IMG/VR virus record: IMGVR_UViG_2537561978_000005
Length of the DNA: 64,000 nucleotides
Source of the DNA: a virus
Taxonomy: Duplodnaviria; Heunggongvirae; Uroviricota; Caudoviricetes
Reading direction: 5' to 3' (one strand)
Part shown: one piece after another, positions 1 through 64,000 of the stretch
How the letters are laid out: each line of letters starts with the position of its first letter
How positions within the stretch are numbered: the stretch's first letter is position 1
Made by a program: the position numbers and the translations under genes
Notes under the pieces: generated by a model
What the model was told of the DNA's origin: nothing
Databases searched by the model: none
Seen by the model: the letters and a program-made list of their open reading frames with translations, nothing else

Positions 1-75
1 CGCGGACAGTGGATCGCAAAAGTGAAACATGTTGTTCGTTTGTCTCGCTGGTAGCATTAGATATTTAGTATTAAT

Positions 76-87
76 TTTCTAATACAT
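76..87. promoter_or_regulatory. operator-like motif TTTTCTAATACA upstream of the lpa-position ORF
   Basis: member of a TTTCTAAYA-core motif family recurring in >=8 intergenic regions; core resembles recalled P1 C1 operator consensus ATTGCTCTAATAAATTT. Confidence 0.3.
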
Positions 88-162
88 TCATCTTTTTACC
101 AGTCTATACAGTTTTAACATTCTCATTATCATCCCCTCGGTCATTTCCTGCCCGGGGGATTA

Positions 163-555
163 ATGGAACAAATCAGCAGCGCAGAAATTGCGGATATCAT
201 GATCAGGGCTGACTGCTATCTGACAGTCACTGAAATTACCACTCTCGCCAAAGAAAAATACCCTCATCTCCATGTTTCACGAGTAAGTGTAACTAACATC
301 ATTCGTCATTTTGTTCGTTCAAGCAGGGCAATCTGTGAGCTTGATGATCGTGTTTACCCACGAAAATACTGGTTGCATGGCCTGAACGGATATCAGTTCA
401 AGGTGCGTGGGCGAACCCCTGAATATGGCAGTTTACTGGTTAAAAACTGTAGCAGGAAATCAGTCGAACAGGCGCGAAAAGAGCAACGAGAGCTGGTGGA
501 CATGGCGAATAAGCTGTGGAATGCCGCCGTTAAAAAGCGTGGTGTTGCTTTATGA
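163..555 (+). CDS. small protein at the position of P1 lpa (late promoter activator); function unverified
   Basis: 130-aa ORF; stop overlaps pacA-like start (ATGA at 552-555); synteny lpa-pacA-pacB. Confidence 0.35.
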   Translation: MEQISSAEIADIMIRADCYLTVTEITTLAKEKYPHLHVSRVSVTNIIRHFVRSSRAICELDDRVYPRKYWLHGLNGYQFKVRGRTPEYGSLLVKNCSRKSVEQARKEQRELVDMANKLWNAAVKKRGVAL

Positions 556-1916
556 GTCTGGTTAATTGGGAGGAGCACCGCGCCCGCTTTATAGCGTTGC
601 GTGAAGAAAAAGGGATCACTGTAAAGGAATACTGTGAGGAGCATGGCCTTAGCTTCAATACAGCCAGAAAGCATCTCAATATGAAAAAAAATGAGGTGCG
701 GTCGCAGGTAAAGACAACAAAAAAAAGCACCAAATCACCTGAAAAAAAACGGGCGGGAAGAGCAACAAAAAAGCTGGAAGAGGGTGCAGAAAAAACAAAA
801 TTTACAGAAATTGACAATTCGCAGGGCGCAGGTTCTTTCCGAAGTATGCCGAGAAAGAAAACTTCGGATCATGAAAATAATTCAAATAATAACAATGAGA
901 TAAAAGAATCTGTCAGGAGATCATTGCGCGAAAAAATGGCGAAAATGATCCCCGAAGAAGATAAAAACGCCCCAAAAATTGAGGGATCTTCTGCAATGAT
1001 CCCTGACGGTGCTGTGCAGCGTGCCACATTGCCAACTACGAATGTGGCTCGCGATATGATGAAGAACGGCGCAGAAGAACACCTGCGGTTAGCAATTCAA
1101 ATGGCGCAAGAGCGCGCACTTCAGTATCAAAGCATTGTTGATCAGGAGGCCGAACGTCTACAGGCGGAAATAGACGCCTTGGGCGATAAAGAGCCAGAAG
1201 GAATGCACCCTGGGCAGCGCCTTCTCGGTCTAATCAGTGACGCGGCCTACTACATGAATGATTTTATCAGTAGGTTGGCAGCTATATATCAGTCCGAACA
1301 AAAGCTGCGACAGGGGGATGAAAAGCTTCGTCAGAGCGCTCGCCAGCAAGCATTCAAAGAGGCTGAGGCCAGAGAAAAACTCGAATTAGCACGCCTACAG
1401 GCCGAACAGCGTGGCAAAGAGATTGAATATCGCATTGGCGCTGACGCACGCGCAGCCAGAGTTATCGCCGCCGCTATACGTATGCGTGAGCGCGAGGAAC
1501 TGGATGATATCGGTGTTGCTGAATACATCGAGCGCCAGGGTGTCAGCGTCCCGGCTATCCTCGCGGCGCGCGCGGCGAAAGCTATCACTCTTCTCGAACC
1601 ACCTGTTTCTGACGTCAATGATGTTGATGATGAACAGCTGGACAAAGAGGCAAGGGAGTTTGCAACGCTTCAGGCTAACCATCCGCAATGGCTGGCAGAG
1701 CGCCGGGCGGATGTGGCAACCATTGTTGAAGAATTGGGGTGCGGAGATTACGACCGCAATGGCGAGCGTAAAGCTGGAGAATTCGAGGCCAACGACGAAG
1801 AGCTGGATATTGACCCTTCGGCAACGGCTGAAATTTACGGTGATTATGATGCATCTGATGCAGGGTATGACGCCGGAGATGATGATATCGCGATAGAACC
1901 GCCGGAGGATGATTAA
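552..1916 (+). CDS. pacA: terminase small subunit-like protein (PacA-like)
   Basis: 454-aa ORF translationally coupled (TAATG at 1914-1918) to large terminase; contains GATC-rich pac-like cluster. Confidence 0.55.
   Translation: MSLVNWEEHRARFIALREEKGITVKEYCEEHGLSFNTARKHLNMKKNEVRSQVKTTKKSTKSPEKKRAGRATKKLEEGAEKTKFTEIDNSQGAGSFRSMPRKKTSDHENNSNNNNEIKESVRRSLREKMAKMIPEEDKNAPKIEGSSAMIPDGAVQRATLPTTNVARDMMKNGAEEHLRLAIQMAQERALQYQSIVDQEAERLQAEIDALGDKEPEGMHPGQRLLGLISDAAYYMNDFISRLAAIYQSEQKLRQGDEKLRQSARQQAFKEAEAREKLELARLQAEQRGKEIEYRIGADARAARVIAAAIRMREREELDDIGVAEYIERQGVSVPAILAARAAKAITLLEPPVSDVNDVDDEQLDKEAREFATLQANHPQWLAERRADVATIVEELGCGDYDRNGERKAGEFEANDEELDIDPSATAEIYGDYDASDAGYDAGDDDIAIEPPEDD
867..1001. other. 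candidate pac site: five GATC hexamers (GGATCA, AGATCA, TGATCC, GGATCT, TGATCC) in 135 bp
   Basis: GATC at 867, 918, 947, 985, 998 inside pacA; P1 pac is a cluster of Dam-methylatable TGATCA/G hexamers within pacA. Confidence 0.4.
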
Positions 1917-3424
1917 TGGCTGGCGGGCGCAAGATTAAATGCGTCACCAGCGATCCACGCTGGCGCGATATGGTAATCAAATACCGCTACAACTTTACCC
2001 AGGCTGTAGTCGATATTTTTGGGATGTTCCCCTCCCACCAGCAGCAGCAGATCATTCAGTCAGTGCAGGAAACGGGGAGTAGGACGACCGTCACGTCCGG
2101 ACACGGAACGGGGAAGTCGTCCCTTACCGCGATGTTGCTGTTGATTTTTATGATCCTGTTCCCCGATGCCCGTGTCATCATTGTTGCTAACAAGATAGGC
2201 CAGGTAAAAACAGGCGTATTCAAATACGTTAAACAGTATTGGGCGAATGCAGTTAAGCGTCATGGGTGGTTGCAGACCTATTTTGTCCTCTCTGACACCA
2301 TGTTTTATGAGCGCTCCCGTAAGGGGATTTGGGAAGTTCTCTGCAAAGGTTATCGACTCGGCAACGAAGAAGCGCTGGCGGGGGAACACGCGGCACATTT
2401 GCTTCTAATTCTGGATGAAGCATCTGGTATATCTGATAAGGCGATCGGCGTAATGACCGGTGCTCTTACTGAAGAAGATAACCGGATGTTGATGCTATCC
2501 CAGCCAACAAGGCCAAGTGGTTATTTCTACGATTCGCACCATTCTCGAGCAAAAACCCCAGACAACCCGAAAGGGATCTGGACAGCAATTGTTCTTAACT
2601 CGGAAGAATCACCGTTCGTCACACCACAATTCATCAAGGAGAAGCTTCTGGAATATGGTGGGCGCGATTCTATTGAGTACATGGTCAAGGTGCTTGGTCA
2701 GTTCCCACGAGAAATTAACGGCTATTTGCTTGGTCGTGATGAATGCGATCGCTCTGCTCGCCGCAAGGTGTTGTTGGAGAAAAACTGGGGATGGGTGGCA
2801 ACGGCTGACGTTGGTAATGGGCGAGATAAGTCGGTCCTCAACATCTGCAAGGTATCAGGTCACAGGGATAAGCGGCGCGTTGTTAACTTTAAGGTAATGG
2901 AGATGCCTGGCACTATGGACCCATTGGCCTTTGCTGACTTCATATATAACGAATGTACGCCGGAAAAATACCCGAATATAACAATCGCGGTTGATGCTGA
3001 TGGTTTTGGTTCTGATACGTGTGCGCAGTTGGTGCGTCGTGGTGCGAACCCGGTACGTATTCGGTGGGGAAAACCCATGTTTGCGAACAAAGACAGGGAG
3101 CGATTTGTTAATCAGCGTGCCTACGCAAATATTATGGCGCGAGATGCCATAAAGTCAGGGCGTATGCGGATAGACAGTGACCCTAAAACGGCAGAGCAAG
3201 CGTCAAAAATCCCCTTTTTACTGAATGAAGAAGGGAAAATGGCGATGATGCGCAAAGAGCACATGCGGCAAAAGCTAAACATCAAATCGCCTGACCGATG
3301 GGATACCTACTGCTTCACTATGCTGGTGGACTATGTGCCTGCTAATGAAGATATTGGTGCCGAAATGGCAACTTTCCGAGATCAGGTTCTGGCGGATATC
3401 GAAATGCCGGATCTGGATATATAA
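1916..3424 (+). CDS. pacB: terminase large subunit (PacB-like)
   Basis: 502 aa; Walker A SGHGTGKS, Walker B LLLILDEAS, C-terminal acidic nuclease-type motifs ATADVGNG and IAVDADGFG. Confidence 0.8.
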   Translation: MAGGRKIKCVTSDPRWRDMVIKYRYNFTQAVVDIFGMFPSHQQQQIIQSVQETGSRTTVTSGHGTGKSSLTAMLLLIFMILFPDARVIIVANKIGQVKTGVFKYVKQYWANAVKRHGWLQTYFVLSDTMFYERSRKGIWEVLCKGYRLGNEEALAGEHAAHLLLILDEASGISDKAIGVMTGALTEEDNRMLMLSQPTRPSGYFYDSHHSRAKTPDNPKGIWTAIVLNSEESPFVTPQFIKEKLLEYGGRDSIEYMVKVLGQFPREINGYLLGRDECDRSARRKVLLEKNWGWVATADVGNGRDKSVLNICKVSGHRDKRRVVNFKVMEMPGTMDPLAFADFIYNECTPEKYPNITIAVDADGFGSDTCAQLVRRGANPVRIRWGKPMFANKDRERFVNQRAYANIMARDAIKSGRMRIDSDPKTAEQASKIPFLLNEEGKMAMMRKEHMRQKLNIKSPDRWDTYCFTMLVDYVPANEDIGAEMATFRDQVLADIEMPDLDI

Positions 3425-3425
3425 A

Positions 3426-3442
3426 GCCCCGCGATGCGGGGC
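3426..3442. terminator. GC hairpin GCCCCGC-GAT-GCGGGGC between convergent genes
   Basis: perfect 7-bp stem between pacB stop and end of minus-strand gene; A/T-rich flank on minus side. Confidence 0.4.
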
Positions 3443-3451
3443 CGGTTGTGA

Positions 3452-4489
3452 TTACCAGAGCTTCGCGGCGTACTGCGTTTGGGGGAATGTGTATCCGTAA
3501 CGTTCTTCGATTGCTTTGCCGTATTTTTTACGAGCTTCATTCAGTTTTATGCCGGTCAGGTCGTCTCCAGAGGCCATCATTACGTCTAACAATTCCAGAT
3601 CCATTTTATCCAGCCTTGCCATTGCTTCACGTGATGTACGTATCTTACGCTCAATGATATGGCGAATAGCCGGATCGGCATCCTCCAGCATCTTAGCGGA
3701 TTTCTGCTTAAGGCTTTCATTGCGAATATCGATGTTCCTTAAGATGTACGACTTCGCAACGTAGCTTGGCTGGTGTTTTTCCAGGTCACGAACACGATAT
3801 AAGTTAAAATCGCCGAGAAGGCTGCAAGGTACCGATTCGACGCCAGAATAAATTGTAATGCTCCGGCGCTCACCAACATTATTGACAACGGGGATCGTTG
3901 TCTTCGGTAGTCTTGCGAAAACCAATGCGCCATGTGCGCCAACTCTAAAGCGAGAAAGGGCATTGCTGCCTTCGATGTTTGTTGTCAGCACAACATCTGT
4001 ATATGCCTCTTTACGCGCCCGGTAGATCTCGCCTTCAGGCTCAGCTTCAAAGAAGCGCTGTTCTTCTTCAAGAGCACCTACGATTTGAGAAAAAACCCTA
4101 TTTTTCAGGCTTTTCTTTATGATTTTGTCGTATTTTTTGAGCAATTGTTCACGTGTAAATGTACGTGTTGTTGTAGCGCTTTGCACAACAACATGCGTGC
4201 TTTGATTGGTGTCCTCAATGATGAATGGGATCGGAGAATATACAGACTCAACAATGTTCGACGCTTTGCCGTCGGCATCGCGGCACATGTCAACGAAGGC
4301 TTTCCATTCAGCAAGACATTTTTCAGCTTCTTCTAATATGTTTTGGTCATGCGTTAATGCAACATGGCGGAATTCCTCGCCAGCATAACTGGTATCATGG
4401 AAAACAGAGTTTGCGACCACCAGCTCTTTCCACCGTTCAGCGGTTTGCAGGAACCGTTTGTACTCTTTCTCGATCGACTTCTTACTCAT
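3452..4489 (-). CDS. hypothetical protein at the position of the P1 c1/immC repressor gene; identity unverified
   Basis: 345-aa ORF convergent with pacB; operator-like motif immediately upstream; no motif I can assign. Confidence 0.55.
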   Translation of the reverse strand: MSKKSIEKEYKRFLQTAERWKELVVANSVFHDTSYAGEEFRHVALTHDQNILEEAEKCLAEWKAFVDMCRDADGKASNIVESVYSPIPFIIEDTNQSTHVVVQSATTTRTFTREQLLKKYDKIIKKSLKNRVFSQIVGALEEEQRFFEAEPEGEIYRARKEAYTDVVLTTNIEGSNALSRFRVGAHGALVFARLPKTTIPVVNNVGERRSITIYSGVESVPCSLLGDFNLYRVRDLEKHQPSYVAKSYILRNIDIRNESLKQKSAKMLEDADPAIRHIIERKIRTSREAMARLDKMDLELLDVMMASGDDLTGIKLNEARKKYGKAIEERYGYTFPQTQYAAKLW

Positions 4490-4507
4490 TATTCCTACTC
4501 GATTTAG

Positions 4508-4524
4508 TTTTCTAACATAAAATT
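4508..4524. promoter_or_regulatory. operator-like motif TTTTCTAACATAAAATT upstream of 3452..4489
   Basis: TTTAGTTTTCTAACATA shared almost exactly with the site at 18701-18719 (reverse orientation). Confidence 0.35.
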
Positions 4525-4698
4525 ACTATGACAAATTTATGTCGAATAACAGAGTGAGTAAAGGATCGAACTGTGATTTTTTGTCATCAAATTTAGAAAA
4601 CCAACTGTATAAACCACGCTTCGCAAATTAAAGACCATGAAGGCAACGTGTTACTGGTCAGAATCAATCTGTGATGGATTAAAAAAAATCGCCATTTT

Positions 4699-4732
4699 AT
4701 AACTTTAAATAATTGGCATTATTTAAAGTTAG
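4699..4732. other. lox-like site: 13-bp inverted arms ATAACTTTAAATA / TATTTAAAGTTAG around 8-bp asymmetric spacer ATTGGCAT
   Basis: 34-bp architecture and arms resemble loxP (ATAACTTCGTATA-8bp-TATACGAAGTTAT); 150 bp upstream of cre-like gene. Confidence 0.7.
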
Positions 4733-4883
4733 GCTATAATTATGGGTAGATGATCAGTATTGACATCACTGAAAATACGCGCCTCGAATCAAAGGCTTGA
4801 ATCTTGAAAATTAACTTATAGCTACCCTGTCATTTTTATATTTTTCGCGTAGCGTTATCTGTATATAGAGGTTAAATAGTTTC

Positions 4884-5912
4884 ATGAGTGAATTAATTAT
4901 CTCTGGCAGCTCCGGTGGTTTTCTGCGCAACATTGGCAAAGAGTACCAGGAGGCCGCAGAAAACTTTATGCGGTTCATGAATGACCAGGGGGCTTATGCG
5001 CCGAATACTCTGCGCGACCTCCGGTTGGTGTTTCATTCATGGGCGCGCTGGTGTCACGCTCGCCAGCTTGCCTGGTTTCCGATCTCACCAGAAATGGCCC
5101 GCGAGTATTTTCTTCAGCTGCATGATGCCGATCTGGCTTCGACCACCATTGATAAGCACTACGCCATGCTGAATATGCTGCTTTCGCATTGTGGCCTTCC
5201 GCCACTTTCGGATGATAAAAGTGTTTCTCTGGCTATGCGGCGCATCCGGCGCGAAGCGGCAACTGAAAAAGGCGAACGAACAGGCCAGGCTATACCGCTT
5301 CGGTGGGACGATCTGAAACTGCTCGACGTCCTGTTGTCCAGGTCAGAACGGCTGGTGGACCTGCGCAACCGGGCTTTTCTCTTTGTTGCATACAATACGC
5401 TGATGCGTATGTCGGAAATCTCGCGTATTCGTGTAGGAGATCTGGATCAAACAGGTGACACTGTCACGCTACATATTTCACACACGAAGACAATAACGAC
5501 CGCCGCCGGGCTTGATAAGGTGCTTTCCCGTCGCACTACCGCTGTGCTGAATGACTGGCTGGATGTTTCCGGGCTTCGCGAACATCCTGACGCAGTGCTG
5601 TTCCCGCCGATACACCGTAGCAATAAGGCCAGGATCACGACAACGCCCCTTACTGCACCTGCAATGGAGAAAATATTCAGCGACGCCTGGGTGTTGCTGA
5701 ATAAAAGAGATGCTACGCCAAACAAAGGAAGATACCGGACGTGGACCGGGCATAGTGCACGCGTCGGGGCCGCTATTGATATGGCTGAAAAGCAGGTGTC
5801 TATGGTGGAGATCATGCAGGAAGGAACCTGGAAGAAACCGGAAACACTTATGCGGTATCTTCGCCGTGGCGGCGTGTCTGTGGGGGCTAATAGCCGCCTG
5901 ATGGATTCGTAA
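4884..5912 (+). CDS. cre: Cre-like tyrosine site-specific recombinase
   Basis: 342 aa; aligns along its length with recalled P1 Cre incl. NRAFLFVAYNTLMRMSEISRIRVGDL, HSARVGAA, catalytic Y in LMRYLRRG. Confidence 0.9.
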   Translation: MSELIISGSSGGFLRNIGKEYQEAAENFMRFMNDQGAYAPNTLRDLRLVFHSWARWCHARQLAWFPISPEMAREYFLQLHDADLASTTIDKHYAMLNMLLSHCGLPPLSDDKSVSLAMRRIRREAATEKGERTGQAIPLRWDDLKLLDVLLSRSERLVDLRNRAFLFVAYNTLMRMSEISRIRVGDLDQTGDTVTLHISHTKTITTAAGLDKVLSRRTTAVLNDWLDVSGLREHPDAVLFPPIHRSNKARITTTPLTAPAMEKIFSDAWVLLNKRDATPNKGRYRTWTGHSARVGAAIDMAEKQVSMVEIMQEGTWKKPETLMRYLRRGGVSVGANSRLMDS

Positions 5913-5915
5913 ATT

Positions 5916-5930
5916 AAATTTCTAACACAT
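5916..5930. promoter_or_regulatory. operator-like motif AAATTTCTAACACAT downstream of cre
   Basis: TTTCTAACA core. Confidence 0.3.
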
Positions 5931-5985
5931 CTTTTTAGATTAACGCCTTTGCTGTAAAGTACCCTCGCCTATTTAGGAGGGTGCT

Positions 5986-6330
5986 TTGCAGAGTCAAATC
6001 ACGGAATCAAGACGCTTCAAGGTGGATGGTTACACCGTAACCTTCGCCGCTGGTGTTAAGAACAGTCATGCTGTCGTTGTGTTCGGCATCATGACCGGGC
6101 TTGAGGCCGTCCCTGTGTTTACCCTCGAAAAAAACTGGCGAAATCTGGAGGAAGCAGAAAGCTACGTCCGGAAAGTAACCATCATTGCCGCCGAAAAACT
6201 CCTGGCCCACTATCAGGAAAATTATCGCACTATGGTCGAGAAGATTAATCTCGCTTTCACTCGCCCCACTACCGGCTTTATTGCACCGGATACTAATGCC
6301 GGTCGATATCCTGCAAGGGGGTGTCGGTGA
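5986..6330 (+). CDS. hypothetical protein
   Basis: 114-aa ORF, TTG start with AGGAGGG RBS 5 nt upstream. Confidence 0.5.
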   Translation: MQSQITESRRFKVDGYTVTFAAGVKNSHAVVVFGIMTGLEAVPVFTLEKNWRNLEEAESYVRKVTIIAAEKLLAHYQENYRTMVEKINLAFTRPTTGFIAPDTNAGRYPARGCR

Positions 6331-6803
6331 AAACTTATTACCCATCTCTGAATTGTTACCCGTCTTCCTATCCAGAATTATCCGGGAAGCTGTTAGCTCT
6401 ATTAGCTAAAGCACCTACGGAATGGTTTAAGCCAGTCGTTATCAATCCACACTTCCTGGGTTACGGATCTGTTCGCACTCGTAACGAACTCAAAAACCTA
6501 CTGGCGCATGGATTCATTCGACACCGTGCCGGGAAAGGCTATCAGTTAGCGATTGCGCCAGAAGAGGCCGTGCGGCTATTCGCATATCGTGACAGCCAGA
6601 CAAAAACTCGGGTAATAGCTCAAATACTTCATAACGGCAGCACCTATGCCCGCCAGTTTGGCGGCGACACGTCGCAGTTCTTGCGGGCGGTGCGATCGCT
6701 GGATGAGCAAGGAGTTATTGAAAGTTCCTGTCTTCCTGTTCCTACCGTTCCACATATCAAACGTCGGGTTTACACCTTCACGCAGAGAGCTAAAAAACAA
6801 TGA
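6321..6803 (+). CDS. hypothetical protein
   Basis: 160-aa ORF; stop overlaps dut start (ATGA). Confidence 0.5.
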   Translation: MSVKTYYPSLNCYPSSYPELSGKLLALLAKAPTEWFKPVVINPHFLGYGSVRTRNELKNLLAHGFIRHRAGKGYQLAIAPEEAVRLFAYRDSQTKTRVIAQILHNGSTYARQFGGDTSQFLRAVRSLDEQGVIESSCLPVPTVPHIKRRVYTFTQRAKKQ

Positions 6804-7294
6804 TTTACGTAAAAGTGAAACGCCTACATCCGGCAGCAAAACTTCCAGCTTATGCCACCTCCGGATCGGCGGCGATGGATTTTGAGGCTGTTGAAATAAA
6901 ACCATGCGTCGATAGCAATGGTGCAATTTCCTCAAGCTGGTGGGTGTATACCGGACTGGCTATGGAGATCCCGCCCGGCTGGTGTCTGAAACTCTATCCG
7001 CGATCAGGATTGGGCTGCAAAAAACATACTCGCCTGGCTAACTGCGTAGGAATTATCGACTCCGATTATCGCGGCGAAATCATGGCAAAACTGATTACTG
7101 ATCCCGGCGGGGAAGGCGTTTGTCTCAAGCCTGGAATGGCTGTCATGCAAGGAATTTTTGAGCGTGTTGAACAAGTCTCACTAGTCGAGGTTGAGGAACT
7201 CAACGAAACGGAGCGTGGTGCTGGTGGCTTTGGTAGCACATCGGAAGGCCACTTTGAAATTAAGCGTTCACCGCTTCAGTACGAAAAGTTATAA
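6800..7294 (+). CDS. dut: dUTP diphosphatase (dUTPase)
   Basis: 164 aa; motifs RSGLG and GIIDSDYRGEI typical of trimeric dUTPases. Confidence 0.8.
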   Translation: MIYVKVKRLHPAAKLPAYATSGSAAMDFEAVEIKPCVDSNGAISSSWWVYTGLAMEIPPGWCLKLYPRSGLGCKKHTRLANCVGIIDSDYRGEIMAKLITDPGGEGVCLKPGMAVMQGIFERVEQVSLVEVEELNETERGAGGFGSTSEGHFEIKRSPLQYEKL

Positions 7295-7308
7295 GCAGAG
7301 AAAAGACT

Positions 7309-7749
7309 ATGAATAACATGGCAACGAAAGAGCTTTTTAAGTTCCGTCCCAAATACAAAGCTCACAAAAAAAATGGAACCACGGTCATCATTACGGATGA
7401 CAACGGCGTGATGATTAATCTTACCGGGAGCGTAACTATTTCTGCTGGTGGCATCACCACCCAGCAAGAAGAAATCGACCTTGAAGCAGCCGACTTTTCA
7501 GACGCGCTGATGTGGCTGAAGGAAGGCAAGAAAGTTGCTCGACGCGGGTGGAACGGCGAAAACCAATTCTGCTGGCTGGTTCCTGAAGGACAGTACCCGG
7601 CACGAATGGAAGCCATTAAGGGATATTTCCCCGGCGACCTCGTTCCGTATGGTGCTTATTTCGCCTTAAAAAATGCACAAGGTGTAGTTGTTCCGTGGGT
7701 GCCTTCAGTTGGCGACCTGCTGGCCTGTGACTGGTTTGTTGTGGAGTGA
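7309..7749 (+). CDS. small protein with a DUF2829-like module (family recalled to include Thoeris anti-defence Tad2); unverified
   Basis: 146 aa; ALMWLKEGKKVARRGW ... VPSVGDLLACDWFVVE; same module at C-terminus of 23238..24179 product. Confidence 0.45.
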   Translation: MNNMATKELFKFRPKYKAHKKNGTTVIITDDNGVMINLTGSVTISAGGITTQQEEIDLEAADFSDALMWLKEGKKVARRGWNGENQFCWLVPEGQYPARMEAIKGYFPGDLVPYGAYFALKNAQGVVVPWVPSVGDLLACDWFVVE

Positions 7750-7755
7750 TTTGAC

Positions 7756-8523
7756 ATGGAAAGCACTAAAACAATTCAATACCGCTTGCGTAATGGCCTG
7801 CTGGTGGCTGTTAACGCCGACATGTCACTGCCGTTTGACACGATTGAACGCACTATCATGACGTATCTCGGCTTTAATGAAGAGCTGAATGAAGAGCATG
7901 GCGTAGCTATATGGAGTGATGCAGACAGCGGCGTTCGTCGTTACATCACCGCCAGGGGCAAAGACTACTCTCTGGAAGAACTGTTTGCCCTTGCGCAGTC
8001 TTTCGAATGTGTAGCATTAGACCTGTTTAATGATCCTGCTATAGCGCAACGACTTATACGCGAGCTTGGGCTATCCGTTACACCAATTATATTTAAAAAT
8101 GGCAGCCTGACTGGCACATGGCGCGTAGAACGCATCTCAAACTACCTTCCATATAACCGACAGTTAAATGGAGTAATCTCCGGCGTTAACCAGCCCGTAG
8201 CGTGTGAAAATGTAAACCTAGTTGTCGCTGTTTTGGCAACCGCATGTCGTGTTATCGGTTTGGCTAAACAGGCATTTATTCATTTCCCAAATGGTGCAGA
8301 AGGTAGCGCAGAGATTATCGCGTGTGATTTCGAATTTACCTGGATGCTACGCGAATATCTGGACCAAACAGTATTCCGTGCCGAAGAACTGGATATGTAT
8401 ATCACGTCAACGATTCCAGACGATGTGCGAGCTGAAGCAATCGCTACAGCCAGGGCGAAATGCCGTGCGGCGATTGCAGAACAGGCCAAAGAAGAAGTTA
8501 AGGAAGTGGCAGATGGCGACTAA
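7756..8523 (+). CDS. hypothetical protein
   Basis: 255-aa ORF; 3' end overlaps next gene by 11 bp. Confidence 0.5.
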   Translation: MESTKTIQYRLRNGLLVAVNADMSLPFDTIERTIMTYLGFNEELNEEHGVAIWSDADSGVRRYITARGKDYSLEELFALAQSFECVALDLFNDPAIAQRLIRELGLSVTPIIFKNGSLTGTWRVERISNYLPYNRQLNGVISGVNQPVACENVNLVVAVLATACRVIGLAKQAFIHFPNGAEGSAEIIACDFEFTWMLREYLDQTVFRAEELDMYITSTIPDDVRAEAIATARAKCRAAIAEQAKEEVKEVADGD

Positions 8524-9607
8524 GAGCAATATTTATAAAGATCCGCGCTGGCTGTCGCTGGTGGAGAAATATAAAGACAATTGGGTACTGGCAGCAAAAG
8601 AATTGTTTGATATTGATTTAAGCCACCAGCAACAACAAATTGTTGAAGCTATACAGCCCAATAATGCAAAAGCTACTGTCACCACTCCGTATGGGATCGG
8701 ACGACCGCAAGTGCTTGCTGTTATTAGTACCCTTTATACGATTATGTATCCTGATTCCCGGACAGTAATTGTTTATCCAAAATCAAATGTTTGCAAAAGA
8801 GGAATTGTTGCATATGTGTGGCAATGTTGGGAGGCATTGCTGAAAAAACAACCTTTTATCATTGAGTATTTTAAGGTCGGTGATAGCGGTCTGATGTTCA
8901 ATGAATTTTGGGGAATGTGCTTTTGTAACTTCCGCCTTAACTATGAAGATAGCATTGCAGGTCACTACGCCGACCATCTTTTATTCATTATTGTGGATTC
9001 CGCACATATCAGCGATCGGGCATACAGCATTGTGTGGGCAAGCATGACTAGTGGTGATTCACGCATATTGCTCACTTCAATTCCGTCACCAGAGGAAATA
9101 GGCTTTTTTTATGATTCACATCATGGACGTGCTTTAGCTGAAGATAATCCGAGTGGTGTATATAAAGCCATTAAGCTGAGTGCGGAGGATTCACCATTTA
9201 TTACCCAAGAATATCTTGATCATTTTGCCGAAAGGTATGGCGGGCGAAATAGTGATGACTATCGTCGTATGATTCTTGGTGAGTTCCCTGGTATTAGGGA
9301 GGCTGTTCTTGAATCAGATATGCCGAAGACAATGCGCTTTTCGATGCCTGATGGTAGTGAATGGACAATACCATTACGAGTGATAGCCCGGCATCATGCG
9401 CAGCACCACGCCAAAAAACATGGCGTCACGACATTAGAATGGTTGAAATCGCACACCATTCCACTCTTCACTGCAGATCACAATGCTATCGTTGAGTGGG
9501 CAAAAACAATTCCGTGGGAGAATGTCGCTGAATACGCCCACATGCTAAAACCGCCGAAAGACAGGCAAGAAATTAGCTGGCTGACAGCAGAAAAAATCAT
9601 TGAGTGA
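8513..9607 (+). CDS. terminase large-subunit paralogue, ATPase-domain only, with degenerate Walker motifs
   Basis: 364 aa from ATG 8513 (AGGAAG RBS); clear homology to PacB N-terminal domain (DPRW, SHQQQQI, YFYDSHH, YGGR) but Walker A TPYGIGRP and Walker B FIIVDSA; no nuclease domain. Confidence 0.6.
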   Translation: MATKSNIYKDPRWLSLVEKYKDNWVLAAKELFDIDLSHQQQQIVEAIQPNNAKATVTTPYGIGRPQVLAVISTLYTIMYPDSRTVIVYPKSNVCKRGIVAYVWQCWEALLKKQPFIIEYFKVGDSGLMFNEFWGMCFCNFRLNYEDSIAGHYADHLLFIIVDSAHISDRAYSIVWASMTSGDSRILLTSIPSPEEIGFFYDSHHGRALAEDNPSGVYKAIKLSAEDSPFITQEYLDHFAERYGGRNSDDYRRMILGEFPGIREAVLESDMPKTMRFSMPDGSEWTIPLRVIARHHAQHHAKKHGVTTLEWLKSHTIPLFTADHNAIVEWAKTIPWENVAEYAHMLKPPKDRQEISWLTAEKIIE

Positions 9608-9612
9608 TAGTA

Positions 9613-9642
9613 AGAAGCCCGCCTGGTTGAGCGGGCTTCTTT
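9613..9642. terminator. bidirectional intrinsic terminator GAAGCCCGC-loop-GCGGGCTTC + TTTT
   Basis: 9-bp stem between convergent genes (8513..9607 and doc). Confidence 0.6.
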
Positions 9643-10023
9643 TCAAATATTGGAACCATATAGTTCACGTAGTTTTTTCGCTACTGAAGATACGGGGATT
9701 TCACCAGTTGCAGCCCCCACTGCAAGCTCCACCAGCACGGGATCATCATATACCTGTATACCGTTACGGCGTAGAAATAGCAGCGCACTGTTTAGCGCGG
9801 TACGCTTATTGGCATCATTGAATATATGCCCTCTCGCCGTAGCCACCAGGTAGGTGGCGGAGACTTCGAAAAGGTCGGTGATCTCTTCGTAGGCAACTCT
9901 GGCCTGAACTCTCCCGATAATGGCCTCTGCCCTACCCGGATCTGACATTCCCGGCAGGCCGCCGTAGCGGCTTATATTCGCATCATGAAGCGCAATAAGT
10001 TCTTCCGGTGATATATGCCTCAT
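9643..10023 (-). CDS. doc: Doc toxin (death on curing; Fic-family kinase)
   Basis: 126 aa nearly identical to recalled P1 Doc ([40 protein letters not shown]...). Confidence 0.95.
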
Positions 10024-10250
10024 TATCGGTTAACCAGTTCCTTGTTGGTGGAGTCCAGGGTGTCAAACAGGGATGCAAATTCGGCATCCAGCGCCGCTTT
10101 TTTGTAGGCTTCAAAAGTAGCCTTGCTGACAATTACTGCTGGCTCACGGCCTCTGCGGGTGATTTCAACCTCTTCCCCGGCTTCAACATTGTTGAGCACT
10201 TCAGAAAGGTTGCCGCGCGCGGTACGGAAGTTAATGGATTGCATAAACAC
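10023..10250 (-). CDS. phd: Phd antitoxin (prevent host death)
   Basis: matches recalled P1 Phd ([32 protein letters not shown]...); stop overlaps doc start (TAATG); start may be the 2nd Met (10244). Confidence 0.95.
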
Positions 10251-10352
10251 CTCGTGTGCTCGTTATGTGTACGCAATTATAGGTTTTAATGATGCTGAAT
10301 ACCACTTCTTGGTGCCTTAAATCCTCGAGATGCAGTCTTGCAATTGCTGGGA

Positions 10353-10775
10353 TTAAGCAGAATAAGTGGTTGGAATTCTGAGCAGTAATCCAATCTTGGC
10401 TATGTGCTCATATGGCAGCTCTCCGGTTTTACCATCATGTATCGAGGCTATCAGATTCAATTCTTGCGCCGCTTTACGAATTTCAGTTTCTGATGGAACA
10501 AGGCGAAAACCGATGTGTAACATTTTGATATAGAAAGGTAATAGTTCGTACTTCACCCGTAACTGTGCTGCCGCATCTTTCAAATCATGGATGATTTCTT
10601 GTTTTAAGTCAGAGCGGGGATTCGATAGCTTTGCTTGGTTAGACAATAACAGATGCGATATTTCCCCCAACTGTTCCTTGAATGAAATGTAAGACTCAAC
10701 CCCCTTGATGATGAGTCGACCTAGGACAAAAACGCTTACTCCAGTGACAACAGTGACAAAAGCAGACGAACTCAT
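10353..10775 (-). CDS. hypothetical membrane-anchored protein (AT-rich cargo gene between humD and phd)
   Basis: 140 aa with N-terminal hydrophobic helix (FVTVVTGVSVFVLGRLII); locally AT-rich. Confidence 0.5.
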   Translation of the reverse strand: MSSSAFVTVVTGVSVFVLGRLIIKGVESYISFKEQLGEISHLLLSNQAKLSNPRSDLKQEIIHDLKDAAAQLRVKYELLPFYIKMLHIGFRLVPSETEIRKAAQELNLIASIHDGKTGELPYEHIAKIGLLLRIPTTYSA

Positions 10776-10909
10776 TCGCGTACCTAAAAAGAGAATTATA
10801 ACCTCATCTTATCTTCAAGTGAGTAACCGCGTCTAATGGGAGGAATCATTTAAATGGCCAGGGCGATATAGATCCAGTCATGCCTCTCTATGGTTTCTCT
10901 GAAAACAAA

Positions 10910-11299
10910 TCATATAGCAGGACTATCATCAAATTCACCGCCCCTGGCGTCATTGATAATGTGGGTGATCACACCAAAAACAGCATTACTACCCGTGTAA
11001 CCATCGTCATCTACTGGTAACGCCTCTTTCTTCCCGGTGCTTAAATCCTCCAGGTGCTGGCGCGGATACTTCCGGTATCTTTTTACGCGATATTCTCCCT
11101 CCATAGCGCACACAAGCAGCGAACCATCAACTGGAGTAAGCGAAGAATCAACCACCAGCAAAGCACCCTGCAATATTCCCTCACGGTGATGGCTGTCTGC
11201 CGCCCGCATGAAGTATGTCGCTGATGGATGCCTGATTAGTTGCTGATCAAGAGAAATTCGGCTTTCAACATAGTCCGCCGCAGGAGAAGGGAAGCCCAT
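10910..11299 (-). CDS. humD: UmuD'-like protein (HumD), S24 peptidase fold
   Basis: 129 aa; LLVVDSSLTPVDGSLLVCAMEGEYRVKRY resembles UmuD/LexA C-terminal domain. Confidence 0.7.
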   Translation of the reverse strand: MGFPSPAADYVESRISLDQQLIRHPSATYFMRAADSHHREGILQGALLVVDSSLTPVDGSLLVCAMEGEYRVKRYRKYPRQHLEDLSTGKKEALPVDDDGYTGSNAVFGVITHIINDARGGEFDDSPAI

Positions 11300-11546
11300 A
11301 GCGTTTTCACCTCAATAATACTGTTCATTTATACAGTATACATTAAAGAGACACATTTGGTGCAAACGCGTTACGTACATCAACCACCGCAGATGATTTT
11401 GTGCGCTTTGCTACTATTCATCACCAACGAATCAGCGTAACCTCGTTGCCCGGATTAGAGAAATGCAAAACGATAATAAAGGCTAAATCGAGGTAGAAAA
11501 CACATTGTTTAAGGCCACTAATTGTGACCTCAAAGGGGAGAGATGC

Positions 11547-12098
11547 TTATTGGCTATGGCTAAAAATCAAATGAGACACTTCATGTGGTTGTAGCTCGTC
11601 AAGATCCGGGGCCACAAAACCTTTTCCGAAAGACTTCACAAGTGATTCACCAGCCGCATCATTGTCACCTATTACGCGAAAGTCATACGGCAGCATCGCA
11701 AGTTGACGGCGTAATCCTGCGGAGAAAGTTGAACCTAACAGCGCCCACGAATTGCCGCCCGCGTTGTGTACAGCTGCGCTCTTAAAAATAGACTCAGTTA
11801 TCCATATTGGGCCATCTTTTAAAGGAAGATAGGTTCCCCAAAGTAACTGTCTGCCGTGTGATCGCGTGAAATACCGGGCCATCTTCGGATTGCTATGCTG
11901 CTTAGGTGCACCTGGTCTATATGTCTGATACCCAGCCAACATCCCATCAAACCTGTAGAGAGGGAATGTAACTACTCCTTCGCTTTCATCGATCCACTGT
12001 CTATATGGGTGTATATCATGGCGGTAGTTGCGAGTTAGCAAATGAGCTTCCAGCTTTCCAAATTTTGTCATATTCCGTTCTTCCTGCATACTGGGCAT
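11547..12098 (-). CDS. hypothetical protein with TOPRIM-like motifs
   Basis: 183 aa; IWITESIFKSAAV (conserved E) and RVIGDNDAAGE (DxD-AG) resemble TOPRIM signature; unverified. Confidence 0.4.
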   Translation of the reverse strand: MPSMQEERNMTKFGKLEAHLLTRNYRHDIHPYRQWIDESEGVVTFPLYRFDGMLAGYQTYRPGAPKQHSNPKMARYFTRSHGRQLLWGTYLPLKDGPIWITESIFKSAAVHNAGGNSWALLGSTFSAGLRRQLAMLPYDFRVIGDNDAAGESLVKSFGKGFVAPDLDELQPHEVSHLIFSHSQ

Positions 12099-12373
12099 GT
12101 GTTCTCTGTGAAATATGGGAAACTATTATCCAGCTCATCTACCCACTGTTTATGGTCGAAGCAGAAAAATATCTCCCACGGCATTCCATATTCTTCCATC
12201 CATAGGCGGATCTGCATTTCTATTGGAATCGGCGGTATTGCAGACACCATATCAACAGGATAACAGTTCAGACGACGTTCCAGTTCTTCTACTCTCTTCT
12301 GGAGATGAAATATCCGATCCAGATGCACACGCCGCTCCCGTGCCATTTTAAAATAAAGCTCGCCGGTCATCAT
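12068..12373 (-). CDS. small coiled-coil protein with C-terminal FPYF...CPxCR module
   Basis: 101 aa; paralogue of adjacent ORF. Confidence 0.45.
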   Translation of the reverse strand: MMTGELYFKMARERRVHLDRIFHLQKRVEELERRLNCYPVDMVSAIPPIPIEMQIRLWMEEYGMPWEIFFCFDHKQWVDELDNSFPYFTENTCPVCRKNGI

Positions 12374-12657
12374 TAACGCCTACATTCAGGGCAAGAGTTC
12401 CCTTCTGCAAAATAGGGGAAACTGCTATCAAGCTCATCACACCATCTGCGATGGTCGTAGCACCAAAACGCCTCCCACGGTGCACGGAAATACTTCATCC
12501 ACCAGGACACTCGATCAGGTATATCTGCTGGTGGCAGTTCTTCTGGCAATAATTTGCCTGATAATTCCCTTTCCGCCCGCGACAGCATTTTTTTGAGGCT
12601 CGCGTTCTCTTTTTCAAGCTCATCTACGCGCACCTGTAATTCAGCTTTCGTTGGCAT
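12373..12657 (-). CDS. small coiled-coil protein with C-terminal FPYF...CPxCR module (tandem paralogue)
   Basis: start set to internal Met (MPTKAELQ) to avoid overlap with upstream gene; WCDELDSSFPYFAEGNSCPECRR. Confidence 0.45.
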   Translation of the reverse strand: MPTKAELQVRVDELEKENASLKKMLSRAERELSGKLLPEELPPADIPDRVSWWMKYFRAPWEAFWCYDHRRWCDELDSSFPYFAEGNSCPECRR

Positions 12658-14161
12658 GGTCCACCTCATGCTTTTCAGCCACCAGCGGCAATAAAGCCCT
12701 GGCCATCTTATGAACCAATAGTGCATCAATAATGCCAAGCGTATGCCCCGGCTTAATGTTTAATGCCGCCTCAAGGCGACACCTTTCCAGGCCACTTTTC
12801 TCGGCTTGTTTATGATGATCTGGTGTAATAACGTCGCCCAAAACACGGCTAATTCTTTCTCGTAATTGCTGGGTGCCAGCACACTTGATCGCTGTATCGT
12901 GGAGACGGTTAACCAGTTCGCGATAAACATGCGGCTTAATGCGGATACGTTCACCGGTGACGCCCTTTCCTGGCGCTGGCACCGAACTATCCGGAATATC
13001 CGGATAGTTGCCTGCCAGTCTACGCAACACAGCCTTAACGGCCTCAATACGGTCATCATCGCAACTTTCCGCCGTATCTATGCGGTCGAGCATGATGATG
13101 GCGTTATCAATATCAGGATTGCCGGTCCACTCATTACCGCGATTGGATTCGGCAGACTGGTTACCAGATGCGGGTTGATTGTCGGCCTTACCCAGCCTGT
13201 CGTCGCTGCATGAATGCCCTTCCAGCCAGGCCAATGCTTGTCGCATGAAATACGCAATATGCTTGCCGTGGTAATCGTCTTCATCGATGTGAAAAGCGAT
13301 ACTGCGGATATATTCAATTGCGTTTTCAATGGCCTCCGGCGTTACCGGTGCTGACATATTTTGATTTTGGAGTGCCAAGACGCGGCTGGCATCCTCTACG
13401 CCTTTAACTGCATCTGCGCAGTAGTTATAGCGATTGCATTCCACTAACTTCTGCTTGAGATTTTCAATTGCTTGCGCGACATCAGCCTGTATTGGCGGAA
13501 CGGCTGTTTGCTCTCGAACGTCATTAGTCGCTATCGGTTCTGCTGCCAACTGACTGGCATATTTGTTAATGGTAACGATAAGCTCTTGCTCGGCCTCATC
13601 CAGACAATCACCGATACCTCGCCTGTCACCGTCAAAATCATCGAAATCGGCACGAACTCTGGCAAACTTCAGGATTGCTGACAACACCTCACTAGGAATT
13701 ACCGGATAGTTGGTTGACGTTTCCGCGATTTCCCGAAAATTATTGGTTGACGAATTCTTGCTTTCCCGAAAGTTTCCGGACTGAAGCATGGCGGTGCGGC
13801 AGGCGTTCCATATTTCGGCAGCAATATCGCGCTCGCTATCGGTTAATTTGTACGTGGAAACATAGCCAGAGAGCATTTCTACGTTTTCCGGAGTTGCTTC
13901 TTCCGGCACTACCGGCGCTGGCGGGGCGATGCGTCCAAGCAACTTATTTACCTCTTTCGCCATCGCGTCATATTTATCTAAATGGCGATTAGCTTCTAAG
14001 CAGACTCGGCGCATCTGATCTGAGTTAACTCGTTTAACTGGATCTGCTTCCAGCGATGCCAGCGCAATCCGTGCCAGTTCCATTTGTTCACCACGGGTAA
14101 GCCCGTTTTCAAGCGGATTTTTAATGAACAATTCAATACGTTCTTTGGTAATAGTGGTCAT
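12641..14161 (-). CDS. hypothetical modular protein
   Basis: 506 aa; segment HVYRELVNRLHDTAIKCAGTQQLRERI shared with 20749..21387 product. Confidence 0.6.
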   Translation of the reverse strand: MTTITKERIELFIKNPLENGLTRGEQMELARIALASLEADPVKRVNSDQMRRVCLEANRHLDKYDAMAKEVNKLLGRIAPPAPVVPEEATPENVEMLSGYVSTYKLTDSERDIAAEIWNACRTAMLQSGNFRESKNSSTNNFREIAETSTNYPVIPSEVLSAILKFARVRADFDDFDGDRRGIGDCLDEAEQELIVTINKYASQLAAEPIATNDVREQTAVPPIQADVAQAIENLKQKLVECNRYNYCADAVKGVEDASRVLALQNQNMSAPVTPEAIENAIEYIRSIAFHIDEDDYHGKHIAYFMRQALAWLEGHSCSDDRLGKADNQPASGNQSAESNRGNEWTGNPDIDNAIIMLDRIDTAESCDDDRIEAVKAVLRRLAGNYPDIPDSSVPAPGKGVTGERIRIKPHVYRELVNRLHDTAIKCAGTQQLRERISRVLGDVITPDHHKQAEKSGLERCRLEAALNIKPGHTLGIIDALLVHKMARALLPLVAEKHEVDHANES

Positions 14162-14171
14162 GTGTTACTCC

Positions 14172-14435
14172 TTAACCCGCAGTGCTTTCAACTGATGAGG
14201 GGAACAAAATCTTTTCATCAAACCCTGCATTCATATCATGAACAGCAACACACCAATCCATCGACGAACGATTATCAAGAGTCTCCATGATTTCATCCAT
14301 GCGGCGCAGGTCATACAGGTAAATGCTTTTATCGCCAATGGTGTAAAAACCAATTTTTTTCGGTGATGGACAGCGATCAAGAACGTCCTGTAATTCGCTC
14401 AACCATGCTTGTTCTTTTTTTGTCAAAGTTGCCAT
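14172..14435 (-). CDS. hypothetical protein
   Basis: 87-aa ORF in tightly packed operon. Confidence 0.4.
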   Translation of the reverse strand: MATLTKKEQAWLSELQDVLDRCPSPKKIGFYTIGDKSIYLYDLRRMDEIMETLDNRSSMDWCVAVHDMNAGFDEKILFPSSVESTAG

Positions 14436-14436
14436 A

Positions 14437-15075
14437 TCACTCTCCTTTGATGCGAATGCCAGCGACGCGGATTGCAGCGATGACTTCAGAAACTTTGTAT
14501 GCCATTACCGTTTGGTAATCCTCGTGAAAATCTGTTCGATGAAGCATGCTGCTACGTTCTGGGAGCGATATTTCCCGTGCTTCCAGTTCTGCAATGCGCT
14601 TCTCTGCGGATTCCAACGCCGCAACCAATTCGTCTACAGTTCCGGCAGCTTGCAGTGCGTAATCGGTAATAGCCATCTCATGATCAATTTCAGTACCGTT
14701 CTCATTCGTTGAGGTGATAGCAAAATAATCAGAGTCGATTTCGTTATCAGCTAAGTGGCGTAGCGTATCGGCAACAAGCCGGCCGTTTTCGATTAGCAGC
14801 TTCCCTACCGTAAGCGCAATATCCTCGTTCTCCTGGTCGCGAGATTTGATGTATTGCTGGTTTCTTTCCAGTTCATCCAGTAATGCCAAAGCAACCTTTG
14901 GATTAAAGGCAGCAATAAATTCAGCGTTGTTTTTCAGAACGTGTTGCGCAATGGCCTGACCACTTAGTCGGACCTTATAACCACGTGCGCCACGGTGTGG
15001 TTTATATGAGTCCCAGTCTCCCCACGTTGCTTTCTCTGCCGCCTCACGCAGTGCCTGGTAATTAATTTTGCTCAC
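14437..15075 (-). CDS. ead/Ea22-like family protein
   Basis: N-terminus MSKINYQALREAAEKAT and FIAAFNPKVALALLDELE motif typical of enterobacterial prophage ead/Ea22-like proteins. Confidence 0.65.
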   Translation of the reverse strand: MSKINYQALREAAEKATWGDWDSYKPHRGARGYKVRLSGQAIAQHVLKNNAEFIAAFNPKVALALLDELERNQQYIKSRDQENEDIALTVGKLLIENGRLVADTLRHLADNEIDSDYFAITSTNENGTEIDHEMAITDYALQAAGTVDELVAALESAEKRIAELEAREISLPERSSMLHRTDFHEDYQTVMAYKVSEVIAAIRVAGIRIKGE

Positions 15076-15607
15076 TGACTGCCTCCTTCTTAATCAGTTT
15101 ACACAGGTGCTCCACAGCCACAGAGAGTGCATCCACCGCTCGTTTATCCAGACGCGGGGCCAGAGCAAGCAGTTCATTTATTGCAATCTGAATACCATGC
15201 TCCGCCGCCAGCGCCGCGCGATTGCTCTCCAGCTCTGCAATGCGCTGTTTTGCGGTATCAAGTTCAATCGATAATTTTTCCAACTGCTCTTTATGCTTCT
15301 TGTATTCCTGATATGCGTGCCAGGACTGACCTTTGCGCACACTATCAGTAATATCAGTAATCTGTTCTGGTGTTAGAGTGGTCAGTGGCTGTGCTGGGAA
15401 AATCAGCACTTTCCCGGAATCCCAATCAAAACCAGCGTGAATTGACTGAACCTCAACTGAGGGTGTTGAACCAATGCTGCCAGGCGAATGAACAACGATC
15501 GTTACATCCATATCGCGACGATGGCTGTGGTTGTTGGACAAAATACGATTCAACAAAATACGATTCACCAACTCAGAAAATTTGGAGAATTTCATGCGGA
15601 GCCTCAA
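15062..15607 (-). CDS. hypothetical coiled-coil protein
   Basis: 181 aa; C-terminal coiled-coil AELESNRAALAAE. Confidence 0.45.
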   Translation of the reverse strand: MRLRMKFSKFSELVNRILLNRILSNNHSHRRDMDVTIVVHSPGSIGSTPSVEVQSIHAGFDWDSGKVLIFPAQPLTTLTPEQITDITDSVRKGQSWHAYQEYKKHKEQLEKLSIELDTAKQRIAELESNRAALAAEHGIQIAINELLALAPRLDKRAVDALSVAVEHLCKLIKKEAVSEQN

Positions 15608-16014
15608 TATGCAAAATAGACCGTTGCCACGCCGTTATAGTGATCAAACGATACGGCGTTTACTTCATAACTGGCCGGGAGCTTCGAGCCAAGAACGTAT
15701 CCGGGCCACGTTTTCCATGGAATTTCTCTATTCTCACTACCCCCATATACCGTACATCCAAGTGAACCTACAGCTTCATTAGAACGCGTGCCGCACGTTA
15801 TGAATCCCAGATTTTGCTTACTGCTCTTAATGGTGATTGAGTGAACGCTGGCTGATGCATTAGCAGCACGCTGTGCCTGTTGGTTTGCGATATTCGCAGA
15901 GTTCGCAGCAGCTACAGCAGCCGTAGTCGCGGCGGTAGAGGCTACAATAGCTGCTGAAGCATGCACTTGTTGGATATTCACCAACAATGCCGCGATAAAA
16001 ATCATCTTCTTCAC
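15604..16014 (-). CDS. exported small protein (signal peptide)
   Basis: 136 aa; MKKMIFIAALLVNIQQVHA signal-like N-terminus; Ala/Asn-rich. Confidence 0.5.
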   Translation of the reverse strand: MKKMIFIAALLVNIQQVHASAAIVASTAATTAAVAAANSANIANQQAQRAANASASVHSITIKSSKQNLGFITCGTRSNEAVGSLGCTVYGGSENREIPWKTWPGYVLGSKLPASYEVNAVSFDHYNGVATVYFAY

Positions 16015-16733
16015 TTGTCAGCTCCTTTGCGAATCTGTTCCGCCCATTCTTCAAGGGATTTCTCCGCATATTCACCAGACAGGCCATCAATCGGATGCGC
16101 TTCATTAGCCAACTCTTCTTTCGCTGACAAAATCATGCGTGTAACGTCGAAAACTTCACGCAAAGACTTATTGATAAATCCGTGATTGAACGCAGCAGCA
16201 AGACGGCTGGCGGTATAGTTAACTCCCTCGTTGCGTGCTTCCGCACGAATTTCAGCCAGAAAAGCATCGGTGGCTGGCATATTTCCTGTTGCCTTCATGG
16301 CCTCCAAAATAACCAGAACGCCATCTCGCCCAACCTCCTCAGCGATAACCTCGGTGTTGTCGCCAACAACATCGCAGAATGCCTGAACTGCCTTACGAGC
16401 CAGTTCATTCTCCGCCGCCAGCGCCGCGAGATTAGTCTCAAGCTCTGCAATTCGACACATAGCATCAATATTTGTGTCCTCCAGGCGCTTAATTTCACCA
16501 AGAAGCTCCAGTGCAACCTTTGGGTTGAACGCGGCAACATAACGAGCGTTGTTCTCTGCATTTTTCTGTCCATCAAAGCCGGTCCATTTGATAACGTCTT
16601 CACATCGTTCATCACCGGGCGTGTGCACCGCATAAGTACCAGTATCCGTCGAAATAAATGCGACCCATTCGTCTGGTGTTGCCTTTTCTGCCGCCTCACG
16701 CAGTACCTGATAGTCAATTGTCATTCTCGCCAT
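16011..16733 (-). CDS. ead/Ea22-like family protein
   Basis: DYQVLREAAEKATPDEW and YVAAFNPKVALELLGEIK motifs; C-terminal module shared with 19942..20445. Confidence 0.65.
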   Translation of the reverse strand: MARMTIDYQVLREAAEKATPDEWVAFISTDTGTYAVHTPGDERCEDVIKWTGFDGQKNAENNARYVAAFNPKVALELLGEIKRLEDTNIDAMCRIAELETNLAALAAENELARKAVQAFCDVVGDNTEVIAEEVGRDGVLVILEAMKATGNMPATDAFLAEIRAEARNEGVNYTASRLAAAFNHGFINKSLREVFDVTRMILSAKEELANEAHPIDGLSGEYAEKSLEEWAEQIRKGADK

Positions 16734-17365
16734 CCTTCACAGTTGTAATCACGACAGCCTTCAAAATCATATGGGCTGTACTGCCAGGTTATTTTTCCGC
16801 AATGCGGACAATTCCAACGCACCTTCCCGCTTCGCGACTTCTTTCTTCTGTTCTGCTCTTTCAACCAGTCAGGCATGACCAAACCTGCGCCCTGAACCAT
16901 TGTTCTGCGGTTAAAGTTATTGATATTGAACGTCCGGCGCTTTGCTGCATCAGCAATGGAAAATGGCAACCAAACTATTCCTGGTTCGTTTTTGTTGGCG
17001 AAGCTAAAGATGGTCGCTTTACTGAAGTCATCTGTTGGCAATCCACCGTGTTGAAGCCAGTAAACATCGTTGCCGTTCCAGCTACCTTTTTTGTAGGCCA
17101 CATACTCAGTGCAATCTGACTCAATCAGGCTTTCTGTAGGGATGTACTGGCAATCAACGTGCCACACAGCCATTGCATCCACACTATCGGCACAAACAGG
17201 CTGATCGATATCTCGCCCACAATTCCAGGCTTTTTGGGCTTCTTCCAGCGTGTAAATATGAGCGCGATCGATATCAGAACTGTAACCATTGCCGTTATGG
17301 CAATGGAATGAGGCGTTATTACCCACAGTTTCACGCAAGCACATCATGTAAAAGCGGTTATTCAC
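16721..17365 (-). CDS. hypothetical Cys-rich protein with C-terminal zinc-ribbon-like CPHCG...C..C
   Basis: 214-aa ORF. Confidence 0.5.
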   Translation of the reverse strand: MNNRFYMMCLRETVGNNASFHCHNGNGYSSDIDRAHIYTLEEAQKAWNCGRDIDQPVCADSVDAMAVWHVDCQYIPTESLIESDCTEYVAYKKGSWNGNDVYWLQHGGLPTDDFSKATIFSFANKNEPGIVWLPFSIADAAKRRTFNINNFNRRTMVQGAGLVMPDWLKEQNRRKKSRSGKVRWNCPHCGKITWQYSPYDFEGCRDYNCEGWRE

Positions 17366-17651
17366 TGGTTGCCTCCGCTTCCCACGTTTTCAGACTTTCA
17401 CCACAGAATGGGCAAAATGAAACTCGAATAGGCGATTTAGAAAATTCACCAGACCGCAGCATGATCAGGTCTTGTGAATGAATTAATTCATGGTTATAGA
17501 TTTTGTATTTCAGCAGACCTTTCCGCGTCGTGTATTCAGCATCCTGCTCCAGAGATTGTGCCAACGCCGCGCACGGTTCTATTTTTTTGTCATTAATCAA
17601 ACAAGTGGAGATTCTGCACTTTGCAGCTCCGTCACCATTACCTTGACTCAT
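17358..17651 (-). CDS. hypothetical protein
   Basis: 97-aa ORF overlapping neighbours. Confidence 0.4.
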   Translation of the reverse strand: MSQGNGDGAAKCRISTCLINDKKIEPCAALAQSLEQDAEYTTRKGLLKYKIYNHELIHSQDLIMLRSGEFSKSPIRVSFCPFCGESLKTWEAEATSE

Positions 17652-17664
17652 TGCATTGCTCCCA

Positions 17665-18660
17665 TCAGTTATTGAACGTGATCACTCCGCGCTCAATGGC
17701 GAAGTCGAAAAGCTGGTTAGCGGCTACGTAAAGGCGTATGCCATGTGCTTTTTCCCATGCCCGGACATCGTTTTCTGCGCTTCTGGCGCAGTCATCGCAA
17801 AGAGGAACAGTCCAGCGGTCGTGTTCGTTTAACGAGCGGGCGCGGTACATGAATGGGTGATTAACCTTGCCGCCGCAGCCTACACACGGGCGAGACACCA
17901 CAAACCGGAGATAAGCCGGGCTTTTTCCGAGTAAGGTTTTTGGACGGCGCATATATAGGAGGCCAGAATCTTCATCGACGGACAGATTGACGATCTGCTC
18001 TGCGGAAATATCCACCAGCTCGCGGGTACTATGCTCCCAAGTAATATCCGACTCTTTCAGAGTGCCGGTAGGGATTTCAGTTTTTGGCTGACAAAATGCA
18101 ATGCGACCAGCTTCATCAGGCAGTTCGTCTTTAAGATTCCGGCGAATGGCCCAAAAGGTGAGTTCAACCATGCTCAGATCGCGATCTGGCGGAAGTTTTA
18201 ACTCGCTGGCAGCCCAGTTCATAATCCAGTTGGCGCGATTCAGTGACAGTTGGTCTTCCAGCTTGCCGTATCCCTTCATCATGTATTCCGCATCATGCTT
18301 CCAGCACAGGCGAACGGCAGAACCGTTATAGAAATGGGTGGTTAGCTGGTGGCTGCAATCGCGCTTATCATGCACCTGGCAATCGTGAATGTTGGTGCTA
18401 ACCCAGTGAACGAGAGAATCCTCACCACCTAACGCGTTAAATACGCGCTCACTTTGAAAAAAGGGTGCCAGTGACTGGTTGGCAACCAGTGAATAATTCA
18501 GGTCAACGACACCATCAGGGGTGTTTTCAGCCTGTTCACGCGGCAATGGGGATATAAGAAAACGGCGTCCTGCGCCGATGTAATTGCTGGTGGGCTTATC
18601 TACAGGAAAGACAGCCACACCAGTTTCATTTACGACATATGGGGTGATTATTGCACTCAT
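17665..18660 (-). CDS. hypothetical protein with CxxC...CxxC zinc-binding motif
   Basis: 331 aa; CVGCGG ... CDDC. Confidence 0.55.
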   Translation of the reverse strand: MSAIITPYVVNETGVAVFPVDKPTSNYIGAGRRFLISPLPREQAENTPDGVVDLNYSLVANQSLAPFFQSERVFNALGGEDSLVHWVSTNIHDCQVHDKRDCSHQLTTHFYNGSAVRLCWKHDAEYMMKGYGKLEDQLSLNRANWIMNWAASELKLPPDRDLSMVELTFWAIRRNLKDELPDEAGRIAFCQPKTEIPTGTLKESDITWEHSTRELVDISAEQIVNLSVDEDSGLLYMRRPKTLLGKSPAYLRFVVSRPCVGCGGKVNHPFMYRARSLNEHDRWTVPLCDDCARSAENDVRAWEKAHGIRLYVAANQLFDFAIERGVITFNN

Positions 18661-18700
18661 AATGCATACCGACTCTGTTTTGTTCCGATCGGTAAAATAA

Positions 18701-18732
18701 TATGTTAGAAAACTAAAATCAATGTTCTAACG
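18701..18732. promoter_or_regulatory. pair of operator-like motifs (TGTTAGAAAACTAAAAT and TGTTCTAACG)
   Basis: internal to leftward operon, between 18889..19200 and 17665..18660. Confidence 0.3.
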
Positions 18733-18888
18733 TGATTTTGAGTGCGTAAATGATTTGATCAGACTTTAAGCTGCCCTCCCTTCACCTGCATTAGCGTCAG
18801 ATTTCCGCTAAAAACCGCGCCCGTGTCTAGTTTCTATAGCCAGAACCATCAATACGGCTATATAAATTCACTTCATGCAGAGCCTGGG

Positions 18889-19200
18889 TCATGCGGCAAC
18901 CTTCTCACGCAGCCAGATACAAACCGGACCATCTTCAGTGTCATGAATAGAGCCAACAAACCAGCCTTCACCCTCTGGTCGCTCCGGTTCCCAGGCGGCA
19001 ATATCGGGACCAGCTGCGTCCAGATCAAAATCATCTTCATCCATACTGCGAATAGTCCACTGAAGATTATTTTCCTTCATCCAGGCGTCAAATTCCTCAG
19101 TGGAAATATATTCACGACCTGCGCAAAACTTCTCATACTCCGGATGTGTCCAGCAGCCATATTCATCACGTTCTACCGGCATTTCTTTAATTGTGTTCAC
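18889..19200 (-). CDS. hypothetical acidic protein
   Basis: 103-aa ORF. Confidence 0.45.
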   Translation of the reverse strand: MNTIKEMPVERDEYGCWTHPEYEKFCAGREYISTEEFDAWMKENNLQWTIRSMDEDDFDLDAAGPDIAAWEPERPEGEGWFVGSIHDTEDGPVCIWLREKVAA

Positions 19201-19421
19201 TCTTCATCCTCCAAATCAGCAACCGCGTCCATCACATCAGAACCGCGAATAACTTCAAAAGCGCGGCAGGCCATTTGAAATACCCGTTGCTCTTGCGGGT
19301 GCGGAGACTCCCAATATTTGAAGCCTGGGCGATGCGTGTACCCCATCATGGAATAAAAATCGCCAGCAAGTTCAATCGCGGCATCAACAAGTTCGCGATT
19401 TGTCATCGTCTGTTCTGTCAT
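19197..19421 (-). CDS. hypothetical protein
   Basis: 74-aa ORF, overlapping stop/start with neighbours. Confidence 0.4.
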   Translation of the reverse strand: MTEQTMTNRELVDAAIELAGDFYSMMGYTHRPGFKYWESPHPQEQRVFQMACRAFEVIRGSDVMDAVADLEDEE

Positions 19422-19693
19422 TTGGTTTTCTCCTGTCTGAACATCACTATCATCAGGTCGCCTTTTGTCGCTATTCTGGCTGTTGTGCCTGGTTCAATGC
19501 GGCTAAGTTCAAATGCGTCATAGAACGCTTCTAATGCCTTCTGGCGTAGTTCCTGTTTGCGCCGTTTTTTCCACTCTTTTAGGAAAATGGAACCCAGCCA
19601 TCGCCAGGTACGGGACATGATGTAAAGCCAACCAAGAAGTGCCAGACCGGTATTTAGGGCCGTATCGAGCGTTATCGTGGTGTCGATATTCAC
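19418..19693 (-). CDS. hypothetical small protein (hydrophobic N-terminus)
   Basis: 91-aa ORF. Confidence 0.4.
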   Translation of the reverse strand: MNIDTTITLDTALNTGLALLGWLYIMSRTWRWLGSIFLKEWKKRRKQELRQKALEAFYDAFELSRIEPGTTARIATKGDLMIVMFRQEKTK

Positions 19694-19938
19694 TGTGGTG
19701 GTTCCTGCTTTTCTGCCTTCAATACCATGCGAGAACCATCATCCAGCTCCCAATTAATTTCACCGCCTTCTGCCATGACCAGATGCCAGACGAGTTGAGC
19801 GGCCTCGTTGGTTACATCACGACCGCGATCATTGCCAACACGACGTTTTGTTCCATCCCCTAAGTCACGCATTTTTGCCAACACGATGGTTTTTGATAGC
19901 GGTGAAAAACCAAGCTGTAGTCGTGCGGTATTACTCAC
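19690..19938 (-). CDS. hypothetical protein
   Basis: 82-aa ORF. Confidence 0.4.
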   Translation of the reverse strand: MSNTARLQLGFSPLSKTIVLAKMRDLGDGTKRRVGNDRGRDVTNEAAQLVWHLVMAEGGEINWELDDGSRMVLKAEKQEPPQ

Positions 19939-19941
19939 TGT

Positions 19942-20445
19942 TTACCTTCCTTTTCTAAGCTGTTCGGCGATATCTTCGAGAACGCCATCAGAGAATGAGC
20001 GGTCAAAATCGCCTTCCCGCGCATTAGCCATAAACTCAGTAGAGGTAAGAATCATCCGGGCAATATCCGCGGCGTTCTTCGCAGTATCATCAATAAAACC
20101 AGCTTCCCAAGCAGCCAGCATCCTGTTCGCCACAAAGTAAGCGCCCTCCTTGCGTGCTTCAGTCTTCACTTCATCCAGGAAAGTGTCGGTCGCAGGAGTG
20201 GTTTTTTGTGGTGATAGGGCGAGACGAATTGTTTCGAGAGCTGGATCTATTTCCACTGTTGGCACCTTGATAAAGCCAAGCTGCACGCCATTCATAATGA
20301 ACGTGCGGCGATCCTCACATATCGCATTCAGTCTCGCATTCTCCGCCGCCAGCGCAGCACACGCTTTCTCAAGTCGGGAAATTTCCGTTACATACTCAGC
20401 GTTACGCTCTGCCAGTTGTGCTGGCGTTAAACCTTCAGACTTCAT
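19942..20445 (-). CDS. ead/Ea22-related modular protein
   Basis: 167 aa; coiled-coil LAAENARL plus C-terminal module homologous to the C-terminus of 16011..16733. Confidence 0.5.
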   Translation of the reverse strand: MKSEGLTPAQLAERNAEYVTEISRLEKACAALAAENARLNAICEDRRTFIMNGVQLGFIKVPTVEIDPALETIRLALSPQKTTPATDTFLDEVKTEARKEGAYFVANRMLAAWEAGFIDDTAKNAADIARMILTSTEFMANAREGDFDRSFSDGVLEDIAEQLRKGR

Positions 20446-20752
20446 GTACTCTCCTTTCGAAATAAACGTACTGATTAATCATGCCCAGGGGCATTTCGAG
20501 TTTTTCCGCGATCTCACGGCGGGGAACACCACACTGATGAAGCTGCCGCGCCAGTTCTATATCGCTCTGCCGGAATTTGGCTGACGGATGAAAGTCTCCT
20601 TTCAGAATCATGCTGATCCCCAACTCCCGCGCTTTAGTCCTGACGGCATCACCGGTACGACCGATCAGCTTCCCAATACTCTCGACCGTCATAGTTCCGG
20701 CGCACTGGCGGAGTATCATGATTTCTGCCCTTCCCCATCCCCGCCAGCTCAC
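20435..20752 (-). CDS. putative HTH DNA-binding protein
   Basis: 105 aa; TVESIGKLIGRTGDAVRTKARELGI helix-turn-helix-like. Confidence 0.45.
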   Translation of the reverse strand: MSWRGWGRAEIMILRQCAGTMTVESIGKLIGRTGDAVRTKARELGISMILKGDFHPSAKFRQSDIELARQLHQCGVPRREIAEKLEMPLGMINQYVYFERRVHEV

Positions 20753-21387
20753 GCAGAACTCCTTCTAACCAAAAGAACGCCATCTTCAGAAACAACGTTG
20801 CAGGACTTCAGGTAATTCATTGCCTCTTTCGGTAATGGATTCTTTGGATCGGCGTTTGCCAGGGATTTCGATAACCTCATGATAAATTTGATCATTACCT
20901 TCTGGCGGAGCTTGTGCTCATGAGATAAAGACAGGTAATAGGAAATGGTATGGGCTAAACGCTCACGAAGCTGTTCTGTGCCGTGATATACAGCAGCGAT
21001 ATCACGCAGTGCATTGACCAGTTCCCGGTAAATATGCGGAGCAACCTGGCATTCAATGTTGGTTGGTGACTCATAAATTACAGTCAGCCCCAGCTTTTCA
21101 GCCAGCGCGTGCTCTGCGCGAGCACCAACCGATTCTTCCCATCGATTGAGCAAGTAGATCGCATCAGCAGAACGCACCATTGCCAGGCAAATATCCATGT
21201 ATTCACTCTGACAAAGGCCACCAGGTAACATAGCTGGATTCAGAACGATATGCCCTTCAGCCATCAACTCGCTCGCTTTCGCATTAAACGCCGCACGGTT
21301 GTAATCTGGATAACCAGTCATCGGCCCCGCGATGTAAATTTTCAAAACACGTTTCACCATCAAAATTTCCCCAGAATCGTGACGCAA
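20749..21387 (-). CDS. DUF4406-like (nucleoside 2-deoxyribosyltransferase-like) domain protein
   Basis: IYIAGPMTGYPDYNRAAF ... HIVLNPA motif; likely start is internal Met at 21360 (TGATG coupling to upstream small ORF). Confidence 0.55.
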   Translation of the reverse strand: MRHDSGEILMVKRVLKIYIAGPMTGYPDYNRAAFNAKASELMAEGHIVLNPAMLPGGLCQSEYMDICLAMVRSADAIYLLNRWEESVGARAEHALAEKLGLTVIYESPTNIECQVAPHIYRELVNALRDIAAVYHGTEQLRERLAHTISYYLSLSHEHKLRQKVMIKFIMRLSKSLANADPKNPLPKEAMNYLKSCNVVSEDGVLLVRRSSA

Positions 21388-21512
21388 AACATAAGCACTG
21401 CGAAAAGCTCAATACCAAGCTCAAGTAGCGCCAACGCCCCGAAAAACAACACATAGAACAGGCCAATCTCATTCACAGATGGCTGGTGGATCGCACTTAA
21501 AGCTATAAGCAT
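21360..21512 (-). CDS. small hydrophobic protein (50 aa), first gene of leftward operon
   Basis: GGAGGA 4 nt upstream of ATG; stop TGA overlaps next ATG; below the 60-aa cut-off of the ORF track. Confidence 0.3.
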   Translation of the reverse strand: MLIALSAIHQPSVNEIGLFYVLFFGALALLELGIELFAVLMFCVTILGKF

Positions 21513-21550
21513 CATGTCCTCCAAACAGTTATCAGGAATGATATTAATGT

Positions 21551-21570
21551 TTTGTGTTAGAAAATCAATT
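21551..21570. promoter_or_regulatory. operator-like motif TTTGTGTTAGAAAATCAATT in divergent promoter region
   Basis: between leftward operon start and ref-like gene. Confidence 0.35.
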
Positions 21571-21632
21571 TTGAATATCTAACCATTTTGATCAATCATA
21601 GAAAAATCGTTGAAAAGTAAGAGACTGCCATC

Positions 21633-22211
21633 ATGCAGAAACAGAGTTATTGGGAGAAACAGAGACAAAAAGCCATGCAAAAATTGGCTGACCCGGCCTG
21701 GCGAGAGGAACAAAGGGCAAAGCGCCTTCAACAAGCTCAACGCCAGCAGCAGCGAGCGAGAGAAAAAGCCGCATCGCCTGAATATCGGCAAAAGAAAATT
21801 GAAAAAGCAAAGCAATATGAACAGCGGAGAAAAGATAAAGCTGTATCCGCTCCGTCCAAAAAAACACGCACGTCACGCGGCCTGAAAGGCAGATCACTCA
21901 CAGCCGATGAACGCCGGATACAGACCGCTATCGGTGCTCTCCCCTGCATTGCCTGCCATATTCACGGGCAACATAGCCCAGTGGTATCCCTGCACCATAT
22001 CTTCGGGAGAACGGCAGAGAACGCGCATAAATATGTCCTCCCTTTGTGTAAATGGCACCACCAGTACGCAGCGCCAGCCGAGGTCAGAGAACAATATCCC
22101 TGGCTGGTCCCTGTTCATGCTGACGGAAAAATAGGCGGAAAAGCAGATTTCATGCGGCACAATGCCGATGAAATGACGTTGTATCAGATGGCGATTGAGT
22201 TGATAAATTAG
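21633..22211 (+). CDS. ref: Ref-like HNH-family nuclease
   Basis: 192 aa; highly basic low-complexity N-terminal ~95 aa then His/Cys-rich core (LPCIACHIHGQH ... LCKWHH), as recalled for P1 Ref. Confidence 0.5.
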   Translation: MQKQSYWEKQRQKAMQKLADPAWREEQRAKRLQQAQRQQQRAREKAASPEYRQKKIEKAKQYEQRRKDKAVSAPSKKTRTSRGLKGRSLTADERRIQTAIGALPCIACHIHGQHSPVVSLHHIFGRTAENAHKYVLPLCKWHHQYAAPAEVREQYPWLVPVHADGKIGGKADFMRHNADEMTLYQMAIELIN

Positions 22212-22226
22212 TTTTCTAACATTTTA
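22212..22226. promoter_or_regulatory. operator-like motif GTTTTCTAACATTTT
   Basis: immediately after ref-like stop, upstream of immI-like region. Confidence 0.3.
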
Positions 22227-22542
22227 AGTTGAATTGAAAAACTCTCCGATGTACATTCACTACCGATTGGCACACCGGTCAACTTTTTGAGACAAACTGT
22301 TTAGTTTTTCGTATTATTGCCTCCGCCATACCTATGGCGGTGCAATATAGGTGGCTGAAAAGCCCCCGTTGACTCACGGTGTTCCAGCCTTTATTGCGCC
22401 GCCACCAGACCGTGGAACAGTCGATGGCGGCTCCGAAAGCAAGGAGTCACAACACTATGAACAACTACAGTCTTTTCCCATCACTCGTCTTCCACCACTC
22501 ACGCGATAATCTGCATTCTTTACTCGCGCTGGAGGTGTCAAA

Positions 22543-22710
22543 ATGACGGTTCGCTACCTCAACTTTCAAATCAAGAACATTACTGGCGGTTGCTATGACT
22601 GGTTTGTCACTCTCGGAAAAGAAGTGATCACCGGGAAGCTGGATGAAGTGAAAGCTAAAGCAATGGCCTACGCCTGCAAGCAAGCCCGGAAGAAATCCGC
22701 CAAAGCATAA
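22543..22710 (+). CDS. small protein (55 aa), hypothetical
   Basis: GGAGG 7 nt upstream of ATG; preceded by coupled 29-codon ORF (22457..22546, AAGGAG RBS, ATGA overlap). Confidence 0.35.
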   Translation: MTVRYLNFQIKNITGGCYDWFVTLGKEVITGKLDEVKAKAMAYACKQARKKSAKA

Positions 22711-22759
22711 AATACTGACTGTTGCGCCCTGGCATTATCGTGGGGTATATTTCTACGGC

Positions 22760-22838
22760 ACCTTAGAAAAACGGGTGCCGGGATTGAGACCCCGGATAAT
22801 GCAAAAGGCGACACAGACGCCGAAAGCGTCTTTTTTTG
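22760..22838 (+). ncRNA. candidate small structured RNA (c4-like antisense regulator?)
   Basis: three consecutive hairpins ending in intrinsic terminator; contains GATTGAGACC repeated at 22971-22980 near icd-position RBS, and complementary GTCTCAA at 22940-22946. Confidence 0.3.
22815..22838 (+). terminator. intrinsic terminator AGACGC-CGAAA-GCGTCT + T7
   Basis: 6-bp GC-rich stem followed by TTTTTTT. Confidence 0.65.
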
Positions 22839-23022
22839 TGTCATGCCATCGCACAGCCATACGTAGCGTATAGCTCCAAGATCAATGGTAGTGCTGGCTG
22901 GGCTGCCGAAAGGCAGGCCGGTTCCCTTTTGCGCCGGTAGTCTCAACCCAGCCAGTGCTACCGCCATTGAGATTGAGACCTCACGCGGTAGCTCCTTAAA
23001 TTAGCAAAAGGAGGCTGCCAAT

Positions 23023-23238
23023 ATGGCTACTATCCCTACCCCAACTCATTCTGAATTTATCTGGCGTTTCTATTCCTGCCAAAAGCACCTGTATATCTGC
23101 GTCATGGCTGCTACCGAATCAGAGGCGCGCTCATACCTTCCCGAAGAACCCTGCATTTTTGCTGCTCGCTTCACTCTTGATGCGATGGAGATCCTCAATT
23201 ACTGGAATCTGCCGATGAACTGCGTGGAGGTGCGCTGA
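23023..23238 (+). CDS. small protein at the position of P1 icd; unverified
   Basis: 71 aa; AAAGGAGG RBS; stop overlaps ant-like start (TGATG). Confidence 0.4.
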   Translation: MATIPTPTHSEFIWRFYSCQKHLYICVMAATESEARSYLPEEPCIFAARFTLDAMEILNYWNLPMNCVEVR

Positions 23239-24179
23239 TGAATCTGTCCATCTCTCAAAAAGCGACAATGACCAGCATTGAGATCGCGGAGCTGGTAGGA
23301 AGTCGCCCAGATAGTGTGAAGAGAACTATCGAAACACTGGCTAAAAAGAGTGTGATCCAATTTCCACAATCTGTGGAAATTGAAAATAAACAATCAGTTG
23401 GCCCTCGTCGATTTTCCAAGGCTTACATCTTTGAAGGCGAACAAGGAAAACGAGACAGCATCATTGTCGTCGCGCAGCTCTCTCCGGAATTCACCGCCCG
23501 GCTGGTGGACCGCTGGCGCGAACTGGAGAATGCCCGGGTACAGTTAAAATCAAAAGCCGAAATCCTGGCTGAAATGGCGCAAATGCATCTTGAGCATGAA
23601 CGCCGGATCAACGCCGTAAATGCCCAGGTAGCCGAGGTATCAGCACAAGTATCGATGGTCGCTGAAACCGTCGAGCAAATAAAGAAAGGCAATATTCCGG
23701 AAGGCTACATTGGCTACCGCCAGTTGGCGGCGAAATGTGGCCTGACTGAAGCCAAATGTCGCAACCTGGTTAACGCTTACCGGATTCCCACCGATACGCA
23801 TGAGTTTTTAACTCCAGATGGTTTGCTTGCGCGACGCTCCATTGTGGCCCTGGCCCCCTTCCGGAAAGCCTTTAAGCAGGTGATGTCAGAGGCAGAACCA
23901 CGCAATAAACGCTGGTATCATCCAAAGATGGGGATGTTTCAGGCAATCCACCATCCTGTGCCTGAAAGTCCAAAGGCAAACCTGTCGTTGCATACCGCCA
24001 GAGAGAGGATTAAAACAGGCTATGCAATCGTATGCCGTCGAGCATCCTGGCCTGAAGGTGTATGGGTGTGGCCCGAAGGTGGATCACGAAAGCACTGGCG
24101 CACTATCCGGGATGGGAAAATCCATGCGATTGATTTAGCTCCAGAGGATGTTGTTGCTACGGACTGGATTGTTAGTTAA
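23238..24179 (+). CDS. antirepressor-like protein, Rha-family N-terminal domain with DUF2829-like C-terminal module
   Basis: MTSIEIAELVGSRPDSVKRTIE (Rha-like); in-frame internal Met; C-terminus ARERIKTGYAIVCRRASW ... DVVATDWIVS. Confidence 0.65.
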   Translation: MNLSISQKATMTSIEIAELVGSRPDSVKRTIETLAKKSVIQFPQSVEIENKQSVGPRRFSKAYIFEGEQGKRDSIIVVAQLSPEFTARLVDRWRELENARVQLKSKAEILAEMAQMHLEHERRINAVNAQVAEVSAQVSMVAETVEQIKKGNIPEGYIGYRQLAAKCGLTEAKCRNLVNAYRIPTDTHEFLTPDGLLARRSIVALAPFRKAFKQVMSEAEPRNKRWYHPKMGMFQAIHHPVPESPKANLSLHTARERIKTGYAIVCRRASWPEGVWVWPEGGSRKHWRTIRDGKIHAIDLAPEDVVATDWIVS

Positions 24180-24187
24180 TTACTGTT

Positions 24188-24209
24188 GCCCCGGCCTGTC
24201 CGGGGCTTT
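24188..24209 (+). terminator. hairpin GCCCCGG-CCTGT-CCGGGGC + TTTA
   Basis: 7-bp GC stem after ant-like stop; short T-run. Confidence 0.4.
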
Positions 24210-24238
24210 AACTACTAAATAACCGGATTCTCCGCACG

Positions 24239-24526
24239 ATGAAGAAAATAGATTTCACTTACTCTGCTGCCACAATCCAGCGACGTTTCAGTCTCATAAG
24301 GGAAGTGGAACTATCAAAAAACTGCTATCAAATTCTACTGGATGAAGAGTTTTCACTGATGGTTATAGCAGAAAAATTGGCTATGCCGAATGACCGACAC
24401 AAGGTCATAGCCAGCCTCGATCTGGTGACAAACAGATACTGGGAGACAGAGGAACTACATGAAGCGGGAGTAATTCGTGGCCTGATGGAGAATTCCGTTC
24501 CCCGTCGTTATAGTGTGATGAGCTAA
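24239..24526 (+). CDS. hypothetical protein
   Basis: 95-aa ORF. Confidence 0.45.
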   Translation: MKKIDFTYSAATIQRRFSLIREVELSKNCYQILLDEEFSLMVIAEKLAMPNDRHKVIASLDLVTNRYWETEELHEAGVIRGLMENSVPRRYSVMS

Positions 24527-24670
24527 AACTCACCTGCACACCGTCAGGCCCAACGCAAATAAATGAAACATCCCGCTCTTGGTGTTTCAGTGAAATAGCT
24601 CATTTTTAGCTTGGAAGCAACTTGATTATGAGCTAAGCCTGACATACACTTCAGCGAGAAAATGATCAAG

Positions 24671-24716
24671 TTAAAGACACAAAAGCTCTGTTTTAACAGA
24701 GCTTTTGTGTCTTTAA
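24671..24716. repeat. perfect 46-bp palindrome (22-bp arms) TTAAAGACACAAAAGCTCTGTT|TTAACAGAGCTTTTGTGTCTTTAA
   Basis: read directly; lies in AT-rich intergenic region before the AT-rich cassette; no flanking T-run. Confidence 0.85.
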
Positions 24717-24850
24717 AACATAGATATCATGCCATATATAGTGCCAAAATTAGTTTTAGACACTATATATATTATAAAGGTAAAAACCGCTTCTACTTTT
24801 AACATCCACAGAAAAAGAAAGCGGTTATAGATAAGGGAAAAGGAGGGGTT

Positions 24851-25156
24851 ATGCTCTATGCGGTTCCTCAGCAAGCTTCTGATTCTTTGAAGTTAATCAA
24901 GACTGTACTTCAGCTTATAGCATCTCAACAAGAAGTGTCACAGCAGTTAAAGTTACGGGTTTATGAGGTGATCAGAGAAGCCTCAAACTTAAGTGTAGAT
25001 AAAGGTGATCAATTACAGATTCCTTCTCACAGAGAGTCCATCTCGCTCGCGGTAGAGATACGCCACACTAAGGCGCTCGCCCAGGTGCTAACCAAAGTAA
25101 CTAGCGAAGATATGTTAGAACCCGTAATGGCCCGGAATGTATTAGAGTACATTTAA
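24851..25156 (+). CDS. hypothetical small helical protein (first gene of AT-rich cassette)
   Basis: 101 aa; GGAGGGG RBS; stop overlaps next start (TAATG). Confidence 0.5.
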   Translation: MLYAVPQQASDSLKLIKTVLQLIASQQEVSQQLKLRVYEVIREASNLSVDKGDQLQIPSHRESISLAVEIRHTKALAQVLTKVTSEDMLEPVMARNVLEYI

Positions 25157-26229
25157 TGCTTGCATTTACACAACTTACATTAGTTCGAAATAAGCTAAGG
25201 GAGATATCAGAATCTCCCTATTTTTCTAAAGACATGCATGAATATCTTGCTGTTCTACAAGAAGCGGTAGATAAGCTCTATGAAAACCATGTGAATGTTG
25301 CTGATAAAATAATTGCGGATTGTACTTTTTTTATCACCGATGCAGTTAATTTTTTCACTGGCAGTACTACAAAGAAAATTCCCTACGAGATTGTTTATTG
25401 CTTAAATGATGCCTGTAAAAAATGGATAAGTGAAAAAACACTTATAACCACAGCCCTATCTCCAGATATGCATGGGTTTTATTTTAAGTCTGTAAACAAG
25501 AATTTGTATTCTTTATTTGATGAAGTTTTAAATGTCAAATTCGAGGTCGAATTAATTCAGATTTCATTACCTGAAATGTACAGAAGACGACCATTATGCT
25601 CTATACCTTTATATCACGAATTGGGACATTTCGTTGATATTAGCAAAGGTATTTCTGAGCTTGCCTGTCTTAACTATCGTTCCAAGGACAAAGGCACACT
25701 TCCAGGACCAGAATGGAGTAATCTACCTGATGTTATTTGGATAAATCATTGCAGAGAATATTTTGCAGATCTATTTAGTGCCCAATTTATTGGAAAAAGT
25801 GGGGTAGATTTCTTATACAAATTAGCTGGCTCTCATCCTGCAAGCTATACTCACCCATCCACAGAAGATAGAGTTAAAATTGTAAGCGACTTTTTGAACA
25901 AAGTGGAAAATCCAGTTGTTGGCATGTTCAATGCTGTGATATCAGCCTTACATAAGGGTGGGCAGATTATTTCTCCTTGTTTGACATTGCCGACACCTTT
26001 GCTTGATGTGAAATCAGCTTTTGATAATGTGCGTCCTTTTGTTATTCGCGACCACAATGAAATGCATGCTTTTATTAACAGCAGCTGGCAGTACTTATGC
26101 TCTGAATGGGAAAAACCTACGGGTATATGGTCTGGGTTGTCAAAAGAAGCCATAGAAAAAACTATAAATGATTTGGTTGAAAAATCGATTCGAAACGTAA
26201 TGATTCTTGAAAAATGGAGTGCACAATGA
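25156..26229 (+). CDS. ImmA/IrrE-type (COG2856-like) HExxH zinc metallopeptidase domain protein
   Basis: 357 aa; LYHELGHFVD followed ~35 aa later by REYFADLFSAQFIG (E-x-FA signature). Confidence 0.55.
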   Translation: MLAFTQLTLVRNKLREISESPYFSKDMHEYLAVLQEAVDKLYENHVNVADKIIADCTFFITDAVNFFTGSTTKKIPYEIVYCLNDACKKWISEKTLITTALSPDMHGFYFKSVNKNLYSLFDEVLNVKFEVELIQISLPEMYRRRPLCSIPLYHELGHFVDISKGISELACLNYRSKDKGTLPGPEWSNLPDVIWINHCREYFADLFSAQFIGKSGVDFLYKLAGSHPASYTHPSTEDRVKIVSDFLNKVENPVVGMFNAVISALHKGGQIISPCLTLPTPLLDVKSAFDNVRPFVIRDHNEMHAFINSSWQYLCSEWEKPTGIWSGLSKEAIEKTINDLVEKSIRNVMILEKWSAQ

Positions 26230-26843
26230 ATCTCCTAAGCAAAGCTGAATTGCTGCAATATTATGAATCAGAAGAACCTGAGTCGTTGTTCATTGAACCT
26301 CTTCTAAATAAAAACCAAATTGGAAACTTCACCATAGACCTTAGACTTGGTTACGATTTTTTAGTGTCTATTATGACAAGGAAGCCGTCAATAGAGTTAA
26401 TTCCCTCAAAAAACAATGATACTCATCAACCAATCAGAACATTTTTCCAGGAAACAAGGAGAGATCTTGGGGATAGGTTCATTGTTTACCCGAATCAAGT
26501 GGTACTGGCAACAACATTAGAATATGTTTGTTTGCCACCAGATTGCTACGCTGATGTATTGTCCAGAAGCAGCTATACAAGGCTTGGTCTTTCATTAAAT
26601 ACCATGATACAACCAGGGTACAGAGGCTGTATATCTTTAGAGTTATTTAATCATGGGAATAGCCCTGTAGAACTTATTGTTGGATCTCGCATATGTCAAA
26701 TTCGTATATTCAAGAATGAAACTGTCGGTGAATACATAAGTCATGAGTCTCACAGGAAATATTTCGGAAATGTGAGGCCAACCGTCTCAGCAGCAGAAAG
26801 TGATAATGAATTAAATATGCTGGAAAAGATCCGACAAAAATGA
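26226..26843 (+). CDS. dCTP deaminase / dUTPase-superfamily protein
   Basis: IDLRLG, SRSSYTRLGL and IQPGYRGCISLELFN match recalled Dcd motifs VDVRLG, GRSSLARLGL, IDPGWSGCIVLEFYN; start coupled (ATGA). Confidence 0.65.
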   Translation: MNLLSKAELLQYYESEEPESLFIEPLLNKNQIGNFTIDLRLGYDFLVSIMTRKPSIELIPSKNNDTHQPIRTFFQETRRDLGDRFIVYPNQVVLATTLEYVCLPPDCYADVLSRSSYTRLGLSLNTMIQPGYRGCISLELFNHGNSPVELIVGSRICQIRIFKNETVGEYISHESHRKYFGNVRPTVSAAESDNELNMLEKIRQK

Positions 26844-26931
26844 AGACTTTAATGCTTTATATTATAAAAACATACAGCGACAACGCAGCCACCAAGATGT
26901 GTTGTCGCCATGTTCAAAGTGCTAACACAGT

Positions 26932-27324
26932 TTAAAAATCACCTGCGCGCTGTTTTTCAAGCACAGATTTAACATTTGGCACTTTCCCTTTAAAAGAATG
27001 GAAAGTGCCACATTTTTCTGTTTTAACTTCGCGCAGAGCTTCGCCATCGGCGTTCTGCCATTGATGGGATAATGTCATATCACCGCGAGAAGGAACATCC
27101 AGCGAGTACAGCGTGTAAGTTCCCCCCATCTCCGCATACTCCTGGAACACATAGCTCATTACGTCAGATTCAGTTTTTCGGTGTACGTTATCAACCTTAT
27201 TCCCATTCAGAAATATGGCATCTGGATAGATTTTTATATCAAACCGACCGCACTTAACTTGTAAATTTCCGGCGCTCGCGATCAAAGGGAAAGACGCCAG
27301 TAAAGCAATTGTCAATCTTTTCAA
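26932..27324 (-). CDS. exported protein (signal peptide), hypothetical
   Basis: 130 aa; MKRLTIALLASFPLIASA signal-like N-terminus. Confidence 0.5.
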   Translation of the reverse strand: MKRLTIALLASFPLIASAGNLQVKCGRFDIKIYPDAIFLNGNKVDNVHRKTESDVMSYVFQEYAEMGGTYTLYSLDVPSRGDMTLSHQWQNADGEALREVKTEKCGTFHSFKGKVPNVKSVLEKQRAGDF

Positions 27325-27344
27325 TTCTGCCTCCGCTGCGTAAC

Positions 27345-27968
27345 TTATTGCCCGTATTTTTTACACCATTGCTCTGCCATTTGTTTGGCTAAAGGCCCGG
27401 CTACTGCACTGTATTCTGCTGTTTTACTTTGCACACATGAAGCAGATGGTTTTTTATTTCGCTGCTCGGTTAGTTTGCGCTCATAAGCCATCATGCTATC
27501 GAACCCGGCAATATCACTTTGGCGAAGCATTCCCTTTTTAACCAAAAATTGCTGCCCCTCGGGCACCAACGCAAGCATAAAAAGTGGTTGCAATAACTCA
27601 CCTAATCCTTGCTGGCGATACACTTCGAATTGCTGCCATCCCTGACTTAATCTGGAAAGAGTATCTTTGGTTGAATAACCTGTTTTTGTTATAGCTTTGT
27701 CCGTCAGATATGCTGTATATGCAAAAACGCAAAAGTCAGTTTTACCAATAAACTGAGTTCCAACAGGCCGTAATGGAATGCCCTCCCTCTTGCAAAAGTC
27801 CATAATGGCCGCTTGTGAATGATCCCCACCAGCATTATTCATAACCTGCTGCCCTGCCCTGAATTGTGCAGGTAACGCAGTTGCATTGGCAGTATTAGCA
27901 GATACGCATCCCAACATAGCCGCGAGCGCGGCCCCTAAAACCCTTAACTTCACTACACCATCCTTCAT
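27345..27968 (-). CDS. exported protein / possible lipoprotein, hypothetical
   Basis: 207 aa; N-terminal signal with AMLGC and ANA cleavage-like motifs. Confidence 0.5.
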   Translation of the reverse strand: MKDGVVKLRVLGAALAAMLGCVSANTANATALPAQFRAGQQVMNNAGGDHSQAAIMDFCKREGIPLRPVGTQFIGKTDFCVFAYTAYLTDKAITKTGYSTKDTLSRLSQGWQQFEVYRQQGLGELLQPLFMLALVPEGQQFLVKKGMLRQSDIAGFDSMMAYERKLTEQRNKKPSASCVQSKTAEYSAVAGPLAKQMAEQWCKKYGQ

Positions 27969-28185
27969 GTAAACAAAATGAAGTTTTATGTTATAAAAAC
28001 AATTAACTACATCAACATGATTTAGGCCAAATTTCGGTCAAAAAATAAAATCCACAAAAAGTGGTTGACACTATTTTGGAAATCACAAACTGCACATAAT
28101 CCATCGCGCTAACGGCTCCCGTTGAAGGTTCTTTTGACGATTAACTTTCAGCCGAAGCGCGGTAGGGAGTCATAACGCCAAAGCA

Positions 28186-28209
28186 GGCCGCCATGTGCGG
28201 CCTTTTTTT
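28186..28209 (+). terminator. intrinsic terminator GGCCGC-CATGT-GCGGCC + T7 without an upstream plus-strand ORF
   Basis: strong canonical terminator; possible 3' end of a small RNA. Confidence 0.6.
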
Positions 28210-28236
28210 GTATCCGTCATCCGTGGAGGAAGGAAA

Positions 28237-28890
28237 ATGGAAAAGATCGCAATATTCAGCCTGACCACCAGCAAGCCTCAAATGCTCACTGCAATACTGA
28301 AAGACGGTGCTCTCATTATTAACGAAGTAAAACCCCTTCCCGCGTCAGCATTGGAGCAAAAGCAAAAAATTCCTCCAGCTATAGCAGCCCTGCGGAAAAG
28401 CAAATTTAAGGTTCTAGTAGACGAAATTACGCCAACGATCTCCGCTGGCACCGGAGCAAGCCAGGTGACTCTCAAGACCCGTCATGCCGATGGTAGAGCA
28501 GCAATCATCGTTGGGATGGAAAGATACAGAGAGTTAAAACTCCAGAAACTATTATCCCTGCCGCAAAATAACAAAGGTGCTTTCGAAATCCCCGACTCTA
28601 TCGTTGATACCGAATACAACGGTAACGGAGAAGAAGTCTACAGGGTGAACTGGCAGGATATCAGGCCGGAGCATATTTTGATGATCCTGTGTTGCTACGC
28701 GACCGTATACCACAACGTTGCCAGTGCAGATTATGTAGAGCAGATGACCGGTACAGTCGAGAAAGAGCAAAAAACAGGCATACTCGCTTCGTTCCTGTCC
28801 ATTATTGGGCATGAAAAAGTTAAAGCAGGCACCTCCCAGCCAAAGTCACTGGCTGGGAAAGAAGTTGATGAAGATACCGTGATACTTTGA
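28237..28890 (+). CDS. hypothetical protein
   Basis: 217 aa from ATG 28237 with GGAGGAAGG RBS. Confidence 0.5.
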   Translation: MEKIAIFSLTTSKPQMLTAILKDGALIINEVKPLPASALEQKQKIPPAIAALRKSKFKVLVDEITPTISAGTGASQVTLKTRHADGRAAIIVGMERYRELKLQKLLSLPQNNKGAFEIPDSIVDTEYNGNGEEVYRVNWQDIRPEHILMILCCYATVYHNVASADYVEQMTGTVEKEQKTGILASFLSIIGHEKVKAGTSQPKSLAGKEVDEDTVIL

Positions 28891-29218
28891 TCACATTAGT
28901 AGCTTTGTTAACTCCCTCAATACCAGGTAGAAGAGTAACAAAAATATTGACGCGAGTATTTGAGTGGTCAATGAAGCGTTCATAAACAGATCAATTAGCA
29001 TTAATAATTCGAATATAACATCCATGTCATTCACTCCGTTTAATTTTTAATCTAATGCCAGCAAATGAAGCTGGCCCCCGCACAAAGATTAATGAAAGTC
29101 ACTTGTCACCAGTGAGGGGATTTATGAACCACATCCCCCTGAACTGGTGGCCTGTCTGTTTCTCACATTTCACACCCTGCATACAGTTTCCCCCAGGTTA
29201 TGACTGAGAGGCTTTGTT

Positions 29219-29548
29219 ATGGGCTATAGCAGACTCGACGACAGGTACATTGAAGACGATATTTTTCGTGCGCTGTTTCACCAGGAAATGATTAAGCGGG
29301 TATCGGAGTATCACTCTGATAATTTCCAGTACACGATAAAGATTGATGAAGTATATCGTTCAGACCTTGCAGCCTACCGGGCGTATGGCAATGCAGATTT
29401 GCGCTGGGTATTCCGGGTGCTGGTGGGCCATGAGTCAGAAATGGAAGAAATGCCCGCCGGGACCACGTTAACTCTTCCTGATGTGGCATGGCTGAGGAAC
29501 AAGATCCGTGATTACGCGAGCGCGGAACCGGAGATAGAAAATGCCTGA
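29219..29548 (+). CDS. hypothetical protein
   Basis: 109-aa ORF; overlaps next gene start. Confidence 0.45.
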   Translation: MGYSRLDDRYIEDDIFRALFHQEMIKRVSEYHSDNFQYTIKIDEVYRSDLAAYRAYGNADLRWVFRVLVGHESEMEEMPAGTTLTLPDVAWLRNKIRDYASAEPEIENA

Positions 29549-30734
29549 TTTCCTGAAAAACCAGGACGGGCGCTATATCACTGACGGCCTGTCCTCTAAG
29601 GACTTCACGCGTTTATTCGACCTTATCAGGAAAGAACAAACCCGTAAGCGCCGACAAGCTCACCGGACGCTGACGCCAGGTAGACTGAGGAACAAATCCG
29701 CCGAAGATATTCTCAAGTTAGGGAAGAAAAAAGGCGGCACGTTCTTCACGCGAGACGACCTGAAAGGTTTCGAAAAGCTACGGAGTAAAACACGCGAAAA
29801 ATATGACAGCAAGACGGCTGGCATCACATACGCCCAGCTGGTGGCATCCAGCCAGGCAATCGATATTAAGCGTGCAAATAACGCCGTGGATGACGGATCT
29901 GGTATCAAAAGAGCTACACCCGTATCTCTTCGCCACAACGTGATTAATATCCGCGTAGAAGCATCGGATATATCCGTCCACCAGCACCATATCGTCCGGA
30001 TACGCTTTGAAGAATGGGATCAGATGGTTGATGACATCGCAGAAGACGATAAATCAGCTCTGAAAATCACTAAATCACTGTGCGCCGGGCGAGTGTCTTT
30101 CGATTGTGACTGTGGTCGTCATCAATACTGGTATCGTTACATCGCTACTGCGGGTAACTTTGCCCTGGCCCCGCCAAAAGAATACGCCTATCCAAAAGTT
30201 CGTAACCCTAAGCTACAAGGCGTCGCCTGTAAACACGTGATCCACTCAATGACGCGGTTACAGTCCGCAAGTTGGCAAATGAGTATTGCTCGTGCACTAC
30301 AAAAGGCTGCAACGCAAATTGCATTTGGTGACGATCGCCGACGTACAACCAAACACTTCTCAAAAGAAGACGAGAAGGAGTTTAATCGCAATCGTAGCAG
30401 TAAAACGAACGTTGAAGCCGCCAAACGCGAATGGAGACTCTATCAGAAGCGCCAGGCAGCTTTAAGTACAAAACTGGCAAAGGACAACGGCAAGATCGAC
30501 AAACTACGTGACCAATTGACCAAGGCCAGAAAGTTGTCAGATGCACAGAAAAAACGGGCGGCAGCAAAAGAAGCGGCCTTGCAACGTGAGAAACAGAAAA
30601 ACAAGGAGCTTCAGCAACGCCTTGCCGATCAGTTCGCACTGAAGAAGCAGGCGTTCATTGATGCGCTTGTCATGGCTGGAACACCACCAGCACAAGCTGA
30701 AAAAATGTTCATGGAGTATGTAAAAAAAGCATAA
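29541..30734 (+). CDS. hypothetical protein with SWIM-like CxC...CxH zinc motif and basic coiled-coil C-terminus
   Basis: 397 aa; FDCDCGRHQYW ... GVACKHV. Confidence 0.5.
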   Translation: MPDFLKNQDGRYITDGLSSKDFTRLFDLIRKEQTRKRRQAHRTLTPGRLRNKSAEDILKLGKKKGGTFFTRDDLKGFEKLRSKTREKYDSKTAGITYAQLVASSQAIDIKRANNAVDDGSGIKRATPVSLRHNVINIRVEASDISVHQHHIVRIRFEEWDQMVDDIAEDDKSALKITKSLCAGRVSFDCDCGRHQYWYRYIATAGNFALAPPKEYAYPKVRNPKLQGVACKHVIHSMTRLQSASWQMSIARALQKAATQIAFGDDRRRTTKHFSKEDEKEFNRNRSSKTNVEAAKREWRLYQKRQAALSTKLAKDNGKIDKLRDQLTKARKLSDAQKKRAAAKEAALQREKQKNKELQQRLADQFALKKQAFIDALVMAGTPPAQAEKMFMEYVKKA

Positions 30735-30767
30735 ACCACACATAGCCTAGCTGCCTAGGCTAGGCTT

Positions 30768-31496
30768 TCATCTTTTTGAAAAATCAATTTCCGTTTTATC
30801 AAATAAATTTGAAATATCAGCAACCAATTTATTAAAATCATGATCGCCATTATAAAGCGAAGTCTTCTTTATTGCCATTACAAAATCATATAACTTTTCT
30901 GGGGAGTCAATACCAACCCCTCTACTTTTAAAAAGCTCAATGATAACTCCAACATCATCATATAATAATTTTATTGCCGCCATAATCTCTTTTTGCTGCC
31001 TAAGCAATCTCTCAAGTTCATTTTTATTTTCATCCATAATTCTTTTGTTGAATTGTGTATCATTAATACTTTTTATTATTTCAGTCTCTTTTATTTGCAA
31101 CGCCTTTCTTTTATTTTGATCCATGTCGGCATCCAAATACCTTATCTCTGTATATATTTTACTTGTTAGCTTTGATACGCAAAGAGTGACAATCGGAGCT
31201 GCAATTGATGCAATAATTCCAAAAATAAATGGCAAGCAAAAATGATAAAACCAAGGAGACAAAACGCCTTCATAAACTAGAGGAATCTTACCTCCAACAA
31301 ATGTTACAGATAAAGTATATAGGATATCATCCTTTGACTTCATCAATATTAGTATATCTTTCCAATTAATAATTAGAAAAGAAATGAATATATATGCAAA
31401 CACTTTATTAAAAAGCTTGTCTTTTATGGCATCTCCAAAAGATACTTTGATTAGATCATTTTCAGTCAATTTTTCTGTTGATGAATCTGTATTCAT
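30768..31496 (-). CDS. AT-rich membrane protein (two predicted TM helices + coiled coil), hypothetical
   Basis: 242 aa; very low GC; hydrophobic segments VFAYIFISFLIINW and FCLPFIFGIIASIAAPIVTLCV. Confidence 0.55.
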   Translation of the reverse strand: MNTDSSTEKLTENDLIKVSFGDAIKDKLFNKVFAYIFISFLIINWKDILILMKSKDDILYTLSVTFVGGKIPLVYEGVLSPWFYHFCLPFIFGIIASIAAPIVTLCVSKLTSKIYTEIRYLDADMDQNKRKALQIKETEIIKSINDTQFNKRIMDENKNELERLLRQQKEIMAAIKLLYDDVGVIIELFKSRGVGIDSPEKLYDFVMAIKKTSLYNGDHDFNKLVADISNLFDKTEIDFSKR

Positions 31497-31500
31497 ATAA

Positions 31501-31623
31501 ACTACCGTGATTTCTAATATCTATTTTATGAAAATTCATTTCCGGTTCGTTATCGAACATCGGTTCGACCGCACGCAGTGCGGCCTCATAATCTTGTTCT
31601 GTACGGATAGATTTAATGTTCAT
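31501..31623 (-). pseudogene. possible N-terminal remnant of a HigA-type antitoxin
   Basis: MNIKSIRTEQDYEAALRAVEPMFDNEPE resembles N-termini of HigA-family antitoxins, then runs out of frame into AT-rich gene; no clear RBS. Confidence 0.25.
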
Positions 31624-31636
31624 TAATTACAAAGGA

Positions 31637-31662
31637 AAGCCCACTTGCTAAGTGGGCTTTTT
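31637..31662 (+). terminator. intrinsic terminator AAGCCCACTT-loop-AAGTGGGCTT + T5
   Basis: 10-bp stem; partial U-run on minus strand too. Confidence 0.55.
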
Positions 31663-31679
31663 GTATGTGTTTTACTATA

Positions 31680-32018
31680 TCAGGCTGCTTTTTTATTCAG
31701 GTTCCGCTGAGAAATAAATTTTTCAGCAGTATTGATACGACTTAACTCTTCCTGAACGCGCATATCATTTTCGACTTCCCACAGGTCTACTGCGGTCTGA
31801 AGATTAATCCAAAAATCTACAGAAGTATCGAATGCTTTTGCCAGGCGATATGCCATATCCATCGTTAGCTTACGATTATTATTAACAAGAGCACTTACGG
31901 TGTTACGATGAACATGAAGTATTTCTGCTAACTCGTTGATCTTCAGCTCTAACGGCTCCAGGTATTCGTACAGCAGGATATCACCTACGGTCGTCGGTTT
32001 TCTGGTTGCCTGTTTCAT
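31680..32018 (-). CDS. higA: HigA-family antitoxin (XRE helix-turn-helix)
   Basis: 112 aa; TVGDILLYEYLEPLELKINELAEILHVHRNTVSALVNNNRKLTMDMAYRLAKAFDTSVDFWINLQ. Confidence 0.8.
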   Translation of the reverse strand: MKQATRKPTTVGDILLYEYLEPLELKINELAEILHVHRNTVSALVNNNRKLTMDMAYRLAKAFDTSVDFWINLQTAVDLWEVENDMRVQEELSRINTAEKFISQRNLNKKAA

Positions 32019-32088
32019 TTTTTGCCCTTACTAGCGTGCGTATTAAGTGGACTCTGGTCAGAACCCGGTCCGTAACCGGGTATCTGTT

Positions 32089-32391
32089 TTAGTATTTGTG
32101 AGGGTCGAGATACAAGTCCTCGGCCTTTCCGTTAACCCACCTAAAAATTAACCTATATTGCTTATTCACCCTTACTGATGAATAGCCATTTAGCTTCCCT
32201 GACAGTTCCTCATACCGATTACCTGGTGGTGATCTTAAATCCTTACAGGTAGTTGCGGCATTGATAATGTCCAACTTCCGTGACAATGTCATATGAATAT
32301 CAGGAGGTATCTTTCTATGTGGTGTTGAAAATTCAAAAAAATCATCAAGCCACGCATCCCTGAAATCCTTTATGTTAATTTTTTTGGTCAT
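32089..32391 (-). CDS. higB: HigB-family toxin (RelE/ParE superfamily)
   Basis: 100 aa; PPGNRYEELSGKLNGYSSVRVNKQYRLIFRW pattern; toxin-first gene order. Confidence 0.8.
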   Translation of the reverse strand: MTKKINIKDFRDAWLDDFFEFSTPHRKIPPDIHMTLSRKLDIINAATTCKDLRSPPGNRYEELSGKLNGYSSVRVNKQYRLIFRWVNGKAEDLYLDPHKY

Positions 32392-32553
32392 TAGTCATTT
32401 GATCCTCCGTGATGATTACCGAATGCCATAACTATAGCGCACCGTTGCACTGTGCGCAAGTGCATTTTATGAATTCCCCCTCCTTCATCCAAAATCACAA
32501 TCTCCAGAAAATCTTCCTTTCGATACCTGACAGATCGACCTTTGAGGATGCTT

Positions 32554-33345
32554 ATGGGCCGTTTTGACGAATGGTTTGCTGACGATGCAAACCTGGCAAG
32601 TAAGGAGTCAGAACATGACAGCACGCAGAGAGAAACGCCAGCGCCGATTGAAGCGAATGCAGGAGGCGCGCCGGAACATGGCAATACCGGTTCGGATTCA
32701 TTCAGCATTCTGGAAGAGCAACCCGCCGCCAAAGCTGATAGCCATGATAATTTTGCTGATAGCAACGGTGGCCTTACTCCGGATGCTGGCGAATCAGATA
32801 TAGCCATACTTCCATCTTCCCTGGCTGGCAGAGAACCGACTCCACAGTTAAAAGCACGCTATAACGGGCATAAAGCCTTTAACGACCAAATCCGCGCAGA
32901 CTGGATGCTGATTATTGAATCCAGCCCAGACGCGTTTCAGGCTCTCTTATATCGACCAGATGTTGGCACATATGGGGTAGTCAGCGACGAAACAGGAGAA
33001 GAGTCATTCACCGAACTGGATAACAACCAACGCGAACTGACTTACCAGGAACCTGAAATCGTTTATGTGCTGGATAACCCTGACGGGCGTGACTCTTTCC
33101 ATGCGATTGACGCAGACGGTGAGCAGGATGGCTTAACCGATGATGTTCTGATTCTGCGTATTGCAGCAAATAACGTCCCCGTCGGCTCAATTCTTGAATG
33201 GAATGAAGAGATGGTAAACGGCGTAGCGCGCCGCTGGTGGTACGTGCACCGTATTTTTAGCTACGGCACACAGCATGTTGGTTCGCTTTACTACTGCATA
33301 CCTGCCAGGAATTTTGATACGACTCAAAACGGAGTGATCGAATGA
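32554..33345 (+). CDS. hypothetical acidic protein (first gene of a plus-strand operon)
   Basis: ORF 32542..33345; ATG at 32554 has GAGG 6 nt upstream; stop overlaps next start. Confidence 0.5.
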   Translation: MGRFDEWFADDANLASKESEHDSTQRETPAPIEANAGGAPEHGNTGSDSFSILEEQPAAKADSHDNFADSNGGLTPDAGESDIAILPSSLAGREPTPQLKARYNGHKAFNDQIRADWMLIIESSPDAFQALLYRPDVGTYGVVSDETGEESFTELDNNQRELTYQEPEIVYVLDNPDGRDSFHAIDADGEQDGLTDDVLILRIAANNVPVGSILEWNEEMVNGVARRWWYVHRIFSYGTQHVGSLYYCIPARNFDTTQNGVIE

Positions 33346-34109
33346 CTTCAAATAAAACCCTCCTGGCGCGAACAGGTGAATGGCAAACCTCACGCACAGG
33401 AAAATTCCAGACCACGGGCTTTGAAAACGTGGATAACGCGTTTGCGACGCTAATCAGCAACATTTTTTCTGATATCTTACTGGTGGCCCCCGCGCCGGAA
33501 GAAAAACGCTTTGCGTCATTCCTGAATCGTCCACCAGCAGAGCGTGTCTATGTGGCCCGTTTCGACAATGCGATCGAGTTTCTTAAAGCAGTTCGTCGCG
33601 CAAATGCCGGGCAAGGGAGAAAACCTGAAAACCAGAACATTAACCGGGATGCTCTCCCCCTGGTCAATATCTCACGCAATATGGATATCAATTATATCAA
33701 CGATGATCAGCAGATTGACCGCAAAAAAGTAGCCAGTTTTTGCGAACCGGATACCGGAATGCCTTTAGCAGAACTGGAATACACCCAGGCCATTCTGACG
33801 TATGACGTTACGTTAATGGCAACTGATAAAGCGACCATGAGTCTGATGTGTAATTCGCTGGGCGCACGGCTTCGCCTGATGACAGGTACACAATTTGAAG
33901 CAACCACTCACCTTGTTCGTGTCCCGGTCCCGCTGATTTGCTCGATACAGGATGCCAAAGAAGTCGGCTTTACGGATGTTTCAGCACCAATTGGAGAAGA
34001 GCGTATTTATGCCACACAAGCGCCGATAAGTGTGATTGCAGACGTGATCACAGCATGGGAGTTGGACGCAAAACGTATTATTACCGAAACCTCGATATCT
34101 ATGGGGTGA
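33342..34109 (+). CDS. hypothetical protein (probable virion/baseplate-associated)
   Basis: 255 aa, coupled in operon with gpV-like spike. Confidence 0.45.
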   Translation: MTSNKTLLARTGEWQTSRTGKFQTTGFENVDNAFATLISNIFSDILLVAPAPEEKRFASFLNRPPAERVYVARFDNAIEFLKAVRRANAGQGRKPENQNINRDALPLVNISRNMDINYINDDQQIDRKKVASFCEPDTGMPLAELEYTQAILTYDVTLMATDKATMSLMCNSLGARLRLMTGTQFEATTHLVRVPVPLICSIQDAKEVGFTDVSAPIGEERIYATQAPISVIADVITAWELDAKRIITETSISMG

Positions 34110-34112
34110 TAA

Positions 34113-35093
34113 GTGGCCCAGGAGTTACAACAATATTTTCTACAGTCAGTGCTCATTAACGATAACAAAGTGCCACGAGACTGGATTTTTACCGCAGTAT
34201 ATGTAGAAAAAACCAGCCTCAAAGCCCCTTTGCTAAAACTGGAAATTCATGACGCTACCGGCACCGTAATTGATGACTGGAAAGCCAAATACGGTGCATC
34301 GCTGGTGGCTGAAATGGGCGATCCAAACGGTAATGCCGGCACTTTTAAAACAGATTTCTTTGTTACGTCTGCAATGCTGGCTGGTGATGTTGTTACCGTT
34401 ATTGCTGTCAGTGAAGACGTGCGCAGGTTTAAGATCCCCTCCCCGCGCACAAATTTACATACCAACAAAACACCAGACGCTATATTCAAGGCATATTCCG
34501 GCAAGCTTAAAATTACCAGCAGCGTGCTAAAACGCGCAGTTACATATCATCTGAATGCCGGTGACAAACCGTCAAAAATGCTTTCGGAGATAGCGCGAGA
34601 CAAAGGTGCATTATGTTGGGTATGCCGGGGGGAATTTAACTTTTACACCCTGGCTGATCTGATGAAGCAAACGCCATCATTTACCTACGAGGGGAATAAC
34701 CCTAAAGCAGAATACACTTTGTCCAAAATGCGCCTACTCCAACAGGAACATGCGACAACAGCAAAGAATCAATATCGTTTTGTTGGGTATTCCATGACCG
34801 ATGGCTACGTCGAATATGGCGATAGCTCACTCCCAGTGCGTTATATATCCGACTCTGATATGGAAACTCTTCGTAATATGCAGCTGTCTCTCGTCCCCAA
34901 AATGGATATAGAAGTCGCAGGCAATCCTGATATAAAACCGGGGATGGTGATAGAGATTATCGTATACCGCTATGACCAGGAAAACCGCATTGATGAATCA
35001 ATGCCCCGTAAGCTGATAGTAAAAAATGTTGCGCACTTTGAAGACCGCGTAGGCTACACAACACGAATGATATTGGGAGTGCCGAACAAATGA
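34113..35093 (+). CDS. hypothetical protein, possible baseplate hub
   Basis: 326 aa; directly upstream of and overlapping gpV-like spike gene; assignment by position only. Confidence 0.35.
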   Translation: MAQELQQYFLQSVLINDNKVPRDWIFTAVYVEKTSLKAPLLKLEIHDATGTVIDDWKAKYGASLVAEMGDPNGNAGTFKTDFFVTSAMLAGDVVTVIAVSEDVRRFKIPSPRTNLHTNKTPDAIFKAYSGKLKITSSVLKRAVTYHLNAGDKPSKMLSEIARDKGALCWVCRGEFNFYTLADLMKQTPSFTYEGNNPKAEYTLSKMRLLQQEHATTAKNQYRFVGYSMTDGYVEYGDSSLPVRYISDSDMETLRNMQLSLVPKMDIEVAGNPDIKPGMVIEIIVYRYDQENRIDESMPRKLIVKNVAHFEDRVGYTTRMILGVPNK

Positions 35094-35743
35094 AGCGTAG
35101 AGCGCAAATTGTTGGAACTGTGCACCCGGCAGGGCTTATGCGTGCTCAAGTCCGTGTTTTACCTGACTGGAATGGCGTTCCTGATGACGATCTACCCTGG
35201 GCGGAATACCTGTTACCCATCGGAAACGCTTTTGTACCCACAGTCAAAGGTGACCTGGTCTGGGTAGAGTTTCCTTATTTAGATGTTAACGGTCGAATAG
35301 ACACCAGACGCCCAATGATAGTTGGTGCCGCTCAGGATGCACCGGGAGGAATTCCAAACGTTGCACCAGAAGCATCTGGCAAAGGCAACGGCTGGACGCC
35401 GCCGGAAGTAGATGGAGCACCTCCCCGCCCCCAAATCTCAGCAACGAAAGACTTCGTTATTCACCGCAACAATATTCTTGAAGTACGAACTGCTGGTGGC
35501 GGCTATGAAATTGCCAATACGGCAGCAGGCTCAAGGATTGGCATGAATGAGTCCGGGCAGATATATATCATTGGTCCGGCTGATGTAATCGTGAATGCAG
35601 GAGGGAGTGTTAACGTCAAATCAACCAACAACATCAATGTTAAAGGGGAAAATATTGCTGTCACCGCTAACGGAGACATAGCTTTCAAGGCAGGAGGAAC
35701 CTTTCAGGCCACTGCTGGCAACTTCGATTTCAAGAAAGGATAG
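35090..35743 (+). CDS. baseplate central spike (gpV/gp45-like)
   Basis: 217 aa; N-terminal OB-fold-like LMRAQVRVLPDW ... GDLVWVEF ... MIVGA and Gly-rich beta-helical C-terminus. Confidence 0.5.
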   Translation: MKRRAQIVGTVHPAGLMRAQVRVLPDWNGVPDDDLPWAEYLLPIGNAFVPTVKGDLVWVEFPYLDVNGRIDTRRPMIVGAAQDAPGGIPNVAPEASGKGNGWTPPEVDGAPPRPQISATKDFVIHRNNILEVRTAGGGYEIANTAAGSRIGMNESGQIYIIGPADVIVNAGGSVNVKSTNNINVKGENIAVTANGDIAFKAGGTFQATAGNFDFKKG

Positions 35744-35754
35744 AAAATGCACCC

Positions 35755-35795
35755 ATTTGTGTTAGATAATTAATATGTATTTTCTAACACAAATG
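35755..35795. promoter_or_regulatory. inverted-repeat operator-like element CATTTGTGTTAGA(N15)TCTAACACAAATG upstream of hrdC
   Basis: 13-bp inverted arms containing the TCTAACA core. Confidence 0.45.
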
Positions 35796-35802
35796 GTGAG
35801 AC

Positions 35803-36708
35803 ATGAGATCAGTCGCTTTCAAAAATATCTTCATCTATCGTCTTTCACGCGAAGTTAGCTGGGATACTGCAGAAGTAAATGCAGCCCTTAGCAAGTTTGT
35901 GTTTACCCCATGCGGTTCTCAGGATATGGCTAAAGCTGGTTGGACCTCCGTTCTTGGTGACAACCTCACCCATGAATACCAGGGTTTTCTTCTGATACAG
36001 CATAAACGAGAGGAAAAAATCCTACCTTCTCAAGTGCTCAAAGAAGAGTTACAGAAAAAAATCCTGACACTTGAAGAAGAGCAAGACAGAAAGCTGAAGA
36101 AGACCGAAAAAGATTCGCTGAAGGATGAAGTGCTTCACTCTCTTCTTCCTCGTGCTTTCACGAGAAAATCACTCGCCAAAATCCTGATCGACCGCAGCAA
36201 CCATCTGGTATTCGTTGAGGCAAGCAGCGCCAAAAAGGCAGAGGACCAGCTGGCTTTATTGCGAAAATCGCTCGGCAGCCTGCCTGTCATTCCATTCACA
36301 CCACGCGAACCGCTGGAAATTACAATGACCGAGTGGTTTAAAAACGGCTTCCCTGCCGGATTTACAGCAGGTGAAGACGCCACATTAAAGGGTCTGCTCG
36401 ATAATGGTGGTGCCGTTCGCTGCAACAAAGTTGATCTACAGTCCGACGAGATTATGTCTCACATTGAGGCGGGGAAAGTAGCTACGACCGTTGCAATTAA
36501 CTGGATGGACCGCGCGTCGTTCAGAGTCAACGATGATATGAGTATCAAAGCCCTGACATTCTGTGATGATCTCTATGACCAGAACGACGATATCGACCGG
36601 GAGGATGTAGCACAACGATTTGATGCTGATTTCGTGCTCTTTACGGGCGAATTATCTGCACTGTTTAACGCGCTGGTGGAGGCCATTGGCGGTGAAGCAG
36701 AACGTTAA
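35803..36708 (+). CDS. hrdC: RdgC-like recombination-associated protein
   Basis: 301 aa; long colinear matches to recalled E. coli RdgC ([66 protein letters not shown]); hrdC-dmt order as in P1. Confidence 0.85.
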
Positions 36709-38980
36709 CCTTAGATATGGTTCAGTTTGCAGTGGAATTGAAGCAGCGAGCATTGCCTGGGAACCGTTGGGTATGCGTCCGGCGTGGTTTGCTGAAATCG
36801 AGCCTTTTCCATCTGCCGTTCTTGCGCACCGCTGGCCCCATGTCGCCAACCTTGGCGATATGACAAAACTTGCCAAAAAAGTCCTGGCTGGGGAAATCGA
36901 ATCCCCTGATGTGCTCGTCGGGGGAACACCTTGTCAGGCATTCAGTATCGCTGGATTACGTGGTGGGCTTGATGATGAGCGTGGCGCGCTAACTTTAAAG
37001 TATGTGGAGCTTGCAAATGCAATTGACGACAAACGGGCTGAGTCATTTCTCAAACCAGCCGTTATCGTCTGGGAAAATGTCCCAGGAGTCTTGTCATCGG
37101 CAGATAACGCCTTCGGATGTTTCCTTGCCGGATTGGCTGGAGAAGATGCGCCATTCGAACCAGGTGCTCGACCTGAATCACGAAAAAGTAACGCGTTCTG
37201 GCGGTGGGATGTCAAAACCAGTTGCCATGCTCCAAAGTGGCCGCAGTGTGGTTGTATTTATGGACCGCAGCGAAAAGTGGCCTGGAGAATCCTTGATGCC
37301 CAATACTTCGGAGTGGCACAACGACGCCGACGCGTGTTTGTTGTCGCAAGTGCTCGAACAGACCTCGATCCCGCAACGATACTTTTTGAGTTCGAAGGCG
37401 TGCGCCGGGATATTGCGCCGAGCCGAAAAAAGAAGGAAATCGCTTCCGCCATTATTGCAAATGGCGCTGCAATCAGTGGCGAAAGCCTAAATCCATGCCT
37501 ACACGCTGACATTCCACCCGGTATGAAATCGACGAAAGCCGTAAACGCTTTCAGGATGGCAGCATTTGGGGAATATATTGACGATGAAACCGCATCGACA
37601 GTAAAGGCAAGAGATTTTAAAGATGCCACTGACCTTACCGTTTTTAGCAGCACAGGAGCAGGTTTTTGGTCAGAAGGGCATGGTACATTGCGGGCACGTG
37701 AGCAAGAAAGCCATGAGCATCTTGTTACATTAGCTTTTCCTGAGCGTATGAGCGGTACACAACATGCTGCAACTAAGAATACTTCACCATCTCTAATGGC
37801 TCAAAATCCAACAGCCGTTTGCTATGAAGTAAGAAACGCAGAAGTAGCTGTCCGCCGTCTTACCCCTGTCGAATGTGAAAGGCTGCAAGGTTTTCCTGAT
37901 GGGCATACGTTGATCCCTACGGAAAAGCGTAAAACAATTTCCTCAGATGAACTGGCATACCTTCGCAATCACTATCCAGATTTAAGCGAAGAAGAAGCCG
38001 CGATGCTCGCTGCTGACGGGCCGCGTTACAAAGCGATTGGCAACAGCATGGCAGTTCCTGTTATGCAATGGATTGGGTGTCGCATTCTTGCGACTGTGGA
38101 AGCTAAACAGCCAAAAACAATAAATACCATTACCTACACAAGAAAACTCCGGACTCCGGATGAATATGAGCGTCCGATCTTCAAATGGGTAGGCGGTAAA
38201 TTCTCAGAGTTGCCTACAGTGCTTGAGCATCTACCACACGGCAAGCGGTTAATAGAACCGTTCGTTGGTGGCGGTTCTGTATTTACGAATGCAGGATTTC
38301 GCCACAACCTGCTTAATGATATTAACGGTGACCTGATTAACTTCTATCAGACATTGCAGCGAGAAGGACATTCGCTCGTCACGCTGTCATATAGTTTTTT
38401 CCAAAATTACAACAACGCTGACGCTTACCTCGAAGTGCGTGAGGCATTTAACAGAGGAAAGTATGACCAGCTACATCATGCTGCCGCCTTTTTGTACCTT
38501 AATCGGCACTGTTTTAATGGCGTAACGCGGTACAACCAAAATGGCGAGTTCAACGTGGGGTATGGCAAATACAAAGCGCCCTACTTCCCACATGCAGAGA
38601 TGGAGGCATTTTTGGCTGATGACGTACTCAAAAACACGTCCTTTGTATCAGGTGACTTTGCTGGCGTCATCGAGGCGGCTGGTGAAGGCGATGTGATTTT
38701 TTGCGATCCGCCGTATGAACCGCTGCCGGATACAGAAGGGTTTACCAGTTATTCAGGAAATAGCTTCCGTTTCGACGAACAGAAACGGCTGGTATCTCTA
38801 TTGGTGGAAGCCCACCAGCGCGGCGCTAAGGTAGTGATAACAAATAGTGGTGCGCCAAACATCCGTGAACTATATGAAGGAAACGGGTTTAAAGTACATC
38901 ATATGGCAGCCAGACGGTCGGTTTCCTGCAAGGCGTCAACACGTGTAGTTGCTAACGATATAATTGCAATAATGAAGTAA
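36692..38980 (+). CDS. dmt: bifunctional DNA methyltransferase: N-terminal C5-cytosine MTase fused to C-terminal Dam-like N6-adenine MTase
   Basis: [12 protein letters not shown] (PCQ) and ENVPGV motifs N-terminally; DPPY motif C-terminally; likely GTG start 36692 (GGAGG 9 nt upstream) rather than track start 36620. Confidence 0.85.
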
Positions 38981-38982
38981 AA

Positions 38983-39011
38983 AACGCCGCAGTAGCGGCG
39001 TTTACTTTTTT
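38983..39011. terminator. bidirectional intrinsic terminator AACGCCGC-AGTA-GCGGCGTT
   Basis: 8-bp stem between convergent dmt and glnS, T-runs on both sides. Confidence 0.6.
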
Positions 39012-39028
39012 ATGTGGCGAAATACCTA

Positions 39029-40690
39029 TTAACCTAACTTCGCCCAGGTATCACGCAGCCCAACGGTGCGGTTAAATACCGGTTTTTCCGCCGTAGAATG
39101 GCGGCTATCGAGGCAGAAGTAACCTTCACGCTCAAACTGGAATGCTTTACCCGCAACCGCATCTTTCAGCGACGGTTCAGCAAAGCCCTGTTTGATCACC
39201 AGCGATTCCGGGTTAATCACCGACAGGAAATCATCCGCAGCACCAGGGTTCGGCACGCTGAACAGACGGTCGTACAGACGGATTTCAACCGGCAGCGCAT
39301 GTGCCGCGCTCACCCAGTGAATAACACCTTTGACTTTACGACCATCTGCCGGATCTTTGCTTAAGGTGTCGGCGTCATAAGTACAGAAGATGGTGGTGAT
39401 ATTGCCTTCGGCATCTTTCTCCACGCGTTCTGCCTTAATGACGTAAGCATTACGCAGACGCACTTCTTTACCCAGCACCAGACGTTTGTACTGCTTGTTA
39501 GCTTCTTCGCGGAAATCGGCGCGATCGATCCAAATCTCACCGCTAAACGGCACCTGGCGGCTACCCATTTCCGGTTTGTTTGGATGGTTCGGCATGGTGA
39601 CCATTTCGCCTTCGCCCTGGTAGTTTTCGATAACCAGTTTCACCGGATCGATAACCGCCATTGCGCGCGGGGCATTTTCGTTGAGATCTTCACGGATGCA
39701 GGATTCCAGCGACGCCATCTCAATGGTGTTGTCCTGCTTGGTCACGCCGATGCGTTTGCAGAACTCACGAATAGAAGCCGCAGTGTAACCACGACGACGC
39801 AGACCGGAAATGGTCGGCATACGCGGGTCATCCCAGCCTTCAACGTGCTTGTCGGTTACCAGCTGGTTCAGCTTACGCTTGGACATCACGGTGTATTCCA
39901 GATTCAGGCGCGAGAATTCGTACTGGCGCGGATGAACAGGAATGGTGATGTTGTCCAGTACCCAGTCGTACAGACGACGGTTGTCCTGGAACTCCAGCGT
40001 GCACAGAGAGTGCGTAATGCCTTCCAGCGCATCGCTGATGCAGTGGGTGAAGTCGTACATCGGGTAGATGCACCACTTGTTGCCAGTCTGGTGGTGTTCA
40101 GCAAACTTAATACGGTACAGCACCGGATCGCGCATGACGATAAACGGCGACGCCATGTCGATTTTCGCACGCAGGCAGGCTTTACCTTCTTCAAAACCAC
40201 CAGTACGCATTTTCTCGAACAGCGCCAGGTTCTCTTCAACGCTGCGGGCGCGGTACGGGCTGTTTTTACCCGGCTGAGTCAGGGTGCCACGATATTCACG
40301 GATCTGTTCCGGCGTCAGTTCATCGACATACGCCAAACCTTTGTTGATTAGTTCAACAGCATAGGCATGGAGTTTGTCAAAATAATCGGAGGAGTAACGG
40401 ATGTTTCCAGACCAGTGAAAACCTAACCATTCAACGTCGTTTTTAATCGACTCGACGTACTCGATATCTTCTTTTACCGGGTTAGTGTCGTCGAAACGCA
40501 GGTTGCACTGGCCTTTATAGTCCTGGGCGATCCCGAAGTTCAGGCAGATAGATTTCGCATGACCAATATGCAGATAGCCATTCGGTTCCGGCGGAAAACG
40601 GGTATGTACTGTGGTGTGCTTACCACTGGCCAGATCTTCATCGATGATCTGACGAATAAAGTTAGTCGGGCGGGCTTCTGCCTCACTCAT
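39029..40690 (-). CDS. glnS: glutaminyl-tRNA synthetase (GlnRS), full length
   Basis: 553 aa essentially colinear with recalled E. coli GlnS incl. HIGH motif PNGYLHIGH and VMSKR motif; flanked by phage/plasmid genes, not chromosomal neighbours. Confidence 0.95.
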
Positions 40691-40839
40691 TGTGGATTCC
40701 TCAAAGCGTAAACAACGTATAACGGCGTATGATCTTATAAGCAGAATAGGCTGACAACCACTAGTTGGTTAGAAATTACTTTCTATAGTTGTTTCAATAA
40801 TGAGCTTTTTCATCAAGCCCACTTCTGCTCATAAGTAAA

Positions 40840-40920
40840 CCAGTGCTAAATGGTACACAATTGGCACCAAAAAGGATGTAAAGGTGCACCAAATCGGTGC
40901 TACATTGGTACACCTTTGGT
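40840..40920. repeat. cluster of short GGTACAC/GGTGCACC/GGCACC repeats (centromere- or operator-like)
   Basis: read directly between glnS and parG-like gene; similar motifs recur upstream of parA. Confidence 0.3.
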
Positions 40921-40958
40921 TCAATAATTTTTAAGTTCTAAAACCAACCTGAAAGACA

Positions 40959-41243
40959 TTATTTTGCTTCCTCAGACTCCGCTAACATGAGGATTGCATG
41001 CCGAATCAAGTTCAATTTGCTGCGGTTCAGTTTTTTGCTTAAATCATCGAGTACGCCGTACTCATATTCATTAAAGCTCACGCGTATGGATTTAAAGTCA
41101 CGCGGCGCATCTTTATCTGGAGTTTGAGTTGCAGCCTCAACGCCCGGCACCAAATCGGCTTTAATGGCGAACTCTTCAATGCGGCGCTCTAGTTCAGGGT
41201 CTTTTACAGCTTGTGCATTCACTGGCTCACGGCGCTTAATCAC
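40959..41243 (-). CDS. ribbon-helix-helix centromere-binding protein (ParG-like)
   Basis: 94 aa; C-terminal RSKLNLIRHAILML; directly downstream of and overlapping small ParA. Confidence 0.55.
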   Translation of the reverse strand: MIKRREPVNAQAVKDPELERRIEEFAIKADLVPGVEAATQTPDKDAPRDFKSIRVSFNEYEYGVLDDLSKKLNRSKLNLIRHAILMLAESEEAK

Positions 41244-41872
41244 GATAACAACTCCTTAATCAACATCTGAATCTCGCCCTTTGCTTTCCCGTTGTCCATT
41301 TCAACAACCCCCTTCCCTTCTGCCATGCAGTCACGATAAATCTTACGGTCACGGACGACGGTTTTCAGGAGTTCAAGTTGCGGGTATTCAGCAAGATATT
41401 CCCTTGCCTCATTGGCTTCGTTAACGACCGGGTTGGATGGTGCCATAGTCAGCATGGCATACGCCTTAAGTTTAGGGTTGAAATCCATCGCCTCAGCTAT
41501 AACCTCAACAAGGTGCGGTAGAGTATCCAGATCCGGCTGGGAAGGACGGAACGGCACCAGAAGCACATCTGCCGCTGTCATGCCTGTACGCATCTCACGA
41601 CTGTCGCGACCAGCAGTATCGACGACAACGTACTCGTAACGTTTATCCAGATCGAGCAGCGTCTCACGAATATTATCGAACTTCTGCACGCAGTGAATGA
41701 CAGGGGCAACCTCACCTGCATTACGGTCTGACGCCCATCGAGCTGCCGTTCCCTGCTTATCAGCATCAATCAAGACGACATCTTTGTTTTTTCGGGCCAG
41801 CTCGGCACAAATATTGACGCTGGTGGTTGACTTGCCACAGCCTCCCTTTTGACTTGCTACCAAGATAATCAT
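41240..41872 (-). CDS. parA: ParA-family partition ATPase (small type Ib, ParF-like)
   Basis: 210 aa; deviant Walker A SQKGGCGKST. Confidence 0.85.
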   Translation of the reverse strand: MIILVASQKGGCGKSTTSVNICAELARKNKDVVLIDADKQGTAARWASDRNAGEVAPVIHCVQKFDNIRETLLDLDKRYEYVVVDTAGRDSREMRTGMTAADVLLVPFRPSQPDLDTLPHLVEVIAEAMDFNPKLKAYAMLTMAPSNPVVNEANEAREYLAEYPQLELLKTVVRDRKIYRDCMAEGKGVVEMDNGKAKGEIQMLIKELLS

Positions 41873-41879
41873 GTCCGCA

Positions 41880-42110
41880 CCTCGGCTTTATTACGGCTCT
41901 ATTTTCACACTAAAACGGTACCGATTTAACACATCAACGGTACAGCAATAGCACCATTCTTAATGCCGGGAGTATAACATCAAATCAGATGGATGCTGGT
42001 ACACGTTTTGCGCCTGAATAGCACTAAATTAGTACCAAATATGTACCAGTACATTAACAACACCAATTCGGCGTTGTTTTGGTGGCACTTCAACACCATT
42101 TTGACACCAA
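41880..42110. repeat. GTAC/GCAC-rich repeat array upstream of parA (candidate centromere/promoter)
   Basis: cggtaccg, cggtacag, tggtacac, agtaccaa, tgtaccag, gtggcac read directly. Confidence 0.3.
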
Positions 42111-42114
42111 ATTT

Positions 42115-42142
42115 GAACAAAAAAGGCTGCAATTTGCAGCCT
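42115..42142 (-). terminator. intrinsic terminator AGGCTGCAA-TT-TGCAGCCT + T6 on minus strand
   Basis: immediately after parR-like stop. Confidence 0.6.
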
Positions 42143-42161
42143 TAAGATAGAGTATGAACCG

Positions 42162-42506
42162 TCAATCAGGTAGAGAGTCAGCCAGATTGCGCGCCGACGC
42201 GCTTTTGGCAACAACTTGCTCCTTCACTGGCTCAATGGAGGCAGGTCGCTCTTCAACCGCAGCAGGTAGTTCCAGGAAGGATGCCAGCATTTTTCGGATC
42301 AGCTCCGGGTTATTGTCTTCGGTCAGCAGGGAAGCCAGTAATCCTGGAAGCCTGCTATCGACTTCTCCCAGCGCAAGCCCTGCCAACAATGCAGTTCTTG
42401 CCATATCGCTATGTTTTTTTATCTTCTCGCTCGCCGCCTTTTCATTGGCATAAGCCTCTGGGCGAAGATAAATCATCACTTTCTTACGTTCCTGAGACAT
42501 GGACAT
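42162..42506 (-). CDS. parR: ParR-like centromere-binding adaptor
   Basis: 114-aa ORF immediately downstream of parM; assignment by position and size. Confidence 0.55.
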   Translation of the reverse strand: MSMSQERKKVMIYLRPEAYANEKAASEKIKKHSDMARTALLAGLALGEVDSRLPGLLASLLTEDNNPELIRKMLASFLELPAAVEERPASIEPVKEQVVAKSASARNLADSLPD

Positions 42507-42512
42507 ACCTCG

Positions 42513-43493
42513 TTAACCGATTGCTTTCAGGCCATGAACAAGAGCAAGTTGCGGGTCATCCGCCACGAAGAAACGGTCATCACGAATATTAACTTGCTCG
42601 CGAATTGCATCTGCCACCAGCGGTGCGCCACCACCGATCACCATGACATGCGTATATCCTTTAAAGTCGCCAATCACATCAAGAACGCGGGTACGCAGAC
42701 GGTCAATGCTTGCGGCAATGGCCTTTTTCACATCACCAATCGCTGATGGGTCATTGATATTGTCGTTCAGATAATCTTCATCGTGGCGGTTAATAATGAG
42801 CTGATCAACATTGTAATTGGACGTTTCGGTATTGGCTCTGGCAAGTGCTTGCCTTACTTCCCTGGTAACCAGAGAGACGCCAAGATTCGAATCGCCAAAA
42901 ACACGGGAAACTGCCGTCATTTGCCCGGCGACCATTGAAACATCAAGGGTAGTTCCACCCAAATCGACGATAAGAACAGAATGGGCAGGGTTCAGATTGT
43001 CGCACAGGCCAATTCCTGCCGGAATAGACTCCGGTCGTACCGTAACTTTCTTAATCGTGAACACATTGCCTTTATTCAACGTGACGGGGCGCATAAGACT
43101 GGATTTCTTGCGCTCGATGTTATCGAGATTGTATTGCGCGTCGTCGTCGTAAAACTCCGCCAGAGGCAGCGTGACCACAATTTCTACTTCCTGCGGCTCA
43201 ATGCCACTTGTCAGCAGGGCATGGTGAACAGCCAGGACGTTAAGCGGGCTGTATTGCCATTCCACGTTATTCGTCGGCAGAACATCTGGCGAGATCAAAT
43301 CATACGAATACTTTTCGTCGTCAATGACATAGTTAAACGGCTTGCCAGCACAAAATGTTGCTGACCATCCGCGCTTAAAGCTGTTAGGGCTGATGTGAGT
43401 GCGAGTTTCCCCGTCGTGCTCCCACAGCATTTTGATATTGGTTGAACCATCATCGATAAAAATGCGCATCTTCTTGCTCCACTTCTGAGACAC
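42513..43493 (-). CDS. parM: ParM/StbA actin-like partition ATPase
   Basis: 326 aa; MRIFIDDGSTNIK, HISPNSFKR, IVDLGGTTLDVS, YGDSNLGVSLVT, GYTHVMVIGGGA match recalled R1 ParM. Confidence 0.85.
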   Translation of the reverse strand: MSQKWSKKMRIFIDDGSTNIKMLWEHDGETRTHISPNSFKRGWSATFCAGKPFNYVIDDEKYSYDLISPDVLPTNNVEWQYSPLNVLAVHHALLTSGIEPQEVEIVVTLPLAEFYDDDAQYNLDNIERKKSSLMRPVTLNKGNVFTIKKVTVRPESIPAGIGLCDNLNPAHSVLIVDLGGTTLDVSMVAGQMTAVSRVFGDSNLGVSLVTREVRQALARANTETSNYNVDQLIINRHDEDYLNDNINDPSAIGDVKKAIAASIDRLRTRVLDVIGDFKGYTHVMVIGGGAPLVADAIREQVNIRDDRFFVADDPQLALVHGLKAIG

Positions 43494-43700
43494 ATTTGAG
43501 AATCAAAATGCAATTTTAAAAGAGAAGCACCCAAAAATCCACACCAAAAGAGATAATAAAGAGTGATTATTGAGTTCATTTTGAGAATATCTTAATCACC
43601 CAATGAATGATGGTCTGACAGTGAGATTTATTTGAGGATGAATTGAGAATACAAAAATATTCCGAAATTTTACTCTCAGTTTGAATGACGAAATAACAAA
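43494..43700. repeat. parC-like centromere/promoter: iterated TTGAGAAT-type repeats
   Basis: tttgagaatc, ttgagttc, ttttgagaatatc, tttgaggatgaattgagaatac, tttgaatgac upstream of parM. Confidence 0.4.
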
Positions 43701-43735
43701 GTGATGACAATAGGAGGATAACCAGGAGGTGAAGA

Positions 43736-44020
43736 ATGAGCGCAATAGCCACCAGCGACACCCTTTGTTCTGGTCACGGAGGATTTCCGCCGCGACTGGT
43801 AGCTGAAACTGTTCCCTGGTTCACCGTTAACGGTAAGCCAATTGTTGTAGATGGTGCCATGTTTCCCAGTCACACTGACGGTAACAGTGCACATCCAGGG
43901 GCAGCTGTATCGACGCGAGTATGGTTTTCGATAGGTGGAAAGGGAGTTGTCTGTGTAGGCGATCCGCTTTCTTGTGGTTCTGTTATCGCCAACGGCGAGG
44001 ATATTTTTCAGGTTGCATAA
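43736..44020 (+). CDS. PAAR-like spike-tip protein
   Basis: 94 aa; TVNGKPIVVDGA, HPGAA, SIGGKGVVCVGDPLSCGSVIANG. Confidence 0.55.
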   Translation: MSAIATSDTLCSGHGGFPPRLVAETVPWFTVNGKPIVVDGAMFPSHTDGNSAHPGAAVSTRVWFSIGGKGVVCVGDPLSCGSVIANGEDIFQVA

Positions 44021-44826
44021 TGCTTGATTCAATAGGTGAAGTTAAAGCCTTCAAAATTCTGTCAGATGCCGGTATCTCTACACCAGAATCTATAACCATA
44101 AGCCGGGCAGCGTCTGTAAAAGCCTCATCACTCGCCAGCGCCATACAGGGAATAGTTCACGCCGATAAAACCTATCCTGATTCTGTTTCGGCCTGGACTA
44201 CTCAATTGCTTGGCTTTTCTGAACAGCTAAATGAGGCCAGCAAAGCGTCTTCATTACTGGCTGATTCTCTTTCCCCATACACCAAGCCATCAGAGCTGTT
44301 ACAGATGAAGATTGGCTGGGAATGCTACGTAAAAGGTAACGAGCTGACCCCCATACCTGCTTTCGCCCTTGTTGAGGGGATGGGGAATGTTTCCATTCCG
44401 CAATCTCTAACGGACGCATTGACGGCGCTAAAACTTGATGCTCTGAAAACCGCCATGAACGCCATTAACGCAAAAATAGAAGCTGCCGGAAGTGCTGGTG
44501 GTGGTGATAGCAATGGTGGACAGGGTGGTACTGGGGGCGCTCAGGCTCCAGTCATTACTCAGGATGAAATTGATGCTTTACGGGAAGCAGTGACAGCCGC
44601 CGAAGTTTTACTCTCCGAAATTAACTCAGCAAGTGAGAGTGTCGTAGCCCTTACAGGTCGCATTAAAACGTCAACCACTCAGGCAACCAAAGGTTTAGAA
44701 AACGCTGTCGCCATCACGTTAACTGGTTCTCTACTGGATGATGCAGTAATGAGTCCGGCAATCAGTTTAATCATGCCACAAGGCGTTATCGATGCGCTCC
44801 AAAAGAACACCAAAAAGGAACAATAG
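44020..44826 (+). CDS. hypothetical protein (probable virion-associated)
   Basis: 268 aa from ATG 44020 overlapping PAAR stop (TAATG). Confidence 0.45.
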   Translation: MLDSIGEVKAFKILSDAGISTPESITISRAASVKASSLASAIQGIVHADKTYPDSVSAWTTQLLGFSEQLNEASKASSLLADSLSPYTKPSELLQMKIGWECYVKGNELTPIPAFALVEGMGNVSIPQSLTDALTALKLDALKTAMNAINAKIEAAGSAGGGDSNGGQGGTGGAQAPVITQDEIDALREAVTAAEVLLSEINSASESVVALTGRIKTSTTQATKGLENAVAITLTGSLLDDAVMSPAISLIMPQGVIDALQKNTKKEQ

Positions 44827-44881
44827 CAACACCACTTAGGAACACAAAAGGATGTGAATTGGTACATGTTTAACACCAAAA

Positions 44882-45355
44882 ATGAACCTGAAGAGGATGG
44901 TTTTGAAAAAGATAATTTTGATTGTAATTGCGCTTTTAGCCATTTCTGGAATTTACCGAACAACGACGGCAGTTATCGAACACATCAGGTATGTCCGATC
45001 GCTTGAAGACTCAAAATCACAACTGGAAAGCACGAACAACACGCTTTCTACCGCATTACAGTTAAGTGAGAACGCTCGCTCAGCCATGCTGACCGAAAAC
45101 GAAAGAATTAAAGCACTGGAAAAGGAGTACCAGCGCAAAACAGCAGAACTGAATGCCAACCTAATCAAACAACGAGAGGAAAGCCAGAATGAAATCACTC
45201 GCCTTGAAAATGCGTTACGCCGTGCTGGGATTAACGATGTGCGTGTGCCTGATGACGTTATCAGGATGCAGCGGGAACGGGCAAAAGCCATCAACCAGCG
45301 TGCCAGTGAAAATTACCGTAGAAGCCACCAGCAAGCCGCAGGCAAATCTGATTGA
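44882..45355 (+). CDS. i-spanin-like protein (N-terminal TM helix + coiled coil)
   Basis: 157 aa; KKIILIVIALLAISGIY then coiled coil. Confidence 0.5.
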   Translation: MNLKRMVLKKIILIVIALLAISGIYRTTTAVIEHIRYVRSLEDSKSQLESTNNTLSTALQLSENARSAMLTENERIKALEKEYQRKTAELNANLIKQREESQNEITRLENALRRAGINDVRVPDDVIRMQRERAKAINQRASENYRRSHQQAAGKSD

Positions 45356-45521
45356 TTACTCCCCTTGTTTAGTGCCAGAGGACACGCCAGTGCTGTTAAA
45401 CAAGTATCCGACATACGCTGAACAGTTATTCAGCACGATCGACGAATGCAACCAACGAAACGCACTGAATAACCAAAAAAACAGGGAGATTTGGGAAGGG
45501 AAGGGGGATCAAGGCTCCTGA
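45189..45521 (+). CDS. o-spanin-like outer-membrane lipoprotein, overlapping i-spanin in another frame
   Basis: lipobox LSGC after signal peptide; start may be Met at 45210. Confidence 0.5.
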   Translation: MKSLALKMRYAVLGLTMCVCLMTLSGCSGNGQKPSTSVPVKITVEATSKPQANLIDYSPCLVPEDTPVLLNKYPTYAEQLFSTIDECNQRNALNNQKNREIWEGKGDQGS

Positions 45522-45967
45522 AGCCAGATGTCCTGGCTGTCAGCTTCTTCGAAACCGTGACAGACGTTAAAGTCACTCAAGCGATACTGACGCTGACGGC
45601 CTCTATTTCGCTCATGCCAATGCATGTATCCACCAGCAAATGCCAGCGGACAATCACTATAGCCTATGTAACCAATACCATTCCCCAAACGTGCTTCGCG
45701 CGCACCGGCTTTCCAGGACAGTAGAAAAGAGTCACGATCCGCCAGCATAACAACAAAATCGTCCGGATCTCCGATACAGTGAAGAATACCTGCCTTACAT
45801 AACTGCTTGAGCGCTTTGGGCTGGCTCAGGATGTCTTCTCCGTAATACTGAAAACAATCATCAACAACAGCGGGATAGCCTGCCGGGGGATTCAGGCTGG
45901 TTGGTATAGCTGACGCGATCGCCAGCATTAAGCGATATTGTGTTTTTGATGGGTTAACGTGACTCAT
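45509..45967 (-). CDS. hypothetical protein
   Basis: 152-aa ORF. Confidence 0.45.
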   Translation of the reverse strand: MSHVNPSKTQYRLMLAIASAIPTSLNPPAGYPAVVDDCFQYYGEDILSQPKALKQLCKAGILHCIGDPDDFVVMLADRDSFLLSWKAGAREARLGNGIGYIGYSDCPLAFAGGYMHWHERNRGRQRQYRLSDFNVCHGFEEADSQDIWLQEP

Positions 45968-45983
45968 TTTGTCCCTTGTTTAC

Positions 45984-46418
45984 TCATTGTCGCCATGCAT
46001 TTTTTAACTCAGGAATATCTGCCATTTCAATTAACTTGCGAAGTCCAGCACTGACTTTCCCATTGCCAACCATAGCAAGCCAATCTCTTACAGCTTTCGG
46101 CATGTAGAGCGTTGCAGTTACCGGCTCTTCAACCCTGGCAGGACATCCGCATACAGGCCATTTAATTGACTCCATAACTTCGGATGCCGGGGTGAGGGCG
46201 GGGACATTGAGTATATCTCTACCAGAAAACTGGATAACGATCCGTTCAGCGAGCGAGAGTATCTCACTTTCGGCAAGAATTGATGCCAACTGCGCCTCAA
46301 CAAGAAAGCGACTTGTTGTGTTCAGAGAGTGGCTCTTAGCGCCATTTTTATACGAAACAAAGATTCGATACGCCATAACTCTAATGATTTGTGTTAGAAT
46401 ACTAAAATTAAACCACAT
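45984..46418 (-). CDS. hypothetical protein
   Basis: 144-aa ORF; operator-like motif upstream. Confidence 0.45.
   Translation of the reverse strand: MWFNFSILTQIIRVMAYRIFVSYKNGAKSHSLNTTSRFLVEAQLASILAESEILSLAERIVIQFSGRDILNVPALTPASEVMESIKWPVCGCPARVEEPVTATLYMPKAVRDWLAMVGNGKVSAGLRKLIEMADIPELKNAWRQ
46388..46408. promoter_or_regulatory. operator-like motif TTTGTGTTAGAATACTAAAAT
   Basis: divergent region between 45984..46418 and capsid-like gene. Confidence 0.3.
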
Positions 46419-46534
46419 AACAACATGTGTGTTAATAGATTTTATTTTACTAAACCTATTGACTAAATCACAAAGTAGGTATTGTTAGTCCGTCAAAAGA
46501 ACCTTCACGCCGCGCCCGAATTTAGGGCTTAACC

Positions 46535-48232
46535 GTGAATAAAAACATTCAGCCAGCTCGTGATCGCGAGCGCGAGATTATGAATCGGGCGGCAAGCGTC
46601 ATGGCTATGACCGTCGATCCGACCACCGATGCAGCAGGCAACATGATTGCTGACCAGGCAGTAATGATGGAAAACCTGGATAAAGCAATCCAGAAAGTGC
46701 CTATGTTTGAAGGCGTAAATCCAGAGGTCGCTCGTCAGATCACTGGTGGGTGGGCTATGTCTCTGCATGAGTATAAACGTCAACATGGTCATTACCCGGC
46801 AAGTGACATCCTGGCGAACGCACACATGGCTCTTGAACGCCTAATGACTGAATGTGCCAGTGATACCCACGAAGGCACGGGTAAGGCAATGTTTGAGTCT
46901 GTCGCGCAATCAATGCGTAGCTCTGACGGCGTAATGAAAGTTGCTCAATATGCTGCTCTAATTCTGCCTGCCTCTCTGGGCGCTGCTACCAGTGATGCCT
47001 GTACTTTTGTTCCTTGTGATCGTGACGAGTCAAATATTTATGAACTGGTCAACGTAGCAGGCACAAAATTCGGCACCTTCAAACAAGGTGACGAACTGAA
47101 TATGCAGTCAGCTGGTGTTTATTCTCAAATGAAGCGCCTGTATACCCTTTCCACTAAAGGGGATGGCAGCACCAAAACCTTCCAGTTCGACATCCAAAAT
47201 TTTGAGGGACAATCCTGCCCGCTTCGCGCTGGTTATAGCAAACTGCTGATCAACCGCAAACCGTCCAAAGTTGACGACGGCGATGGCAACCTTTATTTCA
47301 ATGCTAAAGACAGCAAAGGTAAAGCTTTCTCAGCGACTGCCAAAGTCGCCTATGACACTGGTGTCATTGACATTACATTTACCCAGGCTCCGCCAGAAGG
47401 TACTGAAATTGCTGTTCAGGTCGAAATTAACATCGAGCGCAATCCAAGCCTGATTCCTGTGATCAACCAGGCTATGCGTAAGTACGAAGTTCGTCCGTCC
47501 CAGTACGTAATTGCTTCCGAACACACGGTAATGTCCGCATCCGATTTAAGCCGTGAGCACGGCCTTGAATTAGCGGCACTTCAGTTCTCCGCGATGCGTA
47601 ACTGGATCTCCCATGAAACCGACATCATGCGTCTGCGCACCCTGGTATTCCATACCGTTTATGGTCGTGAATTTGATGTGGCTCTGCCGGAAGCTCAAAA
47701 CTATGAGTCCTGGGTCGGCCTCCTGCGTCACGTAGTAAACGCTCTGTCTCAAGAAATGGCAAATCGTACCCTGACAACGGGTATTCGTGGCGGCTTTGCT
47801 GGTGGTGACGCCGCGAACTTCCTGCGCTCTCTGCCTCCACAGCACTTCCAGATCGCACCAGGTTACGTTCAGTCGCCGTATGTACAGTACATCGGCACCC
47901 TGTTTGGCACGATTCGTATTTACGAAGTGCCGCAACCTGTCTGTGAGCAATTCCAGGCACAGGGATATGACTTCGGGCTGGATGACATCTTCTTCTATGG
48001 GCGTGGCGAAGGCATCGGTAAAGCCGGTCTGATTGCTGGTGATGCAGTCCCAGCAATCCCTTACGTGCACGAAACCAATCCGTCTCTCGTTAACCGTACC
48101 ACTCTCTGGGGCAGTGCCATCAACGAAGTACATCCTCGCAACGGTGAAAACTACTTCACCCGCCTGCGTCTGACTCGCGCCAAAGAAGGTGCTATCGACA
48201 TGCTGACAGGCAAGGTTAACGAAAAAAAGTGA
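46535..48232 (+). CDS. putative major head protein (gp23-like); assignment by size and position
   Basis: 565-aa ORF heading late-gene cluster, followed by Ig-like protein and tail sheath. Confidence 0.4.
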   Translation: MNKNIQPARDREREIMNRAASVMAMTVDPTTDAAGNMIADQAVMMENLDKAIQKVPMFEGVNPEVARQITGGWAMSLHEYKRQHGHYPASDILANAHMALERLMTECASDTHEGTGKAMFESVAQSMRSSDGVMKVAQYAALILPASLGAATSDACTFVPCDRDESNIYELVNVAGTKFGTFKQGDELNMQSAGVYSQMKRLYTLSTKGDGSTKTFQFDIQNFEGQSCPLRAGYSKLLINRKPSKVDDGDGNLYFNAKDSKGKAFSATAKVAYDTGVIDITFTQAPPEGTEIAVQVEINIERNPSLIPVINQAMRKYEVRPSQYVIASEHTVMSASDLSREHGLELAALQFSAMRNWISHETDIMRLRTLVFHTVYGREFDVALPEAQNYESWVGLLRHVVNALSQEMANRTLTTGIRGGFAGGDAANFLRSLPPQHFQIAPGYVQSPYVQYIGTLFGTIRIYEVPQPVCEQFQAQGYDFGLDDIFFYGRGEGIGKAGLIAGDAVPAIPYVHETNPSLVNRTTLWGSAINEVHPRNGENYFTRLRLTRAKEGAIDMLTGKVNEKK

Positions 48233-48378
48233 TGGTGGCGAACGTGTCGGTATCACCAACGTCACTTGACGTAGATGAAGGTGAAACTATCGCCGCGAAC
48301 ACTTCAAAGGCACAGAAAAAACAAAGCAGAAGTAAGGCAAAAACACGCCCCTGATTAAGGGGCGTTCAGGAGAAAAGA

Positions 48379-48657
48379 ATGGCAAACATTCAAGTAACTA
48401 TCACGCCATCTGACGCAACAGACAAATCTTTCACTGTTGAGTCAGATCACCCTGAAATTGTCCGGGTTGATGGCACTACATGTACCGCTCTTAAGGCCGG
48501 GCAGGCAGTGCTGACAATCAAAACAAATGACGGCAATAAAACCGCACAGTGCACAGTCACTGTTAGGGAGGCACATAAAAGCGTAAGCACCGTCAGTGTT
48601 GAACCAACTACGAAAGAAGTAACCGTAGGCGATAACTTCACGGTAAGCCAATCCTGA
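48379..48657 (+). CDS. Ig-like (Big_2-like) domain protein
   Basis: 92 aa; beta-rich TVESDHPEIVRVDGTTCTALKAGQAVLTIKT ... CTVTV. Confidence 0.5.
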   Translation: MANIQVTITPSDATDKSFTVESDHPEIVRVDGTTCTALKAGQAVLTIKTNDGNKTAQCTVTVREAHKSVSTVSVEPTTKEVTVGDNFTVSQS

Positions 48658-48724
48658 TCAGAGGCTGCCCATTAACCGTGGGTAGCCTTGCCTCGTTCTC
48701 TCGCTTTAGAGGATAAGAACCAGC

Positions 48725-50383
48725 ATGAATAAGATTAGTTTTTCGGTAGGGCAGGCAGCTGGCGTTGCTGTAATGTCAGTAAATGCTGACGCTACCCTCA
48801 CCAATACCAGCGGTGGCGCATCCGTCTTTGCTGGGCTTGTAATATCGCGTCGTGGCGCACCGGGTAAGGTACTGAAAGTTGACGATACGACTTATCAAAG
48901 CGTATTAGGTTCACCGATTCACCCTCGCCAGGGCGCGGCATTTGAACCATATCGCCACGTGGAGCGTGCAGTAAAAGGCGGCTCTGGATATGTCGTTCGA
49001 GTTTGCGCTAAAGACATGAAGGTGCCGGGTATTTCTGTTTCCGTTGTGGGCAAAGCAAAAGCGGCAAAGGCGAGCAAAGAACTTTCCGTTGAACCTACTG
49101 AAACCACAGTAAATCCAGGTGACACATTAAGCGTTGGTGTTGCTTCAACTGCAACGACTCAATCAGTGACCTTCACACCCAAAGAGACGCCCCAGATTAA
49201 AGGTGAAGAGAAGGCATTATTCTTCATCAAAGATGGTGATGCATCTCAAAATCGCACGTTATCACTAACTCGCGATGATGAAGAAAGCGAACTCTTTACG
49301 CTGACGCTGAAAGAAAAACAAACCGATGGGTCCATTGAGGTGCTGGAAAGCCACCAAGTGTCTTTCAATCCAGAAGGCACCAACGACATGGGCCAACCAG
49401 CATGGATTCCGACACTGCTTGAAAGCCAGTCCACTCGCATTGGTGCCGTACTGGCAGATAATGCAGAAGCATCCGCTGCTCAACTCATTTTTGAGGATGT
49501 AGCTTTTGAAGGTGGTACTGATGGAAATCTGTCCGAAATTAACGCTGCAGACTATCTGGAAGCATTAAAGGTTCTCGAAGCTTCAGAGGTTAATTACACC
49601 GCATTGCTGTCACTGGGTTGTTATGACGCATCCGCCTTAGCCGCAATCAAAAAGCTGGCTGAAGATGTTCGCGTAGACATGTTCTATGACCTGAAGGGCA
49701 ACCAGACACCTGAAAACGCTATTTCAGAAGCGAAAAGCCATAGTTTTGGCGGCTCACATCAACCAAGCCGTTACTACTTCCCGCTCTCCTGCCGAGATAC
49801 CTTCACTGGGATGAATGTCGTCTATGGCATTAGTTGCGACGCATTCGTAGCAAAAGCAAAAGGGGTAGCGCTGGTACCGGATGTTGGTGGTTGGCATTAC
49901 GCACCGGCAGGTATATCACGCGCGATTATTGATCGACAGAACATTGCCCGAATTCCAAATATCGGTGCAGTTGATCGTGAAGCGTTCGTTCTTGCGCGCA
50001 TTAATCCGGTTTCAGTTGCTGCTGATGGGTCCGTTTACATTGACGACTCTTTAACAACTTACAGCAAAAACAACTATCTGCGATTCCAGCATGTGTCTTC
50101 CTTGATGAACGCCATCGCCAGAGATTTCTATGAAGTAGCTCAGGCGATTAAGCACGAACCGGATGGCATTACCAAAGAAACGCTAATGAAAGCAATGACT
50201 GAATTGCTTGACCGTTACGTTGCAGCCGGTGCGCTGGTTACTCCACGTGACAAGTCCCAGGGTGAAGATCCATACGTTGTTCAGGTTGTCCAAAAGGACA
50301 TCGATCTGTGGGAAGTGTCCTGGTCTGTTTGTCCGACCGGTACAGCTCGCCGAATCGTCGGTAAGCCAATTCTGATGCGCTGA
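48725..50383 (+). CDS. contractile tail sheath protein
   Basis: 552 aa; C-terminal region (GISRAIIDRQNIARIP ... ARINPV ... YVVQV ... WSVCPTGTARRIV) typical of sheath C-terminal domain. Confidence 0.7.
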   Translation: MNKISFSVGQAAGVAVMSVNADATLTNTSGGASVFAGLVISRRGAPGKVLKVDDTTYQSVLGSPIHPRQGAAFEPYRHVERAVKGGSGYVVRVCAKDMKVPGISVSVVGKAKAAKASKELSVEPTETTVNPGDTLSVGVASTATTQSVTFTPKETPQIKGEEKALFFIKDGDASQNRTLSLTRDDEESELFTLTLKEKQTDGSIEVLESHQVSFNPEGTNDMGQPAWIPTLLESQSTRIGAVLADNAEASAAQLIFEDVAFEGGTDGNLSEINAADYLEALKVLEASEVNYTALLSLGCYDASALAAIKKLAEDVRVDMFYDLKGNQTPENAISEAKSHSFGGSHQPSRYYFPLSCRDTFTGMNVVYGISCDAFVAKAKGVALVPDVGGWHYAPAGISRAIIDRQNIARIPNIGAVDREAFVLARINPVSVAADGSVYIDDSLTTYSKNNYLRFQHVSSLMNAIARDFYEVAQAIKHEPDGITKETLMKAMTELLDRYVAAGALVTPRDKSQGEDPYVVQVVQKDIDLWEVSWSVCPTGTARRIVGKPILMR

Positions 50384-50426
50384 TTTATAACCCCCGCTAA
50401 ATGATGCGGGGGAGAGAGGTTTGAAT

Positions 50427-51161
50427 ATGAAAAATTATACTGCTGATCCTTTTATGCGTGCGATTTTCGGTTCTGGCTGCTTTGAAAGCGGTGATAAATC
50501 CACGCAGGACAATAATGATAACGCCATGCTGGAAAGCGCAGGACAGAAAGGAAAGGACACTCAACCAAAGCCCAAAGACGACATTGAAACCGCGATGATG
50601 GAAGCGGTTGAATCCCGTGCACAAGGTGATATGCGCAGCCTGGCAGCTTCCATGCTTGCTGGTTGGGTTGAAGATGGTGATCCGGAGGCTGACTCATTTG
50701 ATGCATTAGCAATCACTATGGCTGGCCTGGCTGATATCGATGAAGACACCGATTTCACCGATGAGCAAATCGATGCTTATAACGATGCACTCGCAGCTCT
50801 TGCTGATGCAGCTGTTGCGCTTGGCGCTGATCAGGATGATGTAACCGAAATGATCGACGATGAAGATGACTCAGCTGCCGAACGTGTTTATGACGCTCTT
50901 TCCGAAAGCGACACCGACATGATGGAAACAGCTATTGCCATTTACACCGTTGCTGGTGGTGATAGCGCAATGCTGGAAGCGGTACGTAAAAAAGTGGTTC
51001 GTGATGGCAAGGTAACCATCATCCGTAAACGCCCGCGTCCTCGCCGCATGACGTCATTGCAAAAACAGGCGCTGAAAAAAGCACGCCGCAAAGCACATAC
51101 ATCCGTAGCGAATATCAACCGCAAAAAATCAATGCGCATTCGCAAAAAACGCGGTTTGTAA
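50427..51161 (+). CDS. hypothetical protein with acidic core and strongly basic C-terminal tail
   Basis: ORF 50421..51161; ATG at 50427. Confidence 0.5.
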   Translation: MKNYTADPFMRAIFGSGCFESGDKSTQDNNDNAMLESAGQKGKDTQPKPKDDIETAMMEAVESRAQGDMRSLAASMLAGWVEDGDPEADSFDALAITMAGLADIDEDTDFTDEQIDAYNDALAALADAAVALGADQDDVTEMIDDEDDSAAERVYDALSESDTDMMETAIAIYTVAGGDSAMLEAVRKKVVRDGKVTIIRKRPRPRRMTSLQKQALKKARRKAHTSVANINRKKSMRIRKKRGL

Positions 51162-51210
51162 GTGACATAGGCCGTCTGCAAAGGTGGCCTCTACCTGGGA
51201 GAAATAGCGT

Positions 51211-51801
51211 TTGATTTGCGGCGCGATAATGCCTGACGGAATAAGTCCGTTAATGAAGGTTTATATCCTCTCTTCAGAGGATATGGTCGTCGGTTATATC
51301 GGTGAAGGATCTACCGCAGAACTGTCATCAATGTGGCAATCACCATTTGAAAACCAGTCAGTAGGAGGTTTGCTTGGTGGTATTAGCGCTGCGGCTGGCT
51401 CTCTTGCAGATACGCTTCAGACCGCAACCGGCGTAACAACAAAAACCCTCTTCAACTCAATGCTTGTTTGGGAAGGTCAGCAACCGCCTGAATTTAATCT
51501 GGTAATTGATTTCATGGCGACAACGAACGCGCAACTTGAAGTAAACGCAGCCATTACAGCATTGCTGAAGATGGAATCGCCGGAACTGAACAATGTAGCG
51601 CCATTCGGTCGTCGCCCGGAGACAGTAACGTTAAACATAGGTAGGAACATAGCCCTTACCGACGTTGTTATCAAAAGCGTGAGTTACCAACTGGACGCCC
51701 CACGCACACCGGAAGGCTATTTCACTCATAACACGGTAACCCTGCAATGCAGCGGAAACACCTCGATTAACCGTAGCAACATATCATCTGTTTTTGTGTA
51801 G
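51211..51801 (+). CDS. hypothetical tail-associated protein
   Basis: 196-aa ORF between sheath and tube genes. Confidence 0.4.
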   Translation: MICGAIMPDGISPLMKVYILSSEDMVVGYIGEGSTAELSSMWQSPFENQSVGGLLGGISAAAGSLADTLQTATGVTTKTLFNSMLVWEGQQPPEFNLVIDFMATTNAQLEVNAAITALLKMESPELNNVAPFGRRPETVTLNIGRNIALTDVVIKSVSYQLDAPRTPEGYFTHNTVTLQCSGNTSINRSNISSVFV

Positions 51802-51809
51802 GAGTATTT

Positions 51810-52301
51810 ATGTCCGGTTTTGCAAATACAAAAGCCGATATCGCTTTTCTGAAATCCCGGTTGAACAAAAACCTGGCAGCGGGCGAAAAACTTATTGGTT
51901 CAGAATTCTGGATGACTATTAAAGGTTACGAAAAACTATCTGTACTTGTTCGTACCACTCAGTTGCCGGAAATGACTCGCGAAGACGTGGAAGACTATGG
52001 TCCTGGCGGCATGAAGATCAACCAGCACGGGCCATTGCGTAACTCAGGTGAATTCCAGGTTACCTGCTCTGAAACCATCGAAGGGGATGTTCTGGCCGCC
52101 GTAAAACAAATGGTATATGGCAAAGAATATCTGGAAATTACCTTACAGGCAGCGGCTGAATCCAATAGCGGTAACCATAAAGGTCTGATCCGCACATATT
52201 ATCACTGCAAAGTGTATTCCGACGCAGTGGACTTCTCCACCGAAGACGTAACAGCAGTCGTTAAGCCTTCCCTGCGTATTGTTTACAACTGGGTAGAGTG
52301 A
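51810..52301 (+). CDS. tail tube protein
   Basis: 163 aa; size, position after sheath, beta-rich composition. Confidence 0.5.
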   Translation: MSGFANTKADIAFLKSRLNKNLAAGEKLIGSEFWMTIKGYEKLSVLVRTTQLPEMTREDVEDYGPGGMKINQHGPLRNSGEFQVTCSETIEGDVLAAVKQMVYGKEYLEITLQAAAESNSGNHKGLIRTYYHCKVYSDAVDFSTEDVTAVVKPSLRIVYNWVE

Positions 52302-52353
52302 TCTCTTTCCCGCCCTTGTGGCGGGAACTCCTTGTATTTGAGTTGTAGGTACG

Positions 52354-52905
52354 ATGACACCAACCGAATTATTAGAAAGCGTTAAAGTACGATTTAATCC
52401 ACTGCTTGTGCGTGAAGAAGAAACGCTGAAAGCCTTCCTGATCAAAGCTCTGACCACGTATCAGGACAGGGCAGGGGTAGTGAAAACGTTAAAACTTGAA
52501 AAAGCTGGTGGTACTGCAATCCCATTACCAGAAGATTATCTCTCTCTGGTTCATGTTACCGACAACAATGGCCTGTTGGTCTATTCGGATGAATTATCCG
52601 GATTTATTGAATTAGAGCTAACAGGTTCAGAACGCTGGCCTTTTCGAATGCTGTATCTGGTTAATCTACGCGACAGAAAGCTGGATGAATGGCAAGTGCC
52701 TCCTGCAATCATTGGAATGCTGGAGGAATATCTGGAGGCGCTTATCAATGTAAGAAATGTCGCCCGGCAGCGTAGAGCGTCCATCGACGGGAAATTTGAC
52801 TACTCCGATCTGCCCGATGAAGCCACGCTATATGCCCGCGTGCAGGAGATTGAGGAAAAAATGTCCTCAAACCGGGCCATTATTCCGGGGGCTACCATTT
52901 TTTAA
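52354..52905 (+). CDS. hypothetical protein
   Basis: 183-aa ORF. Confidence 0.45.
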   Translation: MTPTELLESVKVRFNPLLVREEETLKAFLIKALTTYQDRAGVVKTLKLEKAGGTAIPLPEDYLSLVHVTDNNGLLVYSDELSGFIELELTGSERWPFRMLYLVNLRDRKLDEWQVPPAIIGMLEEYLEALINVRNVARQRRASIDGKFDYSDLPDEATLYARVQEIEEKMSSNRAIIPGATIF

Positions 52906-52920
52906 CGCTGGAGGCGCAGA

Positions 52921-53628
52921 GTGAGTATTTTCAGCAGCGTTGGTAGAACGTTGACCACCGCATTGTCATTTAACACGAAATCATTCACCAGCAACCTCAT
53001 TAGCGACATTCTTGATAAAGCCATATCAGGCGGCGGGGTAAGCGGGAATTACAGTAGCGATATTGCCTACGGGAAAAATATTGTTGCTGCCGCTATGCGT
53101 ATCCGTTACGCCCAGGGGTGGCAGTGGACCGTTGAAGTGGATGGCCTGAACGGCTTCGATATGTTCGTGAAGGATATCACCTACAGCAGTGGAAACATTG
53201 AGACAGAAAGCAAGGTGATCGGCAGCGTAGAATTCAGCAAGCCAACCTATGTTAGCGCTGGACCGGTCACTATGACCGTGAGGGATACCGAAGATGGCAA
53301 GATCATGGACTGGTTCAAAGAGCGTCGTTCTCGTGTAACAAATCCTGATGGAACAATAAACCTTCCTCCGGAATATCTGATGAAAATCCGTGTCTACCGG
53401 GTAACTCAGGACGGCGGAAAAGAACTGGAAGAAGAAATGCGCGTATTTCCTACACAACTTGGGGAAATCACTCGCTCACGTGATCAGGTGTCAGAGTTCT
53501 TGTCATACCCAATCACTTTCCAGAAATACACATCTGCAGGCTCAGGTGTTTCTGCCTTGGTCAACGGTGCCGCTGGCATGGCTACAAGTGCGTTAAAGGG
53601 GGCTATCAGTGGAGTGATCAAATTCTGA
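52921..53628 (+). CDS. hypothetical protein
   Basis: 235-aa ORF. Confidence 0.45.
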   Translation: MSIFSSVGRTLTTALSFNTKSFTSNLISDILDKAISGGGVSGNYSSDIAYGKNIVAAAMRIRYAQGWQWTVEVDGLNGFDMFVKDITYSSGNIETESKVIGSVEFSKPTYVSAGPVTMTVRDTEDGKIMDWFKERRSRVTNPDGTINLPPEYLMKIRVYRVTQDGGKELEEEMRVFPTQLGEITRSRDQVSEFLSYPITFQKYTSAGSGVSALVNGAAGMATSALKGAISGVIKF

Positions 53629-53640
53629 AATGCTTTAATT

Positions 53641-53863
53641 ATGTGTGCTGTAGGGAAAGGTTTACGTTAAATGTGTGCTGCCGGGAAACCCCATTGCTCA
53701 AGATGTGTTGTAGAGGGAATGGTAATGGCAACATGTGTGCTGGAGGGGAATTTCGCATGTAAAGAGCGTCATTTATCCCTCCAGCACACATCTGAAATAA
53801 GCAATCCTCTGAAATTCCCTCCACCACACATCCAGACATGAAACTATCCCTTCAGCACACATT
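53641..53863. repeat. incA-like iteron array: >=7 copies of ~19-bp ATGTGTGCTGGAGGGAAA-type repeat, two orientations
   Basis: ATGTGTGCTGTAGGGAAA, ATGTGTGCTGCCGGGAAA, ATGTGTTGTAGAGGGAA, ATGTGTGCTGGAGGGGAA, then CCCTCCAGCACACATCT, CCCTCCACCACACATCC, CCCTTCAGCACACATTT. Confidence 0.75.
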
Positions 53864-54723
53864 TAATCTGTTGGTTTAAGTTTCGGATTCCGAGAGTGAA
53901 CGATAATGAAGTTTTCACGACCTTGCTTTTCAATGGTGCAATCGAGATAACCTATTGTTTTTAACTGGTCTATAGCTTTTTTTATCGTTCTGTTTTGCTC
54001 ACTTACCGATGACATCAAGGCTAATCTTTCACGTATTCTGGCAAATGAAATAGGTATTGGACGTGCCGGGAGGCTTTCTATAAAGGTATATATGGCCTGG
54101 GCTGCTTCTTTTTTAGGTAAAGCGCGAAGTGCGTGTTGCTGTAGAAGCACCCGATAGTCTAGCTGGAAGATTTCCCATAACTTGGAATCAGCCTCCAGTT
54201 CAACGACATCTGTTTCAAAGTCAAAATATCCCGTTTTAAGCAGGCCAGTATTGTAGCTTCCACGAGCACTTTTCCCTCTTTTGAATGAGATGCCTTTGTT
54301 GCGTAACCGACCTAAAGAATCGTGGATCGTGTTTCTTAATTTCCCATCAAGTCGCTTAGATGGAAATCCGCACGCCTTTGCAAATTCTTGAAAAGAAAGG
54401 CGAATTGTATTCGATGATAAGCCATACTTGCTAAATGAGTAGATTACCCCAATCCAGACTTTGAAATCAGTATCCATGTCCAAGCGAGGGCCAGTGATCT
54501 TGATGTTGTCGTAGCCTTCTGCTTGAGCTATTTCCAATTTGGAAAAAACAGATGATGCATCTATCTCGTTGTTTTCACCCTGTTTTTTAGTTGGTTTAGG
54601 GACGAAAACACCAAGCCGCATAAGTGCGACAGGTTGAACAGTATTGTTCGAATTAACTGTTAATTCTTTAGCCTTGCTTTCAATGTCAGCATAAAGAATA
54701 TCAGAGATAAATGACTTATCCAT
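53863..54723 (-). CDS. repA: plasmid replication initiator RepA (P1 RepA type)
   Basis: colinear with recalled P1 RepA (SFISDILYADIESKAKELTVNSNNTVQPVALMRLGVFVPKP ... DYRVLLQ ... ALRALPKKEAAQAIYTFIES); ATG 54723, alternative TTG 54726. Confidence 0.9.
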   Translation of the reverse strand: MDKSFISDILYADIESKAKELTVNSNNTVQPVALMRLGVFVPKPTKKQGENNEIDASSVFSKLEIAQAEGYDNIKITGPRLDMDTDFKVWIGVIYSFSKYGLSSNTIRLSFQEFAKACGFPSKRLDGKLRNTIHDSLGRLRNKGISFKRGKSARGSYNTGLLKTGYFDFETDVVELEADSKLWEIFQLDYRVLLQQHALRALPKKEAAQAIYTFIESLPARPIPISFARIRERLALMSSVSEQNRTIKKAIDQLKTIGYLDCTIEKQGRENFIIVHSRNPKLKPTD

Positions 54724-54726
54724 CAA

Positions 54727-54995
54727 TAAGTTACCGTCATGTTGTGAATAAAGTTTACGACAGTGGATATCCGGCTTTTTTTCCCGTCAGCACACATCCT
54801 ACATCCCGTCAGCACACATGTAAAACCCTCCAGCACACATATTTTTCCCGTCAGCACACATCGTTCTCCCTCCAGCACACATCTGAATAGTGGTTAAAGC
54901 CTTATGTGGCGCGGCCTGAAGAGCTACGGGATCTATTTGGTACTATATGGATCTAATCAGGATCTATATATTGGATCTATCCTGTGGATAAAAAA
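54727..54995. other. oriR-like origin: five 19-bp iterons, GATC cluster, DnaA box
   Basis: CCCGTCAGCACACAT / CCCTCCAGCACACAT x5 (54786-54890); four GATC in 54930-54980; TGTGGATAA at 54984-54992. Confidence 0.7.
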
Positions 54996-55077
54996 GAAGA
55001 ATTACAAAGCTCCACCCAATTTCACACACTACCTATCCTCCAACGAATAAACAGACATCTGCTTATCGGAGGAATAC

Positions 55078-55899
55078 TTGAACATTCCAAAATTCCCATT
55101 GCCTTCCCGTCCTGAGACAGAAATTCAGTTCCACGCCCCTACCGTGAAGGATGCGCTGAAATATTCTGACCTGAACCCGGCAGAAGATGAGGCAACTACT
55201 ACAGAGTACCTTAACTCTATGCAGGATGGTGAAATTAACGACAGTGCTTACTGGACAGTCCAGGATCGCAGAACTGCCCTTTGGTGGATATTTGTTAATT
55301 CGCGCCCCGATGCAGTAATGACCTACTCCTATGAGTGCAGTCACTGCGGTAATACGCATCATGCAGATATTAACCTGAGCGACCTGGCCCAAACAGTAGA
55401 AATACTCACTGTACCTCCTTACGTGAAAACCAACGTACCAGTAAATGGAGTACCAACTGACTGGATACTTAAACCATTAACCGGGAAAGGTGCGGAACTC
55501 CTTGAACGAATGCGAGCGTCACTTCCTGATATGAAAAGTCCCGAATACAGTGCTGGCGTAGCACGGATGCGAATTGCTGAACTCGCTTTATGCACGGCGC
55601 TTGAAGACGATCCGGAGGACTTCACGCAGGCCGCTAACCGACGCTTTGACATCATTGAAAGCATGGCGCTTGAAACCGAATTTACTCCGCTTGTGGCTCG
55701 CATACAGCTTATGCAAAAAGACCTACGTCACGGCCTGAAAATGTCTATTGAGAGAGGCTCAAGCCGACTGATCCTGCCTCCGCAACATTGCAAAAACGCT
55801 AAGGAGGGTGCAGATGTGACAACCACACTGTACGTCCCCTTTCTCAATAGAGAGTTTATCCCATCAATTAGATCTGAATGGATGGCTAACCATTATTAA
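55078..55899 (+). CDS. hypothetical protein
   Basis: 273 aa; TTG start with GGAGG 5 nt upstream. Confidence 0.45.
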   Translation: MNIPKFPLPSRPETEIQFHAPTVKDALKYSDLNPAEDEATTTEYLNSMQDGEINDSAYWTVQDRRTALWWIFVNSRPDAVMTYSYECSHCGNTHHADINLSDLAQTVEILTVPPYVKTNVPVNGVPTDWILKPLTGKGAELLERMRASLPDMKSPEYSAGVARMRIAELALCTALEDDPEDFTQAANRRFDIIESMALETEFTPLVARIQLMQKDLRHGLKMSIERGSSRLILPPQHCKNAKEGADVTTTLYVPFLNREFIPSIRSEWMANHY

Positions 55900-55913
55900 C
55901 AACCTGACTCTGT

Positions 55914-56594
55914 ATGGATATCAGCCCATTAGTGACGTTGAACAATTACCGCAATGGCGAGCACTCCATATGTCAAAAGCCCTGGAAGAAAAATACAAAG
56001 CTCAAGCCGGGAAACGTTGATCGCGCTGGTAAAAGAGAGGTTATTTTGAAAGAGAATAAAGACCGTATCGCAATAATTGACGCTATTCAGGAAGCGAGCA
56101 CAAACGAACTTAAAGCTCTTGCTGAGGTAAAAGACGCCATTCTTTCTGGGGCAAGCACCATAACTCAACAGGACGAAAGGCAAGGCAGAGTTAGCAACAG
56201 ACTATCACGCAGGCGTAAAGAGTACGAGCAAAGTACATCTGATAGCGTTAGAGATGTCCAAACTAACCCATATAAAAAACGTCTCCCTGCTAAAAAGGAG
56301 AGGGCACCGATAAACCAAACCGTGGACCGCTCTATCGTTGCAACGAACACACCAGAAAGTGTTCGCTCCGTGCAATCACGTCAGACCATCCGAAAATCGG
56401 ACGGTTTTATACCGGTAGCTGCTAATTCAGCCCCTCTTGAACCACAATCCCCCCAAAGTCTAAAAGGCCCGCTGCGGGATAGTAATGGACGTTTTGTATC
56501 CCAAAAAAGCAATGAGGATGTAGCCAGAAAAAAGAATTGCAGAACGCACGTAAAGCCGACGCAAAATTACAAGCTGGCTTTCTCAGAAAGCTAG
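55914..56594 (+). CDS. hypothetical basic protein upstream of tape measure (tail assembly chaperone-like position)
   Basis: 226 aa; 3' end overlaps tape-measure ORF; contains in-phase A_AAA_AAG heptamer at 56528-56534. Confidence 0.45.
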   Translation: MDISPLVTLNNYRNGEHSICQKPWKKNTKLKPGNVDRAGKREVILKENKDRIAIIDAIQEASTNELKALAEVKDAILSGASTITQQDERQGRVSNRLSRRRKEYEQSTSDSVRDVQTNPYKKRLPAKKERAPINQTVDRSIVATNTPESVRSVQSRQTIRKSDGFIPVAANSAPLEPQSPQSLKGPLRDSNGRFVSQKSNEDVARKKNCRTHVKPTQNYKLAFSES

Positions 56595-59500
56595 GTTCCA
56601 TTATGGGGGTAGATGGCAATCGGTCTTCCAGTGAAGAGTCTTTAACAAATGCAGCTGGTGTCGGTGCTGGTGGGCCGTTCTGGATGGCGGCTCGTGGCAT
56701 GTACGACATAACTAAAGAGATCACAGGTAAAGCAGAATCTCTTAAAGAATGGGTAGAAAAGGGGAAAAAAGAAACATCAACCTCGAAAGCAATATCACCA
56801 GTAATTACTTATCCGGCGGCGGTGAATTCTCAAAAAGCAACATCTGCAAAAGCGTTCAATAACGCTGTTGAGACAAAATCCGCACAAGCAGTAGAAGAGC
56901 AAACCAAAATCCTTCAGACCAATGACAACAAAATAATTGATGGTCTGGAAAATGTTTCTGACGAGATAGTTAAGCTTCGGAAATCAGTGTCTTCTGGAAA
57001 TAAGTTCGGCTTAAGTGATCTCTGGAAAAATCGAGCAAGCAGAAGAAATAAAATCAATATTGGTGATCAGACGGGAAAAAATAAACGGAACAAATCGAAA
57101 AGGAAAGGACGCAATCTTGGGAAAAAAGCACTCTCCGCTGGCGAAAAAGTTGCTGCCGGTAGCGCTGCGGCTGGCACTGGTGTCGGAGCAGCAAAAGTAG
57201 TTAAAAATAAGATCAGCAAACCCAAAGATGTAAGCACTATCAGCGATACATCAAAGGGGATTGCAAAGGAAACAAAAAATACTGCTAAGGCCGTGAAGTC
57301 AGCTGGTGTTGTGGCTGAAGATGCCACCATTAAAACCGGCGAAGCCATTGCAAAGAAAAAAACTGAATCTGTAGCCCTCAAAAGTGCTGCAAAAATAGGT
57401 GTTAAATCAGCAGCATCCACAGCGGCAAGAGCGGTCCCTATCATCGGTTCGCTGGCAATGGCTGGATATGACGCCATAGATGGTTACACAGATACAGAGG
57501 CGCAAAAGGCAGCCTTTGGATTAAGTGACGATAATGCTGTATCCGAACAGCAAAAAACGGCTTACGCAACAGCTAATGTGCTCGATATGGGGGGCTTGGT
57601 GTCGGGCGCAACGAACTTGATAGGGAAAGGAATTTCTGCGCTAGGATTTGAAAGAGCAGGTGAAAAACTTCAGAATTTTGATACCGGAGATATTGCTCGT
57701 GGTGTTAACGGCGCGGTAGATATCACCAAATCTGTTTTTGGTAGCCTTAAGGATACATTTTTATCCACTGATGAAAACACGAAACAAGTAAAAAAAGCTG
57801 TTGAAGACGGCACCAAAAAAACTGTCGATGCGATTCATTCTCTAGGTGAACAATTACAAGGTGGGCGTAATGGCGAGGATGGAGTTGGTGAGCACGGGTA
57901 TACTTCTCCAACTGAATTTAGTGCACCTGCCAACAACACCATTGCAGCGGATCTGAATATTGGCGGCAGCAACGCTAAAAACCGCAATTACCGAAATAAT
58001 AATCTCGGCAATCTTGTTTTTGCCAACCAGGAAGGGGCGACGCTGGAATCGCCAAATGCAAAAGGTGAACAACGTTTTGCGCGATTTAACACACCTGAAG
58101 AAGGGATCAGGGCACTGGCAAACCAGGTTTCCAGCTATTACAACGGCACCAGTGCCGCAGCGGGATATCAGAAGTTACAGACGGTATCCAGCATCATTTC
58201 AAAATGGGCACCGCCAAATGAGAACAATACTAACCAATATATTGATAACGTCAGTAAATATCTTGGTGTATCGCCTAATGAAAAAATAGATGTCAGCAAA
58301 CCAGAGGTTATGACGCAATTAGTTCGTGCAATTGCGACGAAAGAAGGCGGAAATCCGGCAGTTAATAATGAGTTCATTAAGAACGCACTTGGAGCATTTA
58401 ACACAAACACTGGTCGATGGGAGGGACAATTCTCTGACGAAACATTGGCGCGGATTAATAAAATTCAGAAAGAAAATGGTGGTCAGCTAATTGCCCGCGA
58501 TTCGCAATATAGTGTTGGTCGCAAGGTAAAATATGCTAATGGAAAATCTCCAGCTCAACCAGTTTTGAATGCCGTTCCGACAGCAACACAACAGCCAATT
58601 GAGGTTGCACAACATGCCCAGGCAGTCAAAAAGCCACAAAAAACAGGTAACCAACCACAACCGATTAATCCAGAGAACGCTGATGTTAATACCGGCTCTC
58701 CATCGAGTTTGCTTGAGCGGTTAATCACAATAAATGAAAGCGGAATCAGTGGTGCAAGTAATTTATTTGGCGGCGCGGCTACCAGCCTTGCTGGAACAAG
58801 TCTGGACCTGGTAAAGGATTTTGCGTTGGCTACTTCGTTTGGTTCTATATCTTCGCTTTCCGAAAAAGCGAAAGGAATGGATCAGGCTCTTACTGAAAAG
58901 ATATCCGGCTTAACCGGTAAATCTTTTGGATTTAAAATAGCTTCTCAAGTGGCTGATATCGCAACAGCCATACAACAAAAACGCACTGTTAATCACGATA
59001 CAGAAATCATTGATCTACTTCCGGGAGATCAAGTATCCCCTTCTACTCCGAAAACCCCACAGCAGGAGCAGGCTCTAGCAATCAGCCAGGCTATGGAGGG
59101 CTTTTCATCTGCAGCGCCAGCACCGAAAACCCCACAGCAGGAGCAGGCTCTAGCAATCAACCAGGCTATGGCGGGAGCTGCGCCAGTAGTTACCTCTGGA
59201 AAACGAACTATCACGGCACCAAGTGATGTGCAGATTTATGACAACGGCTACAAGGTGGTTACAGGTGAGGATAAGAGCTTCTTTGGTTCGCTATTTGATT
59301 CCACGGTGTCAGGGCTTAAACAGACAGGAACCGCAGTAATTCCTGCCGTTGGCGATAACCTTTCACGACTTGTTGGGGGGATTGATAGTACAGGGATATT
59401 GAACGATCTTGTAATGCAGTCTACTGGGCAGAATAGTGCGATTGCGCGAGCTATTAGCCCATTAACAAGAAATGTTGGAGACTGGCTGAATGGGGGGATT

Positions 59501-59857
59501 CAACAAACCGCTAATAGCATTAGGGGAATAGCAACTGGTGCCAATAACGCCATATTTGGCTCTGCTTCAGCTGTGCAAGAACCTTTTCTTGCTATGCCGC
59601 CACAACTCCCTACTGTAACCGATCTCGCACGAAGCGGAATAAGACAACCATTAACTACTGACACTATAAATAACGATCCTGCTATGTTGAAGGCGCTGGA
59701 TAACATCTGCTCTATCCTGAACGATCTGCTGAATGTGAACAAGAACAATACAAAAGGCGATCCGGATAATGTTGTCAAAACATCGCAGCCGCAGCCGCGA
59801 CCACGTGCGAGCACAACTATTAATGACCAGTCGCTGGATGCTCTGCTTGAGGATTAA
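56537..59857 (+). CDS. tail tape measure-like protein (Sit-like), start uncertain
   Basis: 1106-aa ORF, Ala/Gly/Lys-rich helical N-half, internal tandem repeat; start TTG 56537, ATG 56603, or via frameshift. Confidence 0.6.
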   Translation: MQNARKADAKLQAGFLRKLGSIMGVDGNRSSSEESLTNAAGVGAGGPFWMAARGMYDITKEITGKAESLKEWVEKGKKETSTSKAISPVITYPAAVNSQKATSAKAFNNAVETKSAQAVEEQTKILQTNDNKIIDGLENVSDEIVKLRKSVSSGNKFGLSDLWKNRASRRNKINIGDQTGKNKRNKSKRKGRNLGKKALSAGEKVAAGSAAAGTGVGAAKVVKNKISKPKDVSTISDTSKGIAKETKNTAKAVKSAGVVAEDATIKTGEAIAKKKTESVALKSAAKIGVKSAASTAARAVPIIGSLAMAGYDAIDGYTDTEAQKAAFGLSDDNAVSEQQKTAYATANVLDMGGLVSGATNLIGKGISALGFERAGEKLQNFDTGDIARGVNGAVDITKSVFGSLKDTFLSTDENTKQVKKAVEDGTKKTVDAIHSLGEQLQGGRNGEDGVGEHGYTSPTEFSAPANNTIAADLNIGGSNAKNRNYRNNNLGNLVFANQEGATLESPNAKGEQRFARFNTPEEGIRALANQVSSYYNGTSAAAGYQKLQTVSSIISKWAPPNENNTNQYIDNVSKYLGVSPNEKIDVSKPEVMTQLVRAIATKEGGNPAVNNEFIKNALGAFNTNTGRWEGQFSDETLARINKIQKENGGQLIARDSQYSVGRKVKYANGKSPAQPVLNAVPTATQQPIEVAQHAQAVKKPQKTGNQPQPINPENADVNTGSPSSLLERLITINESGISGASNLFGGAATSLAGTSLDLVKDFALATSFGSISSLSEKAKGMDQALTEKISGLTGKSFGFKIASQVADIATAIQQKRTVNHDTEIIDLLPGDQVSPSTPKTPQQEQALAISQAMEGFSSAAPAPKTPQQEQALAINQAMAGAAPVVTSGKRTITAPSDVQIYDNGYKVVTGEDKSFFGSLFDSTVSGLKQTGTAVIPAVGDNLSRLVGGIDSTGILNDLVMQSTGQNSAIARAISPLTRNVGDWLNGGIQQTANSIRGIATGANNAIFGSASAVQEPFLAMPPQLPTVTDLARSGIRQPLTTDTINNDPAMLKALDNICSILNDLLNVNKNNTKGDPDNVVKTSQPQPRPRASTTINDQSLDALLED
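59048..59197 (+). repeat. two tandem 75-bp repeats inside tape-measure gene (PKTPQQEQALAI[S/N]QAM...)
   Basis: CCGAAAACCCCACAGCAGGAGCAGGCTCTAGCAATCA[G/A]CCAGGCTATGG at 59048 and 59123. Confidence 0.85.
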
Positions 59858-59862
59858 TACTG

Positions 59863-60237
59863 ATGCTTTACGAAATAGACGCAAGACTTCAAACGAATGA
59901 GAGCGGTGTCATTATTGCAGAAGGAAGTACCGCAGCATGGATGGCCCGACTTGACGAGTGGCTACGAACCCCTGAAGGGAGTGTTTATGGTTTACCCTCT
60001 TGGGGGAGTCCAATGGAAGAATTTAAGCATGAACCATTCGGCTCTGAAACTTCGCACATAGTTGAAGTGGCTATTGAAGGGAGAATGATGAAAAAACTAC
60101 GACAAGACTTGCCAGGTTTGGATGTGCAGGGGATTCGTTGCACATCAATTTCTGAAGATTCTTTATTAATTAGTTTTTATGCGAAAGGTGGGAGCATGGA
60201 TATTGTTATGCAGAAATCAAGTGGGGTGGGCGCGTGA
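59863..60237 (+). CDS. baseplate wedge protein (gpW/gp25-like)
   Basis: 124 aa; WLRTPEGSVYGLPSWGSPMEEFKHEPFG resembles gp25-like motif. Confidence 0.5.
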   Translation: MLYEIDARLQTNESGVIIAEGSTAAWMARLDEWLRTPEGSVYGLPSWGSPMEEFKHEPFGSETSHIVEVAIEGRMMKKLRQDLPGLDVQGIRCTSISEDSLLISFYAKGGSMDIVMQKSSGVGA

Positions 60238-61664
60238 CGATTACAGAATTACTGGACAAATTTAACGCCAAGTTAAACGAAAACACATGGTGGTCACGAT
60301 TTGTAAATAGTCAGTTTGTGCAGATGCACGCTATATTCGGAGCGCAGCTTATTTATATTGCCCGTACATTTGCAAGCCGCGGCCTCACTGAGGGACTTAT
60401 TTCAACGGCAACGCGTCGCTCAAGTATTTTAGCGGTTGCTGAAGACCGTAGCTACGTAGGGCGATTTGTTAGTGCTTCATACGGAACAACGTCTATAACC
60501 AATAAAACTGATCGGGATATTACGTTACCAGCCGGGGCTGAATTGCTTGCCAATGACCAAACACCTTTGGCAATTATTAACAGTGTTGTAATTCCTGCTG
60601 GAGGAACTGTTTCTGGCGTAGAAACTAAACAGCATGAAGCTGTTAGCATTACATTTGATATTGAGAAGGAAACTTTATTTCTGACATTGTTGCTTTCCAG
60701 AGAGTTAACAAAAGAAGTCTCTAGCCTGGATGTTTATGTTATTACAGATGGAGTAGAAGAAAAATGGACATATAACCCATTATTTAGAATGTCCAGAGAC
60801 AAGAGTAAGCACTATTCATTGGCATATAAACCTACAGAACAACTTGGAGTCAAGTTTGGTGATGGTTCTATGGGTATGATGCCTCCAGCAGGCTGTCAGG
60901 TTCGAATCGATGTTATGGCTAGCCTTGGCGACTATACTTTGGCTGAAGGACAAAAGTTAGAACCGGCTGGAAATATCGCTCAATATGCGGAGTCACTAGA
61001 GTTTAAAACTGATTCGATCATTACCGGTGGTAGTGGTATGGAAACTACAGAAGAAACTCGAAATCGTGCTCAGTATTATGTTGCATACGATGAACAAGTG
61101 GTATGGGGCGGTGATTATCGCCAATTCATTCAGAATGTTGTTCATGGAACTTCATGGTTGAACGTTTGGGGCGAAGCGTTACAAGAGAAAATAACTGGGT
61201 TTGACGTTCGAAACATCAACAAAATTTTCTTTTGCGGACATAAGCCGGGTGTAAGCCAGGCTCAGCTAAAATCAGAAATACTGAAAGCCCTGGAGAATGT
61301 TCCAAATGAGTTGAACAAGCGGTTCGAGTATGTAGATACAAATGAACAGCCATTTACTATAAAATTTATAGGTATTGCACGTAAAAATGTTCTGATAGAC
61401 GATGCTCAAAATGCTATTAAAGCAGCGTTGGAAGATAATTTTGGCCGTGATTCGTCATCATTCAGTTTATTACTACAGAGTGATGATGATTCCCAGCAAT
61501 GTTATGCACAGGTAAAAGTTAAAGATATTTGGCGAGTAATAGAGTCTCTGGATATGTTTCTGTCTTACGACATAACAATACAAAATATGAAAGATGCTGT
61601 TTACTTTAATGACTTCATTTATCTTAACGTAAAATCTTCAACGTTCAGCATTTCTTACCCGTAA
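60234..61664 (+). CDS. baseplate J-like protein
   Basis: 476 aa; immediately after gpW-like gene with overlapping start. Confidence 0.5.
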   Translation: MTITELLDKFNAKLNENTWWSRFVNSQFVQMHAIFGAQLIYIARTFASRGLTEGLISTATRRSSILAVAEDRSYVGRFVSASYGTTSITNKTDRDITLPAGAELLANDQTPLAIINSVVIPAGGTVSGVETKQHEAVSITFDIEKETLFLTLLLSRELTKEVSSLDVYVITDGVEEKWTYNPLFRMSRDKSKHYSLAYKPTEQLGVKFGDGSMGMMPPAGCQVRIDVMASLGDYTLAEGQKLEPAGNIAQYAESLEFKTDSIITGGSGMETTEETRNRAQYYVAYDEQVVWGGDYRQFIQNVVHGTSWLNVWGEALQEKITGFDVRNINKIFFCGHKPGVSQAQLKSEILKALENVPNELNKRFEYVDTNEQPFTIKFIGIARKNVLIDDAQNAIKAALEDNFGRDSSSFSLLLQSDDDSQQCYAQVKVKDIWRVIESLDMFLSYDITIQNMKDAVYFNDFIYLNVKSSTFSISYP

Positions 61665-61674
61665 TGAGGTTAGC

Positions 61675-62520
61675 ATGAAAGATAATTGGCTTAAGGAACG
61701 ATTAACTAAAGTAAAACAGGATTCACATCTCTGGAGTGCATTTATAGACGCTTTACAGGATGTCTGGAATGAGGCAGTAGAACCAATATTAACAAGAATA
61801 AGTAACAGAAAATCCTTCTTCACTATGGACAGTGAGGATATGGATGCCCGCATTGCTGAATACGGGCGTTTTTTCGTTATCACTGAAAAAGATAATGCCC
61901 GTAGGCCAATGCTTCTGGCGCAGCGTTTAGATGAAGTGCACTTTAAAGGTACTATCTTGCCTATTGAGCAGACATTCTGGCGTGAATTCGGTTGTATTCC
62001 TGTTAGTTGGGAACCGCTGTATGCACCTGTAAATATAGAAAAACACCCCTATGGTTCATATTTTGCGACCGAAATAGAAATACCTACGGCACAGGCTCAA
62101 TTCGGTGAGCTCTTCCTGACATCAAGGGGGCTGGTCGTTGTTGATCAGAACAAGCTATATCGCTCATATGGAGAGCAGGATAAAGAAGCCGCTGTGCAGA
62201 AATTGTTATCTGACTTCGAAACAGTAATAGCCCCTTTGTTGCCATTGCATATTGTTTTTGATGGCGTCTCGTTTCGGCTTAGTGCTGTATTCCCTGAAGT
62301 GGCAGAAATATTAAATTACCTGTCTACGGATGTTTCGGTAATTGAAGGTGTTTATGTTACTGAGAGTATGGCTGATATGCTATCCCGTAGTGATACCTCC
62401 TGCCAGGCAGACAATATTTCTCTTAATGCCATACCGAACCGAACGGCAGAAAAGCAATTACATCTTGATGTAACCCCACTCGATGCGTGGCCTTTGGATT
62501 ACCACCTTCAACCTGTTTAA
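61675..62520 (+). CDS. baseplate/tail protein (gpI-like position), hypothetical
   Basis: 281-aa ORF following J-like gene. Confidence 0.4.
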   Translation: MKDNWLKERLTKVKQDSHLWSAFIDALQDVWNEAVEPILTRISNRKSFFTMDSEDMDARIAEYGRFFVITEKDNARRPMLLAQRLDEVHFKGTILPIEQTFWREFGCIPVSWEPLYAPVNIEKHPYGSYFATEIEIPTAQAQFGELFLTSRGLVVVDQNKLYRSYGEQDKEAAVQKLLSDFETVIAPLLPLHIVFDGVSFRLSAVFPEVAEILNYLSTDVSVIEGVYVTESMADMLSRSDTSCQADNISLNAIPNRTAEKQLHLDVTPLDAWPLDYHLQPV

Positions 62521-62614
62521 TAATTCTTCCCCCGCATTTGGGGGAAGAACAACGGAAATCACAAACTGAGCATACTCTCCTTTGGTTCATTGCTTATGAA
62601 GGGGCTATGTTCGT

Positions 62615-63061
62615 ATGGCTGAAAATTTAAAGGTAAGAGATGGTAACCGCCTGTATAAGGCGCAATTACTTTCCTACTATTATTCACGCCGCGCAGAGTC
62701 GGCGATCGGCAAAGGTGCGCGTTTTGTTATCTCTAAGGCGTATTGGTGCAAATCTAGTCTGGTAACTGCTAATGGTGCAGGAGGCTGGAATATAGCGGAC
62801 ATTCCGCTCGATTTTAAATTGAGTGGCGCTCAACAGTTTGCTGTGTCCGATCTGATATTGTCCAGCGTGGATGGGATTATCACGATCAATGCAGCCTTCC
62901 CTCAAGAAAGAATGCCGGATAACACGCCTTACGACTTTAACACGCTTGTGCTTGTTGATGCTGAGGAACAGGCTTTTGGTGTGCTTTGCACCCAGCAAGA
63001 TACCCTCTATAAAGGTAAACGTTACAGTATTCTCATGACAATCGAGCAAGTTGAGGGTTGA
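62615..63061 (+). CDS. hypothetical tail protein
   Basis: 148-aa ORF immediately upstream of tail-fibre gene. Confidence 0.4.
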   Translation: MAENLKVRDGNRLYKAQLLSYYYSRRAESAIGKGARFVISKAYWCKSSLVTANGAGGWNIADIPLDFKLSGAQQFAVSDLILSSVDGIITINAAFPQERMPDNTPYDFNTLVLVDAEEQAFGVLCTQQDTLYKGKRYSILMTIEQVEG

Positions 63062-63063
63062 TT

Positions 63064-64000
63064 ATGGGGGCTGATAAAACGAACAACATAATGACACTAT
63101 CCTCTGGTGTCTCACAGTCGTTGCTTGCTGATGTTCAATATTTCGAACTCTATAGTAGTCTGGCTCTTAACAGAAAACTAAAAAATATTGTTTTGCCTGG
63201 CTTTTACTGTGGATTTGAACCGGTTCCCGGCACAGGGTTGAGTGTCCGCATAACTTCTGAAAACTCCGAAGGTAAAGGGGCTGCTTCAGTAGATGTAAAT
63301 AATGTTCAGATATCCGTTCAGCAAATAGAAGATGTGACTGTCTCGGTAAAGGCAGGGGCTACCAACATTATTGTGCTGGAAGCCAATTTTGAACATGGTG
63401 TAAAAACGACACAGGTAGATAGCGCATCTTCTGTCAGTGCTGCAAGAATTTACGCGCGTACGGACAATACTATTGGGCAGAATCAAATTGAATTATGTCG
63501 AGTTATCGTGCCTAGCGGCGCAACGGCTGTGACTAAAGAAATGATTGTGCTTAAATACCGGGTTAACCGTGCTGTTGGTGTCGAATTCTCTAATGAAATA
63601 AGCAGTACAGAAGAAAGAAAAGCGGCTACACCGAAAGCTGTCAAGGCTGCATATGACCTGGCTAACGGGAAGTATACAGCCCAGGATGCAACCACGACAC
63701 AAAAAGGGATAGTTCAGCTCAGTAGCGACACCAACAGCACTTCTGAAACATTAGCTGCAACTCCAAAAGCGGTTAAAGCTGCATACGATCTAGCAGCCGG
63801 AAAGGCACCATCCAGTCATACACATCCCTGGAATCAGATCACTGGTGTGCCAACAGCTTCATTGACAGCGAAAGGCATCACTCAGCTCAGTAGTGCCACT
63901 AACAGCACGTCTGAAGTGCTGGCCGCTACACCGAAAGCTGTCAAGGCTGCATATGACCTGGCTAACGGGAAGTACACAGCCCAGGATGCAACCACGACAC
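63064..64000 (+). CDS. tail fibre protein, 5' partial (runs off window end)
   Basis: no stop before window end; repeated T..K.GIVQLSS.TNSTSE.LAATPKAVKAAYDLA tail-fibre repeat motif. Confidence 0.7.
   Translation, partial: MGADKTNNIMTLSSGVSQSLLADVQYFELYSSLALNRKLKNIVLPGFYCGFEPVPGTGLSVRITSENSEGKGAASVDVNNVQISVQQIEDVTVSVKAGATNIIVLEANFEHGVKTTQVDSASSVSAARIYARTDNTIGQNQIELCRVIVPSGATAVTKEMIVLKYRVNRAVGVEFSNEISSTEERKAATPKAVKAAYDLANGKYTAQDATTTQKGIVQLSSDTNSTSETLAATPKAVKAAYDLAAGKAPSSHTHPWNQITGVPTASLTAKGITQLSSATNSTSEVLAATPKAVKAAYDLANGKYTAQDATTT
63625..64000 (+). repeat. 76-bp direct repeats 300 bp apart inside tail-fibre gene (63625-63700 and 63925-64000)
   Basis: identical except one T/C difference; second copy truncated by window end. 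Confidence 0.85.

Follow-up and report, generated by a model that had tools for sequence, protein, structure and literature searches.

Gene content of the humD to doc locus

The window (the whole stretch of viral DNA analysed here, 64,000 nucleotides) carries four consecutive genes on its minus strand in the order humD, ORF140, phd and doc. Over the stretch searched, positions 9600–11500, it is 100% identical to the Escherichia coli plasmid p95_MLI121 (NZ_CP117014.1), itself a D6-like phage-plasmid, and about 97% identical to phage D6; the latter similarity places it, as a D6-like element, in the P1 group of phage-plasmids. The genes of the locus, and the segment in which it departs from P1 and from the Salmonella plasmid pK91, are as follows.

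9643–10023, minus strand: doc toxin (Fic/DOC, E 3.1e-9)
10023–10244, minus strand: phd antitoxin (PhdYeFM, E 3.1e-13), downstream co-directional neighbour of ORF140, outside the ORF140 module
10282–10919: D6-type segment, 638 bp (45 bp in P1, 50 bp in pK91)
10353–10775, minus strand: ORF140 coding sequence, 140 aa, ATG start (D6 orf109, WP_000098854; phrog_7512)
10910–11299, minus strand: humD, UmuD'-like S24 peptidase (Peptidase_S24, E 4.4e-9), upstream and co-directional

The D6-type segment contains ORF140 with its upstream region, the final 10 bp of humD and the site corresponding to the -35 of the P1 phd promoter (Pphd). A sequence-only reading of the window had pointed to a 140-aa ORF at 10353–10775 that separates humD from phd-doc, and both its coordinates and its description of the ORF were correct.

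ORF140 belongs to a catalogued protein family

The ORF140 protein is identical or nearly identical to D6 orf109 (YP_009914786; WP_000098854), which is annotated as a hypothetical protein both in D6 and in RefSeq. It matches the phrog_7512 profile with an E value of 1.2e-77, residues 1–140 falling on profile positions 1–141 of 141, and the same profile was matched by all 74 diverse relatives tested. A family profile built from ten relatives was searched against 1.84 billion cluster representatives and recovered 1001 of them at E≤1e-3, of which 225 reached E≤1e-10. The best 150 matches were mostly 130–160 aa in length and the majority aligned nearly full-length. Pairwise dN/dS among five enterobacterial alleles (51–74% protein identity) was 0.11–0.36, with values of 0.20–0.36 for pairs involving the D6-type allele versus 0.11–0.22 among the other alleles. 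ORF140 is a genuine gene and not a chance ORF.

Beyond this PHROG, the protein had no match in Pfam or NCBIfam, nor to the PADLOC-DB v2.0.0 models even at E≤10. A Pfam scan of the 74 diverse relatives gave three spurious single matches only, from which no family could be assigned. The family profile found no relative among PDB sequences (best E 0.015, a Mediator subunit), a Foldseek comparison of the structural model with viral structures gave nothing below E 0.75, and Rfam over window positions 9000–12500 returned sub-threshold noise only. In literature searches by accession, PHROG number and D6 gene name, nothing of relevance came up. ORF140 is an accessory gene module of a temperate element, listed in databases as a hypothetical protein and within a PHROG, and it is therefore not a new kind of system.

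Three modules downstream of humD

P1 has humD directly next to phd, as the sequence-only reading had it, the two coding sequences being 72 bp apart; P7 and SJ46 show the same adjacency, and all three lack the ORF140 gene. Homology between the window and P1 covers 9653–10281 (93.5%) and 10920–11450 (94.4%), and the 638 bp at 10282–10919 stand in place of the 45 bp in P1. A total of 1433 plasmid records match the region and the gene is present here in 34 of them; among 26 phage records, it is found here in D6 alone (two GenBank records). Related elements do not, then, show it as a conserved core gene with no compositional anomaly, the finding that the sequence-only reading had named as contrary to its own. 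The same counts give no support to ORF140 as a third component of phd-doc, which it adjoins only in those 34 records; phd-doc occurs without the gene in about 97% of the matching plasmids.

The sequence-only reading had the gene inserted inside a conserved humD-phd-doc cluster. This view had to be abandoned, because phd-doc is mobile, is missing from close relatives of the window and is joined elsewhere to a different humD allele. More than half of the plasmid matches (from 60 records sampled evenly among the 1433) consist of phd-doc only, without humD, and end at window position 10281; many of these phd-doc-only matches are conjugative plasmids. The end of the match coincides with a promoter element.

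10276–10281, minus strand: Pphd -10 hexamer TATAAT, sharp upstream boundary of the mobile phd-doc cassette

Judged from where the matches end, phd-doc is itself a mobile cassette with its upstream boundary at window position 10281. As the P1-type Pphd -35 region is replaced here by the end of the ORF140 segment, the autoregulation of phd-doc and the strength of its promoter may differ in this element. A cassette boundary directly 5' of the -10 hexamer recurs in hundreds of unrelated plasmids.

A D6-like sublineage (loci L009–L011) has no phd-doc in a backbone 93–97% identical to the window, which makes phd-doc an indel relative to these relatives. In these loci humD and a 139-aa homologue of ORF140 form one contiguous, co-diverged block (70% nucleotide identity over 1066 bp). 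Behind this block come a terminator hairpin and then the common backbone, whose homology resumes at window position 9622, just past the hairpin that follows doc (see below). In pK91, the diverged humD allele is joined directly to phd-doc, and the sequence of the junction is that of P1. The humD-ORF140 junction, for its part, is recognisably homologous in both alleles. From these alignments, humD, the ORF140 gene and phd-doc are best described as three modules that recombine independently downstream of humD. Insertion versus deletion relative to P1 was also considered by parsimony; since either humD allele may be accompanied by the gene or lack it, and all module combinations exist, the direction of change cannot be called. 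The corrected picture of the region downstream of humD in P1/D6-type phage-plasmids is that of a three-module recombination spot, with no foreign insert in a conserved cluster.

The description of the gene as AT-rich stands in part. ORF140 has a GC content of 41.8% and the segment 10282–10909 of 41.7%, against 50.0–50.9% in humD, phd and doc. Measured against the whole element (mean 46.5%, sd 4.4% in 423-bp windows), however, ORF140 lies at the 14th percentile, about one sd below the mean. The visible contrast arises from neighbours that are GC-richer than average combined with a gene that is moderately AT-richer, and the composition of ORF140 is ordinary for the element, not an anomaly.

Distribution and genomic contexts of the family

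Most homologues are found on conjugative plasmids. In PLSDB, a homologue occurs in 346 plasmids, of which 264 are conjugative; the D6-type allele accounts for only about 32 (30 records with ≥99% protein identity, 2 with 95–99%). Phage D6 and these about 32 plasmids, which come from E. coli and Salmonella, have the D6-type frame intact and at full length. Complete E. coli genomes contain a homologue in 333 of 5426 cases (about 6%), and 336 of the 340 copies are on plasmids. Named hosts of the family are Escherichia, Salmonella, Klebsiella, Atlantibacter, Pantoea and Shewanella, together with Marinobacter, Arsukibacterium, Bowmanella, Chromohalobacter and Litchfieldella, and it was also found in metagenome-assembled genomes of Burkholderiales, KSB1, Syntrophorhabdus, Nitrospirae and Deltaproteobacteria.

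The contexts are diverse. An allele with 74% identity is carried by IncFII-RepA phage-plasmids of about 48 kb, flanked by a small HTH gene and a HigB/HigA-like pair; a 66% allele lies between sitABCD and sopAB in IncF plasmids; and a 51% allele, on IncX1 and IncF plasmids, has DinQ-like type I toxins, a resolvase and partition genes in its vicinity. In Atlantibacter lambdoid prophages a 43% relative, encoded on the opposite strand, separates the replication genes from the nin region, and a Shewanella prophage has a copy next to a PIN-domain gene, in the interval from the early-left genes to a CI-like repressor. Some copies have ordinary chromosomal neighbours, and no mobile element is visible around them.

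Loci from Arsukibacterium, Marinobacter and Bowmanella (L036–L039), retrieved by a related-locus search with a 21-sequence alignment of the family, share only about 481–548 bp of DNA, which hold the gene. Directly 3' of it, L036–L038 (Arsukibacterium and Marinobacter) have an imperfect hairpin of 84–88 nt, TTATAAC...GTTATA. It was detected with a relaxed attC pattern (TTATAAC/GTTATA core sites), the strict pattern matching nothing in L036 and L037, and the relaxed scan did not find an attC-like hairpin in L039 (Bowmanella). These marine copies sit in arrays of small co-oriented ORFs. Hairpin, array and confined homology are the signature of integron-like gene cassettes, and we regard the marine copies as putative cassettes of this kind. 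The window copy has no attC-like hairpin 3' of ORF140. At about 4977–5525 of L036–L039, the cassettes have 80–98% DNA identity and entirely different flanking ORFs, and two Arsukibacterium genomes have the 547-bp cassette alone in common at that position.

Neighbouring genes vary among these contexts and no neighbour recurs. As a candidate for a conserved partner we considered the neighbours of about 500 aa seen in IncF/IncX plasmids and in a marine contig, which proved unrelated to each other; a defence-island context was likewise rejected, ten neighbouring proteins from other contexts having no PADLOC match. To judge from its unrelated backbones, ORF140 is an autonomous, horizontally mobile single-gene module. 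The family is a clean example of the flow of an accessory gene through integron-like cassettes, plasmids, phage-plasmids and prophages.

Such a distribution could also be that of an element-maintenance or host-interaction factor unrelated to phages, which might, for example, lower the fitness cost of the plasmid, influence conjugative entry or act as a membrane toxin-like stabiliser. In E. coli the family is overwhelmingly plasmid-borne (336/340 copies), most carrier plasmids are conjugative (264/346), and the gene is often found beside partition genes, resolvases, phd-doc, HigB/HigA-like pairs or DinQ-like type I toxins, all of which would fit. We nevertheless consider this role unlikely. Integrated prophages and integron-like cassettes, for which plasmid upkeep and conjugation are irrelevant, also carry the family; no conserved antitoxin-like partner accompanies it; phd-doc does without the gene in about 97% of the matching plasmids; and purifying selection extends over a structured soluble domain of 117 residues, unlike small membrane toxins.

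Expression signals

The signals identified around the four genes are listed below.

9614–9639: GC-rich hairpin GAAGCCCGC-N8-GCGGGCTTC, between convergent doc and a 364-aa gene ending at 9607
10795–10800, minus strand: alternative -10, perfect TATAAT, 20 nt upstream of the ORF140 ATG, with a poor -35; D6-type allele only
10806–10835, minus strand: predicted promoter-like motif TAGACG-N18-TAAGAT (elements 10830–10835 and 10806–10811), about 30 nt upstream of the ORF140 ATG
11321–11336: LexA-box consensus CTGT-N8-ACAG, 21 nt upstream of the humD ATG, at the position annotated in P1

A strict promoter scan of 9500–11600 found nothing, and the promoter-like motif, with 8 of 12 consensus matches, is below the scan threshold. 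In the alignment of about 65 bp upstream of the gene, the pattern TAGAC(A/G/T)-N17/18-TA(A/G)GAT keeps its position in five backbones while its spacer has diverged, and an AGG ribosome-binding motif 7–10 nt before the ATG is kept across the five as well. No terminator-like site or stable hairpin was found between humD and ORF140 or between ORF140 and phd, and shuffled controls folded better than either spacer; elsewhere, copies of the gene are followed by hairpins. Going down the minus strand from humD, one first meets a terminator-like structure at 9614–9639, which looks like a bidirectional terminator. D6-like relatives without phd-doc have a different hairpin at this position.

The LexA-box consensus is a single site in the 64-kb window, where 0.69 would be expected by chance, so that the count is not above chance; with it, SOS-induced read-through from the humD promoter could extend into ORF140. 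The promoter-like motif, the uninterrupted spacers and the LexA box together suggest that ORF140 is probably expressed both alone and by SOS read-through. A weak sigma-70-type promoter of its own would probably be active during plasmid-prophage carriage, read-through from the LexA-controlled humD promoter would probably also reach the gene in this element, and the ORF140 transcript would probably continue into phd-doc.

With such an arrangement, ORF140 might be an SOS-linked partner of humD, produced along with HumD upon DNA damage or prophage induction, that acts at the membrane in the SOS response or the lytic switch, e.g. by modulating division, lysis timing or a membrane protease, and not on other phages. 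The two genes co-diverge as the 1066-bp block of 70% identity in a backbone of 93–97%, their junction is homologous in both alleles, no terminator separates them, and the only LexA-box consensus of the window lies upstream of humD. These points of linkage are, however, peculiar to a small part of the family: humD is not nearby in most members (IncF/IncX plasmids, the IncFII-RepA phage-plasmid, lambdoid prophages and cassettes), and only about 32 of the 346 plasmid copies are the humD-linked D6 allele. Moreover, P1 and pK91 retain humD without the ORF140 gene, which also has a promoter-like motif of its own, and a dedicated SOS partnership seems to us quite improbable.

A predicted bitopic inner-membrane protein

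The membrane segment of ORF140 occupies the following codons.

10707–10763, minus strand: codons 5–23, single transmembrane helix, the most conserved part of the family, with R at position 20 in the window allele

Residues 5–23 are the sole hydrophobic segment of the protein (mean Kyte-Doolittle 2.19), and the AlphaFold2 model of the D6-type allele, which is confident, contains a continuous helix over residues 4–45, both in line with the N-terminal hydrophobic helix of the sequence-only reading. ORF140 is predicted to be a bitopic inner-membrane protein made up of a membrane anchor and a compact four-helix bundle. In all 74 family members there are more K/R residues in the 15 positions after the helix than in the N-terminal tail (mean 2.65 versus 0.15, with a tail length of 3.5 residues). 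By the positive-inside rule this excess would place the bundle in the cytoplasm, so that the predicted topology has an uncharged tail of 3–4 residues facing outward and a cytoplasmic four-helix bundle. A cleavable signal peptide was ruled out, there being no charged n-region, and so was an i-spanin, given that the gene is not part of a lysis cassette and that the model is a compact bundle and not an extended coiled coil.

The helix and the stretch just after it are the best conserved parts of the family (T8, G12, V13, F16, Q20, K24 and P28). Such conservation of a membrane helix is unusual for a mere anchor and suggests an interaction surface. No catalytic signature (a conserved pattern of His, Asp, Cys or Ser) was seen in the family alignment. 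Of nine family-wide residues (G12, V13, Q20, P28, L44, P94, N107, L132 and Y138), seven are kept in the window allele. The two exceptions are the two most conserved positions of the family: the D6-type allele has R for Q at position 20 (Q in 95% of members) and S for P at position 28 (P in 99%), as well as a one-residue deletion before position 27, and the D6-type copy may have an altered or reduced function.

Taken further, these changes would make the gene a decaying or neutral passenger in this element, the family being perhaps functional elsewhere and the D6-type allele near loss. R20 and S28, the one-codon deletion, the higher dN/dS in comparisons that involve this allele and the dispensability of the gene in P1, P7 and pK91 all point that way, and the near identity of the D6-type copies to one another means that conservation among them carries no information. 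Yet the reading frame is full-length in D6 and in about 32 plasmids, the dN/dS of 0.20–0.36 is well below 1, the AlphaFold2 model of this very allele is confident, and the ribosome-binding site and promoter-like motif are retained. A mere passenger is hence something that we hold to be improbable.

One homologue (P0014, 231 aa) is fused after residue ~115 to about 90 further residues that look like the C-terminal end of a group II intron reverse transcriptase/maturase; the fusion suggests an intron insertion into a family member.

A possible role in phage exclusion or defence

ORF140 is a small single gene without a partner and has a promoter-like element of its own, its family is found in moron, plasmid-maintenance and integron-like cassette positions, and the protein possesses a conserved membrane helix and no catalytic residues, a combination typical of carriage-phase genes that benefit the host-element pair. 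When mobile-integron cassettes without assigned function were put through a functional screen, at least one third gave phage resistance; about one third of the phage-resistance cassettes had transmembrane helices, and one appears to block genome injection (preprint 10.1101/2024.07.02.601719). On this pattern and this screen we rank first, tentatively and from context, a carriage-phase membrane factor for phage exclusion or for abortive infection/defence. Confidence in the defence role is limited in that PADLOC gave no match, the bundle is predicted to face the cytoplasm and this allele has lost Q20 and P28. Further points against it are the ten neighbours without a PADLOC match, the family members with ordinary chromosomal neighbours and the low score of the promoter-like motif.

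Such a protein would benefit its carrier element and not phage morphogenesis; in the mechanism that we prefer, it would act at the inner membrane to shield the lysogen from phages that arrive. Through the conserved polar face of its helix (T8-G12-Q20) it might bind either further copies of itself or a host or phage membrane protein, the cytoplasmic bundle could serve as sensor or adaptor, and the outcome would be either a block to DNA entry or abortive membrane permeabilisation. Taking everything together, the best explanation is a mobile single-gene module encoding a bitopic inner-membrane protein that protects the lysogen against incoming phages, a reading that we hold as a possibility falling somewhat short of an even chance. 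More doubtful is the broader proposal that phrog_7512 as a whole is a new, very compact single-protein anti-phage system, made of the anchor and the cytoplasmic bundle without an enzymatic domain and circulating as one gene among element types across several phyla, in which the conserved helix would be the working part, either as an oligomeric pore or by blocking a membrane protein required for phage genome entry.

Small inner-membrane superinfection-exclusion proteins that act alone are known from several phages, among them T4 Imm, T4 Sp, P1 Sim and P22 SieA; Sp and Sim act in the periplasm. ORF140 resembles them in being a small, predicted inner-membrane protein of a phage or prophage encoded by a single gene. 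No homology to them was found, however, and its soluble domain is predicted to be cytoplasmic, in contrast to the periplasmic Sp and Sim.

Morons of temperate phages, such as HK97 gp15, lambda rexAB and lambda sieB, offer another comparison. ORF140 is likewise an additional gene, which relatives (P1, P7 and SJ46) lack at this junction, with its own promoter-like element and a GC content below that of its neighbours, and family members in prophages lie on the strand opposite to their neighbours or beside the repressor region. Against this, it has no sequence similarity or specific fold similarity to the named moron products, no terminator follows it, its composition is within the range of the element, and in E. 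coli phrog_7512 is mainly a plasmid gene. The moron-type insertion proposed by the sequence-only reading is therefore kept as to the mobile, moron-like single-gene module and given up as to the insertion into a conserved cluster.

With the small transmembrane phage-resistance integron cassettes (BRiCs, e.g. Deva and BrcWGS21; preprint 10.1101/2024.07.02.601719) the likeness, drawn by description, is in the marine members, which consist of the gene and an attC-like hairpin in about 547 bp. Their products are small and combine a membrane helix with the lack of any recognisable domain, which is also the case for about one third of BRiCs; the ORF140 copy of the window differs from them by having no attC-like hairpin. 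P1 phd-doc adjoins ORF140 here, is co-directional and probably shares its transcript, but it is an independent module and the phrog_7512 family is widespread without it.

The breadth of the family (about 6% of complete E. coli, several phyla and at least four mobile-element types), combined with its lack of annotation, makes it a sensible candidate for a defence screen. If the defence or exclusion role is true, this would be among the smallest such systems, present in about 6% of completely sequenced E. coli and almost always plasmid-borne; if there is no phenotype, it is an ordinary hypothetical accessory gene.

Other genes around the locus

On the plus strand at 7309–7749, the window encodes a protein of 146 aa whose domain resembles Thoeris anti-defence 2 (PF11195, E 5.9e-23), a candidate anti-defence gene of the D6-like backbone situated 2.6 kb from ORF140. 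The region upstream of humD (11300–12098, minus strand) is likewise unlike P1 and D6, so that both flanks of humD are variable. A 183-aa protein encoded there at 11547–12098, labelled "toprim domain-containing" in RefSeq and with no Pfam match at E≤1, occupies the position of lxr and hot in P1 and of a truncated hot in D6. Further upstream on the minus strand, 12068–12373 and 12373–12738 encode adjacent small proteins of 101 and 121 aa without a Pfam family. They have a common C-terminal motif, W...F.C.DH..W.DELD.SFPYF......CP.CR, and look like tandem paralogues with a zinc-ribbon-like end.

Follow-up and report, generated by a model that had tools for sequence, protein, structure and literature searches.

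A hypervariable array of lambdoid-type genes at the humD-phd-doc locus of a D6-like phage-plasmid

Introduction

P1-like phage-plasmids have eight hypervariable regions, one of which, pmgT-humD (PMC9603915), corresponds in P1 to variable region 8 (pmgT-pmgU-pmgV-upfMNO-hot-lxr-humD) and is non-essential there (PMC10695390). At this locus P7 carries its hea operon, in which Op(hea) precedes upf87.4, upf87.6, an ead-like gene, upf89.5 and a TOPRIM gene interrupted by IS903, with humD coming next; D6 carries orf88-orf105 (NC_050154, Gilcrease & Casjens 2018). [quoted passage not shown] The P1 and lambda homologues are dispensable for plaque formation (PMC10695390), and Ea22 supplies the sole experimental phenotype of the family, a pro-lysogenic effect (PMC7093339, PMC10834534). 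Here we analyze a 10-kb block of about 20 small non-structural genes, exchanged with lambda-like phages, and identify it as the cargo region, already known to be hypervariable, of an E. coli plasmid-prophage of the P1/D6 type, real but ordinary.

Results

Identity of the element

The window, by which we mean the whole stretch of 64,000 nucleotides analyzed, is a D6-like (P1g2) phage-plasmid. Across the array region the RefSeq plasmid NZ_CP117014.1 is 99.7% identical over 98% of the length, and phage D6 is 94.7% identical over 46%. The first-pass annotation had proposed a P1-like backbone, and the relationship to P1 holds, but homologues of Cre, Phd/Doc, HumD, Ref, Lpa and PacA make it more precisely D6-like.

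Layout of the array

Twenty minus-strand ORFs fill positions 11547-21512 (Table 1), in agreement with the roughly 20 overlapping leftward genes noticed at first pass. All are intact and tightly coupled, neighbors overlapping by 1-31 nt or lying 1-13 nt apart, with a single 228-bp gap as the exception. PHROG matches were obtained for all 20 products (E values from 1e-15 down to 1e-119), and dN/dS is 0-0.31 across the eight genes common to D6; the array ORFs are therefore real genes under selection.

Table 1. Features of the array and its boundaries, in order of leftward reading
Feature	Position	Strand	Evidence or remark
ref homologue	21633..22211	+	RefSeq and D6 annotation; upstream boundary of array
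O1, predicted C1 operator	21552..21568	+	In 108-bp divergent region between first array gene and ref; minus strand reads TTGATTTTCTAACACAA
g20, 50-aa hydrophobic small protein (D6 orf88)	21360..21512	-	phrog_8890, 3e-35
g19, DUF4406 domain (nucleoside 2-deoxyribosyltransferase-like) and C-terminal HIYRELVN...EQLRER module	20749..21387	-	Pfam PF14359, 1e-33
g18, small DNA-binding (HTH-like) protein	20435..20752	-	phrog_323 "transcriptional regulator", 8e-28; RefSeq "DNA-binding protein"
g17, variable N-terminus, ALAAEN junction, Eae-type C-terminal module	19942..20445	-	phrog_14548/614/368
DNA island coding ALAAEN (in g17)	20337..20358	-	Invariant; recombination joint
g16, DUF7446 protein	19690..19938	-	Pfam, 6e-18
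g15 (DUF4752)	19418..19693	-	Pfam and PHROG; anchor trio 18889..19693
g14	19197..19421	-	PHROG/Pfam; same trio
g13	18889..19200	-	PHROG/Pfam; same trio
Gap between the two units	18661..18888	-	ppp (NinI-type phosphatase) remnant and 98-bp intergenic stretch
O2, predicted C1 operator	18700..18716	+	Upstream of DUF968 gene; D6 counterpart at L002 10180
g12, DUF968 protein, homologue of P1 PdcB	17665..18660	-	Pfam, 4e-45
g11, 97-aa protein, C-terminal CPFC motif, P7 Upf87.4	17358..17651	-	phrog_4030
g10, 214 aa, 4-Cys ribbon, P7 Upf87.6	16721..17365	-	Predicted fold, confident but orphan
DNA island coding YQxLREAAEKAT (in g09)	16678..16719	-	Conserved; second recombination joint; g06 partner 15026-15067
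g09, Ead/Ea22 N-terminal module, coiled coil (RIAELE...ALAAEN junction), Eae-type C-terminal module	16011..16733	-	Pfam PF13935, 3e-20
g08, 136 aa, signal-peptide-like N-terminus (MKKMIFIAALLVNIQQVHA|SA)	15604..16014	-	phrog_8805, 1e-85
g07, distinct N-terminal domain, RIAELE...ALAAEH coiled-coil junction	15062..15607	-	phrog_6026 and part of phrog_368
g06, Ead/Ea22-like, own C-terminal module	14437..15075	-	Pfam PF13935, 4e-28
g05, 87-aa protein	14172..14435	-	phrog_1714, 2e-50
g04, 506-aa composite protein	12641..14161	-	16 PHROGs match separate segments
g03, tandem paralogue of g02	12373..12657	-	phrog_3797
g02, tandem paralogue of g03	12068..12373	-	phrog_3797
g01, stand-alone TOPRIM/primase-core-like protein	11547..12098	-	phrog_849, 5e-54
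Imperfect hairpin then T-rich stretch	11508..11534	-	Just past g01; consensus match only, weak terminator candidate
LexA box heading humD	11321..11336	+	Sole CTGT-N8-ACAG in window; LexA site annotated at same place in P1 and P7; downstream boundary of array
humD	10910..11299	-	Headed by the LexA box; D6-like backbone homologue

The gap holds what is left of ppp after a 559-bp internal deletion (junction 18829/18830 by blastn against D6), and tblastn with P1 Ppp recovers residues 209-226 only. Although the tight packing behind the earlier suggestion of one operon is confirmed, the ppp remnant and the operator- and promoter-like site in the gap indicate that the array is probably two transcription units. 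The deletion is also evidence that parts of the array can decay.

In the upstream unit, the start of g20 is the second ATG, 5 nt past GGAGG, and its product is 98% identical to that of D6; g19 would encode 203 aa if the start annotated in relatives is used. Conserved anchors are g18, found in every D6-like relative checked, and the trio g15-g14-g13, whose genes overlap by 4 nt and whose proteins are 84-100% identical to those of D6 (dN/dS 0-0.31). Between them lie g17, where homology to D6 breaks at the junction island, and g16, a variable cassette that D6 lacks.

The downstream unit begins with g12, which is 38% identical to P1 PdcB (E 1e-73) and whose D6 and P1 counterparts are annotated as HNH endonucleases. 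The g11 product is 94% identical to that of P7 and 97% to that of D6. Homologues of g10 range from Escherichia to Acinetobacter with invariant residues, including four cysteines conserved in all 40 homologues. At the far end, g01 stands where D6 and P1 have hot, a theta-subunit homologue, and it shares 40-48% identity with small ORFs called "DNA primase" in T5-like and jumbo phages; the P7 counterpart is split by IS903.

Shared modules and domain assignments

The sharing of modules among array products, first noticed by eye, is statistically supported (BLASTP E values of 2e-9 to 2e-21). The tandem paralogues g02 and g03, each a coiled coil with a C-terminal xFPYF..CPxCR motif, are 42% identical over 90 aa (E 2e-21); g09 and g17 share a C-terminal module (39% over 93 aa, E 5e-18), g06 and g09 an N-terminal one (43% over 79 aa, E 4e-13), and g04 and g19 the HVYRELVN...QLRER module (44% over 50 aa, E 2e-9), which is also common to P1 PmgU. 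In g04 this module (HVYRELVN...QQLRER) lies within a C-terminal 120 aa that is 94% identical to PmgU, the N-terminal and central parts being EaA/Upf89.5-like, and one D6 breakpoint falls inside the gene at 13489/13490. Another common C-terminal module bears the NCBI name "Eae protein".

Three products had been assigned Ead/Ea22-type modules. Two of them, g06 and g09, carry REAAEKAT...AAFNPKVAL and pass the Pfam Ead_Ea22 model, but the third assignment does not stand: g07 fails that model, and g07 and g17 have in common with the others only the coiled-coil junction and/or the C-terminal module, lacking the Ead/Ea22 N-terminal module. Pfam confirms the DUF4406-like protein and also matches DUF968, DUF4752 and DUF7446. 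No Pfam model reaches E<=0.01 for the TOPRIM-like product g01. Its matches are to primase PHROGs, the E and DxD motifs are retained, and RefSeq names it a toprim domain protein. The N-terminus of g08 suggests that this protein, which had been described as secreted, may be exported, and the cysteine motifs of the zinc-ribbon proteins, g10 among them, are visible in the sequence.

Operator-like sites

A D6-type C1 operator, WTRTGTTAGAAAAYTAA, is predicted at the head of both units. The motif TTGTGTTAGAAAATNAA, which is related to the P1 operator consensus, occurs nine times in the window where 1.1 occurrences would be expected, a number not attained in any of 100 shuffles; the expectation is from whole-window shuffles that do not model AT-rich intergenic DNA. 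Eight of the nine sites lie outside ORFs of at least 100 aa, though such ORFs make up 84% of the window. The motif precedes the homologues of lpa, c1 and ref, just as operators precede these genes in P1, and also forms an inverted pair at 35757/35776. A search with the P1 operator consensus gave no matches, and the C1 homologue (3695-4471) is only 21% identical to P1 C1 (E 3e-6).

At O1, found at the same place in D6 and p95_MLI121, the predicted operator overlaps a -35-like TTGATT (21568-21563), followed after 16 nt by TAATAT (21546-21541). The ref homologue diverges from the array out of this same region; P1 ref is under C1 control through Oref. On the minus strand TTGATT (18722-18717) and TATTTT (18699-18694) are 17 nt apart, and O2 occupies precisely this spacer; in P7 the annotated C1 operator Op(hea) heads collinear genes. 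In a promoter consensus scan both promoter-like sequences fall below threshold, with none reported on the minus strand there, and the scan finds no strong internal promoter on the minus strand of the array. From motif and placement we infer promoter and operator function at O1 and O2; an operator-like site over each promoter-like sequence would imply repression in the prophage and early expression.

Exchange with lambdoid phages and recombination joints

As had been proposed, the genes are of lambdoid early type, specifically early-left "ea"/exo-xis genes. Matches at 90-97% nucleotide identity link the region to 439 phage records, the majority of them Stx-converting, P22-like and lambda-like phages. 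In a P22-like phage the homologues lie downstream of N, between xis and recT, as does the counterpart of g10 (96% identical). In D6-like relatives, two variable slots lie between conserved anchor genes. The g08 gene is a mobile cassette, found with g07 in the other slot in two plasmids, and g06 alone departs from the closest RefSeq plasmid, at 59% identity. Neighboring genes differ in dS from 0.02 to 0.49, with dN/dS of at most 0.31.

Short invariant DNA islands within the Ea22/Eae-type genes are, on sequence evidence, recombination joints. The 15-mer core of the ALAAEN island has identical copies at 16410-16424 (g09) and 15200-15214 (g07), giving three copies where none is expected, and a D6 breakpoint falls at its edge in g17. 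In IMG/VR this island joins 33 x 43 flank types in 76 combinations with 38 four-gamete quartets, against 2 x 1 flank types, two combinations and no quartets for a control; the YQxLREAAEKAT 18-mer, with 146 occurrences, joins 18 x 13 flank types with 20 quartets, all of these counts being inflated by exact-match ascertainment and redundant contigs. Homology blocks shared with P7 and with the P22-like phage stop at the second island. Part of the island conservation may be due to strong selection on the peptide motif.

Discussion

It is likely, in our judgment, that the array is the hypervariable accessory locus of the D6 lineage beside humD-phd-doc, organized as two C1-repressed early units that carry recombining lambdoid-type cargo. 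What we infer here concerns repressor binding, promoters, timing of expression and biological role. Unit A would extend from g20 to g13 and would formerly have run on into ppp, and unit B would start with g12 (DUF968) and end with g01 (TOPRIM), each having a promoter-like head under a 17-bp site predicted to be the operator of the element's own C1-type repressor. In the plasmid prophage the genes would be silent; early transcription, set off by induction or infection, would yield translationally coupled polycistrons. The cargo is made up of dispensable non-structural genes of kinds known from the lambdoid early-left ea/exo-xis and nin regions: scaffold proteins of the Ead/Ea22 and Eae types whose C-terminal domains are exchangeable, an EaA/PmgU composite, DUF4406, DUF968, DUF4752 and TOPRIM proteins, and small zinc-ribbon proteins. 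Their collective role would most likely be to modulate host physiology and the lysis-lysogeny decision, together with early nucleic-acid or nucleotide transactions. A reservoir of anti-defense or host-takeover genes, which the first-pass annotation thought likely, would be a further candidate role. Flux of the gene set comes from homologous recombination with lambdoid phages and among paralogues, with crossovers at gene boundaries and at the short DNA islands.

Prophage variable loci often hold defense systems, and the array could instead be a lysogenic-conversion or defense island, expressed from the resident prophage, that protects the host against other phages or changes its surface. The possible export signal of g08 and the membrane peptide g20 are common traits of superinfection-exclusion proteins, and the TOPRIM and HNH-like domains are nuclease-type folds. 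We nevertheless consider this improbable. A PADLOC search of the array proteins, with models of defense systems rather than anti-defense proteins, gave no meaningful match, its lone match being sub-threshold at 16 bits; both promoter-like sequences are overlapped by operator-like sites, the lambdoid homologues sit in the repressed PL operon, and the minus strand yields no strong internal promoter in the scan.

Slightly less credible is a reading of the array as mainly passenger DNA, selfish or in decay, that brings the phage no benefit and persists only through recombinational re-seeding. Such a view would accommodate the dispensability of homologues (PMC10695390), the deletion of ppp, a frameshift in the D6 homologue of g03, and the disruption of the P7 TOPRIM gene by IS903. 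It is opposed by the intactness and tight coupling of all 20 ORFs, by the low dN/dS, by the conservation of g10 with its invariant residues and confidently predicted fold, and by the measurable phenotype of lambda Ea22 (PMC7093339).

That a lambdoid early region was grafted into this one element recently and in a single event, close to what the first-pass annotation proposed, is a shade less probable again. Several segments are indeed 96-97% identical to P22-like and Stx phages, and only two of 716 matching plasmids cover at least 80% of the gene set. However, D6 and all the D6-like plasmids examined have the locus, the anchor genes and the operators as well, the P7 set is collinear, and the dS values point to many small exchanges of differing age and no single insertion. 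Since the block has its counterparts in D6 (orf88-105), P7 (the hea operon) and P1 (variable region 8, where remnants survive), no special graft is called for. Conservation in classical P1, which had been thought to bear on this question, extends to the locus and the kind of content but not to the gene set.

Least probable of all is a late morphogenetic operon, as the "pmg" (putative morphogenetic function) names of P1 PmgT, PmgU and PmgV, the similar label of D6 orf104, and the P1 late promoters LPpmgL and LPhot in the syntenic stretch might suggest, since no array protein is structural or assembly-like by Pfam or PHROG, P1 pmgL-pmgV (except pmgN, which was non-essential in an earlier study, unlike its CRISPRi score) and pdcB are non-essential by CRISPRi (PMC10695390), the P1 late -22 box shows no enrichment (16 matches against 15.4 expected) and occurs in the array only as a wrongly spaced one-mismatch site in the ppp remnant, and the lambdoid homologues are early genes.

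Compared with known systems, the D6-lineage locus described here shares with the lambdoid early-left region the same protein families, at up to 96-97% nucleotide identity, and an equally tight leftward packing. Its Ea22-like proteins are likewise mosaic, with a conserved N-terminus, coiled coil and exchangeable C-terminal domain (PMC10834534), but their C-terminal modules, which have no PDB sequence match, are not the lambda Ea22 C-terminal domain. The array also differs in lacking int/xis, recombination genes and an N-antitermination context, and in its predicted control by a P1-type C1 repressor at several operators.

Like its counterparts in P7 and P1, the array adjoins humD and has a C1 operator at its head (Op(hea) in P7, OpmgT in P1; predicted here), and it has collinear homologues of Upf87.4, Upf87.6 (98% protein identity in P7), the Ead-like gene, Upf89.5/PmgU and the TOPRIM gene. 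Repressor and operator specificity differ, no P1-type operators being found here, and both P1 and P7 have pdcB, the DUF968 gene, on the far side of doc, with ref elsewhere. P1 proper keeps only PmgT/U fragments of the array gene set (93-94% identical), in addition to the distant PdcB.

The closest likeness is to D6 and D6-like plasmid prophages, with the same flanks (ref and humD-phd-doc) and the same strand. About half of the DNA is replaced relative to D6: g05-g10 and g16-g17 occupy the two variable slots here, the TOPRIM gene and g02 stand in place of hot and orf106, and ppp is deleted. The anchors, however, are the same, namely the small membrane peptide, the DUF4406 and HTH proteins, the DUF4752 trio, the DUF968 protein with its 97-aa neighbor and the PmgU-like tail, and so are both operator-like sites.

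Results

Identity of the element and layout of the array

The region is 99.7% identical to the E. coli plasmid p95_MLI121 over 98% of its length and 94.7% identical to phage D6 over 46%. Genes around the array encode a Cre-like recombinase, Phd/Doc, HumD with a LexA box, Ref, Icd/Ant-type immunity, Lpa, PacA, tail and capsid proteins, RepB and ParM, and this gene set identifies the element as a D6-like (P1g2) phage-plasmid. The array itself belongs to a known kind, and a near-identical copy of it is already present in RefSeq.

Twenty ORFs on the minus strand make up the array, numbered g01 to g20 by coordinate so that g20 is the head and g01 lies beside humD (see table for coordinates). Neighbouring genes overlap by 1-31 nt or lie 1-13 nt apart, except at one gap of 228 bp. 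All 20 products match PHROG families, most at E below 1e-30, and dN/dS is 0-0.31 for the eight genes that can be aligned codon by codon with D6, and on both counts the genes are real and under selection. Pfam recognizes DUF4406 in g19, DUF968 in g12, DUF4752 in g15 and DUF7446 in g16, and a search for tRNAs found none. The ppp gene (NinI-type phosphatase) has suffered a 559-bp internal deletion, which is also present in the closest RefSeq plasmid; ppp is intact in D6, P1, P7 and most D6-like plasmids.

Positions of features in the window
Feature	Position	Remarks
Array	11547-21512	minus strand
g01	11547-12098	downstream end of array
g20	21360-21512	head of array
Intergenic gap	18661-18888	only larger gap in array
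ppp remnant	18777-18888	deletion junction 18829|18830
GCGCTGGCGGCGGAG island copies	15200-15214; 16410-16424; 20341-20355	g07; g09; g17
C1-type repressor homologue	3695-4471	minus strand
WTRTGTTAGAAAAYTAA site	71-87	upstream of lpa homologue
WTRTGTTAGAAAAYTAA site	4504-4520	upstream of c1 homologue
WTRTGTTAGAAAAYTAA site	21552-21568	between g20 and ref; conserved in D6
WTRTGTTAGAAAAYTAA site	18700-18716	gap before g12; conserved in D6
WTRTGTTAGAAAAYTAA inverted pair	35757-35773 / 35776-35792	
WTRTGTTAGAAAAYTAA further sites	5914-5930; 27986-28002; 46389-46405	
WTRTGTTAGAAAAYTAA weaker site	22205-22221	
Palindromic -22 box	29096-29104	
Gene-26 (baseplate) homologue	29228-29515	
glnS-type ORF	39029-40690	minus strand
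Low-GC patches	25001-27000; 31001-32000	

Elsewhere in the window, a 553-aa ORF corresponds to a gene annotated as glnS (glutamine--tRNA ligase) in the near-identical plasmid and lies in a kilobase where GC content is locally raised (0.53). Phage-plasmids do not usually carry an aminoacyl-tRNA synthetase. Two low-GC patches (0.34-0.37, versus approximately 0.47 for the window) suggest other recently acquired cargo, and in roughly this part of the near-identical plasmid a HigB/HigA pair is annotated together with hypothetical genes.

An old and hypervariable locus

The first-pass annotation had regarded the array as a lambdoid-style early region grafted into a P1-like backbone, a view that the related phage-plasmids do not support. 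D6 carries the same locus on the same strand between ref and humD (orf88-orf105). In P7, the annotated C1 operator Op(hea) heads a collinear set comprising upf87.4 (94% identical to g11), upf87.6 (98% identical to g10), an Ead-like gene, upf89.5 (g04-like), an IS903-split TOPRIM gene and humD. Remnants persist even in P1, where PmgT/PmgU are 93-94% identical to the g04 tail and PdcB is 38% identical to g12, with little else retained in a comparison made at the protein level for P1 coordinates 1-3000 and 66000-94800 and by megablast for the remainder. P1-like phage-plasmids have been described as having eight hypervariable regions, and the interval pmgT-humD is among them (PMC9603915). A CRISPRi screen scored pmgL to pmgV as non-essential except for pmgN, which an earlier study had found to be non-essential, and pdcB and lambda ea22 are likewise non-essential (PMC10695390). 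On these comparisons, the locus is not a special graft; it is an old, shared and hypervariable accessory region.

The P7 homologue of g01 is found beside humD in two pieces (2598-2729 and 3754-3861 of the P7 record) around IS903 (2732-3788), each carrying the annotation of a small 'upf' ORF of its own. In the D6 record, the g03 homologue (6001-6269) is matched in one frame for residues 1-27 and in another for residues 27-93, which is the sign of a frameshift, and the annotated D6 orf105 is just 50 aa long.

Alignment of the array's architecture with that of four D6-like plasmids, P7 and D6 shows two variable slots bracketed by conserved anchor genes (g20-g19-g18; g15-g14-g13 plus ppp; g12-g11; g03 plus the g04 tail). 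The first lies between g18 and g15 and is occupied here by g17 and g16, while the second lies between g11 and g04 and is occupied here by g10 to g05. There is also an alternative cassette beside humD, which is the TOPRIM gene plus g02 in this element and hot in D6 and P1. The g07-g08 cassette is in the second slot in the window and in the first slot in two plasmids. Values of dS between the window and D6 range from 0.02 to 0.49 among neighbouring genes, the spread that a mosaic built up by exchanges of differing age should show.

Shared modules and junction islands

The sharing of modules between array proteins that had been noticed by eye was upheld for every claimed pair by an all-against-all BLASTP: g02 with g03 (E 2e-21), g04 with g19 through the HVYRELVN...QLRER module (E 2e-9), g06 with g09 through the N-terminal Ead module (E 4e-13), and g09 with g17 through a C-terminal module (E 5e-18). 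The count of three ead/Ea22-type products has to be revised. Two are full members of Pfam PF13935 (Ead_Ea22, an N-terminal segment plus coiled coil, gathering score 27 bits), namely g06 (99.1 bits) and g09 (73.6 bits), and only these two contain REAAEKAT...AAFNPKVAL in a motif scan. There is no third, because g07 and g17 have no PF13935 match and are only partial relatives; both have the coiled-coil junction (RIAELE / ALAAEN), and g17 additionally has the C-terminal module. NCBI names this last module 'Eae protein'. It has approximately 1000 relatives with extremely variable N-termini, and its AlphaFold2 model (pLDDT 65.6) was too uncertain for a structure search.

The Ea22/Eae-type genes are divergent and contain short islands of near-identical DNA, which encode LREAAEKA and RIAELE...ALAAEN. 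The 15-mer GCGCTGGCGGCGGAG, which codes for ALAAE, has exactly three copies in the window, one each in g07, g09 and g17, where none is expected. Homology between the window and D6 ends at the edge of the ALAAE(N) island, and the blocks that the window has in common with P7 and with a P22-like phage end in the LREAAEKA island of g09. We collected exact matches to the islands in IMG/VR contigs and classified the 60-nt flanks on each side. In these counts, which carry exact-match ascertainment and include redundant contigs, a 19-mer of the ALAAEN island (131 occurrences) has 33 upstream and 43 downstream flank types in 76 combinations with 38 four-gamete quartets, and an 18-mer of the LREAAE island (146 occurrences) has 18 and 13 flank types in 42 combinations with 20 quartets. 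By comparison, a control 19-mer inside g10 (103 occurrences) has two and one flank types, two combinations and no quartets. The combinations and quartets point to repeated crossovers at or beside the islands and are direct evidence of a concentration of module exchange in Ea22/Eae-type genes at these two places, although constraint on the peptide may also conserve the islands. The E. coli Chi sequence is GCTGGTGG, and GCTGGCGG, within the ALAAEN junction island, differs from it by one base.

Predicted operators and transcription units

A homologue of the C1 repressor was located by tblastn with P1 C1 as query (21% identity over 268 aa, E 3e-6), and a c1 gene has been described for D6-like elements (PMC6799933). 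No match to the P1 C1 operator consensus ATTGCTCTAATAAATTT occurs in the window at up to three mismatches. This absence suggests that immunity specificity differs in this element, and it prompted a search for an alternative motif. The 17-mer WTRTGTTAGAAAAYTAA, which has an invariant GTTAG core and is related to but distinct from the P1 operator, occurs nine times versus 1.1 expected, and eight of the nine sites fall outside long ORFs even though such ORFs cover 84% of the window. Across the window, sites lie upstream of lpa, c1, ref and mat-side genes, and those at lpa, c1 and g20/ref have their counterparts in the P1 operators Olpa, Oc1 and Oref. The WTRTGTTAGAAAAYTAA sites are probably the operator set of a D6-type C1 repressor. 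With such a motif, the early regulon could be delimited for a family of plasmid-prophages that is widespread in E. coli and Salmonella.

Two of the sites stand at predicted heads of transcription in the array. On the coding strand, the site between g20 and ref overlaps TTGATT-16 nt-TAATAT, and the site preceding g12 occupies precisely the 17 nt that separate TTGATT from TATTTT. These promoter-like sequences fall below threshold in a sigma-70 consensus scan, which returned no minus-strand promoter at either head, and a terminator consensus scan gave a single weak candidate, after g01. From the operator-like sites over promoter-like sequences at both heads, we infer that the array comprises two early units under C1 repression. 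The sole LexA box is at humD, and the array itself shows no sign of LexA control. Late promoters of the P1 type are not evident in the array either, with the -22 box at chance (16 matches versus 15.4 expected). Outside the array, a perfect palindromic -22 box (AAGTGACTT / AAGTCACTT) lies approximately 120 bp upstream of the gene-26 homologue and mirrors the divergent LP26/LPpmgL arrangement of P1. Recognition by Lpa may therefore be conserved although C1 recognition is not.

Predicted protein functions

The g01 product (183 aa) aligns with a primase PHROG of 435 positions, over positions 143-333 only. DnaG-type primases have a zinc-binding domain, an RNA-polymerase core with TOPRIM and a helicase-interaction domain; since the alignment covers the core only and g01 is without the N-terminal zinc domain, it is not a complete DnaG-type primase. 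It is a predicted TOPRIM-core protein, similar to small primase-like ORFs of T5-like and jumbo phages. The model of g10 is confident (pLDDT 93.9) with four invariant cysteines, its relatives range from Escherichia to Acinetobacter, and structure searches found no neighbour among solved structures. In short, g10 is a well-conserved protein with a confidently predicted orphan fold. A PDB sequence search with g01, g09, g10 and g19 gave no match, NCBIfam returned nothing useful for the 20 array proteins, and the defence-system profiles of PADLOC gave no meaningful match, with no hit for 19 of them and only 16 bits on the C-terminal part of g19.

Discussion

What the first-pass annotation had observed in this operon stands with two corrections, whereas its interpretation is supported only in part. 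It had seen in the array a likely reservoir of anti-defence or host-takeover genes. Searches of Pfam, NCBIfam, PHROG and PDB with the array proteins gave no anti-defence annotation; such a role would fit the predicted timing of expression and has no direct support. The most defensible reading, by analogy with the lambda exo-xis region, is that these are dispensable early genes that would tune the lysis-lysogeny decision and host physiology, and that they include several putative nucleic-acid- or nucleotide-directed enzymes. If any of the approximately 15 uncharacterized proteins proves to act in host takeover or against host defences, further factors could conveniently be sought in the two variable slots.

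It is conceivable, though we consider it unlikely, that the islands are maintained as recombination joints and form a built-in domain-shuffling system, beyond being mere conserved peptide motifs. If so, temperate enterobacterial phages and phage-plasmids would be able to join N-terminal scaffolds to many different C-terminal effector domains drawn from a large pool. Such exchange would take place from genome to genome and also within one operon, among its three or four paralogues. The paralogues might also co-assemble via their coiled coils. A mosaic build for Ea22, with a conserved N-terminus and coiled coil and an exchangeable C-terminal domain, has already been described (PMC10834534, PMC7093339). 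Ea22 is a tetrameric, pro-lysogenic early protein, as is known for the lambda and Stx-phage proteins alone (PMC7093339, PMC10834534), and the C-terminal domains of the array proteins differ from that of lambda Ea22.

The connection to lambdoid phages is extensive. The 10 kb of the array match 439 phage records, mostly Stx-converting, P22-like and lambda-like, at 90-97% identity. In a P22-like phage, the interval from xis to recT, which lies downstream of N, holds a g10 homologue (96% identical) together with an Ea22 gene and a DUF551 gene, a position that places these genes in the early-left operon. A lambdoid ea or exo-xis region is by definition part of the PL operon, with the recombination genes on one side and xis/int on the other. 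The array is instead flanked by ref and humD, and the plasmid prophage that carries it has no int/xis here. Thus the array matches the lambdoid ea region in gene content, yet is not an ea region. Rather than a new kind of system, it typifies a common early accessory gene pool of P1/D6-type phage-plasmids and lambdoid phages.

Follow-up and report, generated by a model that had tools for sequence, protein, structure and literature searches.

The window analysed here, a stretch of 64,000 nt, shares 98-100% identity with phage D6 and 99.8% with the E. coli plasmid pKY1497_2. Judged by its sequence, the window is a phage D6-type plasmid prophage of the P1 family, and the locus described below is its immI operon. 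The gene order is leader-C4-icd-ant, and all immI parts match the annotated a1, b1, c4, a2, b2 and icd of P1 position by position (Table 1). A preliminary description of this stretch had proposed that the locus is immI-like and that a P1 C4-type RNA switch acts on the gene in the icd position and on an antirepressor of Rha/Ant type; that reading was right, and several of its parts are reassigned below. Of 5426 complete E. coli genomes, 427 gave at least a partial match to a 1.7-kb query spanning the locus, and in 86 the match covered at least 80% of the query. A scan of genome contigs with Icd returned no confirmed relatives.

Table 1. Features of the immI locus, with positions in the 64,000-nt window.
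Feature	Position	Strand	Basis or description
Probable sigma-70 promoter of the immI operon	22722..22751	+	Sequence, P1 spacing; putative function
IsrK-family leader RNA (equivalent of the P1 'c4-a1b1' leader)	22758..22837	+	Rfam isrK
a1	22782..22791	+	Upstream GATTGAGACC copy, core UUGAGAC 22784-90, loop of leader hairpin 2
b1	22801..22808	+	Upstream GCAAAAGG copy, linker between hairpin 2 and terminator
Intrinsic terminator of leader	22815..22837	+	AGACGC-CGAAA-GCGTCT (22815-31), T-run to 22837
C4 antisense RNA gene	22881..22968	+	Rfam C4 RF01695, fold
b'	22925..22932	+	CCUUUUGC in C4 hairpin-2 loop; pairs with b1, b2
a'	22940..22946	+	GUCUCAA in C4 single-stranded junction; pairs with a1, a2
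a2	22971..22980	+	Downstream GATTGAGACC copy, core 22973-79
GCGGUAGC	22985..22992	+	3' strand of alternative hairpin with C4 3' stem strand 22957-64
b2	23004..23011	+	Downstream GCAAAAGG copy overlapping icd Shine-Dalgarno
icd-like gene, 71 aa	23023..23238	+	NCBIfam phage_ICD_like, tblastn to P1 Icd
Antirepressor gene, 313 aa, Rha-like N-terminus	23238..24179	+	phrog_63

The icd-like gene scored 50.3 bits against the NCBIfam model phage_ICD_like (cutoff 25), and its product shares 63% identity with P1 Icd (tblastn, E = 2e-18); the D6 and RefSeq records also annotate it as Icd-like. The next gene belongs to phrog_63 'anti-repressor Ant' (E = 1e-61), and its match to Pfam Phage_pRha is weak and below threshold (26.2 bits). 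BLASTP revealed no homology between this antirepressor and P1 Ant1 (E = 0.34). By analogy, the protein would have the function of P1 Ant while belonging to a different protein family, and its target is assumed. Because the antirepressor ATG overlaps the icd stop codon (ATGA), the sequence suggests that translation of the two genes is coupled.

Upstream of icd lies a full-length, 88-nt match to the Rfam family C4, which scored 76.0 bits (gathering score 45) and covered model positions 1-87 of 87. Its minimum free energy fold (-49.1 kcal/mol, z = -6.34, with none of 200 shuffles equally stable) matches the architecture of the family, with a 16-bp closing stem, two hairpins and an 8-nt single-stranded junction. 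Hairpin 1 is CUGCC-GAAA-GGCAG, and hairpin 2 has a 12-nt loop. In this region the preliminary description had noted a GNRA hairpin and the 7-mer GTCTCAA. The 7-mer is where it had been placed, at 22940-22946, and the hairpin is present 2 nt further upstream than described (22903-22916 instead of 22905-22918); the complete C4 RNA that contains both had been overlooked. In P1 and P7, C4 is cut from a precursor as a stable RNA of ~77 nt, with RNase P acting at the 5' end, and homology with the annotated 77-nt C4 of P1 places the predicted mature ends here at ~22887-22965 (~79 nt).

Public records of this element annotate no RNA genes at the locus. D6 carries an antisense 'orf84' there, and RefSeq has a CDS for an 'ash family protein' across C4. 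The correct annotation is an IsrK-type leader followed by C4 and by icd/ant.

The 10-mer GATTGAGACC occurs in the 64 kb only as the two copies that had been reported, at a1 and a2 (0.10 expected; 0/100 shuffles gave two). Its proposed relation to GTCTCAA holds as part of the switch, in which a1 and a2 stand against a' of C4. The a2 copy starts 3 nt past the end of the C4 model and lies 44-53 nt upstream of the icd ATG. The icd ribosome-binding site itself is covered not by a2 but by b2, a copy of a second repeat, GCAAAAGG, that was missing from the earlier inventory. The window holds six copies of GCAAAAGG, three of which fall within 210 nt (b1, b2 and, as complement, b'). Pairing of a' with a2 gives 7 bp and that of b' with b2 gives 8 bp, the latter across the icd Shine-Dalgarno sequence AAGGAGG (23008-14). 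Shuffling reproduced complementarity to both C4 elements twice in 20000 trials for the downstream region and once in 20000 for the leader. All four copies (a1, b1, a2 and b2) are positionally homologous to their annotated counterparts in P1, whose record annotates a2/b2 as C4 targets and notes b2 for 'repression of icd ant translation'. By analogy, b2 would be the site where binding of C4 blocks ribosome entry.

The operon is preceded by a probable promoter, with the hexamers TTGCGC (22722-27) and TATATT (22746-51) already recognized in the preliminary description separated by an 18-nt spacer, and a predicted transcription start at ~22757/22758. The -10 ends 7 nt before the 5' end of the leader, the spacing seen at the mapped P1 promoter P1c4/P51b (TATAGT), and relatives keep a -10-like TAYAYT at this position. 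The -35 agrees with the consensus at 3/6 positions only, and a generic promoter scan omitted the site because of this weakness. A search for the P1-type C1 operator (Op51-type, ATTGCTCTAATAAATTT) gave no match with up to 3 mismatches in the whole 64 kb. That query is the P1 operator and may not be that of the D6 repressor, so control by a D6 C1 is possible.

The leader RNA consists of hairpin 1 (GGCACC/GGTGCC, 22757-62/22774-79), hairpin 2 (CCGGG-ATTGAGA-CCCGG, 22778-95) and an intrinsic terminator, and these three hairpins and the T-run lie essentially where they had been described. The Rfam model isrK (RF01394) matched 22758-22836 with 59.1 bits (gathering score 50), over model positions 1-77 of 77, and C4 and then icd/ant follow downstream on the same strand. 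The terminator hairpin, which is also part of the isrK model, was detected independently by a terminator scan, and its helix covaries in relatives (92.3% paired, 0/500 shuffles as high). The leader is predicted to occur in two forms, one ending at the terminator as a short RNA of ~80 nt and the other making up the 5' end of a read-through mRNA. Its match to the model c4-a1b1 (RF03163, 22745-22798) stayed below threshold with 21.7 vs 46.7 bits (E = 0.003 in a 451-nt search). Conversely, the leaders of P1 and P7 score above threshold with c4-a1b1 and below threshold with isrK on the same bases, and those of Gifsy-1, AU5Stx1 and APSE-1 pass both models. Since the two models match the same bases in P1, P7, Gifsy-1, AU5Stx1 and APSE-1, we treated the window leader as a c4-a1b1 homologue: on sequence grounds, it is the homologue of the P1/P7 'c4-a1b1' leader, filed under isrK.

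The preliminary description had regarded this terminated upstream RNA (22757-22837) as the analogue of C4, that is, as a trans repressor acting through GATTGAGACC. This RNA does belong to a genuine small-RNA family, a promoter-like site and a terminator of its own flank it, and it has the 10-mer in common with the icd leader. However, it is of target sense and carries a1 and b1. The GATTGAGACC copies cannot pair together because they are direct repeats of the same sense, and the C4 at 22881-22968 has a junction complementary to either one. Furthermore, the equivalent copies of P1 are annotated as targets (a1, b1) and not as effector, and the homologous IsrK of Gifsy-1 activates rather than represses. 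A repressor role for the upstream RNA is thus very improbable. The true C4 homologue is the RNA at 22881-22968.

To assess the pairings, we compared 94 related modules of 17 specificity types from P1-like, lambdoid, P2-like and APSE phages. Cognate a1, b1, a2 and b2 were found at conserved offsets in every one of the 17 types. Conservation of the repeats in relatives, a check named beforehand, held both in position and in covariation with C4, with 91 of the 94 modules fully cognate. Three natural modules carried an imperfect a1 or a2, and full three-way matching is therefore not absolutely required. For the pairing of C4 with a2/b2, 95.7% of the cells were paired, with 116 double-sided changes and 0/500 shuffles as high, and the covariation score was 0.494 vs at most 0.103 in slid registers. 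The pairing of C4 with a1/b1 gave 95.9% paired cells, 120 double-sided changes, again 0/500 shuffles as high, and a score of 0.527 vs at most 0.168. Taken separately, a1:a' (helix 1) had 96.3% of cells paired and double-sided changes in 5/7 pairs, b1:b' had such changes in 8/8 pairs, a2:a' covaried in 5/5 variable pairs, and b2 likewise covaried with b'. Mean duplex energy was -22.3 kcal/mol for cognate and -13.3 kcal/mol for non-cognate combinations. Furthermore, all four combinations of two a-alleles with two b-alleles were found in near-identical D6/P1-like backbones.

Because they covary with C4, the a1/b1 copies of the leader are genuine C4-binding sites. The covariation indicates that these copies, only 'putative' in the annotation of P1, experience the selection that also acts on the proven a2/b2 sites. 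The a/a' and b/b' sequences set immunity specificity, of which the window represents one of at least 17 natural types, and the a/b sequences at immI predict hetero-immune relatives. With both target copies covarying with C4, the 17 types are a natural collection of orthogonal antisense/target pairs. It is hardly credible that these repeats and hairpins arose by chance or are functionless relics, a reading to which the weak -35 would lend itself: two Rfam families score above threshold, repeat numbers are beyond chance, and the three-way covariation extends over 17 specificity types.

The same variation bears on the coding potential of the C4 stretch, which might mainly be a small upstream ORF whose translation opens or couples to icd. 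The candidate is a 39-aa ORF (22885-23004), 'ash family protein'/orf45-like. PGAP annotates the CDS, Pfam Phage_ASH matches it marginally (26.8 bits vs 26), and in Gifsy-1 a tagged orf45 was translated, with anrP expression being sensitive to the start codons of orf45 (PMC4825925). However, regional variation obeys the rules of RNA pairing and not those of codons, and the Gifsy-1 authors report a conserved nucleotide sequence with a variable amino-acid sequence (PMC4825925). No Shine-Dalgarno sequence precedes the ATG at 22885, whose AUGG forms the conserved base of the stem in C4, and the ORF stops 19 nt short of the icd ATG, with no overlap. NCBIfam yielded no match, including no model for 'ash family protein'. 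We consider a mainly coding role for the C4 stretch improbable.

Covariation also supports an alternative hairpin, possible in the unprocessed transcript only, in which the 3' stem strand of C4 (22957-64) pairs with 22985-92 and a2 lies in the loop. For this hairpin, 95.3% of the cells were paired, with 39 double-sided changes and 0/500 shuffles as high, and the covariation score was 0.345 vs at most 0.102 in slid registers; its presumed role would be confined to the precursor. A different hairpin suggested by the long-range minimum free energy fold, which would hide the icd Shine-Dalgarno sequence (22991-97 with 23008-14), was rejected, as it was 67.8% paired vs 66.5% in shuffles and a slid register scored better.

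Binding of C4 to b1 might also act at the level of transcription, as with P4 CI, by breaking an anti-terminator and favouring the leader terminator, which would shut off read-through into C4-icd-ant. Such attenuation is compatible with translational repression at b2, and C4 and the P4 CI RNA belong to one Rfam clan. The leader folds are nearly iso-energetic (terminator form -22.0 vs alternative -23.4 kcal/mol), the alternative setting the b1-adjacent GGCG/UGCA against both terminator strands. P4 CI terminates transcription early through seqA/seqC, a possibility also raised by the Gifsy-1 authors (PMC4825925), who observed that a transcriptional fusion rose 8-fold with IsrK in trans (PMC4825925). 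In contrast, the anti-terminator helix (GGCG 22807-10/CGCC 22818-21) showed 0 compensatory changes in 43 sequences and variation breaks it; it was 87.3% paired vs 86.1% in shuffles, with a covariation score of 0. We regard attenuation as unlikely.

The immI locus is very probably, by analogy with P1, a C4 antisense-RNA switch that silences the icd and antirepressor genes in the lysogen. It is well supported that this switch is functional, yet the kind of regulator is already known, being the phage D6 version of P1 immI. The functional steps proposed here are all drawn by homology. The promoter would fire with a start at ~22758, by positional homology to P1 P51b, and produce an IsrK-family leader, where a hairpin loop displays a1 (UUGAGAC) and a linker displays b1 (GCAAAAGG). 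Part of the transcripts would stop at the leader terminator (~80 nt) and the rest would read through, as was shown for the Gifsy-1 homologue. C4 (22881-22968) would then be excised from the read-through RNA as a stable RNA of ~79 nt, as in P1 and P7, and its b' (CCUUUUGC) and a' (GUCUCAA) would pair with b2 and a2 of the mRNA. This pairing is strongly supported by covariation, and its consequence would be that known from P1. Since b2 overlaps its Shine-Dalgarno sequence, icd would remain untranslated, and no antirepressor would be made either, because its start codon overlaps the stop of icd. In P1, an untranslated icd also permits Rho-dependent termination.

The role of a1/b1 is most likely competition for C4. 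Acting in cis, a1/b1 would shift the precursor to an inactive fold. The short leader RNA, acting in trans, would be a decoy that titrates C4 and turns icd/ant on, as over-expressed IsrK does in Gifsy-1. IsrK toxicity is not counteracted by constitutive expression of the C4-like region of Gifsy-1 (PMC4825925), a misfit with a simple sponge model. As a whole, the immI locus would decide the maintenance of lysogeny in a widespread E. coli phage-plasmid.

A second C4-like element, a short-loop variant at 22330-22409 with loop UGACUC and junction GUUCCA, is below the Rfam threshold and unannotated. It would repress a pair of small ORFs that directly precedes immI; a 29-aa ORF with its ATG at 22457 is the candidate target, and the element might represent a new short-loop C4 subclass. 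Further upstream, a hairpin resembling the leader a1 hairpin (~22262-79) was discarded, as it is partly complementary only and not conserved. No second icd or full C4 copy was detected in the window by tblastn or nhmmer; the published second icd/C4 copy of D6-like plasmids lies in the D6 portion outside the window. It is conceivable, if on balance doubtful, that these modules form a general three-element RNA circuit with combinatorial a/b specificity, present in several orthogonal copies per D6-type plasmid. Its parts would be a terminated leader as C4 decoy, the C4 repressor and the mRNA target, and the proposed copies are the window module, a P1-like module beside repL and the variant at 22330-22409. 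If this is true, IsrK, c4-a1b1 and P4 seqA are one element, the Gifsy-1 'orf45/STnc1160' is a C4, and two literatures that are still separately listed merge.

The closest known systems are the immI loci of P1 and P7 (a1 b1-c4-a2 b2-icd-ant1/2), in which C4 represses Ant synthesis in trans (PMC8546580). Element order and spacing are the same as in the window, with a in the loop of leader hairpin 2, b' in the loop of C4 hairpin 2, a' in the junction, a2 0-6 nt after C4 and b2 on the icd Shine-Dalgarno sequence. The icd genes are homologous, the antirepressor ATG overlaps the icd stop, and the -10 is equidistant from the leader. The window differs from P1 and P7 in a leader that scores as isrK and not as c4-a1b1, in a D6-type insertion of ~21 nt between terminator and C4, in a Rha-like phrog_63 antirepressor that is unrelated to Ant1/2, and in having no P1-type C1 operator. 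The a/b sequences are UUGAGAC/GCAAAAGG in the window, UUGACAG/GUUAGUG in P1 and UUAGCAG/GAUUGUG in P7, and the predicted immunity specificity therefore differs.

Like the window, the isrK-orf45/STnc1160-anrP region of Salmonella Gifsy-1 (Hershko-Shalev et al. 2016, PMC4825925) combines an IsrK leader and terminator with a C4-family RNA and an antirepressor, the 'orf45/STnc1160' region scoring as C4 family with 69 bits. Transcription there passes the terminator and the read-through RNA is processed to an RNA of ~80 nt, STnc1160, while IsrK in trans raises antirepressor translation 139-fold (PMC4825925). The compensatory IsrK mutant pairs G28A/C162U and G31A/C159U validated in that study (PMC4825925) map to a1:a'. 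Hfq binding and trans-activation of antirepressor translation are IsrK properties known from Gifsy-1 only (PMC4825925). Unlike the window, Gifsy-1 lacks icd and has b2 directly on the anrP Shine-Dalgarno sequence; the ORF across C4 extends over the start of anrP, and the locus is situated in the nin/Q region of a lambdoid prophage. In the published account IsrK opens an inactive mRNA fold, and the downstream RNA is not called C4 (PMC4825925).

Stx-converting phages, phiP27, SfV, P88 and APSE share with the window an isrK-C4 tandem with cognate a/b upstream of Rha/Ant. Unlike in the window, icd is missing from these phages, where the direct target of C4 is the start of the antirepressor gene, and their backbones and specificities differ. 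Both RNAs (isrK and C4) are annotated in the records LC710660 and LC710661, and the APSE paper notes both RNAs together with the a'/b' matches (PMC7313666). The CI RNA of satellite phage P4 works by premature termination of transcription, unlike the ribosome-binding-site block of C4, and an equivalent of the P4-type anti-terminator is unsupported by covariation in the window. Nevertheless, P4 CI (Rfam clan CL00128) resembles the window in being a processed small RNA that has a copy of its own target on either side within a single transcript, and the Gifsy-1 authors describe IsrK as a structural homologue of seqA (PMC4825925).

When the entire window was searched with Rfam models at their curated thresholds, exactly two matches emerged, isrK (RF01394) and C4 antisense RNA (RF01695), both at the immI locus. 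C4 alone folds into the architecture of its family (-49.1 kcal/mol, z = -6.3). Downstream, the icd stop codon is overlapped by the antirepressor ATG. Here, a1 and b1 are the leader copies of the C4 target, a2 and b2 are the copies 3' of C4, and a' and b' are the complements within C4.

Features of the immI locus.
Feature	Coordinates	Sequence	Location or support
Leader, isrK (RF01394); the candidate small RNA of the preliminary description	22758-22836		59.1 bits vs threshold 50
a1		UUGAGAC within GATTGAGACC	loop of leader hairpin 2
b1	22801-08	GCAAAAGG	
C4 antisense RNA (RF01695)	22881-22968		76 bits vs threshold 45
b'	22925-32	CCUUUUGC	loop of C4 hairpin 2
a'	22940-46	GUCUCAA	C4 junction
a2			starts 3 nt 3' of C4
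b2	23004-11		overlaps icd Shine-Dalgarno AAGGAGG
Icd-like gene	23023-23238		NCBIfam 50.3 bits vs 25; 63% identity to P1 Icd
Antirepressor	23238-24179		phrog_63, E = 1e-61

The sequence elements listed in the preliminary description were all found in the window. The 64 kb contain GATTGAGACC only twice, at 22782-91 and 22971-80 (0.10 copies expected; two copies in 0 of 100 shuffles), and GTCTCAA lies at 22940-46. The promoter hexamers TTGCGC-18-TATATT were confirmed, the site being unlisted by a generic promoter scan because its -35 is weak. The three leader hairpins and the T-run were also confirmed, AGACGC-CGAAA-GCGTCT and its Ts being picked up by the terminator scan; the GNRA hairpin exists but lies at 22903-16, 2 nt from where it had been placed. 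The system had been recognized correctly, but the effector RNA had not, as the leader carries the target copies and is not the antisense RNA. Furthermore, only the a repeat had been seen, whereas the overlooked b repeat is the one over the ribosome-binding site. Six 8-mers of the GCAAAAGG type occur in the window, three of them inside these 210 nt.

Pairing was compared across 80 Icd-anchored viral contigs and the modules of P1, P7, Stx phages, phiP27, SfV, P88, APSE-1 and Gifsy-1, and the leader-C4 tandem was present throughout this sample. Classified by their b' and a' sequences, the 94 modules represent 17 types. In every type the leader has cognate a1/b1, and cognate a2/b2 follow C4, with offsets conserved. 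Self comparisons gave a summed exact complementarity of 27-33 nt vs a non-self mean of 17.7, the sole low self value (compared sequence L039) being accounted for by G-U pairs, and mean duplex energy was -22.3 kcal/mol for cognate vs -13.3 kcal/mol for non-cognate combinations. In a 43-sequence alignment, C4:a2/b2 showed 95.7% paired cells, 116 double-sided changes and a covariation of 0.494 (slid registers, ≤0.103; 0 of 500 shuffles), and C4:a1/b1 showed 95.9%, 120 and 0.527, respectively (slid registers, ≤0.168; 0 of 500 shuffles). All four sites are fully cognate in 91 of the 94 modules. Since the modules are related, none of the above counts represents independent events. Despite this kinship, the retention of three-way matching by 17 distinct types strongly supports both sets of targets as functional binding sites for C4.

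Among near-identical D6/P1-like backbones, substitutions cluster exactly in the a and b elements. All four combinations of a (UUGAGAC or UUGGAAC) with b (GCAAAAGG or GUCAAAGG) were seen in sequences with otherwise near-identical backbones (L001, L067, L010 and L007), and for each switch of an a or b allele, 2-nt changes must be coordinated over three sites. Some natural modules depart from three-way matching. L037 (1234-1506), with an a1 of the GAGAC type and a' and a2 of the GGAAC type, looks like a leader/C4 recombinant, while L088 (Stx1_699) and L089 (SfV) form 6 of 7 pairs at a1 and at a2, respectively. One P1-like viral contig (L043) carries two identical isrK-C4 modules (1257-1446 and 2823-3012), 1566 nt apart.

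We also found an alternative hairpin, outside the Rfam C4 model, that pairs the C4 3' stem strand (22957-64) with GCGGUAGC (22985-92, plus strand) and places a2 in its loop. Across relatives it is 95.3% paired, with 39 double-sided changes and a covariation of 0.345 vs ≤0.102. Because it can form solely before excision and is a mutually exclusive competitor of the C4 closing stem, it may play a role in C4 processing. A separate candidate hairpin hiding the Shine-Dalgarno sequence found no support across relatives.

Covariation shows C4 pairing with its targets, and the effects of this pairing are inferred from the P1 and Gifsy-1 systems. In the most likely mechanism, firing of the promoter would produce the leader; some transcripts would stop at 22837, and the remainder would run through C4, icd and ant. 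C4, cut out of the read-through RNA, would pair through b'/a' with b2/a2 and block the icd ribosome-binding site, leaving the coupled antirepressor absent and lysogeny maintained. The a1/b1 copies would compete for C4, either inside the precursor or on the short leader RNA, which in the latter case would be a decoy that switches the operon on. Attenuation by a1/b1, as in P4 CI, is thermodynamically possible given two competing folds of -22.0 and -23.4 kcal/mol, but the anti-terminator helix lacks covariation, whereas the terminator does covary. In P1, C4 is processed by RNase P, and Rho-dependent polarity acts via untranslated icd. P1 Ant synthesis is repressed in trans by C4 (PMC8546580). In Gifsy-1, transcripts from the isrK promoter partly pass the terminator, yielding a translationally silent read-through RNA; IsrK supplied in trans increases antirepressor translation 139-fold, and an ~80-nt RNA, STnc1160, is processed out of 'orf45' (PMC4825925). 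We found that this 'orf45' region is a C4-family RNA (69 bits). Mapped from sequence, the validated compensatory pairs IsrK G28/C162 and G31/C159 fall in the a1:a' duplex (AUUGGCGU with ACGCCAA). That study likens IsrK to P4 seqA and does not name C4 (PMC4825925), and a 2025 review still treats IsrK and c4 as separate entries.

Rfam includes a further family, 'a1, b1 targets of C4 antisense RNA' (c4-a1b1, RF03163), its first listing being that of Weinberg et al. 2010 (PMC2864571). Leaders from P1 and P7 pass this model (51 and 55.5 bits) and score below threshold with isrK on the same bases (35 and 43.7 bits). Those of Gifsy-1, AU5Stx1 and APSE-1 exceed both thresholds, the two matches overlapping, and the window leader passes isrK and fails c4-a1b1 (21.7 bits). 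Since both models match the same or overlapping bases, these sequence matches indicate that the two families are one homologous element.

The 1.7 kb around the locus shares 98% identity with Escherichia phage D6 (NC_050154), a P1-family plasmid prophage, and 99.8% with E. coli plasmid pKY1497_2; for the finding proper (316 bases), identity to D6 reaches 100%. Neither the D6 nor the pKY1497_2 record annotates an RNA gene at the locus. The D6 record instead places an antisense 'orf84' (99 aa, 22668-22967, minus strand; no family match) over both RNAs. RefSeq places a 39-aa 'ash family protein' CDS (22885-23004, plus strand) atop C4, followed by the Icd-like and the Rha-family/anti-repressor genes. 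As this CDS barely reaches Pfam Phage_ASH (26.8 bits vs 26), the family may largely track translated C4/CI-type RNA. Likewise, in Stx2_14040 (L087), Stx1_699, SfV and phiP27 (L093), antirepressor or 'immunity region' CDSs are drawn through the isrK-C4 module (in SfV, orf37 at 540-1376 covers RNAs at 900-1088), their start codons probably being called too far upstream. Flanking genes in the window are one for a DUF4406 protein at 20749-21387 (minus strand), one for a Ref-like RecA-dependent nuclease at 21633-22211 and a dCTP deaminase-like gene at 26214-26843.

Upstream, we identified a second, unannotated C4-like RNA at 22330-22409 (plus strand), scoring 40.2 bits (E = 7e-6), just below the Rfam C4 threshold of 45. 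It shares the C4 architecture, the loop of hairpin 2 being 6 nt long (z = -4.6), and has an equivalent alternative hairpin (GCCGCCA with UGGCGGC). Its junction complement UGGAACA lies just downstream at 22413-19 and its loop complement GAGUCA at 22444-49, over a Shine-Dalgarno sequence (AAGGAG); both together occurred in 15 of 20000 shuffles. A 29-aa ORF follows (ATG at 22457), its stop overlapping (ATGA) the start of a 55-aa ORF (22543-22710; phrog_7786, unknown function) that stops 12 nt short of the immI promoter. The element is almost invariant in relatives with ~82%-identical flanks, most changes keeping the stem; its target sites do not vary there, and its pairing is predicted. Outside the window, D6 (L095, NC_050154 7000-34300) carries a second, previously published leader-C4-icd-Ant (Roi-like) module adjoining repL (~13694-14170, minus strand). 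Its a' (CUGUCAA) is that of P1, its b' (CGUAAGU) is new and its a1/b1/a2/b2 are cognate, suggesting that at least two C4 circuits operate orthogonally on one plasmid. This accords with the D6-like plasmid pYU39_89, described as having, besides an ImmI-like region with c4, icd and antirepressor homologues, another region of this type (PMC6799933).

The P1 record annotates promoters P51a/P51b, a1, b1, c4, a2, b2, icd and ant, labeling a2 and b2 'repression of icd ant translation', and the window elements agree with it position for position; as for P51b, the -10 ends 7 nt 5' of the leader start. In contrast, the a/b sequences are not those of P1, so the predicted immunity specificity also differs, and the antirepressor is unrelated to Ant1/2. 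The P1-type C1 operator (ATTGCTCTAATAAATTT, ≤3 mismatches) has zero matches in the 64 kb, and the D6-type repressor presumably recognizes another operator. D6-type leaders also differ by a ~21-nt insertion between terminator and C4 (~22859-22879, plus strand), which the modules of P1, Stx, APSE and Gifsy-1 lack and which holds a small palindrome (ATACG-TAG-CGTAT).

This kind of system is well known. Both RNAs match curated families above threshold, the isrK-C4 tandem is annotated in some Stx-phage records and was noted in APSE (PMC7313666), and pYU39_89 has been described. We therefore consider the immI finding real, functional and already known. Its low to moderate interest comes chiefly from how cleanly the three partners covary, from the connection drawn between work on IsrK and work on C4, and from the additional C4-like element.
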